Of a stretch of DNA of 40,000 nucleotides, positions 1 to 40,000 are shown in pieces (within the stretch, counting starts at the first letter, position 1; each line of letters begins with the position of its first letter). The DNA lies in assembly GCF_002866065.1 (NCBI RefSeq), contig NZ_LNJZ01000008.1, positions 106,346 to 146,345 on the forward strand, read 5' to 3'. A program made the translations under genes and the position numbers. This stretch comes from Thiopseudomonas denitrificans (GTDB lineage: Bacteria; Pseudomonadota; Gammaproteobacteria; Pseudomonadales; Pseudomonadaceae). The notes below the pieces were generated by a model. That model was not told the DNA's origin, ran no database searches, and was given only the letters and a program-made list of their open reading frames with translations.

Positions 1-346
1 CCAGCAAGCCGTCCATACCGCCTCCGGCTTCGGCACGAATGGCCCAGGCTTCCTTGTCACCGGTCTTCGGCGCATCAAGCAAGCCGGTGCCGTGACAAAC
101 GCCACAGCTCTTGGCAACGATATCATCACCGCTACGACCAGCTGCCGCTGCGGACGCAGAACCGCCGGCCGCTTCGGCCGGGGCAGCAGCTGCAGCAGCC
201 GCACACTCCTGGCCCTTGATGCAGACTTCGCCCACCGGCTTGAGGCGTGCGGCAACGGCATCATCGGTTGCTGCCTGTGCAGCCGCACCCGCCAATACAA
301 ACAATGCAGCCGCCGGAGCGACCAGGATCTTTTTAATCAGGTTCAC
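1..346 (-). CDS. c-type cytochrome, cytochrome c5 family (N-terminal part; 3' end lies beyond the window start)
   Basis: Absent from the ORF track because it starts at GTG (346) and runs off the edge. The minus-strand translation is MNLIKKILVAPAAALFVLAGAAAQA (signal peptide), ARLKPVGEVCIKGQEC, an Ala-rich linker, then SCGVCHGTGLLDAPKTGDKEAW. The CxxCH haem motif is encoded at 92-106, in frame with the start. SD-like AGAGGG lies 6 nt upstream. Confidence 0.8.
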   Translation of the reverse strand, partial: MNLIKKILVAPAAALFVLAGAAAQAATDDAVAARLKPVGEVCIKGQECAAAAAAAPAEAAGGSASAAAAGRSGDDIVAKSCGVCHGTGLLDAPKTGDKEAWAIRAEAGGGMDGLL

Positions 347-540
347 GGGTTACCCTCTTTATTTTGACGTTGAAAGTTCCGGCAAGCCTTGCGGCCTGCA
401 ACAAAGCCCGGGCCTGTCTGTGTGGCAGCCGGCGGTAAATTGCCGACTAGTATAACCAGTCAGGGGTTGATGTGAAACAGCCGGCCGCACGACAGTGCAT
501 ATTCGATCCGCCGTCCGTACCAGCCGCCAGTGGCATCCGC

Positions 541-1611
541 TCACCCATGATAGTGCCAGGCCACCCGCCGCACACCGGTCAGCAAGGTATAGGCGATAGT
601 GTCTGCGTGCCTGGCCACCTGCTCCACTGGCAGGTGGCGACCCCACAATTCCACCTTGCTGCCGACCCCGGCCTGCGGCAACCGGGTCAGGTCGACAGTC
701 AGCATGTCCATCGACACGCGACCCGCCAGGGCCGCCGGCTGCCCGTCAACCAGCACCGGCGTGCCATCCATCGCATGTCTCGGGTAGCCATCGGCATATC
801 CCATGGCCACCACACCGATACGGGCCGGCCCGGGAGTGACAAAACGCGCACCATAGCCCACCGCCTCGCCAGCCGGCAGCTCACGCACGGCAATCACCCT
901 CGACTCCAGCGTCATCACCGGCTGCAGGTGCCGGCCCAGTTCGTGGCTTGCCGCTAACGGATTGCTGCCGTACAGCATGATGCCGGGGCGGGTCCAGTCG
1001 CTGGCCATTTCCGGCCAGTCGAGGGTTGCCGCCGAGTTGCTCAGGCTGCGCAAGCCCTCCAGGCCTTTGGTGGCACTGTCAAACTGGCGCAACTGCTCGA
1101 GCGTACTGACCCGCTCGGGCTCATCGGCCCGGGCGAGGTGAGTCATCATGACGATATCGGCAACATTGGCGCAGGCCCGCAGCCGTTGCCAGGCGGCTGC
1201 GTATTCATGCGGAAAAAAACCGACCCGGTGCATGCCGGAATCCAGCTTGAGCCAGCAATTGAGCGGTCTGGACAGGGCAGCCTGCTCCAGCAGCTCCAGC
1301 TGCCACCAGGCATGCACCACCAGCCAAAAATCCTGCTCGACACACAGCGCCAGCTCATCCGGGTGAAACACACCCTCAAGCAGCAAAATCGGCAGCTGGA
1401 TACCGGCCTGACGCAACTCCAGCGCCTCTTCAATGCAGGCCACGGCAAAACCGTCAGCCTCTGCGGCCAGCGCCCGCGCACAGCGCACCGCGCCATGCCC
1501 GTAAGCATCCGCCTTGACCACGGCCAGGGCGCCACCACGACTGAGCGTTTTGGCCAGCCGGTAATTATGCAGCAATGCAGACAGATCAATTGTAGCCTGT
1601 GCCGGTCGCAT
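541..1611 (-). CDS. alr: alanine racemase (catabolic DadX-type by context)
   Basis: Part of ORF 541..1764. The start was trimmed to the ATG at 1611 ([19 protein letters not shown]). The PLP-lysine motif [11 protein letters not shown] is present. It lies directly downstream of dadA. Confidence 0.9.
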
Positions 1612-1636
1612 GACATTCCTCAAAACAGACAAATGA

Positions 1637-2884
1637 TTAACAGGTAGCGTAACGGAAGATATCCAGTCCCTCGCCGCTGATTTCGGGTGTCCTCCCTGCC
1701 AGCCGGTCGGCCAGATAGCGGGACGTGCCACAGGCCACCGCGCAACCTGAGCCGCCATGGGCAATATTCAGCGTCAGATTGGCGTAAGCCGTAGCCCCCA
1801 CCACGGGTACGCCATCCGGCGTGACGTGGCACAGACCAGCCTGAAACTCGCCACTGCGGCTATCACCAGCCAGTGGAAACAGCGTATCGGCAACCATGGC
1901 CAGAGCATGCCTGCGTTGCGGATCCGGACGCCTGCCGGCCAGCTCCTGCATGCCGTGCAAGCGAAGACGCCGGCCAAAGCGGGTAATGGTAACACCCCGG
2001 GCCGAATCAAACACCGTGGAATGGGGGGCCGCAGCCGCATCCGTGATGTCATAGGCCAGCGCATGGCTCCTGAACCGATGCATCGGAACAGCAATACCCA
2101 GCCCGTCGAGCAAAGCCCGTGCCCGCTCATCCAGCGCCAACACATAGTGATCGGCCCGCAGCAGCGCCCCATTGACCCGCACGCCCTGCACGCGGTCGCC
2201 TTCACCCGGCAGTTGCTCAATGTTGCTGCCAAAACGGAACTCGACACCGGCCGCCCGCGCCAGCGTGCTCAGCCCGCCGGCAAACCCGCAGCAATCGACA
2301 GAACGGGCTCCGGGCCAATACAGGGCGCCAGCCAATCGATGGCGCACTCCGTGCAGGGCTGGCTCAACCCGCCCTATTTCATCCGGCAACAACAGGCTGC
2401 ATGACAGGTCATTGCTGACGGCACGCTGCATGTCCGCCACTGCCATCTCCAGCTGCTGCCGGTCATAAAAGACCCGGATCATGCCGCAGCGCCCGCCTGC
2501 CCCGTCGAGGCCGGCAGCCTCACATAGCTCCGCAAAGCACCCTTGACCATACCCGGTCAGTCGCAACAAGCGCTCCCGGCTCGCCGCACGACCGGCGGCG
2601 GAGCAATTACGCAGCAACCGCCACACCCACTGATACTGCTGCCAGCCGGTGCCCGGACGCAGAGCCGGTGGCCCATGCCGGAGCAACAGCCCGCGCATTG
2701 TCTGCAGCACCGTACTGCGAGCAACCCATGGAGCCACCCCGCCCGACATGCCGCAGCCGACACAGCAGGTTTCCCGGCCCGCAGCCAGTTGCGGCTCCAG
2801 TACGGTCACATCAAAACCCGACTGCCGCAAATAATAAGCCGTGGCGATGCCCGCCACTCCGGCACCCAGCACCATGACTTTCAT
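1637..2884 (-). CDS. dadA: D-amino acid dehydrogenase (FAD-dependent, DadA-like)
   Basis: Part of ORF 1637..3004, trimmed to the ATG at 2884, which is preceded by GGAGG. It has the N-terminal Rossmann motif [19 protein letters not shown]. It aligns along its length with the remembered E. coli DadA (LRNC, ITRF..R.R..GM, TPDG.PVVG, GRTP.I). Confidence 0.85.
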
Positions 2885-3004
2885 GCCACCTCCCTGTTTC
2901 CTGCCTTCCGTTCCGTCAAGGCAGACAGGATGCCATAAAAGGTGTCGGCATGCCTGACGCGCAAGCCGGAGCCGACCAACGGACAAGCTGCGGGCTGCAG
3001 GCAC

Positions 3005-3032
3005 AAAAAAGCCCGCACGAGGCGGGCCTTTT
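3005..3032 (-). terminator. rho-independent terminator of rpmB-rpmG
   Basis: Stem GCCCGC (3011-3016) pairs with GCGGGC (3022-3027). On the minus strand the hairpin is followed by a U-run (AAAAAA at 3005-3010 on plus). It lies 16 nt after the rpmG stop. Confidence 0.75.
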
Positions 3033-3047
3033 CTGAGGGCGCATCAA

Positions 3048-3203
3048 TTACTTGATTTTGCCTTCCTTGTAGATCACGTGCTTGCGGACAACCGGATCAT
3101 ATTTCTTGATTTCCAGTTTTTCCGGAGTAGTACGCTTGTTCTTGTCGGTGGTGTAGAAGTGGCCGGTACCGGCGCTGGACACCAGACGAATCAAATCACG
3201 CAT
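3048..3203 (-). CDS. rpmG: 50S ribosomal protein L33
   Basis: Too short for the ORF track. The manual minus-strand translation is [51 protein letters not shown]-stop (51 aa). It lies 11 nt downstream of rpmB. Confidence 0.9.
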
Positions 3204-3214
3204 GATGCTGCTCC

Positions 3215-3451
3215 TTAGAACTTGACGCCACGAGCACGCAGCTCGGACAGAACGGTGTCGATGCCACGCTTGTCGATGACACGCATGCCTTTGGCAGATA
3301 CGCGCAGACGTACGAAACGCTTCTCGGACTCAACCCAGAAACGATGGTACTGCAAGTTTGGCAGGAAACGGCGACGGGTTTTGTTCATGGCGTGGGAAAC
3401 GTTGTTCCCCGTAACCGGACCCTTACCGGTTACTTGACAAACTCTTGACAT
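3215..3451 (-). CDS. rpmB: 50S ribosomal protein L28
   Basis: ORF of 78 aa beginning [34 protein letters not shown], a typical L28 sequence. Confidence 0.95.
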
Positions 3452-3688
3452 GCCTCAGCCCTCTAGAACCACATGCCCAACCCGGCATGGGTTGGCTGTT
3501 GAAAACGTATTATCTTGCAAGCCATTGAAAATGCTTTGCTTTCAATGAAACTTCCATCTCTGCAGACCCGCCAGGCAGCGCTTCCCGTGATGCACAGGTA
3601 CACAAGGCCACAGACCGGGTCTGGAACGAAGTCGCACTTTATAGCAAAATCCGCCCGCAACAGCAAGCGTTGCGATAAAATTTAACTC

Positions 3689-4363
3689 TCACATCCAGCC
3701 GTACTCGACCATGGACAGCGGTTCGCCATCACCCACGATGAAGTGATCGAGAATCCGCACATCCACCAGCGCCAGCGCTTCCTTCAGGCGCTCGGTCAGC
3801 ATCCGGTCGGCCTGGCTGGGCTCTGCCACACCCGACGGATGGTTGTGACTCAGAATCAGCGCCGCCGCATTGTGCGCCAGCGCCCGCTTGACCACCTGCC
3901 TCGGATACACACTGGCACCGTCAATGGTGCCATAGAACAGCGGCTCGAAGGCCAGTACCCGGTGTCTGGTGTCCAGAAACAGGCAGGCAAACACTTCGTG
4001 CGGCTCATGGCGCAACCGCGCCTTGAGAAAATCACGTACCGCCTGCGGGCTTTCCAGTGCCGACTCGCGCTTGATGGTCGCCTCCAGATGTCGTCGACCC
4101 ATTTCCAGCACCGCCTGCAACTGGGCGAACTTGGCCGGCCCCAGCCCCAGATGGGAAGTGAATTCGTCCTGGTCCGCCTCCAGCAACTGACGCAGGCCAC
4201 CGAACTCTCCCAGCAACCGGCGGGCCAGCTCGACCGCACTGCAGCCCTGCACCCCGGTGCGTAAAAAAATTGCCAGCAACTCGGCATCCGACAGTACCAT
4301 CGCACCCGAACGCAGCAGTTTTTCGCGCGGACGCTCATGTTCCGGCCACAAACGTATGCTCAT
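3689..4363 (-). CDS. radC: RadC-family JAB/MPN domain protein (chromosomal copy)
   Basis: Part of ORF 3689..4498, trimmed to the ATG at 4363, which is preceded by AAGGAGG. The N-terminus is [17 protein letters not shown]. The JAB motif HNHPSG is present. It is divergent from coaBC, as in many proteobacteria. Confidence 0.85.
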
Positions 4364-4518
4364 TGCGCATACCTCCTTGTATGTCTGCGGGGCTTGCCAC
4401 CCCGTCCCTGATCGCATACCGACAGCACTACAGCCACTGCTGTTCCGGCAGCTTCCTTGTGCTATCTTAATGCAGTTTTGTAAATTTACCATCCACATCT
4501 CTGTAACAGGACGATTTC

Positions 4519-5733
4519 ATGCAGCGCCTGGCCAACAAACGCATCATTCTCGGCATTGGCGGTGGCATTGCCGCCTACAAAGGGGCAGAGCTGGTGCGCC
4601 GCCTCAAGGATCTGGGTGCAGATGTCCGCGTGGTCATGACCCGCAGCGCACAAGAATTCATCACCCCCCTGACCCTGCAGGCACTGTCCGGCCATCCGGT
4701 TCATCTGGACCTGCTCGATCCGGCTGCCGAGGCGGCCATGGGCCATATCGAGCTGGCCCGCTGGGCCGACCTGGTGCTGGTGGCGCCAGCCACCGCAGAA
4801 ATCATGGCCCGTCTGGCCCAGGGCAATGCCAACGATCTGCTCACCACCCTGGTGCTGGCCACCGACGCCCCGGTGGCGCTGGCACCGGCCATGAACCAGG
4901 CCATGTGGCGCGACCCGGCAACACAGCATAACGCCCAGGTGCTGACACAGCGCGGTGTGCGCCTGTTCGGCCCGGCAGCCGGCAGCCAGGCCTGTGGTGA
5001 TATCGGTCCCGGCCGCATGCTGGAACCCGATCAGCTGGCACAGCACGCCGCCGAATGCTTCGAATCCGGTCTGTTGACCGGCAAGCACGTACTGGTCACC
5101 GCCGGACCAACCCGCGAGGCGATCGATCCGGTGCGTTACATTACCAATCACAGCTCCGGCAAGATGGGCTTTGCCGTGGCGCGCGCCGCAGCAGAAGCCG
5201 GCGCCCGCGTCACCCTGGTTAGCGGCCCGGTACAGCTCGCAACTCCGGAACGAGTGGACCGCATCAACGTCACCAGCGCCCGCGAAATGCTGCTGGCCTG
5301 CGAATCGGCCATGCCTTGCGATATCCTGATTGCCACCGCCGCAGTTGCCGACTTCCGCCCGGAGCTGCCCGCCGAGCACAAGCTGAAAAAGGACCCGGGC
5401 AGCGCTGACGGCATGTTGCTGCAGCTGGTACGCAATCCGGACATTCTGGCATCACTGGCGCAGCGCAACGACCGGCCGTTCAGCGTCGGCTTTGCCGCAG
5501 AAACACAACACCTGCTGGACTACGCTGCCGGCAAGCTGCGCGACAAGAATCTGGACCTGATCGTGGCCAACGATGTCTCCAACTCCAGCATCGGCTTTGA
5601 CAGCGAAGAGAACGCCATCACCGTGATCGACCGCTCCCATCGCCAGACCCATTTTGCCCAGACCAGCAAAAGCAAGATCGCCAACCAGCTGATCGGGCTC
5701 ATTCACCAGTACCTGAACAAGGACGAACCCTGA
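4519..5733 (+). CDS. coaBC: bifunctional phosphopantothenoylcysteine decarboxylase / phosphopantothenate-cysteine ligase
   Basis: 404-aa ORF. The N-terminal flavoprotein signature is [15 protein letters not shown]. The C-terminal CoaB region contains [10 protein letters not shown]. Confidence 0.95.
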
Positions 5734-5734
5734 C

Positions 5735-6190
5735 ATGCACGCCATCCAAGCCAAAGTTCTCGACCCGCGCCTGGGCAGCGAATTCCCCCTGCCTGCCCAT
5801 GCCACTGCCGGCTCGGCCGGACTCGACCTGCGCGCCATGCTGAAAGAGGCCGTCACACTGAACCCCGGCGATACCCTGCTGATTCCCACCGGCCTGGCCA
5901 TCTACATCGAAGACCCGGGCCTGGCGGCTGTCATCCTGCCGCGCTCAGGGTTGGGCCACAAGCACGGCATCGTGCTCGGCAACCTCGTCGGCCTGATCGA
6001 CTCCGACTACCAGGGCGAATTGATGGTCTCCTGCTGGAACCGCGGCCAGAGCAGCTTCACCATCGAACCGGGCGAGCGCATTGCCCAGCTGGTACTGATA
6101 CCCGTGGTACAGGCACAACTGCGGCTGGTTGACGATTTTGCCGCCAGCGAGCGTGGCAGTGGCGGGTTTGGCCACACAGGCAAACAATAA
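5735..6190 (+). CDS. dut: dUTP diphosphatase
   Basis: 151-aa ORF with [33 protein letters not shown] and C-terminal [10 protein letters not shown]. It starts 1 nt after the coaBC stop. Confidence 0.95.
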
Positions 6191-6220
6191 AACTGGCCAG
6201 CAAGCCGGCACGGAGGTTTC

Positions 6221-9675
<3,455 letters not shown>

Positions 9676-9696
9676 GCCCCCGCCAACTGCCGGACA

Positions 9697-9735
9697 CAAA
9701 AAAGGCCGCAGCCCCCACGGACTGCAGCCTTTTTC
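9697..9735. terminator. bidirectional rho-independent terminator between convergent argB and the KamA-family gene
   Basis: Hairpin GGCCGCAG (9704-9711) pairs with CTGCAGCC (9722-9729) with one mismatch. It is flanked by an A-run upstream and a T-run downstream. Confidence 0.7.
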
Positions 9736-9752
9736 GTTCATCACACCCGAAG

Positions 9753-11117
9753 TCAGGCGCCAGCCTGCTCCTGCATGGCATTGTATTCATCAGTAAAGAA
9801 AAACTTCTCTTCGCCAAACGCCGGTACCAGGTCGTCAAACCAGGTGGCCTCGGGGTCGTACTTGGCAAAGAAGATACGCTGAACCCAGTCCGGGTTGCGG
9901 CCCTGGATAAAGCGCAGAATGAACACCTTCTCGCCGTTGATCACATCAATACCCTGGATTTCCACCTTGCCGGGGCCGGCACTCATCGACGGGCCACGGG
10001 CGGTACGCGCCAGGCCGGAGACCTGCTGAATGGCCTCACGGTAAATCTGCCAGGTGCGCTCCAGCGGCACCTCGAAGTAGCGCTTGGCACCGGTGTCACG
10101 CTCGACAAACATGTAATAGGGCACGATGCCCAGCCGTACCTGAGTACGCCACATGCGCGCCCAGACATCCGGATCATCATTGATGTGCTGGACCACGGGG
10201 GCCTGGGCACGAATGACGGCTCCTGTTGCCTGGATGCGCTTGATCGCTTCACGCACGATCGGCGTTTCCATTTCACGCCAGTGGTTGAAATGGGCCATCA
10301 GCGCCACATGCTTGCCACCACGCACCAGACGGGTGAACAGCGCCAGCAGCTCGTCGGCATCCGGGTCGGTGACAAAGCGCTGCGGCCAGAAGGTCAGGGA
10401 TTTGGTGCCGATGCGGATGGTCTGCACATGATCCAGCTCGGGGCGCATCATGCCGTCCAGATAGCCCTTGAGATGATGGGTTTTCATCACCATCGGGTCG
10501 CCACCGGTGATCAGCAGGTCGGTCACTTCCTTGTGCTGTGCCAGATAGCGATGCAGGCTGTCAGCCTCATTACTGGCAAAACGCAGCTCCTTGTCACCAA
10601 TGAACTGCGCCCAGCGGAAGCAGAACGTACAGTAGGTATGGCACACCTGGCCCTGACTGGGAAAGAACAGCACCGTTTCACGGTACTTGTGCTGCATGCC
10701 GGGCAAGGGTTCGCCATCGAGCATGGGCACGTTCATTTCCTGCTGGCCGGCGGGGTGCGGGTTGAGTTTTTCGCGGATGTCGTTGGCAATCGCCTGGATT
10801 TCGCTGCGCTCGGCTTCACGCATGAGCGCCTCGGCCATGCGGTCGTAATCTTCGGGAGCGAGCATGCCGCGCTGGGGAAAGGTCAGCTGGAAAATCGGAT
10901 CAGCCGGAATGTTGTTCCAGTCGATCAGCTCGTCAATCACATACTGGTTGACACGAAACGGCAGCACATTGGCCACCACGCGCATTTCAAAACGCTGTTC
11001 TGCCGTCAGCTGCTGTAGCGGTGCGATCCGCTCCAGCTGCCGTTCGGTGTACACCACAAATTTGGTGTTTTGCGTATAGACCTCATCCGAGGCTCTTGTT
11101 TTTATCAATCGAGTCAT
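9753..11117 (-). CDS. KamA-family radical SAM protein (lysine 2,3-aminomutase-like)
   Basis: 454-aa ORF with the radical-SAM cluster CHTYCTFCFR (CxxxCxxC) followed by LLITGGDP. SD GGAGAG precedes the ATG at 11117. Confidence 0.85.
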   Translation of the reverse strand: MTRLIKTRASDEVYTQNTKFVVYTERQLERIAPLQQLTAEQRFEMRVVANVLPFRVNQYVIDELIDWNNIPADPIFQLTFPQRGMLAPEDYDRMAEALMREAERSEIQAIANDIREKLNPHPAGQQEMNVPMLDGEPLPGMQHKYRETVLFFPSQGQVCHTYCTFCFRWAQFIGDKELRFASNEADSLHRYLAQHKEVTDLLITGGDPMVMKTHHLKGYLDGMMRPELDHVQTIRIGTKSLTFWPQRFVTDPDADELLALFTRLVRGGKHVALMAHFNHWREMETPIVREAIKRIQATGAVIRAQAPVVQHINDDPDVWARMWRTQVRLGIVPYYMFVERDTGAKRYFEVPLERTWQIYREAIQQVSGLARTARGPSMSAGPGKVEIQGIDVINGEKVFILRFIQGRNPDWVQRIFFAKYDPEATWFDDLVPAFGEEKFFFTDEYNAMQEQAGA

Positions 11118-11395
11118 GGGTACTCTCCATATTCATGGCAAGCACAACCACCTGAACGGCGGCCCGACGCTGCTTGCCCGACTGGGTATCCCCGCAGGGA
11201 AAAGACAATTACCTTGGGTAATCAAGAGCGGCCCGGGCAGTCTGGCAGACAGCCCGCATGGCCAATCACATGGGACACATGGGTTCCCACAAAGTCCGGA
11301 AACATTCCGGCCAAAAGAACGCCTTTTTAGAAAAGGACGGGCAGGGTACTGCAGTTTTTTTGCAGACTCAATTTTTTTTGCCGCGTTGAATCCAT

Positions 11396-11980
11396 CTAGC
11401 GGGAATTCAGCAGCTGTTCCAGGCGCCGTTTGTCGACCGCAAATTCAGCCGCTACATCGAGCTTGAGCTGCTGGTAGCGATCAATTTCCTGCAGGTAGAC
11501 GCGCTCCCTCTGCTCCAGGGCAGCAATCTGTTCGAGCAGCGCACCGGGTACCTCGCGTCCGGCGCGCTCGTGGTTGCCGGCATCCTTGAGCAGCACCGAC
11601 TTGTCTTCCTGGATATCGGTCATATTGCGGCGCACCAGACCGATAAAGGAGTCTATTTCCATTTGTTTGCGCGCTTCGGCCCGTTCCACATCGGACACCT
11701 GGCTATACAAGCGCAACAGTTGACGGTCGATGTCCGCCTGCTGCTTCTCTTCCTGCAACAGGCGGTGCTCTTCAGGGGTCAGCGCACGCGGCACCACCCG
11801 TATCACACGGCCATGTTCGTTGATCACCTCATAGCCGTTGCCAATCACGCTGGAGGGTACGCCCTGGCGGGAAATCACCGTGACGCCATTGGCGTCCACG
11901 TAGCGGTAGTATTCCACCGCCTGGGCCGCACCGCAGGACAACAACGCCACCAGGGCCCATCCATTGCGTATTCTGGTCAT
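11396..11980 (-). CDS. DUF4124-like secreted protein with coiled-coil C-terminus
   Basis: Part of ORF 11396..12013, trimmed to the ATG at 11980 (SD GGAGAA). The signal peptide is MTRIRNGWALVALLSCGAAQA. The DUF4124-like motif is YYRYVDANGV. Confidence 0.6.
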   Translation of the reverse strand: MTRIRNGWALVALLSCGAAQAVEYYRYVDANGVTVISRQGVPSSVIGNGYEVINEHGRVIRVVPRALTPEEHRLLQEEKQQADIDRQLLRLYSQVSDVERAEARKQMEIDSFIGLVRRNMTDIQEDKSVLLKDAGNHERAGREVPGALLEQIAALEQRERVYLQEIDRYQQLKLDVAAEFAVDKRRLEQLLNSR

Positions 11981-12005
11981 GATGCATTCTCCGTTTTTCG
12001 CCCGC

Positions 12006-12650
12006 TCAGGCAATGCCGTAAGTATCCCGGTAACGTTGCACCGCAGGCAGATAAGCCTTCAACCGGGGGTCTTCTGCCAGGTACTGCATAATCTGCTGCA
12101 GGGAAACAATGCTGATCACCGGCATGCTGAAGTCACGCTCCACCTCCTGGATGGCCGACAGTTCACCCTGGCCACGCTCCTGCCGGTCAAGGGCGATCAG
12201 CACACCTGCCGCCTGTGCGCCTTCACGCCCGATGATCTGCATCACCTCGCGAATGGCGGTACCGGCAGTGATGACATCATCGACAATCATCACCCGCCCC
12301 TGCAAGGGCGCGCCTACCAGCACCCCGCCCTCGCCATGATCCTTGGCTTCCTTGCGGTTGAAGCACCATGGCCGGTCCTGGCCGTGTTCACCAGCCAGCG
12401 CCAGCGCCACACTGGTCGCCAGCGGGATACCCTTGTACGCGGGCCCGAACAGCACATCGTACTCCACGCCACTATCCAGCAAGGCGCGAGCATAAAACTG
12501 ACCCAGCCGGGCCAGTGCCAGCCCGCTGTTGAACAGGCCGGCGTTGAAAAAATACGGGCTGACACGCCCCGACTTGAGCTGGAACTCACCAAAACGCAAT
12601 ACACCGCGCTCAATGGCAAAACGGATGAATTCCTCTTGATAATCTTGCAT
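12006..12650 (-). CDS. pyrE: orotate phosphoribosyltransferase
   Basis: 214-aa ORF with the PRPP-binding motif [13 protein letters not shown]. Confidence 0.95.
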
Positions 12651-12873
12651 AACGGACCTTGATCAAAACAGGAACAACATAAAAATCACACAGACAGGGC
12701 ACAGAATACAACATTCCCTGCCATCCTCCGGCATGACGGTAACATTTTAACCGCTCCGGCAACGAACTGCACTGGCTGCCGGCAATCGGTGCAAATCACC
12801 AGCTCCCGCTTTTCCTTAGCCAATTCCATACGGCTTAGGTATCATACTCGCAGTTTTTTTCCAGAGACCAGCC

Positions 12874-13653
12874 ATGCGCATCATCAGTATCAATGTTAAC
12901 GGACTGCACAACGCCGTTGCCTGCGGCCTGCACGACTGGCTCGGCCAGCAGGATGCCGACGTCATCTGCCTGCAGGATACCCGCATTGATGCTGCCGAGA
13001 TTGAGCACCCGGAACTGCAGCTGCCCGGCTACCAGGCATTTGCCAGCTCCGGCGAGCAGCCGGAGCAAGGCGGCGTGGCCCTTTACACCCGCGTCCAGCC
13101 CCGGGCCATCATCACCACGCTGGGCTTTGAATCGGCCGACCGCTTCGGCCGCTACATCCAGGCTGATTTCGACAAGATCAGCATCGGCAGCCTGCTGTTT
13201 CCCAACGGCCGTGCGGACGATCAGCAGCTCAATGAAAAATTCAGGTTCATGGAAGACCTGGGACGCTACCTCGACAAACAGCGGCGCAAGCGGCGAGACT
13301 ACATCTACTGCAGCTCGGCGTTTATTGCCCACCAGAAATTCGACGTCAAGCACTGGCGCGATTGCCAGCAAACACCCGGCTTCCTGCCCGCTGAACGTGC
13401 CTGGCTGGATGAGCTGGTACACGACATGGGCTACATCGACGCATTGCGCGAAGTCAGCCGTGAAGGAGACCAGTTCAGCTGGTGGCCAGACAGCGAGCAG
13501 GCGGAAATGCTCAACCTGGGCTGGCGCTTTGACTACCAGCTGCTAACCCCCGGGCTCAAGCGCACCGTACGCAATGCCCGTCTGTTCCGCCAGCCGCGCT
13601 TTTCCGAACACGCACCCTTGCAGGTGGATTACGACTGGACGCTGAGTTTCTAG
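12874..13653 (+). CDS. crc: catabolite repression control protein Crc (exonuclease III/EEP fold)
   Basis: 259-aa ORF. MRIISINVNG, DVICLQDTR and QFSWWPDSEQAEMLNLGWRFDYQLLTPGL closely resemble my recollection of Pseudomonas Crc. The pyrE-crc-rph synteny matches. A true ExoIII cannot be excluded without alignment. Confidence 0.7.
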   Translation: MRIISINVNGLHNAVACGLHDWLGQQDADVICLQDTRIDAAEIEHPELQLPGYQAFASSGEQPEQGGVALYTRVQPRAIITTLGFESADRFGRYIQADFDKISIGSLLFPNGRADDQQLNEKFRFMEDLGRYLDKQRRKRRDYIYCSSAFIAHQKFDVKHWRDCQQTPGFLPAERAWLDELVHDMGYIDALREVSREGDQFSWWPDSEQAEMLNLGWRFDYQLLTPGLKRTVRNARLFRQPRFSEHAPLQVDYDWTLSF

Positions 13654-13707
13654 CCAGTACCAGGTTGCACGCCCGACAACAGGTATCTGCCGCATCATGA
13701 CGCGCCA

Positions 13708-13733
13708 CCACCCGGCAGTTGCCGGGTGGTTTT
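13708..13733 (+). terminator. rho-independent terminator after crc
   Basis: Perfect 10-bp stem CCACCCGGCA (13708-13717) pairs with TGCCGGGTGG (13720-13729), with a 2-nt loop, then TTTT. Confidence 0.7.
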
Positions 13734-13741
13734 CTGCAATC

Positions 13742-14470
13742 TCAGCCTTCCAGCGCGTTGTGCTGCAGCGCAAACAGCTCGGTGATGCCTTTTTCAGCCA
13801 GCGCCAGCATGCTGTTGAACTGTTGCGCATCAAAGGGAGCTCCTTCGGCGGTTCCCTGCACCTCGATAAAGCCGCCGGCATCGGTCATGACCACGTTCAG
13901 GTCGGTTTCGGCAGCCGAGTCTTCCGGATAATCCAGGTCCAGCACCGCCCCGCCCTGATAAATGCCTACCGATACTGCGGCAATCCGCTGTTTCAGCGGC
14001 AACGGCTTGTTGGCGCTCAGCCAGCCACGCTGCTGCATGACAGCCAGTGCATCCTCGACCGCCACCATCGCCCCGGTAATCGCCGCCGTGCGGGTACCGC
14101 CATCGGCCTGGATAACATCACAGTCCACGGTCAGGGTATAGTCGCCCAGTGCAGACAGATCCACCGCCGCCCGCAGCGAGCGCCCGATCAGGCGCTGGAT
14201 TTCCAGCGTACGGCCACCCTGCTTGCCACTGGCTGCCTCGCGACGGGTGCGGTCACCGGTGGCACGGGGCAGCATGCCATATTCGGCGGTCAGCCAGCCC
14301 TGGTTCTGGCCACGCAGAAAACGCGGCACGCCGCTTTCCACACTGGCGGTGCAAATCACCTTGGTCCGGCCGAACTCGACCAGCACCGAACCTTCGGCGT
14401 GACAGGTATAGTTGCGGGTGATCTTTACTTCTCGCAGCTGATCTGCGGCACGGCCACTGGGACGGCTCAT
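13742..14470 (-). CDS. rph: ribonuclease PH
   Basis: Part of ORF 13742..14509, trimmed to the ATG at 14470. It begins [34 protein letters not shown] and contains [11 protein letters not shown]. Confidence 0.9.
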
Positions 14471-14658
14471 TGGTTTTTCCCCTGAAAGTCCGGATGACGC
14501 AGCGGCCATGATGCCGCTGCCGATAAAGTTTCCGGACAGTATAAAGGATTAACCCCGTCACCGCCCCGATGTCGGCAAGCCGGAAAAACACATTTGCCGA
14601 CTGCAGGCCGGCGGCAATCAGGCTAGACTGTCGCCTTTGCCATCACCGAGGACACCCC

Positions 14659-15522
14659 ATGACCCACAGCATGACCGCTTTTGCCCGCCAGGAACTCAAT
14701 GGCCCTTACGGCACCCTGACCTGGGAAATACGCTCGGTCAATCACCGCTACCTGGAGCCGCACCTGCGCCTGCCGGAAAGTCTGCGCAGTCTTGAGGGCC
14801 CGGTGCGCGACCTTCTGCGCAAGGGACTGTCACGGGGCAAAATCGAATGCAGTCTGCGGCTGGTGGAAGCCGAGACGGCAACCGGCGGCGGCCTGAACCT
14901 GGAGCGCGCCCGTGAAGTGGTGGCTGCCGCCGAGCAAATCGCCGCGCTGATCAGTCAGCCGGCAGCACTGGATCCGCTGCAGGTCATGCAGCAGCCGGGC
15001 GTACTCAGCCGGCCCGAAGCCGATGGCGAACAACTGCAGACGGATGCCCTGCAGCTGTTCAACCGGACACTGGCGCAACTGAAGGACAACCGTGCCCGCG
15101 AAGGCGTGGAGCTGGCCCGCCTGATCAGCGAGCGGCTCGACAACATCGAACAGGAAACCCGTACGCTGGCCGAAGCCATTCCCGGTATGCTGGACGCCCA
15201 GCGCCAGAAGATCCTCGACCGCTGCCAGGAAATCGCCCTTGAAATCGACCCGCAGCGGCTGGAGCAGGAACTGGTGATGCTGGCCCAGCGCAGCGATGTC
15301 GCCGAAGAGCTCGACCGCCTGCACACTCACCTCAATGAAGTGCGTCACGTGCTGGGCAGCCAGCAGCCGGTTGGCCGCCGACTGGATTTCCTGATGCAGG
15401 AGCTGAATCGCGAGGCCAATACCCTGGGCTCCAAGGCGATTGATGTGCGCACCACGCAGGCCTCGGTCAACATCAAGGTGCTGATCGAGCAAATGAGAGA
15501 GCAGATCCAGAATATCGAGTGA
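14659..15522 (+). CDS. yicC: YicC-family stress-induced protein; its last 7 codons overlap the island attL repeat
   Basis: Part of ORF 14569..15522, trimmed to the ATG at 14659. It begins MTHSMTAFARQE and continues TWEIRSVNHRYLE. The C-terminus contains ELNREANTLGSKA. Confidence 0.85.
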   Translation: MTHSMTAFARQELNGPYGTLTWEIRSVNHRYLEPHLRLPESLRSLEGPVRDLLRKGLSRGKIECSLRLVEAETATGGGLNLERAREVVAAAEQIAALISQPAALDPLQVMQQPGVLSRPEADGEQLQTDALQLFNRTLAQLKDNRAREGVELARLISERLDNIEQETRTLAEAIPGMLDAQRQKILDRCQEIALEIDPQRLEQELVMLAQRSDVAEELDRLHTHLNEVRHVLGSQQPVGRRLDFLMQELNREANTLGSKAIDVRTTQASVNIKVLIEQMREQIQNIE

Positions 15523-15523
15523 C
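15502..15523. repeat. attL copy of the island direct repeat
   Basis: CAGATCCAGAATATCGAGTGAC here versus CAGATCCAGAACATCGAATGAC at 38080-38101, 20/22 identical. Both copies read QIQNIE-stop in the yicC frame. Confidence 0.8.
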
Positions 15524-15696
15524 ATCTACAGCCATCCATAGCTTTCCTACAACCCACGCAATACAAGGACTATAGATAAAACCCTGTCCACCCAGATCCA
15601 CCCCCACCCACCACCATCCACCAGATAATGGTGGGTATATCGGTGGGCATGCTAGCATTAACCATGAATAGAGTGGTGGGTAAATAGAGGTGAGAA

Positions 15697-16905
15697 ATGG
15701 GCAACCTGACTAGCAAAGCAGTGCAGGCAAAAATCAAGGGGGCACCGGGCCGCTTTTCAGACGGCGGGGGGCTTTATCTGGTAGTACCGAAAGCCGGTCG
15801 GGCTTATTGGATGCTGCGCTTCACATCCAATAAAAAGCGTAAAGAAATGACGCTCGGCAGGGTTGAGGACCTGTCTCTTGCAGACGCAAGAACAGAAGCA
15901 ACACTGAAAATGCAGCAACACCGTCAGGGTCTTGACCCCCTCATCGCCAAGCAGCGATCCCAGCTCGAATCAATTCGCAGCGTCGACGACCTTTTTGCAG
16001 ACTGGCATGAGGGCAACATCAAGCGCCTGAAACACCATCAGATACCCTTTCGGGTTTACTCAAAGGACATCGCACCGGTTATAGGCCAGATGCGACCAGA
16101 AGCCGTCACCGGACGCGACATACAAAGGATTTTACGTAACATCATCGAAAGCAATCGACCAACCATTGCCAACGACGCCTTGCTGTATTGCAAGCAGCTG
16201 TTTAATCACGGCATAAAACTGGATGTGGTCGCCGGCAATCCGGCCAGCGCTTTTACAGCGAGTGATGCGGGCGGCATAGAAAAAAGCAGAGACAGAGTCC
16301 TGACGCTAAAAGAAGTCACCTTTGCCTTTAAAAAATTCCGAGAAGAAACAGATAGCTTTACACGTGACAACTATCTTGCCTGTGCGCTGTTGCTGTCATT
16401 AGGCGTTAGGAAAAGCGAGCTGACTGAAGCAACCTGGAACGAGTTCGACCTTGATGGCCAGACCTGGTATCTACCCAGCGAACGAAGCAAATCCGGGGCA
16501 GCTATCGATATCCCATTGCCCGACTTGTCTATCGAGTGGCTAAAAGAGCTGAAGGTACGCTCGTTTGGCTCCGCTTACGTGCTCCCAAACAGAAGGACAA
16601 GCAAAGTGCCTCATATGGGCAAAGACACCCTGAATAGAGCAATATCAAAACTGTTTGGCAGAGAGCCCGGCAGAGCGGTGCAACCCGAGAACAAAATGGG
16701 AGAGATCGAACATTTCACAGTTCACGACCTGCGTCGCACCTGCAGAAGCCTGCTGGCATCAATCGGCGTGCCTGGCCATGTAGCTGAGCGCTGCCTGAAT
16801 CACAAATTGAAAGGCGTAGAAGGCATATACAACCGCCACGACTATTTTGATGAGAGAAGAGATGCGTTGGACAGGCTTGCCCAGCTACTTGCTCCGCTTA
16901 TATAG
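15697..16905 (+). CDS. int: tyrosine-type site-specific integrase (P4-like, DUF4102 N-terminal domain)
   Basis: 402-aa ORF. The N-terminus is FSDGGGLYLVVPKAGRAYWMLRF. The C-terminal catalytic region is HFTVHDLRRTCRS, then HVAERCLNH, then GIYNRHDY (R..HxxR..H..Y). Confidence 0.9.
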   Translation: MGNLTSKAVQAKIKGAPGRFSDGGGLYLVVPKAGRAYWMLRFTSNKKRKEMTLGRVEDLSLADARTEATLKMQQHRQGLDPLIAKQRSQLESIRSVDDLFADWHEGNIKRLKHHQIPFRVYSKDIAPVIGQMRPEAVTGRDIQRILRNIIESNRPTIANDALLYCKQLFNHGIKLDVVAGNPASAFTASDAGGIEKSRDRVLTLKEVTFAFKKFREETDSFTRDNYLACALLLSLGVRKSELTEATWNEFDLDGQTWYLPSERSKSGAAIDIPLPDLSIEWLKELKVRSFGSAYVLPNRRTSKVPHMGKDTLNRAISKLFGREPGRAVQPENKMGEIEHFTVHDLRRTCRSLLASIGVPGHVAERCLNHKLKGVEGIYNRHDYFDERRDALDRLAQLLAPLI

Positions 16906-16968
16906 AGCTTTCTAGCGTGTCCGCGTATCGGTCAACCACCTTGGTAGCCGATACCGTGTAAATCCCGC

Positions 16969-17271
16969 CTAGCGCCCTTTCAGATGCCCTGCTGGGGTCA
17001 TACGTTGGTGCAGCACCGCAAACACCACCAGCTGATTCTTCTCCAACCTGTAGTAGAGCATGTGGCTGCCGTACGGAAAGCTGAACACCCCGCCGTCTAC
17101 ATCCTGCCTGGCCAGCCCCTGAGCAGGAAACTCAGCAAGCAGCCTGATAGTGCTCTGCATACCTTCGAGGTACTTTCTGGACTGTTCCTGCCCCCACTGC
17201 TGCACGGTATAACGACGAATTGCCGTTAAATCCTGCTGAGCATCACGGGTTAAACGAAAAGCCGCTGCCAT
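16969..17271 (-). CDS. parE: type II toxin, ParE/RelE family
   Basis: 100-aa ORF beginning FRLTRDAQQDLTAIRRYTVQQWGQEQSRKYL. Its start overlaps the stop of the upstream antitoxin by 1 nt (TGATG). Confidence 0.8.
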   Translation of the reverse strand: MAAAFRLTRDAQQDLTAIRRYTVQQWGQEQSRKYLEGMQSTIRLLAEFPAQGLARQDVDGGVFSFPYGSHMLYYRLEKNQLVVFAVLHQRMTPAGHLKGR

Positions 17272-17537
17272 CAGTCATCGTTTCCTTGCAAGAGCTGGTC
17301 AAAGAACTGGCCGCCATCAACGGTATCCCCTGCCGCGATCTGCTCCCTCGCCCGCTCCGCCCTCAAACGCAATAACTCCAGCTTCAGTTCATCCGTACTC
17401 ACAAAATCCTCGGACGATACCAATACTGCCACCGGCTTGCCGTGCTTGCTGATGTGTACGGGCTCTCGCTGAGACATCAGCAATACCTCACCAAATTTCG
17501 TTTTTGCTTCGTTTGCTGTCATTACAGGTCTAGACAT
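17271..17537 (-). CDS. type II antitoxin, Phd/YefM family
   Basis: ORF 17271..17567. The likely start is the ATG at 17537 or 17522. It reads MTANEAKTKFGEVLLMSQREPVHISKHGKPVAVLVS and is translationally coupled to parE. Confidence 0.75.
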   Translation of the reverse strand: MSRPVMTANEAKTKFGEVLLMSQREPVHISKHGKPVAVLVSSEDFVSTDELKLELLRLRAERAREQIAAGDTVDGGQFFDQLLQGNDD

Positions 17538-17709
17538 TGCACACCTCGCCCTAAACGCTCGATTCATTCATATCGAATGATTTGACCAATTTAAACCAAG
17601 CCTACCACGTCTCTCGGCCAACCGTCGCTCCGGTTTATCTTATTCAAAAAAATTACAGTCACACATTACTGTCATGACGATGACGTCATCATCCATTGGA
17701 GTCTTGATC

Positions 17710-18018
17710 ATGACAGTACGATGCCCACATTGCGGCTCAACAAACACACACCAATCATCCAGCATCACCACAACCACTGCGGGTGCCGGAGCGATAGGTG
17801 GCATAGCCACAGCCGTTTCCAAAACCCTCGGCAAAGGCATTCCTGCCGGTGGGGCCGTTCAGTTTGCTGCCGGAATCATCATCAGCAGTATCTTCTCTGG
17901 TTTGGCAGGCACCCTGCTTGGGGCCAAAGTCGGCTCAGAGCTGGAGCGTTCCATGCCGCCCAAGCATCACTGCAATCAGTGCGGCCACAGCTTTACCTCA
18001 ATGAAACAACTCAGCTAA
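17710..18018 (+). CDS. small protein: split zinc ribbon flanking a glycine-zipper hydrophobic core
   Basis: Part of ORF 17674..18018, trimmed to the ATG at 17710 (GGAG 9 nt upstream). CPHCG lies at the N-terminus and CNQCGH near the C-terminus. About 75 Gly/Ala-rich residues lie between them (GAGAIGGIATA, GLAGTLLGAKVG). Confidence 0.6.
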   Translation: MTVRCPHCGSTNTHQSSSITTTTAGAGAIGGIATAVSKTLGKGIPAGGAVQFAAGIIISSIFSGLAGTLLGAKVGSELERSMPPKHHCNQCGHSFTSMKQLS

Positions 18019-18035
18019 TCATAAGGAGAAACCCC

Positions 18036-19004
18036 ATGGCTCATTTAGTCGAACAGATGGCCTATGCCGGTGATACACCTTGGCATGGGTTAGGCAATCA
18101 ACTCTCGCCCAAGCAACCCCTTGAGGTCTGGCGGCGGGAAGCCGGGATGGATTGGGAAATCCTTGATAGCCCGGTTCACTTCAAGTCAGAAGTGCACGGC
18201 CCTTTGGGTGCCATTCATACATTCCCTGAACAACGTGTCCTCTACCGCTCAGATACCAAAACGGCTCTGTCGGTAGTGTCCAATCGTTATCAGGTGGTAC
18301 AGCCCCGTGATGTGATCGAGTTCTATCGTGACCTGACCGAGGTATCCGGGTACGAACTGGAAACAGCGGGCGTGCTCAAAGGCGGACGCAAGTTTTGGGC
18401 GCTGGCACGTACCGGCCTGGACTTCGCTTTGAAAGGCAAAGATCAGGTGAACGGCTATCTGCTCCTGGCAACGTCCTGTGACGGCACCATGGCCACCACC
18501 GCAACACCGACCACTGTGCGTGTGGTGTGCAACAACACCCTGACCGTGGCCATTGATGGCGCACCCCGTGCCATCAAGGTTCCACACAACACGATCTTCC
18601 AGCCTGATGTGGTAAAGCAGGATCTGGGCATTGCCGTTTCACAATGGGACGACTTCAAGTACCAGATGCGCCTGCTCTCTCAACGCAAAGTCCGCTGGAA
18701 GGAAGCCATGGCCTACTTCATGGATGTGGTATGCGACATTGATGAAGAAGCCCCAGTACCTGAAAAGATCCCCAACGAACGTGGCCTCAAGCGGGTTCAG
18801 GATCTATTTGATGGTGCTGGTCGTGGTAGCGATCTGGAGTCAGCCCACGGGACGGCCTGGGGCATGCTCAGTGCAGTGACCGAATACGTTGATCACCATC
18901 GGCAAGCTCGCAATAACGATTACCGGCTGGATTCTGCCTGGTTCGGTAACGGTGCGCTGATGAAGCAACGTGCGCTGGATTCTGCGCTGCGCTTGGTTGC
19001 TTAA
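18036..19004 (+). CDS. DUF932 domain protein (phage/plasmid-like, YfjQ type)
   Basis: Part of ORF 17721..19004, trimmed to the ATG at 18036, which is preceded by AAGGAGA. MAHLVEQMAYAGDTPWHGLGN is the usual DUF932 N-terminus. It also contains GGRKFWALA and LLATSCDG. Confidence 0.75.
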   Translation: MAHLVEQMAYAGDTPWHGLGNQLSPKQPLEVWRREAGMDWEILDSPVHFKSEVHGPLGAIHTFPEQRVLYRSDTKTALSVVSNRYQVVQPRDVIEFYRDLTEVSGYELETAGVLKGGRKFWALARTGLDFALKGKDQVNGYLLLATSCDGTMATTATPTTVRVVCNNTLTVAIDGAPRAIKVPHNTIFQPDVVKQDLGIAVSQWDDFKYQMRLLSQRKVRWKEAMAYFMDVVCDIDEEAPVPEKIPNERGLKRVQDLFDGAGRGSDLESAHGTAWGMLSAVTEYVDHHRQARNNDYRLDSAWFGNGALMKQRALDSALRLVA

Positions 19005-19059
19005 CCCTCTCCCAACCCTGCGTTTTACCCCCAATATTCAACTGAAACTGGAGTGCATT

Positions 19060-20061
19060 ATGGAAGCTCATAAATTGCAGCCTACGGCTGTGCCTTATCG
19101 TGCGCTACGTCTGGTGAACACCAAGGACATGGAGCGTGAAGAATGGCTGAAAATCCGCAAACAAGGCATTGGCAGCTCGGATGCTGCAGCGGCTATCGGT
19201 CTTAACCCTTACAAGTCACAACTGGAGCTCTGGATGGAGAAAACCGGGCGTGACAAGGAGCTACCCAAGCCTGACCCGGATGACGATACAGCCCCTGTGT
19301 TTTGGGGAACCGTCCTGGAGCCGATTGTGGCTGTGCAGTATGCCAAGAAGACGGGAAACAAGGTGCGGCGCATCAATGCCGTACTGCAACACCCTGACCC
19401 GGACTTGCACTGGATGCTAGCCAACATCGACCGTGAAGTTAACGGAAGCCCGGAAGTACAGATCCTGGAGTGCAAAACGGCAGGCATTAACGGGGCTCGC
19501 CTATGGAAGGAAGGCGTTCCCGAGTATGTACAGGTGCAGGTCATGCACCAACTGGCTGTGACAGGCAAGCAGGCCGCTGATGTGGCCGTGCTGATTGCCG
19601 GGCAGCAGCTGGAAGTGTTTCGTATTGACCGTGATGAAACCATGATTGCCCAGCTCATCGAGCTGGAAAAGCAGTTCTGGCATTACGTTGAAACGGATAC
19701 GCCACCGCCTGCTGACGGCTCTGCATCGGCTGATCAGGCACTGCGTTGCCTCTTCCCACGGGATGATGGCGAAGTTCTCGATCTTACGGACAACCCTGAA
19801 CTCAACCAAGCCTACGAAGAACTGAAGCAGATTCGTCGTGAAATTGCCGAGCAGGAAAAACTGGAAGCGTCCCTCAAACAAAAGCTGCAACAAGCCATGG
19901 GCGAAGCGTCCAAAGCTGTATTTACCAGTGGCTTTGTTACCTGGCGTAAAGCCAAGGACAGCCTGACGTTCAACAGCTCTGCCTTGCTCAAGGACTTGCC
20001 TCATCTTCAACAGAAGTACCAAGAGCTGCGTAAAGGCAGTAGACGTTTCTTGATCAACTGA
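19060..20061 (+). CDS. YqaJ-like viral recombinase-domain exonuclease
   Basis: Part of ORF 18970..20061, trimmed to the ATG at 19060. It has REEWLKIRKQGIGSSDAAAAIGLNPYKSQLELW, and the PD-(D/E)xK-like core is ILECKTA. Confidence 0.75.
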   Translation: MEAHKLQPTAVPYRALRLVNTKDMEREEWLKIRKQGIGSSDAAAAIGLNPYKSQLELWMEKTGRDKELPKPDPDDDTAPVFWGTVLEPIVAVQYAKKTGNKVRRINAVLQHPDPDLHWMLANIDREVNGSPEVQILECKTAGINGARLWKEGVPEYVQVQVMHQLAVTGKQAADVAVLIAGQQLEVFRIDRDETMIAQLIELEKQFWHYVETDTPPPADGSASADQALRCLFPRDDGEVLDLTDNPELNQAYEELKQIRREIAEQEKLEASLKQKLQQAMGEASKAVFTSGFVTWRKAKDSLTFNSSALLKDLPHLQQKYQELRKGSRRFLIN

Positions 20062-20085
20062 ATCAGCACCTATCACACAACACAG

Positions 20086-20131
20086 CATAAGCCCCCCAGC
20101 CGCGCCATGCAGCTGGGGGGCTTATGCGTTT
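20086..20131 (+). terminator. strong hairpin after the YqaJ-like gene
   Basis: Perfect 15-bp stem CATAAGCCCCCCAGC (20086-20100) pairs with GCTGGGGGGCTTATG (20112-20126). Only a weak T-tract follows (CGTTTGGG). Confidence 0.6.
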
Positions 20132-20143
20132 GGGAGAAAGAAA

Positions 20144-21109
20144 ATGCTCAAAGGTTTAGCTATCACACCGCCTGTCGCCGGGCGGATTACGATTGGTCGT
20201 GTCGTTGAAAAGAACGGTAAACGGCTGCCAGAAAAAGATGATCAATTCACTATCACCACGCAAATCCAGCATCGTCTGGAATGGTTGCTTCATCCGTTGA
20301 ATCTGACACTGCGTGGTTCCAATCAGGAGGAAAAGCTGCGGCGTATTCCTATTCGGTTCATGTTCAACGATCCATCGTTAAATTTCCGTGCTGACTACAG
20401 TCTGTTTGATCGCAGCAGCGGCAGGCCCATGTGTGTTGGGGACGGGGACACCTGCAAACGCATGACCAACGAAGGTCTGCAAAACCTGCCCTGCCCCGGT
20501 GCGGATCTTTGCCCACTGGGTCAGCATGGTGGCTGCAAGCCCTATGGTCGGCTGACAGTGCAGATTGATGACGGGGAGAACACCGACAGCTTTATTTTTC
20601 GCACAACCGGCTTCAACAGTATTCGTACCCTATTCGCCCGGCTGCACTACTTCAGTGCGCTGTCCAACAACAAGCTAGCCTGCTTACCGCTGGAGCTACG
20701 GTTACGGGGTAAATCCACTCGAATGAGTCATGGAACAGCCATTTTCTATGCCGATATCACCCTACGCAGTGACATGAGCATGGAAGAAACGCTGATCGCT
20801 GCTAATGCCCTGCATGAACAACGACTGGCCGCAGGCTTTAACCAAGACGCGCTGGATGCAGCGGCTCGCCAAGGGCTGAATAACGGCACATTTGAGGATG
20901 ATGAAGATGATGTCGCCAGCTTGGTGGAAGAGTTTTACCCAGAACAGTCAGCTATTAGTGAAAAAATAACAAAAAACACCGGTGAACGTCTGCTCCAAAC
21001 CACCAACAATCTGGCTGCCAAGCTGGAACACAAAGTACGCAGCCAAGCAGACCAAAGGCATCTGCCTGCCCAACCAAGCAACCCCGCTAACGGTGAGGCT
21101 CAGCCATGA
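20144..21109 (+). CDS. hypothetical Cys-rich protein (321 aa), possible recombination partner of the YqaJ exonuclease
   Basis: ORF with the Cys cluster CVGDGDTCKRMTNEGLQNLPCPGADLCPLGQHGGCKPYG and an acidic tail (FEDDEDDVASLVEEF). No family is confidently recognised. Only its position after yqaJ suggests a role. Confidence 0.5.
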   Translation: MLKGLAITPPVAGRITIGRVVEKNGKRLPEKDDQFTITTQIQHRLEWLLHPLNLTLRGSNQEEKLRRIPIRFMFNDPSLNFRADYSLFDRSSGRPMCVGDGDTCKRMTNEGLQNLPCPGADLCPLGQHGGCKPYGRLTVQIDDGENTDSFIFRTTGFNSIRTLFARLHYFSALSNNKLACLPLELRLRGKSTRMSHGTAIFYADITLRSDMSMEETLIAANALHEQRLAAGFNQDALDAAARQGLNNGTFEDDEDDVASLVEEFYPEQSAISEKITKNTGERLLQTTNNLAAKLEHKVRSQADQRHLPAQPSNPANGEAQP

Positions 21110-21267
21110 AGAAACAATCAAAACCGGCCCTGCCCCTAACCTGTATCCACTGTAAACAAGCAGTGGCCATCCCTGATTTTGTTAAGCCGGGCCAAGTCTG
21201 GGTAGGCACATGCAGCAACGGGCACAAGGCACTGTATAGCTGCCCTGCACCCCACGAAACTCAATAA
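21106..21267 (+). CDS. small zinc-ribbon-like protein (53 aa)
   Basis: Below the ORF-track size cutoff. Its ATG at 21106 overlaps the upstream TGA (ATGA coupling). The translation is MKKQSKPALPLTCIHCKQAVAIPDFVKPGQVWVGTCSNGHKALYSCPAPHETQ. A terminator follows. Confidence 0.5.
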   Translation: MKKQSKPALPLTCIHCKQAVAIPDFVKPGQVWVGTCSNGHKALYSCPAPHETQ

Positions 21268-21284
21268 ACACTTGCCCCCATAAC

Positions 21285-21310
21285 AGCCGCCCAACCGAGG
21301 CGGCTTTTTT
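21285..21310 (+). terminator. rho-independent terminator
   Basis: Stem AGCCGCC (21285-21291) pairs with GGCGGCT (21299-21305), then TTTTTT. Confidence 0.8.
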
Positions 21311-21326
21311 ATATCTGGAGAAAACC

Positions 21327-21827
21327 ATGCAATATCACAAACTGAAATCTGGCCAAGAGCCCGGCACCTACATCATGGAAAATACCTTAGTCACCGAGGA
21401 GGATATTCTGACCATCGCAAAACAGCTGTCACGCAAACGCCTAAGCCGTGGCCGGGCAATTACCAACGCAACCGATGTCAAGGAACACTTACGTAATCTG
21501 ATGCACGAGTACGAAAGCGAAGTCTTTGCCATTTTGCTGCTTGATACCAAACATCGCATCCTGGCCTTCAAGGAGCTCTTCTACGGCACGATTGACGGAG
21601 CCTCGGTCTACCCGCGTGAAATCGTCAAACTGGCCTTACAGCACAACGCAGCGGCTGCCATACTGGTGCACAACCATCCATCCGGTGATTCAACCCCAAG
21701 TCAAGCCGATAAGCTGCTGACCAAGCGACTAAAAGAGGCTTTGGGGCTGGTTGATGTTAGGGTGCTGGACCATATCGTGGTGGGGACAGAAGGGGCTACG
21801 TCCATGGTGGAGTATGGATGGATGTAG
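21327..21827 (+). CDS. RadC-like JAB domain protein (island copy, short N-terminus)
   Basis: 166-aa ORF containing [17 protein letters not shown] and HNHPSGDSTPSQAD. It ends SMVEYGWM, like the chromosomal radC. Confidence 0.85.
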   Translation: MQYHKLKSGQEPGTYIMENTLVTEEDILTIAKQLSRKRLSRGRAITNATDVKEHLRNLMHEYESEVFAILLLDTKHRILAFKELFYGTIDGASVYPREIVKLALQHNAAAAILVHNHPSGDSTPSQADKLLTKRLKEALGLVDVRVLDHIVVGTEGATSMVEYGWM

Positions 21828-21835
21828 CAAGAAAC

Positions 21836-21871
21836 AAACCCAGCACTTTCTGTTGCTGGGTTTATTTTTTT
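21836..21871 (+). terminator. rho-independent terminator after island radC
   Basis: Stem AAACCCAGCA (21836-21845) pairs with TGCTGGGTTT (21854-21863), followed by a T-rich tract. Confidence 0.8.
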
Positions 21872-21920
21872 GCTTCGACTGTGCTTGGTTTAGAGTGTAG
21901 CGGTCTAATACCCATGTAAG
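21871..21920. other. attC-like remnant at the distal end of the cassette array
   Basis: Shares GCGGTCTAATAC plus flanking similarity with the site upstream of aadA1, in inverted orientation (about 35 of 50 aligned columns by hand). It contains a GTAAGC box resembling GTTAAGC. Confidence 0.3.
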
Positions 21921-21996
21921 CGAGAATAGACGCCACAGAGAGGTGTTTATAAAAGCAGGGGCTAATCACTAACAACACAGATGTCGTCCTCCTATA

Positions 21997-22420
21997 TCAG
22001 GATAGTTGTCACTATATTTAGCCTCAAGCAGCCTGTTGTTTCAGTCTTTTTTCCGGATTCAGTGCCACAGGTCCAACCGGCTGACAACTTGTAACCGAGC
22101 GAGAGCATCAATGAGCCGGGTTGGCCAGTTTGGCCTGTTCCGCACCGCTTTGCCCTGAGCTAACAGTGCCTTATCTTTGCGCTGATGACGTTGTGCAGGT
22201 GTAACAAAGTTAATCTTGCTGTAACGGTGCCCGTTATTTTACCAGCGTATAAAATATTCACTTCAGCCAGCACAGACGTTTAAGGGCCATTGTGGGCGGT
22301 ACCTCAACACCCATCGATAAACGCCTTATCATTGCTGACTCAGGCGCGGCTGCATGACAGCTCATCGCAGATACCTTTTACCGCCAGTCTGGTGAAATTT
22401 TTTTTGGAGGGGAGGTGACA
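21997..22420. mobile_element. 424-bp IS-derived or MITE-like element with 16-bp perfect terminal inverted repeats
   Basis: TCAGGATAGTTGTCAC at 21997-22012 has its exact reverse complement at 22405-22420. The interior holds only stop-riddled fragments, for example a minus-strand reading KINFVTPAQRHQRKDKALLAQGKAVRNRPNWPTRLIDALARLQ. No target duplication is seen. Confidence 0.45.
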
Positions 22421-22492
22421 ACTATCCTGACAGAGGGGGGCTTTAGCCGGTCCCGAGTGAGCGAAGCGAGCGACTTGAACCACTTGTTAAGC
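22421..22492 (-). other. attC of cassette 1 (5' half; interrupted by the 424-bp element)
   Basis: The minus strand reads GCTTAAC AAGTGG TTCAAGTC... starting 7 nt after the ORF stop. The inverse core site fits RYYYAAC. The expected GTTRRRY partner is missing before 22421. A candidate GTTAGTG lies at 21967-21973. Confidence 0.5.
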
Positions 22493-22499
22493 GTGCTCT

Positions 22500-23525
22500 T
22501 CAGTAATCGCATATACCTCTTAGGATTTTTCGCCTAGGCAAAAAAAATTGATCTGTCAGTGTCCGCATATAGTTACTTATTTTTCTGTCGTCTTCGTTGA
22601 CGCCCCGCCAAGAGAATGGGACATTTGTGTTTTGCAAGCTCTCGATAAAAGTGACTTGTGTCAAGGCTAAAAATATCCTTGCATAATTTGAGGGCTCATT
22701 AAAATCGTTTCTTAACAAGTGAACCACGAGGTGACGATTAAAACCATTCAAGCTGCCGCCTCTATGACTTGACTTGTATAGTACACCGCTAAAAAATAGA
22801 CGAAAAGCATTGATAACATCACATTGGGGATTGGTATGCGTAAAGAAATCAATCTCTACTTGTTTGTTATATCCTTTTCCGGGGTGCCATACATATTGGG
22901 ATAAGCGGCCTCTGCCCCATGTCAAGATTAATTCTTTGAGGCCTTTTTCAAATTCTGCTGCACTAACATTAGATGGATCTTTGTTAAGCACCTTTCTCTG
23001 GATGTTCCTTAAGCCGGCCTCAAATACAGGGAACAAGGACATGATCGCAATATGATCAAGCCCTAAATAATAGGCCTCGATCGACTCAAAGATGATTGTT
23101 TTATACTCGCTGAAGGATTCGCTTGCGCAGAGATATTTATTGAAGTATGCGGCTGCAATTTCTGAAGTGAATGTTTCGTGCAGCCATAAGTTTGCTTCAT
23201 TGAGTGGTTTTTGTGAATTCTGTATGCGATGAATGTCTTTTACTAAAGTTCCTTCGCCTACATAGAGGGGTACAGGTATTGCTAAATCTAGCATTCGCTC
23301 TTGCAGGCCAGTAACACGCCCCCATCGGCTATTTAAATATCGTATTGGTCGCTCAGTTACAAAACATAATCCTTCATCCGTCTGGATTGAAAAGCCATTT
23401 CTTCCGATGTTAGAGGCTGTGACTTCAACCTCAATAGAGTTGCACTTCCTGAATGCACTCTGAATTTGCTCGATTGTGAGCTTTGGTTGCCGGCAAAGTT
23501 TTCTTAATGTGTTCTCATACTTCAT
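22500..23525 (-). CDS. cassette-borne hypothetical protein (341 aa)
   Basis: AT-rich ORF bounded by attC core sites. It contains the Rx4H-type motif FNRHLVVH. No family is recognised. Confidence 0.7.
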   Translation of the reverse strand: MKYENTLRKLCRQPKLTIEQIQSAFRKCNSIEVEVTASNIGRNGFSIQTDEGLCFVTERPIRYLNSRWGRVTGLQERMLDLAIPVPLYVGEGTLVKDIHRIQNSQKPLNEANLWLHETFTSEIAAAYFNKYLCASESFSEYKTIIFESIEAYYLGLDHIAIMSLFPVFEAGLRNIQRKVLNKDPSNVSAAEFEKGLKELILTWGRGRLSQYVWHPGKGYNKQVEIDFFTHTNPQCDVINAFRLFFSGVLYKSSHRGGSLNGFNRHLVVHLLRNDFNEPSNYARIFLALTQVTFIESLQNTNVPFSWRGVNEDDRKISNYMRTLTDQFFLPRRKILRGICDY

Positions 23526-23541
23526 TTGCGGGCTTCCAATC

Positions 23542-23631
23542 GCTTAACGCCGCACACAAGGGCGGCCAAATAAGTGTAGCGTTTTGGCTGTCCCAGCGAC
23601 CAACGGGAGCGATTGCTGTGCCTTGTTAGGC
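23542..23631 (-). other. attC of cassette 2 (90 bp)
   Basis: The minus strand runs from GCCTAAC (whose TAA is the stop of the 166-aa ORF) to GCGGCGTTAAGC. The ends fit RYYYAAC and GTTRRRY. Confidence 0.7.
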
Positions 23632-24126
23632 TTCACTATCGCCAACGAATTCAGTCACTTCTAATAGCTTATCCATTAACTCACGCATAATAACCCCCAG
23701 CTCATGAATTTCTTGGGTGTATTTTTGAATTTCATCGAAAACAAAGGTTTTACATTCTATTTTTGGCGCCTTTACTTTGATTGATTGCCTCAAGAATTGA
23801 AGCGTTTGATCATCGTTGATTTTAACCAAGTGTCCATGCAGCAACCAATTTCTATAATCTGCTAATTCTGACATCTGCTCGAAGTATGGTAAGTAAGGGC
23901 TTAAAAACTCCATCTGCTTTTTTTCTTTAACGCCCTCTATCAAGTATTTAAGCTTCGCCGAGAAGGTCTTCGGCCTGCGGTCCTCTAGTGATTTACCTTC
24001 AAAATAAATGTGAGTCAGCGAAATACATCCGTCCACAATTAGTTCAAGGTATGACCAGGAAAGAGTGAGCCTACCGATGCATTCAGCAATTGCTCGTCGT
24101 CTTTGAGTATTAATATCTTCGCTCAT
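23626..24126 (-). CDS. cassette-borne hypothetical protein (166 aa) with a HEPN-like RNxxxH motif
   Basis: The ORF starts 3 nt after core site GTTAGGC and its stop lies inside the next attC. The motif is LADYRNWLLHGH. Confidence 0.7.
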   Translation of the reverse strand: MSEDINTQRRRAIAECIGRLTLSWSYLELIVDGCISLTHIYFEGKSLEDRRPKTFSAKLKYLIEGVKEKKQMEFLSPYLPYFEQMSELADYRNWLLHGHLVKINDDQTLQFLRQSIKVKAPKIECKTFVFDEIQKYTQEIHELGVIMRELMDKLLEVTEFVGDSEA

Positions 24127-24128
24127 TA

Positions 24129-24188
24129 GCCTAACACATAAGTTAAGCCGCGCCGCGAAGCGGCGTCGGCTTGAATGAATTGTTAGCC
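24129..24188 (-). other. attC of cassette 3 (60 bp, aadA1-type)
   Basis: The minus strand reads GGCTAACAATTCATTCAAGCCGACGCCGCTTCGCGGCGCGGCTTAACTTATGTGTTAGGC. It is 54/60 identical to the aadA1 attC at 24760-24819. Confidence 0.85.
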
Positions 24189-24201
24189 ATCCTCAGCAGA
24201 T

Positions 24202-24750
24202 TCACCAGCCCCAATCCCGTTTGTCCGTGCGGTAAGTATTCGTCGTGCCTTGCAGCACTTGTGGATTGGCCTGGATGTAGTCCCACGCAACATCCGTGAT
24301 GTTGTGGGCGAAGCCTTCCACCAGACTTCCGGTTGAGGCGGAACGATAAATGATGCGGTTTGCCACCAAGCCTTGCACTACCCCATCATTGATTTTGAGC
24401 ATGTTGGCGCGGGTTTCTTTGGCGAAGTAGTACCGTAGTATTTGCTTCTCGTCTTCATTCAATGAAGATAGTTTTTTAACTATATGTCTCCGCACACGAC
24501 GCTCGAATATTCGTTCCAAAATCCATACCCAACAAGCTCCAATAGCAGAGACGCCCCAGAGAGTGGCACTAACAAGAAACGTCAGGCCGAGCCATTGGCG
24601 ATGCGTTTCTGCGAAAGCATTGATGCCGATCCGCTGGAGCCAAGCGTCCGGAAGAAACAATAAGGCGCCAGCAATGAGGGCGACCGCGATAAGGTAACGC
24701 GGCGCAAGCTTAAGGAACTCAAGGGCTGTTTTGGCGAAGTCGGCAAGCAT
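24202..24750 (-). CDS. cassette-borne membrane protein resembling superinfection exclusion protein B (SieB family)
   Basis: 182-aa ORF with two N-terminal TM segments (LKLAPRYLIAVALIAGALLFLPDAW and LGLTFLVSATLWGVSAIGACWVWIL) and a soluble C-terminal domain. The layout and N-terminal pattern match my recollection of Pfam SieB. Confidence 0.5.
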   Translation of the reverse strand: MLADFAKTALEFLKLAPRYLIAVALIAGALLFLPDAWLQRIGINAFAETHRQWLGLTFLVSATLWGVSAIGACWVWILERIFERRVRRHIVKKLSSLNEDEKQILRYYFAKETRANMLKINDGVVQGLVANRIIYRSASTGSLVEGFAHNITDVAWDYIQANPQVLQGTTNTYRTDKRDWGW

Positions 24751-24759
24751 ATGATTGAT

Positions 24760-24819
24760 GGCTAACGCTTGAGTTAAGCCGCGCCGCGAAGCGGCGTCGG
24801 CTTGAACGAATTGTTAGAC
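24760..24819 (-). other. attC (59-be) of the aadA1 cassette
   Basis: The minus strand reads GTCTAACAATTCGTTCAAGCCGACGCCGCTTCGCGGCGCGGCTTAACTCAAGCGTTAGCC. This is the canonical aadA1 attC as I remember it. Confidence 0.9.
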
Positions 24820-24820
24820 A

Positions 24821-25612
24821 TTATTTGCCGACTACCTTGGTGATCTCGCCTTTCACGTAGTGAACAAATTCTTCCAACTGATCTGCGCGCGAGGCCAAGC
24901 GATCTTCTTCTTGTCCAAGATAAGCCTGTCTAGCTTCAAGTATGACGGGCTGATACTGGGCCGGCAGGCGCTCCATTGCCCAGTCGGCAGCGACATCCTT
25001 CGGCGCGATTTTGCCGGTTACTGCGCTGTACCAAATGCGGGACAACGTAAGCACTACATTTCGCTCATCGCCAGCCCAGTCGGGCGGCGAGTTCCATAGC
25101 GTTAAGGTTTCATTTAGCGCCTCAAATAGATCCTGTTCAGGAACCGGATCAAAGAGTTCCTCCGCCGCTGGACCTACCAAGGCAACGCTATGTTCTCTTG
25201 CTTTTGTCAGCAAGATAGCCAGATCAATGTCGATCGTGGCTGGCTCGAAGATACCTGCAAGAATGTCATTGCGCTGCCATTCTCCAAATTGCAGTTCGCG
25301 CTTAGCTGGATAACGCCACGGAATGATGTCGTCGTGCACAACAATGGTGACTTCTACAGCGCGGAGAATCTCGCTCTCTCCAGGGGAAGCCGAAGTTTCC
25401 AAAAGGTCGTTGATCAAAGCTCGCCGCGTTGTTTCATCAAGCCTTACGGTCACCGTAACCAGCAAATCAATATCACTGTGTGGCTTCAGGCCGCCATCCA
25501 CTGCGGAGCCGTACAAATGTACGGCCAGCAACGTCGGTTCGAGATGGCGCTCGATGACGCCAACTACCTCTGATAGTTGAGTCGATACTTCGGCGATCAC
25601 CGCTTCCCTCAT
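24821..25612 (-). CDS. aadA1: aminoglycoside (3'')(9) adenylyltransferase AadA1, conferring streptomycin/spectinomycin resistance
   Basis: Part of ORF 24821..25624, trimmed to MREAVIAEVSTQLSEVVGVIERHLEPTLLAVHLYGSAVDGGLKPHSDIDLLV...EFVHYVKGEITKVVGK (263 aa). It matches the remembered AadA1 sequence along its whole length. The cassette boundary G|TTAAACATCATGAGG is intact. Confidence 0.95.
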   Translation of the reverse strand: MREAVIAEVSTQLSEVVGVIERHLEPTLLAVHLYGSAVDGGLKPHSDIDLLVTVTVRLDETTRRALINDLLETSASPGESEILRAVEVTIVVHDDIIPWRYPAKRELQFGEWQRNDILAGIFEPATIDIDLAILLTKAREHSVALVGPAAEELFDPVPEQDLFEALNETLTLWNSPPDWAGDERNVVLTLSRIWYSAVTGKIAPKDVAADWAMERLPAQYQPVILEARQAYLGQEEDRLASRADQLEEFVHYVKGEITKVVGK

Positions 25613-25681
25613 GATGTTTAACATGTATTAGACCGCCTTCCACATAAGCCAATCACCGTGAAGGCGGTATAACCCGATGCG
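25613..25681 (-). other. attC-like site abutting the 5' boundary of the aadA1 cassette
   Basis: The minus strand reads TTATACC-GCCTTC..(19-nt loop)..GAAGGC-GGTCTAA-TACAT-G|TTAAAC. The L boxes are 6/7 complementary, with a 9-bp stem ACCGCCTTC/GAAGGCGGT. The outer R box is degenerate (GTCGCAT). It is not the class 1 attI1 sequence. Confidence 0.4.
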
Positions 25682-26195
25682 ACTAAATCTCTATTTATCG
25701 ATTAAAGCATAGGGGTCAACCACTTACAAGACCATATTTTTAATAGATTATTTTCGCTTGACCTACCCCCAGCAGAACACTGCTTCTCCATATAGCAAAA
25801 GGAAATTGCTACGCCCCAGCCCTCTACCTCTAGTAAACGCTGAAAAAATACGCTTTCAAGCAATACCATCTACCACTCCACCAGCTGGTCAGCCTTAGTC
25901 GCCACGCCATATTTCACGCTGCTATCCAGAGCAGCGAGTTTTATCTTGCTCAGTCAGACGCAGGTCTTCAGTGAACAAACTACTTTTGGTTTCCGCCAAA
26001 GGCAATATCAGGCAATAGCTTGACGCAGACCCAGATGCAGCTGGAAATACAGGCCTAGTCGCCTGTGAGGCCAAGCATTTACGTGAAACGGCCAGTCCTG
26101 GATAAAAGCCAAACTGGCTTCTATCTAGTAAATCCTCACCTAAACGTGCACACTCTATCCCCATAATTTTCCACGATATTTTACAAGGAGTCGTT

Positions 26196-26747
26196 ATGTC
26201 TTCTCTGAGCCAGATCTTGCAAAGCTTTCGTGATCAAGCCGTATCCGAACGAGATAAAGGTACGGATTTTGAGCACTTGTGCATGGTGTACCTGCGTAAC
26301 GAGCCGATGTACAAAGATTTGTATCGGGAAGTCATGACCTATGGTCAGTGGGCAGAATCTGAAGGTCTTAGCCAGAAAGACACTGGGATTGATTTGGTTG
26401 CCATCACCTTTCTGGATGAGGTGCACGCAATCCAATGCAAAAACTATGCGCCGGAATACAAGATTGCCAAGTCCGACATCGACAGCTTTTTTACCGCATC
26501 AGGCAAAGCCACCTTCAGTCACCGGGTCATCATCACCACCACTAATAACTGGACCCAAAACGCCAGTGATGCCCTGGAAAACCAAAACCCTCCCGTCAGC
26601 ACAATCAAGCTTTCCGACCTTGAGCAGAGTCTAATCGACTGGGATCAGTTCAAAGTTGATGCCGCACCGGTATTCAAGGCCCAGAAAACACAACGTGAAC
26701 ATCAGGTTACCGCTAAAAGCGCAACCATCACTGTAGTAGCTGAATAA
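26196..26747 (+). pseudogene. N-terminal fragment of an Mrr-like endonuclease-helicase fusion gene
   Basis: The 183-aa ORF has the pattern FRDQAVSERDKGTDFEHLC, DTGIDLVA, AIQCKNY and DIDSFFTASGK, typical of the Mrr_cat_2-type N-terminal domain of large DEAD/DEAH helicase restriction proteins. It ends just after the REHQ motif where the helicase domain should begin. Confidence 0.55.
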
Positions 26748-26783
26748 AAACGGATGCCGACGTATTGGGCTGTATCAAACCCT

Positions 26784-26978
26784 CTACATAGCAACTCTGT
26801 TGCGGTCAGCTAGTCCAATCACCTTGATGTCCAGAGCTTTGCATTTTTCCAGCAAAGCCTGGTTATATTCGGCTTCGTCCATACCGTGATCATTGCCACG
26901 GTATGCACCGTTGTAACTCACAGGGTTAACCTGGAGGGCGCAACGCCAAAAGCGAGCATAGGTGTATTGATCCGACAT
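26784..26978 (-). pseudogene. 64-codon N-terminal fragment of a gene downstream of res (PHP-like N-terminus of a large ATPase family)
   Basis: The ORF reads MSDQYTYARFWRCALQVNPVSYNGAYRGNDHGMDEAEYNQALLEKCKALDIKVIGLADRNRVAM-stop. It is on the same strand as res and starts 31 nt after it. The pattern resembles N-termini of long PHP-domain/AAA ATPase proteins as I recall them. The ORF ends abruptly. Confidence 0.35.
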
Positions 26979-27009
26979 ACGATAGACCCCAATTCATGTT
27001 TTTTGAATG

Positions 27010-29598
27010 CTAATAGTCTTCAGCAATTGAGTCGCCAAACAAGCTGCCAGCATCTGCTGCTGCACCGATTTGCTTCCGTACCTCGGCTTTGGTCAGATCA
27101 AGCACACGGAGCTTACCCTTCACCTCGGCCACCGACTCGATACGGCGGTATGCACTGGCGTGGTTCTCTGCATACATCGCGAGGCCTTGCAGCTTGGGCA
27201 ATGCATCGGCTAGGTGGAGCCCGTGAGGATCTACAATGTCCGCGACGACTTGGCCATCTTGCTCGGCAAAGAAGATGAAATCCGGGCGCAGGATTTTGTA
27301 TTGGCCAGCTTCCTGGTAGGCGATCCCCAGTGAGGACTGCCCTGGCTGCTGCGGGTTGCGATACCAAGACGTGAAACCCGGCCTGGCCGCTTCAGTCTCG
27401 ACAACGGTACATTCCCAGTCATTCATGTCAGCCGGGTACTTGCCTGCTTGATCGCATAGCAAGTGACTATCCCAGACCGGGAAGACTCTCACCTTTCCAT
27501 TTTCGTTCGCCTTGGTCGCCTCATAACGGGCCTCTGGCTTCAGCAACCCTGCGTCTTGCGGCTCCGTGCTCATTTCGATGATCTGCCGATAGGATTCCCT
27601 TCGATCATCACTCAGGACCTTGATCTGCTCCCGATACTTGGACAACCAGGCCTTCGCCAGTTTGTCCGCCTCAGCATCGAAATAAGCCTGTGCCTCCATA
27701 ACCAGGCCCAAGCCAGCAACGGTTACGCGAGCTTCAACGATGGCTTCCAGGAATGCTTCCGGGTCATCATCCCGGTCGGCCTCCTGGCTTGCCAAATGGT
27801 CAACATAAGAATGGGCAATCGCAGGGCTGAAAATGCGCGCTGCACGGCGGTAGGCGTCGTCGATTACCGCCACGTCGGCATCTTCCCAGAACTGTTCCAG
27901 GCTGCGGCCCTTGCCCAGCATGTCCGCTTTCACGGTCTTGCCGTCCACAACCAACACGGACTGCCGCTTATCCTTGATCTTGGCTGCGTTGTCGGCCTGA
28001 AACTTATCCAGGGCTGCGTGCATTTCGGCATGGGCCAGCCTGCCTGCACCAGGGAGGATATCGTCGGACGCCAACTCATGGGCCAGCGCAGTCAACCTGA
28101 CAGCAGGCTTGGCACCACGCTGCGGGCGTGTCTGCGAAGGTAACGCCTCGAATGCCTCCCACACGGCAGGCGAAACAGCGGGATTTGGCACCACTTCAAT
28201 GTAGTCAATCAAGACGCGACCTGGCGTTGCCGCCTCGCTGCCGGTCGTCAACTCATCGACCACCTGCTCCACAGCCTTGCGATTGAATTTAGGCAGCAAG
28301 CAGTCCACCGCATTCAAGCGGTCATTCCCAGGGATACGGCGAGCCAGTGGCGACCGCACCAGACGGCCCAACAACTGCGTAATGTGGGTCTTGTCCTTGG
28401 CTGCACGGAAAGACACCATGACCTCGGCACGCGGGCAATCCCAGCCTGTGCTGATAGCATCCTTGGCAATCAAAACCCGCACCCAGGTTGACTCCTCGAC
28501 TCGCTGAGGCTCGATATAAGGCACGTCTCGGTTTCCGAACCGTTGGGTGGTGTGATCGCCAAAAACATGCGCCACACTGGCAGAAGGCAACTCAGGGTAG
28601 CGCTCAAAAATGGTATCCAGCGCCCGCCCGATTTCATCGGGGTCAGGCGTGTTGGGAACCTGCAAAACCATCAACGGCACGACAATATGGGCTTCCTGCT
28701 GTTGCTTGGAGTAAGCAGCCCAAGCAGCTGTGGACTCTTTCAACTTGTCGGTCGCTCGACGCACCAGAACGGTATCGAAGTCACCAACATTGTCCGGTAT
28801 ATCCAGCAGGATGGTGTCTTTGATAAGGCCTGACTCTTGAACCTTGGAGGCATCAACTTCAACATTGGGCAGCTTGATATGCTTGCCTGCCGACTCAATC
28901 GCCTTGTTGAATCGCTCCACCGTGGCCGAGATACCCCATACCGCTGGAATGCCGGGCACGCTGCCCACGCCATTGATAAGCCGTTGGACGATAGTGCTCT
29001 TGGCGTTCTGGCTAGCTGCCGTCTGTGTTCCCATGCCTCGGTGCGCCTCATCCAGCACGAGATACAGCGTCAAATCCGGGTCTTCAATGGTATTCTGTAT
29101 GGTGTCCCAAATGGTGTACGCACGCAGATCGGGGCGCATGTTGGGAAAAGTACCATCCAACTTGGCTGCCATTTCCTCAGGATCATGTCCGCGCACCAGA
29201 AGACTGTTTTTGCTGAGTTTCTGGGTATTGAGAAAGTAGATTTTCCCTGCCTGGAACTTCGGCCTGTTGAAGGTGTTTTCTACCACAACCAAGTCGGTAT
29301 AGTTGATACGGTCACTGACCTCGATGAAGCGAAAGCGTGTCTGCTCATTCAGCGATGGGTCGTCGCTGAACCAGATTACTACTGCGCCAGGGTCGGCATC
29401 AAAGCTGAACTCGTCGTCACCATGAAACAGCGCCTCGAACGTGGCAGCAGCCATTACCGTTTTACCCGCGCCAGTTACCGCTGTAAGCGAGAACGCAGTC
29501 CTGTCGGCCTCGCCATGCCAAAGGCGGCGAGCCTTGCCCAGGTTATTCAAGGAGTCGCGGACGGCGTCGCGCTGATAGTCTTTGAGCGTGAACTTCAT
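27010..29598 (-). CDS. res: Type III restriction enzyme, Res subunit (SF2 helicase-nuclease)
   Basis: 862-aa ORF with Walker A AVTGAGKTVMAA and DEAH box LVLDEAHRG. Its ATG lies 3 nt after the mod stop and is preceded by GGAGAA. Confidence 0.85.
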   Translation of the reverse strand: MKFTLKDYQRDAVRDSLNNLGKARRLWHGEADRTAFSLTAVTGAGKTVMAAATFEALFHGDDEFSFDADPGAVVIWFSDDPSLNEQTRFRFIEVSDRINYTDLVVVENTFNRPKFQAGKIYFLNTQKLSKNSLLVRGHDPEEMAAKLDGTFPNMRPDLRAYTIWDTIQNTIEDPDLTLYLVLDEAHRGMGTQTAASQNAKSTIVQRLINGVGSVPGIPAVWGISATVERFNKAIESAGKHIKLPNVEVDASKVQESGLIKDTILLDIPDNVGDFDTVLVRRATDKLKESTAAWAAYSKQQQEAHIVVPLMVLQVPNTPDPDEIGRALDTIFERYPELPSASVAHVFGDHTTQRFGNRDVPYIEPQRVEESTWVRVLIAKDAISTGWDCPRAEVMVSFRAAKDKTHITQLLGRLVRSPLARRIPGNDRLNAVDCLLPKFNRKAVEQVVDELTTGSEAATPGRVLIDYIEVVPNPAVSPAVWEAFEALPSQTRPQRGAKPAVRLTALAHELASDDILPGAGRLAHAEMHAALDKFQADNAAKIKDKRQSVLVVDGKTVKADMLGKGRSLEQFWEDADVAVIDDAYRRAARIFSPAIAHSYVDHLASQEADRDDDPEAFLEAIVEARVTVAGLGLVMEAQAYFDAEADKLAKAWLSKYREQIKVLSDDRRESYRQIIEMSTEPQDAGLLKPEARYEATKANENGKVRVFPVWDSHLLCDQAGKYPADMNDWECTVVETEAARPGFTSWYRNPQQPGQSSLGIAYQEAGQYKILRPDFIFFAEQDGQVVADIVDPHGLHLADALPKLQGLAMYAENHASAYRRIESVAEVKGKLRVLDLTKAEVRKQIGAAADAGSLFGDSIAEDY

Positions 29599-29601
29599 CC
29601 G

Positions 29602-31716
29602 TTATTCTCCGTTGGTAAAGCTGAAGTTGGTGAGATAAGACTCGTACAGGCGCACTGGCTCAACGCCATCGGGCAACCGCTTGGCGATTGCCTGGAAGCG
29701 GCGGTCATCGTCGGTAACGATATAGGCAATGCGTAACCCATCCACCTGGGCCAGTGCCTCGATAAAGGGTGTAGCTGCATCCACGTTGTTTAACAGTGCA
29801 TAGGCATCGGCCACCGCCCAGCCATCGGCGGGCAGCTTCTCAATACGACGCCCACGCGCCCCAGCGCGCAACCACAGCAGCGGCGCAACTCGGCTAAACG
29901 CCAGGTTGTGGCTGACCGATAACGGGGTTTCATACGTCAAGGTGAAAAACTCGGCGTTCTCCTCGAAGCCATCCGACATAGGGAATTCATCAGTAAACTT
30001 GTAATCTCCCTTAATCGGCTCACCGTCCGGTATCTTCCCGGTGATAGCCGCAGCAACGCGGGGTTTGGTGATGTAGTCGCAGATGCCTAATTTTTCCCAG
30101 CCCGGATCGCCAGGCCTTAAGCCTTCTTTACGCAATGCTTTCTGCTCGTCAGCGGCAACCTCATTATTTGTTACTGAAATGCACTGGCGGCGCCCACCAT
30201 CCTGCTTATTCAGGCGCATTACAGCGTGGGCCGTGGTACCTGAACCCGAAAAGAAGTCGAGAACTATGGCTTCGGATTTTTTGGCCACAAAGAAACGAAG
30301 TGCATCTTCGACAGCATAGAGCGATTTCGGAAAGGGAAATTTTCTATTCGGAATTAACGAGCGCAGCAATGTCGAGCCATACAAACCGGCGTCATGAGCG
30401 GGACTTGTCCAGACTGTTCGCGGCCTTGTTAATCGAACAGCCCCTTCCCTATGGCGAAGGATCAGCGCGCCTGACTCATCCTTCCCAAGAACATCAATCT
30501 CACCATTTTCAATGCGACGTTTTTCAGCCGCCCTAAGATAATTTACTGTAAATCGTGTCCCAGAGACATTAAGCCGAGCAGAGCCTTCTCGAAATGCAGC
30601 ACGAACTGATACTGAGCCAAGTTGCCATGTATTCTCAGAACCATCCGGACGAATAGGCCAAACGGCACTGACATCCGGGGATGGAGGTTTTACCTCTTCT
30701 CTGTCAGCGCCCAACGGAATTGTCTCGCCTACTGAGTGCAAAGAGCCATCGGATCTTACCCATATCGGATAAAACAAATTTGGTCGAGCTTCTCGTGAAC
30801 TATTCGATCCAGTTCTCATGAGAGAAAACCATATCGGGGAAGTATTCTTTACAGGAACCTCCTCCCCCGACATTGGGGCCGCCAACACACTCGACGATCC
30901 AAATTGGACGATAAATAGATACTCTTCAGTTCGCGTAAACTCATCAGGCCTCGCCACGCCAGCGCGAGGATTGATAACAGCAGTCACCATCTGAATGCGC
31001 GCATCTGGAAAGGTTTGCTCTAACAACAAACCCAACCGCAAATATTCTTTTTCGTCAATCGCAACTATTAACACCGAATCCACCGGATTCAGCAGCTCTT
31101 TCGCCACTAATAAGCGGCGCTCCATCATGGCCAACCATTTGCTGTGACGATATTGATCATCGCTTTCAACATAGTCGTTGTTATACTTCCAGTCCTTCGC
31201 CCCGGTGTTGTAGGGTGGGTCGATATAGATCGCATCAACATTGCCGCGATGGGTGTAGGTCAGCGCTTTAAGGACATGGTAGTTTTCACCATTAATTACT
31301 GTATGGCATGGCTTGTCTCCGCCACGCTGTACCTTGCCGGTACTGACTAGCCCTGGATAGATGGTGTCGCGGAACTCGGCCACCACCACCAGGTCATCCA
31401 GCGCTACGGTTTGGGTTTCGCTCTCTTCGGCACCTATTAACTCCAAAACAGCGGACTTCTTGGCTCTTTGGATACTCTTCACCTGCCACAGCCGCTGATC
31501 GCCCTTCTTGGTGGAACCACGCTCCGGCAATACGCGCACCTTGTCACCCTTCCGAATCGGTCGCAGCGGCAACTCTACCGCTTCTGGGCTATGACGCTCA
31601 AAGTTCAGTCCGAAGGGTAACCGTGACGACAGCATTTTGAACTCTCGATCCAGCTCGGCCCCTAACGCCGCGTCTCTGGCTTTTGCCTTGGCAATCAAAT
31701 CTGTCAGTCTGGACAC
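29602..31716 (-). CDS. mod: Type III R-M DNA methyltransferase, Mod subunit (N6-adenine, beta-class)
   Basis: Part of ORF 29602..31911. Motif IV IYIDPPYNTG precedes motif I DFFSGSGTTAHA. The start is uncertain. GTG at 31716 (VSRLTDLIAKAKARD, 19 nt after the recombinase stop) is preferred. The alternative ATG at 31635 is possible. Confidence 0.8.
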   Translation of the reverse strand: MSRLTDLIAKAKARDAALGAELDREFKMLSSRLPFGLNFERHSPEAVELPLRPIRKGDKVRVLPERGSTKKGDQRLWQVKSIQRAKKSAVLELIGAEESETQTVALDDLVVVAEFRDTIYPGLVSTGKVQRGGDKPCHTVINGENYHVLKALTYTHRGNVDAIYIDPPYNTGAKDWKYNNDYVESDDQYRHSKWLAMMERRLLVAKELLNPVDSVLIVAIDEKEYLRLGLLLEQTFPDARIQMVTAVINPRAGVARPDEFTRTEEYLFIVQFGSSSVLAAPMSGEEVPVKNTSPIWFSLMRTGSNSSREARPNLFYPIWVRSDGSLHSVGETIPLGADREEVKPPSPDVSAVWPIRPDGSENTWQLGSVSVRAAFREGSARLNVSGTRFTVNYLRAAEKRRIENGEIDVLGKDESGALILRHREGAVRLTRPRTVWTSPAHDAGLYGSTLLRSLIPNRKFPFPKSLYAVEDALRFFVAKKSEAIVLDFFSGSGTTAHAVMRLNKQDGGRRQCISVTNNEVAADEQKALRKEGLRPGDPGWEKLGICDYITKPRVAAAITGKIPDGEPIKGDYKFTDEFPMSDGFEENAEFFTLTYETPLSVSHNLAFSRVAPLLWLRAGARGRRIEKLPADGWAVADAYALLNNVDAATPFIEALAQVDGLRIAYIVTDDDRRFQAIAKRLPDGVEPVRLYESYLTNFSFTNGE

Positions 31717-31735
31717 GGAATTACTTCTCTCTTCT

Positions 31736-32308
31736 TTATTGATGGCGCGGTTGTACAACGCCGCAATGCTTATAAATCGTTGTTCTCGATACGCCGTAGT
31801 CACGGGCCACTTCGGCAACGCTGGTATTTGGACCGCGAAGCAATGCCTTGATCTGGCGTATCTGTTTTGCGTCCAGCTTTGGTTTACGACCACCTGCCCG
31901 GCCTCGGGCACGAGCTGCGGCCAGCCCGGCTTGAGTGCGCTCCCTGATCAGGCCACGCTCAAACTCAGCTAGCGCCGCAAATACATGGAAAACCAACTTG
32001 CCCGCCGCGCCGCCTGTCTCGATTTTTTCTGTCAAGCTCTCAAAGCCAATGCCTCGTTGATCAAGGTCAGCGATGATCTGCACCAGGTCAGGCAAACTGC
32101 GGCCAAGACGATCCAAGCGCCATACCACCAGCGTATCCCCAGCCCGTAGGGCCTTGCGGCACTGTTCAAGCTCTGGACGCACGGCGTTCTTGCCGCTGAT
32201 CGCTTCTTCGTAGATCACGCTGCACCCAGCCTGAGAAAGCGCATCGCGCTGCAACTCCAGGTGCTGGTCATCGGTCGATACGCGAGCGTACCCCATCCGT
32301 TGATTCAT
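31736..32308 (-). CDS. serine recombinase (resolvase/invertase family)
   Basis: 190-aa ORF with the catalytic motif MGYARVSTDDQ, then DTLVVWRLDRLGRS, and the C-terminal HTH VARDYGVSRTTIYKH. Confidence 0.9.
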   Translation of the reverse strand: MNQRMGYARVSTDDQHLELQRDALSQAGCSVIYEEAISGKNAVRPELEQCRKALRAGDTLVVWRLDRLGRSLPDLVQIIADLDQRGIGFESLTEKIETGGAAGKLVFHVFAALAEFERGLIRERTQAGLAAARARGRAGGRKPKLDAKQIRQIKALLRGPNTSVAEVARDYGVSRTTIYKHCGVVQPRHQ

Positions 32309-32346
32309 GGACGCAACCAGTACATTGAAAAGTTGACGGGTATCTT

Positions 32347-32421
32347 AACACTCAATAACGATAACAGCGATCAGAAAACATAGCATTTTAGAGTGTTCAT
32401 AAAACCACCGTTTTATGAACA
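32347..32421. promoter_or_regulatory. res-like recombination/operator region upstream of the serine recombinase
   Basis: A perfect 28-bp palindrome TGTTCATAAAAC-cacc-GTTTTATGAACA lies at 32394-32421. Additional TGTT-type half-sites (reverse-strand TGTTAAGATA, TGTTATCGTT, TGTTTTCTGA) lie between it and the gene. Confidence 0.55.
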
Positions 32422-32616
32422 GTTACCGCCACCGGCTTCTTTCGTCTATTGCGGTGCACCTCCCTCTGCATACATCCGACGAATTGCTAGAAGTGAACCT
32501 AGTCGATTTCCTCATTTTGGAAACGTTACGCGTTTTCGAAGCAGACCTACACGAAGCCCTATTTGAAGAAAAGTCATTGCTCTTGCAAGAATATAGCCTC
32601 GGGTTCGATGTAGTGG

Positions 32617-32850
32617 TCAACTAATTCCGGACACATTTTTAAGTTTTTCTTCCGCAACTGCAGGAGCCAAGCCATCATTATGGACATGTGGCCGCTCCCA
32701 GTTGTAATAGCCCATCAGGTAGCTGCCAATATCGCTTGTAGCAGCCGCTAAATCTGGATAGCCGGTCTCTGGCATCCATTCCGTTTTTAAACTTCGAAAC
32801 AGACGCTCCATTGCCGCCATCGTGTAATGATTTGATTTTATGTATCACGT
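32617..32850 (-). pseudogene. IS3-family transposase (OrfB) C-terminal fragment
   Basis: The minus-strand reading KSNHYTMAAMERLFRSLKTEWMPETGY...YYNWERPHVHNDGLAP matches the conserved KGNCYDNA.MERFF.SLK.E...YYN..RPH end of IS3 OrfB. A stop codon lies immediately upstream. No catalytic core is present. Confidence 0.6.
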
Positions 32851-33063
32851 TCCACCTCTTCATCAGCGGTTCCCGGCCAGTCAAAATGCCGTGAACCCTA
32901 TCTGTTTTTTGGCCAGAAAGGCCACTCTGGGTGGGTCAAAATTAATGGCCAGAGGTGGGTCAGTTTAGATGGCCATTAACAAGCAAAAATCGTATATGCC
33001 CTATCCCCACAGGTGCATGCAGCGAGCCGACATACACTCGCTGCTTTTCCGCCCTATCGCACC

Positions 33064-33759
33064 TTACAGCTGGATACGCGGTCTAGCAAACCTGCTACGC
33101 GCTGCCCGCCTTTCTCGACTGGAACCAAACGAGTGTCTGCTACCCACCACTTTGGTTGAGACCTTCGCCAAATAGCTAGCTCGACGAAGCAGTCGATCTT
33201 GGCTGCCCACGTCCCCCTCAGTGACTCTGTAGATAGCGTTCTCAGGGAAATGCACCAGACCTAGCGCATCATCAACATCCATCCTTAAAGCTCCAGACCA
33301 AGCCTCCAGTACCCTGTTGAACAAGTTATCACGCCCCAGCTCATAAACACCGATAGCGTTGAAGGCATCACGATTCAAAAACAATACGAAGTGATAATGC
33401 ACCCGTCCCCGTTGTGGCAACTCCCGGGCCCACACGTACCGTACCCCCGTCTCATGTACCCTTCCAGCTTTGGACTGACGAGCAGACTTGATTCGAGCCC
33501 ATTTGATTTTTTCTTTAAGCGAACTGATAAAGCGATCAATCAGCCTGTCCTCAGCTAACCCCCACTCAATAGCTGGTATCTGCAAATCAAAGCGCACAGC
33601 AAAAGTTCTCGGATGTTCATCAAGGGACCGGTTCATTACCTCGATTATCTTATCCAGGTACTTAGCCACAAATGGACCTTTAGTTGCCATAATGGGATAC
33701 CCTCTGTATTGAGCACCATGTACAATTTGGGATCTAAATTTACGTGTTAGGCTTTTCAT
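33064..33759 (-). CDS. inovirus Gp2-like / YagK-YfjJ family protein
   Basis: 231-aa ORF with SD GAGGAA. PRTFAVRFDLQIP, YVWARE and GRVHYHFVLFLNRDAF follow the pattern of the YfjJ/YagK family common on P4-type islands. Confidence 0.6.
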   Translation of the reverse strand: MKSLTRKFRSQIVHGAQYRGYPIMATKGPFVAKYLDKIIEVMNRSLDEHPRTFAVRFDLQIPAIEWGLAEDRLIDRFISSLKEKIKWARIKSARQSKAGRVHETGVRYVWARELPQRGRVHYHFVLFLNRDAFNAIGVYELGRDNLFNRVLEAWSGALRMDVDDALGLVHFPENAIYRVTEGDVGSQDRLLRRASYLAKVSTKVVGSRHSFGSSRERRAARSRFARPRIQL

Positions 33760-34215
33760 GTTTTCCTCATACTACTAATCCAACCCAAAGCTATCAGGCA
33801 CCAGTAGGCACATCGCCATGAAGCCAATAGCAATGGGTGATTGAGTTGTTTTTAAATGCTTAGATCACTAGCGTTGTTACTAGTGCTTGGTTGACTGGTC
33901 AGTAACTATTTCGTCACATGAGAAGCAAGAGTGAACCAATAGTCATCTCAGTGCATATACATCACAGTCATTGATGTGTTGAGTGGTAGGTGTGGAGTAT
34001 TAAGGATTGAGTGTTAGGGGTTGGATGTGGACACTAGATGTATTCAAGGGATAAGTATTAGAGACACAATACTAATACCGACCTCGTTCTCTTAGACATG
34101 CCCCAGCTTTGAAGCGCCTGAGTTTACTTCCTCTGTTGACACCCCAGGAAACGGCCACGCTTTGTTATTCCAACCACTCTGGTAAAGCTGTCCATAACAT
34201 GTGCAACCCTCCACT

Positions 34216-34407
34216 CTATTCACGAGTGGAGTCGCGCTCTGCAATCCGCCCCTCCAACCACTCATGGATCTCCGACTCGACCCAGGCTACGCAGTTACCG
34301 CCAAGTGGCACCTGCTTCGGAAAGCGACCTTCCGCTACGAACTTGTAGATGGTTGAACGTGCCAGGCTGGTCAGCTCCATGACGTCGCGCAGTTTGATGA
34401 ATTTCAT
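34216..34407 (-). CDS. alpA: AlpA-family transcriptional regulator / excisionase-like protein
   Basis: Part of ORF 34216..34434, trimmed to the ATG at 34407 (SD GAGGA). It reads MKFIKLRDVMELTSLARSTIYKFVAEGRFPKQVPLGGNCVAWVESEIHEWL. Confidence 0.85.
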   Translation of the reverse strand: MKFIKLRDVMELTSLARSTIYKFVAEGRFPKQVPLGGNCVAWVESEIHEWLEGRIAERDSTRE

Positions 34408-34930
34408 TTTTTGATCCTCGGTATGGTTGAACATACCAAGATCAATTTGTGTATTTTTTTAAGGCGGCCTGTGGGTTGCCATGAGCACAGTCCTTGAAGC
34501 TGCCTATTGGAACCTATACCCCCAAAGCACAGCCTTCCCTAACAACCACCTGGAACAGATCGGCAGCACCAGCTGGCCGGCACTCCTCCAAAGAAAGACT
34601 AAGCAACAAGCCGAAAAACCAGACCACACAGCACACTTTGAGGGGGCAGTAGATGCCATAGGCTCTCTAGAATCTGCCAGGCACATCATGAGGGTGTTTC
34701 ACACATATACGGTCCACCGGGCCTGTAGCCAGGCTCATTATGAAAAAATTATGTATTACTTTCTGTATTACTTTAGTCTTTTAGTCGGATATTTTTGTAT
34801 ATTTTTACGTCGTGGTATATCGTCAGCCATCCGAGCACCAACGGTTGCCTAGCTGCTCTTAGCATCCGCTATTAGGGACGCTCAAGACCTACACACCGTA
34901 GCCAGCTTCCAAACCAGAAGGGACACAATG

Positions 34931-36348
34931 GGCTCTTCGCATTTAAGGGTGTAGCTGGTTTCTAAACCCTCCGGATTTCAGCAGGCACCTGGCGATGTAG
35001 TTGGTTAAATTTCTAAAGCCCAAAGCAGTGCCTCGCAAGTGTTCCAGCCGACCATTGATAGCTTCTGTAGGTCCGTTGCTGGTTCCTGGTCGGTCGAAGT
35101 AGGCCAGGATGCTATCCGCGTATTTTTTCAGCGTTTTTCCCAAGCCTTTCACCTCGATGAGCGCTTTGGGCAAGTCGCTGGCTGTAATGATATTTATGGC
35201 CTCTTGCATGAGTTTTTTACCACGCCTTCGATCCGGCTCGTTGTAGGCGCTGACCACCCGTTGGTACATGTTCCAAGTGCAATCCACTTCGAGGTGGTGC
35301 TCATCTGCAAACAGCTGGAACAGTTGCTTTTTGTTGGCGTCAGACAGGTAGCTGATCCGGGTCAGCAGCGTTCGACGGCTTTTGTAGAGCGGGTCGTTTT
35401 TACGCCCTCTACGGCCTAGGACGTCTTGTTGCACACGCCGGCGGCATTCATCCAGCATGTTGCTTGCCCAGCGCACGACATGGAAAGGATCCAGCACGGT
35501 TTGGGCTTGAGGCAGGGCTTCTTGCGCCGCAGATTTAAACCCCGTAAAACCGTCCATGGCAATGCTTTCGATCTGGTCACGCCAAGCCCAGGGACGATTG
35601 TTCAGCCACTGTTTAAAGGCTTGTTTGGAGCGGCCTTCCAGCACAGCCAGCAAGCGCGATGATCCGGTTTTGTTACGCACGGGTGTGAGGTCAACCACGA
35701 TGGTGACGTACTTGTCACCACGGCGTGTGTGCCGCCAGACATGCTCATCCACACCGAGCACGGTCACACCGTCAAACCGCTTTGGATCATTAAAAAGCAG
35801 GCGCTGACCTTCGTTGATAATGGCGCTATTGGCGGTGTGCCAGGCAACGTCCAGATGGCTCGCAACACGGGATACCGACAAGTCATCCAGCACGATGGCA
35901 GCCAATGCCCAGCGTATCGCTCCATGGGAAAGCTTTGAGCGTGGCGGCGCAGCACTGCTGGTATCTTCGTGCCAGAAACAACCGCAAGTACAACGCCAGC
36001 GACGAATGCGCAGCAGCAATCTGGTTGGCCGCTGCCCGTAAGGCGCGTGGGCCAGATGCCTATCGATAGTGCCGCGTGAAAAGCCAGCAGCCCCGCACTT
36101 GGGGCACGGCTCAGGTGCTTTGGTGAAACGGCATTCTATAACGGCGCGTTCTGCACAAAGGTGTTGTCCAGTGGCAACAAGGCCGAGGTTATTCAGCTGG
36201 CAAAAGCTGGAAAGATAAGGGCTTGAAAAGGTAAGATTGTTCACGTCGGGGGCTTGGTTTTTGTTTGTGTAGGAGCTTACATTTTCTAGGTTCCCCGACA
36301 CCTTTTCCAGCCGTCAGATTTTTTCTACACCCTCAAATGCGAAGAGCC
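34931..36348 (-). mobile_element. complete ISL3-family insertion sequence (1418 bp)
   Basis: The 24-bp terminal IRs are GGCTCTTCGCATTTAAGGGTGTAG (34931-34954) and, reverse-complemented, 36325-36348 (23/24 match). The 8-bp target duplication ACACAATG lies at 34923-34930 and 36349-36356. A single transposase ORF lies inside. Confidence 0.9.
34943..36301 (-). CDS. ISL3-family transposase
   Basis: 452-aa ORF with the zinc-finger region CPKCG...RRWRCTCGC, then VLGVDEHVW, MDGFTGFK, VLDPFHVV and NGPTEAINGRLEHLRGTALGFRN. Confidence 0.9.
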   Translation of the reverse strand: MSGNLENVSSYTNKNQAPDVNNLTFSSPYLSSFCQLNNLGLVATGQHLCAERAVIECRFTKAPEPCPKCGAAGFSRGTIDRHLAHAPYGQRPTRLLLRIRRWRCTCGCFWHEDTSSAAPPRSKLSHGAIRWALAAIVLDDLSVSRVASHLDVAWHTANSAIINEGQRLLFNDPKRFDGVTVLGVDEHVWRHTRRGDKYVTIVVDLTPVRNKTGSSRLLAVLEGRSKQAFKQWLNNRPWAWRDQIESIAMDGFTGFKSAAQEALPQAQTVLDPFHVVRWASNMLDECRRRVQQDVLGRRGRKNDPLYKSRRTLLTRISYLSDANKKQLFQLFADEHHLEVDCTWNMYQRVVSAYNEPDRRRGKKLMQEAINIITASDLPKALIEVKGLGKTLKKYADSILAYFDRPGTSNGPTEAINGRLEHLRGTALGFRNLTNYIARCLLKSGGFRNQLHP

Positions 36349-36353
36349 ACACA

Positions 36354-37775
36354 ATGGGCAACACACAGAAAGGCGCCGCACCCCTGAAAGCCGACCTCCT
36401 CATGGAGAACAGCCAGGGCGCTCATCTACTCCAGCAGTACGGGTTTCGCATTCACAGCGAGCACGACAGCCTGAGAAAACAAATCAGAGATAGATTCATT
36501 TCTTTAAGCAGACATGACAGGAAAAAGGCTGCAGATGAGCTCAAAAAAAATTACAAAAAGCTTGAACACTCGCTAAAAATATATATAAAAAAACAAAACG
36601 ATTTAGTTAAACTTTCTGCGCTTATTTGGCTAAGCTTTGAGTGCTCAATTAAAGATGAGAGTGAAAAATCCATAGAGCATGCCTGGATGGTGCTTGATGT
36701 AGACTACAAAAATAAATGCTCAGTGCTTTTAGACGCATCTTACTTTCCTCAGGAAGATTTGAATACGCGTATAAAACACGCTTTATTTTCCTTACCAACA
36801 CAAACCCTAACAGCGATAGAGTTCTGCTCATTTCTCTATGAAAAAGCTCTACACGAAAAAAACACATACGCCACAAAAAGACGATTTGAATTATTTTGCA
36901 GCGAATACATTAAAAAAGATAACAGCTATAGCAAGCAGCGTAACATAGATTTAATTTTTTTCTTATCCAACTGCAATAAAATCCTCTTTCAAGGACACGA
37001 AATCAAGCATGACCAAATAACAATTCTTGTTAGTTTAATGGACCAATTTTGGGGCTCAACGAAAATATGGAGAAACTATTTTTTCAACCATTTAAATGAC
37101 TGGCAAGAAATTATCATCTTGGATCACAAGGAGCTTTCAACATATAAAAACCTCAACCATTTGCGAAGCGCAGCAGCCAAAGTCCTCCATATGGAGCCAG
37201 CTGAAATATCACAAAGGATGGACATAGCTGAGAAGATAGATCTATTACACGGCTACAGCTTCGAAAGCTTATCTTCCAGAAAAAAAGTTTATAAAGAAAT
37301 AAGCCGCATCTACACGAAAAGCAGCACCTCCCTTCTTCCACAAGACAAACCCAAAGCCGTTTCGTTAACCATTGACGAACTAGATTGTATAGCCAAGCTG
37401 CAGCACTCTTCCAAACCATCTACTCCAGAACTGATCAAGGAATGCTTACAACACGCCCTGAAACAGTACAAAGAAAGCCCAAATGACACAAAAACACAAC
37501 AATTAAGCGCCAAAATGCGCAAAAACATCAAGCGAACATCCATTAGGCTGGACATGGACAGCAAGCGACTCCTCAAAGATTTGCTCACTGCCATCAACAA
37601 ATCAAAAAACCCTCTTCCTCGTAAGCTAAGTGACTCGCTTGCCATAGGGATTGCCATAAGACTGTATGCAGAATCTAAGTCGCATAGAGAAATCAGCTAT
37701 AGAGGGGCAACATATACGTATTCCGGCGAACGTGACCGCCGATTCCGCGGAATCATCCAAAATTGGTCACGATAA
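36354..37775 (+). CDS. orphan AT-rich, Lys-rich hypothetical protein (473 aa)
   Basis: A long uninterrupted ORF in a strongly AT-rich segment. Its ATG lies inside the ISL3 target duplication. No recognisable motifs. Confidence 0.55.
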   Translation: MGNTQKGAAPLKADLLMENSQGAHLLQQYGFRIHSEHDSLRKQIRDRFISLSRHDRKKAADELKKNYKKLEHSLKIYIKKQNDLVKLSALIWLSFECSIKDESEKSIEHAWMVLDVDYKNKCSVLLDASYFPQEDLNTRIKHALFSLPTQTLTAIEFCSFLYEKALHEKNTYATKRRFELFCSEYIKKDNSYSKQRNIDLIFFLSNCNKILFQGHEIKHDQITILVSLMDQFWGSTKIWRNYFFNHLNDWQEIIILDHKELSTYKNLNHLRSAAAKVLHMEPAEISQRMDIAEKIDLLHGYSFESLSSRKKVYKEISRIYTKSSTSLLPQDKPKAVSLTIDELDCIAKLQHSSKPSTPELIKECLQHALKQYKESPNDTKTQQLSAKMRKNIKRTSIRLDMDSKRLLKDLLTAINKSKNPLPRKLSDSLAIGIAIRLYAESKSHREISYRGATYTYSGERDRRFRGIIQNWSR

Positions 37776-37987
37776 AACGGAACGGGCGGTCACGATGGCT
37801 CGGAATATGCTACTGATGGAGCGGTGGCCATTTTCCTGTGGCTACCTATGTGAAACGTCAACAGACCCTAGCAACTGGGGTTGTTTAGCCCAATTTCGGA
37901 ACAAACAGCAGAATGAGTTGCTAGCCGCACCCACCAGCCTCACCAAGCCCTTGCAAGGGAAATCTACTTGCCTATCCGAAGCAGACT

Positions 37988-38009
37988 GGTGGGTAAAGGG
38001 GTGGGTAAA
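37988..38009 (+). repeat. tandem GGTGGGTAAA motifs near attR (candidate integrase arm sites)
   Basis: GGTGGGTAAA occurs at 37988-37997 and 38000-38009. The same 10-mer occurs at 15675-15684 near attL, where related copies lie at 15630 and 15642. Confidence 0.45.
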
Positions 38010-38079
38010 TTTAAAAATGAGGCAAATAAATAAATGCAAGCAATTGAATAATAAATAATTTTAATTTTCACTCCACATT

Positions 38080-38101
38080 CAGATCCAGAACATCGAATGA
38101 C
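38080..38101. repeat. attR copy of the island direct repeat (native yicC 3' end)
   Basis: CAGATCCAGAACATCGAATGAC, 20/22 identical to 15502-15523. GC-rich sequence follows directly. Confidence 0.8.
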
Positions 38102-38203
38102 CGGTTCAGAACGGGCAGAACACCGCTACGAAAAGCACACCCGGCACCCGGAAAGCCAGCTTCGGCGGCAGCCCCGCCCCGGATAAAATCCGCTGAAGCG
38201 GAA

Positions 38204-38425
38204 TTGTTCATCAACGGTCTGCAACTATGCGGCCAGCAGTACGACCGGTTTGTATGGTGCCTGCTCAACATCCACAAACTGCGAACCGTGATGCGGCACC
38301 TCCGGCAGTTGCTGCAAGAAGAAAGCTTTTACGCAATGCCCGGCCAGAGCCGTGAAGTGCATGCGCTGTTCACCCGCATCCGTCTGCTGGCAGCTGGCGG
38401 CGAGCCGCAGCCAGCAACCCTGTAG
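38204..38425 (+). CDS. small hypothetical protein (73 aa, TTG start)
   Basis: The ORF shows a strong G/C third-position bias typical of the core genome. There is no ATG upstream in frame, so the start is uncertain. No family is recognised. Confidence 0.3.
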   Translation: MFINGLQLCGQQYDRFVWCLLNIHKLRTVMRHLRQLLQEESFYAMPGQSREVHALFTRIRLLAAGGEPQPATL

Positions 38426-38453
38426 TCTCCAGCTCCTGTGCACGCGGACGTGA

Positions 38454-39458
38454 TCAGGCCAGCTGCGATGCCAGTGCGGACAACGCCTCCAGCCCCTGGA
38501 TGTCCTGCTGCTGCAGCTCGACACGCTGGCGCGGCAGACCGGCAAAGCGCTGGTCGATGTCGGCCAGATACTGCTGCTGTTGCTGCAAACGGCTTTGCCA
38601 GAATTCGTTTTCCATCACCTGCTCGGGCATCACGCGGTTGACCAGCAGGCCGGCCACACCGATCTTGCCTTCCTGCAGAGAGTTGACGGCCCGCTCCGTT
38701 TCCATGATGGGCAACCGTTCCGGCGTCAGCACAAACAGGAAACCGGTCTTTTGCGGATCGGTCAACAGATGGCGCATGCGGTGGAACAGCCGCTGGCGCT
38801 CCAGCAATGTGCTGAGCAGCTTTTGCTGGCGGTCATCCAGCTCTTCCACGGCATGGGTAGCGGCATCTCCGGTCAGGCTGTCAATGCTGCGGCCCGGGGT
38901 CAGGTGCTCCAGTACCGAGCCCAGATGCTCGGCCCGCTTGTTGTGCTTGAGCAGCCCTTCGGTCCACACCGACATGACCTCGGGCAGCGTCAGCAGGCGC
39001 AAGGTATGGCCGGTCGGTGCGGTATCGAACACGATCAGGTCATACTGCTGCAGGCCGGCATCCAGCAAGCGGGCCAGGCGCTCAAGAATGGCGGCCTCCT
39101 GTGCGCCCGGTGACTGGCGGGACAGTTGCAGCTGGCGGCGCAGCTCGCCGACCTGGTCCGGATTCACGTACCGGCGCATGTGTGACAGGACGCGTTCCAG
39201 GTAGGCGTCCACCTCCGCATCCGGGTCCAGCTCGAGAACAAACAGGTTTTCCGCAAGGCACAGCTCCTTGCCGCCAATCGGGCGGGCAAAGGCATCCGCA
39301 AGGCTGTGCGCCGGATCGGTGGAAACCAGCAGGGTCTTGCGGCCCAGCTGCGCCGCCTTGACCGCTATGGCACAGGACAGGGTGGTCTTGCCCACCCCGC
39401 CCTTGCCACCACAAAAAAGCACGGACTTGTCCCGCACCAGTTGTTCAATGTTCAGCAT
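38454..39458 (-). CDS. ArsA/GET3-family ATPase
   Basis: Part of ORF 38454..39527. The start is probably the ATG at 39458, with 39479 as an alternative. P-loop CGGKGGVGKTT is present, together with STDPAHSLADAF and DTAPTGHTLRLL. Confidence 0.85.
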   Translation of the reverse strand: MLNIEQLVRDKSVLFCGGKGGVGKTTLSCAIAVKAAQLGRKTLLVSTDPAHSLADAFARPIGGKELCLAENLFVLELDPDAEVDAYLERVLSHMRRYVNPDQVGELRRQLQLSRQSPGAQEAAILERLARLLDAGLQQYDLIVFDTAPTGHTLRLLTLPEVMSVWTEGLLKHNKRAEHLGSVLEHLTPGRSIDSLTGDAATHAVEELDDRQQKLLSTLLERQRLFHRMRHLLTDPQKTGFLFVLTPERLPIMETERAVNSLQEGKIGVAGLLVNRVMPEQVMENEFWQSRLQQQQQYLADIDQRFAGLPRQRVELQQQDIQGLEALSALASQLA

Positions 39459-39520
39459 CTTGGCACCTGCCTGATTCATGCAAGGAGGTACCGGCAGCTG
39501 CCGGCACCCGCCCTGGCCGG

Positions 39521-39796
39521 TTAGCAACAGGAAATATGGTCGAAGGGAGACTTTTCCATGCCCATGCGCACATGCCAGTCGTGAAAACGCTCCAGCAACA
39601 GCGGCTGTAACTCCAGCGTGTACCAGGACGCCGGGTTGGGAATGCCCATCATTTCGGAAAACACCAGCAGCATGAAAAGGTCATCCTCGTCACGCTTGGC
39701 GCGGGCGATGGCCGCCCGGTATGGCGCATTGTAGTAGGTGGTCAGCGCATGGTTTGCCCTGAGCACCCAGTCCTTGATATCACCCAGCTTGCTCAT
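39521..39796 (-). CDS. small protein ending in Cys-Cys, encoded upstream of the ArsA-like ATPase
   Basis: 91-aa ORF with good G/C third-position bias, ending ...SPFDHISCC-stop. It lies about 60 nt upstream of the ArsA-like start on the same strand. Confidence 0.65.
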   Translation of the reverse strand: MSKLGDIKDWVLRANHALTTYYNAPYRAAIARAKRDEDDLFMLLVFSEMMGIPNPASWYTLELQPLLLERFHDWHVRMGMEKSPFDHISCC

Positions 39797-39958
39797 GCCG
39801 GTCTCCCCCGTGCACGTCCAACATAACTTTTATTGTACCCTGCCGCCCTGCCGGACGGTCCGGGCAGGATGCCGCAACGCAAACAGCCCGGATGCCCTTG
39901 TCAGGCGCAATCCGGGCTGTCGGGGTGTCCGGCTGCAGGCCGCAGCCTGCAGCAACGG

Positions 39959-40000
39959 TTAGTTGCTTGCGGCGACTTCGTGCTGCTCCTTGCGCAGCGC
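39959..40000 (-). CDS. 3' end of an unidentified CDS entering from the right edge
   Basis: The minus-strand reading is ...ALRKEQHEVAASN-stop (TAA at 39959-39961), followed by a 9-bp-stem hairpin at 39932-39953. It is too short to identify. Confidence 0.3.
   Translation of the reverse strand, partial: ALRKEQHEVAASN

Follow-up and report, generated by a model that had tools for sequence, protein, structure and literature searches.

Four open reading frames on the minus strand (22500-23525, 23626-24126, 24202-24750 and 24821-25612) lie in a chromosomal genomic island with a P4-type integrase, within the 40 kb stretch of DNA analysed here (hereafter the window). They form a four-cassette array that combines aadA1 with three non-resistance cassettes. 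A prior reading of this DNA (the sequence-only reading) had placed the four frames at these coordinates and had described a clinical-type resistance cassette, which proves to be a canonical aadA1, mixed with three others; both descriptions hold. The tyrosine recombinase nearest to the array, at 15697-16905, is no IntI but the P4-type integrase of the island. The features of the locus, with the basis for each, are:

21873-21922, plus strand: diverged attI-like sequence (local alignment; 12-nt exact inverted match)
21988-22439, no strand assigned: 452-bp non-coding element with inverted repeats (inverted-repeat search)
22440-23547, minus strand: cassette for a 341-aa protein, with truncated attC (ORF 22500-23525; homology to L026)
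23548-24134, minus strand: cassette for a 166-aa protein, possibly HEPN-like (ORF 23626-24126, attC 23542-23631; mobility, alignment)
24135-24765, minus strand: SieB-family cassette, 182-aa protein (ORF 24202-24750, attC 24129-24188; PF14163, attC fold)
24766-25621, minus strand: aadA1 cassette, in first position at attI (ORF 24821-25612, attC 24760-24819; homology, profile, fold)
25622-25810, minus strand: attI and conserved intI-attI intergenic segment of an unnamed integron class (homology to other genomes)
25701-25729, minus strand: promoter-like element TTGTAA, 17 nt, TTTAAT, a candidate Pc equivalent (reading of the alignment with relatives)
25811-25827, plus strand: integron integrase gene remnant, start codon ATG changed to ACG and about five further codons (alignment, blastn)

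The aadA1 cassette is 99% identical to thousands of plasmid copies and clinical cassettes, with the similarity ending at the cassette boundary. The NCBIfam AadA1 model NF033126 scores 597.6 bits against a cutoff of 587, and the exact protein occurs in more than 15,000 index blocks of the assembly collection; it is predicted to confer streptomycin/spectinomycin resistance. The cassette boundary is exact, at the ...ACATG|TTAAAC junction, and the upstream junction is unlike the other aadA1 contexts examined: a canonical aadA1 cassette has been captured precisely at a non-class-1 attI.

The core of the upstream segment (25622-25675) contains an imperfect palindrome and a hairpin (z -3.09), and the crossover (...ACATG|TT) falls between 25622 and 25621. 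The pattern GGAAGGCGNTCTAATACATGTT is present in 10 GTDB genomes with a different sequence after the G|TT in each, and loci L017 and L020 provide two further contexts, giving 12 other arrays in total. The genomes that share this attI belong to Oligella, Pelistega, Thiopseudomonas and Alcaligenaceae, and the first cassette behind it differs from one to the next; a divergent intI lies ~170 bp from the attI in eight of the ten genome loci, and blastn identity with relatives over 25619-25819 is 80-85%. An attI at the head of the array is thus recognised by homology, and on this sequence comparison we regard 25622-25675 as the putative attI of a class unrelated to classes 1-3. The sequence-only reading had seen no attI or promoter region upstream, which is incorrect: a non-class-1 attI, an intergenic segment and the first intI codons occupy 25622-25827. 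That reading had looked upstream only for attI1 and the class 1 Pc.

Within the intergenic segment, the promoter-like element points toward the cassettes and is found in the same register in relatives, as TTGTAA-17-TATAAT (L029 and L035) or with TCTAAT (L030) or TTTAAT (L033 and L034) as the second hexamer. A consensus promoter scan did not flag 25701-25729, because the scan demands an A at position 2 of the -10 hexamer. The array is probably transcribed from this conserved candidate promoter in the retained attI-proximal segment.

On the opposite strand, only 17 nt remain of intI. The remnant is defined by alignment with L029, L030, L034 and L035; homology to intact intI genes stops at 25819-25827, the blastn match to L037 extending to 25827. 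The stub joins unrelated DNA beside a truncated type ISP restriction gene, with no insertion sequence (IS) visible at the truncation. Searches of the 40 kb window by tblastn with IntI1, IntI2 and the cognate IntI found no intI (best E 0.28-0.9), in agreement with the earlier statement that the window holds none; the stub is all that is left. An intact intI of the same or another class may exist outside the window, and the missing part could have been translocated instead of lost.

The cognate IntI is ~41% identical to IntI1 and 48% identical to IntI2, the closest clinical integrase among those compared, whilst among named integrases it comes closest to the chromosomal IntIs of Marinobacter and Alcanivorax (62-66%). 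The IntI of the relatives (L029) scores 396.7 bits with TIGR02249 (cutoff 265), which identifies the cognate gene as a true integron integrase; with the equivalog model NF011946 its score does not reach the cutoff (303 versus 435), and it is therefore not an equivalog of the integrase represented by that model. Assignment to a known clinical class was rejected in each case: for class 1, plasmid and E. coli matches are restricted to the aadA1 cassette and its attC (~21% of the query), and the upstream 576 bp gave no plasmid match; for class 2, identity to IntI2 is at the level given above; for class 3, DNA matches to intI3 are only short (~74%), and similarly short matches of ~74% are found to marine intI genes.

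The intI-attI module is 93–99.9% identical among most of the Oligella, Pelistega, Thiopseudomonas and Alcaligenaceae loci, with L033 and L034 at 85-89%. In most genomes that carry an attI of this class intI is truncated, and to varying length: the aligned IntI lengths are 322, 300, 298, 282, 186, 170, 169, 91 and 0 residues, the 169-residue IntI being cut by the end of its locus. We tentatively suggest, with rather more doubt than conviction, that this unnamed class moves across orders, has taken up a clinical cassette, and repeatedly loses its integrase whilst keeping attI and promoter, leaving fixed platforms for resistance and phage defence.

The protein of the second cassette (182 aa) matches PF14163 (SieB) over profile positions 2-146 of 147 (E 4.1e-32; 111.2 bits against a cutoff of 26), and its relatives carry the NCBI name 'superinfection exclusion B family'. 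Two hydrophobic segments can be read in its sequence, and a role in phage exclusion is predicted. A 77%-identical homologue, with the same leader and attC type, lies in an ilvD-adjacent cassette array of Xanthomonas cerealis. The third cassette (587 bp) is ~97% identical in at least ten metagenomic arrays with different neighbours, the similarity beginning at 24135/24136 and ending at 23535-23546, i.e. at the cassette boundaries. In its 166-aa protein R92 and H97 (RNxxxH) are invariant across a 45-sequence alignment, four of whose members give sub-threshold HEPN Pfam matches (E about 0.012-0.014); the AF2 model is mostly helical (pLDDT 95) and has no fold match in the PDB. The protein may be a HEPN-type RNase. 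The fourth cassette has a counterpart of 89% identity in first position in another integron (L026), and its 341-aa product (model pLDDT 88) has no Pfam, PDB or BFVD match. Cassettes 3 and 4 both move as units in other arrays, and PADLOC and PHROGs returned no match for any of the three non-resistance cassettes. The search for these cassettes elsewhere, which had been proposed from the sequence, was productive in that the 166-aa, 341-aa and SieB-family proteins all have relatives in other arrays.

Three complete attC sites, at 24760-24819, 24129-24188 and 23542-23631, are supported by homology, mobility and folding. The first two form canonical bottom-strand hairpins (z -3.95 and -5.03, respectively), with none of 200 shuffles as stable. 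The third adopts the expected R-box/internal loop/bulged L-box shape at minimum free energy with a z of only -0.78; we take it to be real because the 587-bp cassette is mobile with ends at its cassette boundaries. Each of cassettes 2-4 opens with six bases that match the reverse complement of its own R'' box exactly, whilst aadA1 shows one mismatch, and the R'' core GCCTAAC contains the stop codon of the 166-aa ORF, as had been noticed for one site. An Rfam scan of the window gave no match. Four attC sites had been called from the sequence; the fourth (22421-22492) is not a complete site but the 5' half of one, retaining R'', L'' and part of the loop (22439-22492) and lacking L' and R' by comparison with the full attCs in L001 and L002. 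Beyond GGCTAAAGCC, near 22439, family homology is lost, and the stretch fails to fold (z +1.31). At this point the truncated attC abuts the 452-bp non-coding element, which forms the distal boundary of the array. The element is bounded by 25-nt imperfect inverted repeats (22 of 25 bases), the exact 16-nt cores of which are found at only two places in the window, both of them element ends; it has no ORF of note, no copy found elsewhere, no target duplication and no known relatives.

In the operational sense the array is a CALIN, as one strand bears a cluster of two or more attC sites within 4 kb (here three within 1.3 kb) with no intI nearby. The earlier label 'CALIN-like' is to that extent apt, attC sites on one strand and the absence of intI in an island being as described, but it misses that the origin of the array is recognisable from the attI and the intI stub. 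The retained attI, ~190 bp intergenic region and 17 nt of intI argue for a decayed integron, and against both an insertion at a secondary site and an array whose origin is unknown. We consider it very likely that the locus is the remnant of an integron, comprising a four-cassette array with its own attI and promoter region, whose integrase gene has been deleted to its first codons; with the same high confidence, we consider it a CALIN that arose through loss of intI from a formerly complete integron. The array would then be no orphan, but would represent a specific class distinct from classes 1, 2 and 3. As a type of element it is ordinary; its origin can be traced with unusual clarity.

Other origins for the array have been weighed. 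A rearrangement (inversion or translocation) at about codon 6 might have split intI, so that its remaining portion would survive, intact or not, elsewhere in the same genome, away from the array, attI and Pc, with the cassettes still serviced in trans. Rearrangement is one origin of CALINs listed by Cury et al. (PMC4889954), and in two draft assemblies the contigs break within the aadA1 cassette, at a fixed distance from either end: SNYK01 breaks 92-94 nt inside (24857 and 25528), and the Logan contig ends ~30 nt inside (25593). Such breaks imply a second aadA1 cassette, hence probably another integron in the same genome, but that copy is more simply explained by a separate integron, possibly of class 1. 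An intI without its first six codons and promoter would, moreover, be non-functional, the stub carries a mutation in its own start codon, and other genomes show independent, nested intI truncations that indicate recurrent loss. We regard such a split as improbable.

It is less probable still, and very unlikely, that an integrase from elsewhere placed the cassettes at a non-specific GTT where no integron had ever been. IntI-mediated secondary-site insertion is documented (cited in PMC4889954), and the window is without intI, but the ~200 bp leading up to the first cassette show homology to the attI and intI 5' region of bona fide integrons, first intI codons included, and the junction is at the same G|TT as in the 12 other arrays; the conserved upstream segment effectively refutes this origin already. 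The aadA1 cassette and its attC are repeats that break the draft assemblies, and intI might on that account have been lost or misjoined in assembling a repeat-rich region. This can hardly be so, since the junction of attI, intI stub and type ISP fragment (25593-26747) is 100% identical in three assemblies (complete chromosome CP051436.1, draft contig SNYK01000005.1 and the Logan contig of SRR7174962), each of which reads straight through it, and since the breaks lie inside aadA1 with none at the intI stub. The misassembly of intI away from the locus that had earlier been raised as a concern is answered by the same comparison.

Under the preferred reading, a decayed integron, a complete integron of the unnamed class would have gained its cassettes by site-specific recombination at its own attI, with aadA1 the most recent acquisition. 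A deletion would then have taken intI from about codon 6 on, joining the stub to unrelated DNA, and a rearrangement involving the 452-bp inverted-repeat element may have cut the last attC at the other end. The outcome would be a fixed, operon-like array of four genes. The array is unable to rearrange itself; with intI gone, it would constitute a stable operon for resistance and putative defence. In principle the first three cassettes are excisable by an IntI acting in trans, whilst the fourth is immobilised because its attC is incomplete.

Like the CALINs of Cury et al. (2016; PMC4889954), the locus is chromosomal and small (about four cassettes), lacks a nearby intI, and carries two or more same-strand attC sites separated by less than 4 kb. 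CALINs and integrons are of similar abundance; an intI pseudogene can be recognised near only 5% of CALINs and is missing around the other 95%, and resistance genes make up just 31 of 1933 CALIN cassettes (PMC4889954). In contrast, the array described here has a clinical resistance gene as its first cassette and can be traced by its attI and by the 17 nt that are left of intI, a stub which a search for pseudogenes would overlook. The origin of a CALIN is usually unknowable, and this locus displays one origin cleanly, the loss of intI from a complete integron; the evidence sits in the attI and intergenic segment, which standard tools seek only for classes 1-3.

With class 1 integrons carrying aadA1 (for example In2 of Tn21) the locus shares the aadA1 cassette and attC at 99% identity, and the same logic by which the attI-proximal cassette is expressed from an upstream promoter. 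Truncation of intI also occurs there, as in the IS26-truncated intI1 of L011, but the present locus has no attI1, 5'-CS or 3'-CS, its cognate IntI shares just 41% identity with IntI1, and the truncation point shows no IS. Class 2 integrons (Tn7) likewise have an aadA1 array and an IntI2 with an internal stop codon, so that, as proposed here, the array is stable because the integrase in cis is inactive; class 2 retains a full-length pseudogene within Tn7, whereas here the gene is physically deleted in a P4-type-integrase island.

The chromosomal integrons at ilvD in Xanthomonas share the SieB-family cassette and attC type (X. cerealis, 77% at the amino-acid level), and such arrays tend to have inactivated integrases. 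Their attI and IntI lineage differ from those described here, however, and Xanthomonas arrays are sedentary and species-specific. The association of unknown-function cassettes with resistance cassettes in mobile integrons is also seen for BRiCs, a group of integron cassettes for phage resistance, about one third of which have transmembrane helices; the SieB-family protein has membrane-spanning segments on our reading of its sequence, and SieB is not mentioned in the BRiC paper (bioRxiv 10.1101/2024.07.02.601719). Here an environmental, pseudomonad-like bacterium carries the canonical aadA1 in a chromosomal island, inserted at an attI that belongs to a non-clinical integron class, which is direct evidence of cassette exchange between clinical and environmental integrons; the first three cassettes could still pass to any integron that enters the cell.

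One further feature, the inverted attI-like copy at 21873-21922, is not accounted for by a simple deletion model. It lies directly after the radC terminator, in inverted orientation relative to the functional attI, with which it gives a local alignment score of 20 (300 shuffles: mean 9.9, sd 1.5, maximum 15.5); against the attI of relatives the scores are 17.5-22 (L029, L030, L033 and L034) and 16 (L037).

The four minus-strand ORFs proposed by the sequence-only reading are all present, precisely at the coordinates listed below. That reading had also seen no intI gene, attI1 sequence or Pc promoter upstream of aadA1; an attI which is shared with other arrays and genomes does lie there. Overall, the sequence-only observation was confirmed in part, and its interpretation is supported in part.

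Features of the cassette array and its boundaries (window coordinates)
25811–25827 (+), intI stub
25622–25810 (−), functional attI and intI–attI intergenic segment
24821–25612 (−), ORF 1, aadA1
24760–24819, complete attC, the classical aadA1 attC
24202–24750 (−), ORF 2, SieB-family protein (182 aa)
24129–24188, complete attC, 92% identical to the aadA1 attC (repeat D1)
23626–24126 (−), ORF 3, 166-aa protein
23542–23631, complete attC of the 166-aa cassette, supported by cassette mobility
22500–23525 (−), ORF 4, 341-aa protein
22421–22492, half of an attC
21988–22439, 452-bp element with inverted repeats
21873–21922 (+), attI-like sequence, diverged and opposite in orientation to the functional attI, directly after the radC terminator

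Two metagenomic arrays found via the third cassette (L017 and L020) have the same ...TGGAAGGCG.TCTAATACATG/TT start, followed by other cassettes (the slash marks the boundary). A scan for GGAAGGCGNTCTAATACATGTT across one genome per GTDB species returned 10 loci: two in Oligella ureolytica, one each in Pelistega indica, a Pelistega MAG, an Alcaligenaceae MAG and a gammaproteobacterial MAG, two in Thiopseudomonas MAGs, and two on short Firmicutes-binned contigs, for which the binning is probably wrong. The window is 80–85% identical to these loci over 25619–25819, and the sequence following G/TT differs in every one of the 10. A divergent intI is located approximately 170 bp from the attI in 8/10 loci (attI at, for example, 2049–2070 in the Pelistega contig L029 and 2871–2892 in locus L035). 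The alternative that the hairpin in this upstream sequence is an attC 3′ half was rejected: there is no R″ box upstream, the L–R spacing is attI-like, and intI adjoins the site in other genomes.

The intact integrase of L029 scores 396.7 bits against the integron-integrase model TIGR02249 (cutoff 265) and is 41% and 48% identical to IntI1 and IntI2, respectively; its nearest named relatives are the chromosomal IntIs of Marinobacter and Alcanivorax (62–66%). In the plasmid collection its gene matches only other integron integrases at the DNA level, weakly and over short stretches, and the attI pattern was not found in viral contigs. The intI–attI module is 93–99.9% identical across most of the Oligella, Pelistega, Thiopseudomonas and Alcaligenaceae loci, with two loci (L033 and L034) at 85–89%. 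The locus belongs to none of classes 1, 2 and 3; a literature search found no paper naming this class or containing its attI sequence, and nothing on the accessions. Two further loci, L037 and L038, also count to the unnamed class alongside the 10 GTDB loci (L027–L036), the cassettes of which appear, from their ORF lists, to be mostly of unknown function.

The window itself contains no intI, as the sequence-only reading had stated; tblastn over the 40 kb with IntI1 and IntI2 taken from plasmid loci gave nothing (best E 0.28), and no tyrosine recombinase is present other than the P4-type island integrase (15697–16905). The cognate IntI from L029 likewise gave no further tblastn match in the window beyond the stub. 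In the aligned start region the intI ATG is replaced by ACG, and homology stops after codon 3 to 6, at 25819–25827. What the locus therefore retains is the attI with all of the intergenic segment and, of intI, only 17 nt. An assembly artefact is very unlikely, as the window is 100% identical to CP051436.1, two SNYK01 draft contigs and SRR7174962 Logan contigs, two of these draft contigs crossing the junction of attI, intI stub and next gene without a break.

Truncation of intI recurs within the class. Only L029, among the 10 genomes, gives the full 322-residue IntI alignment; elsewhere the aligned lengths are 300 (L036, lacking the first 22 residues), 298, 282, 186, 170, 169 (this last cut at the locus end), 91 and 0 (L033), whilst L032 begins inside attI, so that its intI is not covered. 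With some six intI codons the window is near the extreme of this series, throughout which the attI and intergenic segment are retained. [quoted passage not shown] 2016, PMC4889954), the evidence supports intI loss and excludes insertion at a secondary site; there is a small probability that a rearrangement moved the rest of intI elsewhere. The locus works like class 1 and class 2 arrays with a disabled integrase. Its interest lies in an origin that can be cleanly traced, in aadA1 having been captured at a non-clinical attI, and in the brief view it gives of an integron class that has no name, is apparently mobile and sheds its integrase habitually.

The retained segment carries, on the cassette strand, a candidate promoter, TTGTAA-17-TTTAAT at 25729–25701. 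By reading of the alignment, L029 and L035 have TTGTAA-17-TATAAT in the same register, where the other loci have TCTAAT or TTTAAT. A consensus scanner did not flag the window element because it demands A as the second base of the −10 hexamer.

The attC calls rest on homology and mobility evidence, in place of a covariance model. The sites at 24760–24819 and 24129–24188 fold on the bottom strand into an R-box stem, an internal loop and a bulged L-box stem (z −3.95 and −5.03, respectively). The site at 23542–23631 adopts the same canonical shape at minimum free energy, with a stability not above that of shuffled sequences (z −0.78); it is taken as real because its cassette is mobile between arrays. 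The 166-aa cassette recurs, at approximately 97% identity, in 10 or more metagenomic arrays whose neighbours differ, and the similarity starts at 24135/24136 and ends at 23535–23546, which are the G/TT boundaries. In each of cassettes 2–4 the opening bases are the exact reverse complement of the cassette's R″ box (TTAGCC with GGCTAAC, TTAGGC with GCCTAAC, and TTAAGC with GCTTAAC), the signature of a linearised circular cassette.

A fourth attC, assigned by the sequence-only reading to 22421–22492, proved to be no more than a half-site. Homology links it to other attCs, among them that of the gcu (gene cassette of unknown function) cassette by qacEdelta1 in a Pseudomonas aeruginosa class 1 integron (L001); the homology stops after GGCTAAAGCC near 22439, L′ and R′ are absent, and the sequence does not fold (z +1.31). 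An Rfam scan of the complete window at the gathering threshold returned no match, attC included; as Rfam may lack an attC family, this result is uninformative. A home-made scanner combining R″/R′ complementarity with DNA folding gave four matches in the window, two of them outside the array, against a shuffle mean of 1.3, and was dropped as a significance test because it is unspecific. For 13 independent attCs, the variable centres could not be aligned (MAFFT) and RNAalifold gave no consensus structure.

The 452-bp element abuts the truncated attC and is bounded by 25-nt inverted repeats matching at 22/25 bases, the exact 16-nt cores of which occur nowhere else in the window. It is non-coding, lacks a target duplication and is MITE-like; no copies were found in plasmids or E. 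coli genomes, and no metagenome contig has both repeat cores at the right spacing. It is not a simple insertion, because its far side lacks the other attC half. Between this element and the radC terminator is the inverted attI-like sequence, which holds a 12-nt exact match (I17) and scores 20 in local alignment with the functional attI, compared with a mean of 9.9 (sd 1.5, maximum 15.5) for 300 shuffles; against other attIs it scores 17.5–22 (four loci) and 16 (L037). A 21-nt stretch of it, GCGGTCTAATACCCATGTAAG, has no exact match in metagenome contigs. The array therefore lies between two convergent attI-like sites, the distal of which may be what is left of an older duplicate or an inverted one.

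Draft contigs from the same strain break inside both ends of the aadA1 cassette (24766–25621), by 92–94 nt in SNYK01 and by approximately 30 nt in Logan (k=31), with contig ends in other assemblies at 24857, 25528 and 25593. As this is the pattern of a cassette-sized repeat, we infer that the genome has another copy of this cassette at a second location with different surroundings, probably carried by another integron. Exact-protein look-up was useless for finding this copy, AadA1 being ubiquitous. One Logan contig ends at 22440, where the conserved part of the truncated attC ends, a hint that the genome has a further attC from this family.

ORF 1 encodes canonical AadA1 (597.6 bits against the 587-bit cutoff of the NCBIfam AadA1 model), and its DNA is 99% identical to thousands of plasmid copies, the match ending at the cassette boundary. 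The ORF 2 product is matched end to end by SieB (PF14163, E 4e-32), and its sequence reads as two hydrophobic segments and then a soluble domain. A cassette array adjacent to ilvD in Xanthomonas cerealis contains a 77% identical homologue with the same 5′ leader and attC type; the resemblance between the attCs of the SieB-family and aadA1 cassettes is thus explained with no need for a duplication. Defence would be the most likely role, at least for the SieB-family cassette, since many cassettes without known function in mobile integrons are reported to be phage-defence genes, about one third membrane proteins (bioRxiv 10.1101/2024.07.02.601719).

None of the three non-aadA1 cassettes has a match in PADLOC or PHROGs, and ORFs 3 and 4 have no family match in Pfam or NCBIfam either. 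The 166-aa protein is modelled confidently as mostly helical (pLDDT 95), with nothing significant in a PDB fold search; an RNxxxH motif (R92, H97) is invariant across 45 relatives, four of which have sub-threshold HEPN Pfam matches. Its assignment as a HEPN-type RNase is a reasonable hypothesis, though a weak one. The 341-aa protein belongs to a family conserved in Aeromonas, Pseudomonas, Vibrio and Enterobacter; its predicted structure is of good quality (pLDDT 88) and has no significant fold match in the PDB or BFVD. In another integron, L026, the first cassette holds an 89% identical copy of its gene; in that locus (1147–7160) the copy is followed by genes for an AAA_15/AAA_21 ATPase and a 283-aa partner, which look like a defence-type pair.

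Beyond the intI stub, approximately 370 bp without a match precede the 5′ ends of two genes: 183 codons for a type ISP/IIG restriction-modification enzyme, then 64 codons for a TrlF-like ATPase. The integron remnant sits among other broken genes, and in the island patch 26196–32308 defence genes are mixed with gene debris.

Features of the surrounding island (window coordinates)
15697–21827, PhdYeFM/ParE pair, DUF932, YqaJ, Gp3-like RDF and RadC
26196–26978, N-terminal fragments of the ISP/IIG enzyme and TrlF-like ATPase
27010–29598 (res) and 29602–31911 (mod), type III restriction-modification pair, apparently intact
31736–32308, serine resolvase

The island begins at the P4-type integrase beside yicC. 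A Halopseudomonas MAG and other gammaproteobacterial MAGs have integrases at least 90% identical to it in the same position by yicC, and the one long locus seen (L039) carries different cargo. The exo, radC and restriction genes had raised the possibility of hotspot 3 of an SXT/R391 ICE with a class 9 integron; the P4-type integrase by yicC and the lack of tra among the scanned ORFs led us to reject it. Further along the island, a 473-aa ORF (36354–37775) without a family match lies between an ISL3-family transposase (34943–36301) and an ArsA-type ATPase (38454–39527).
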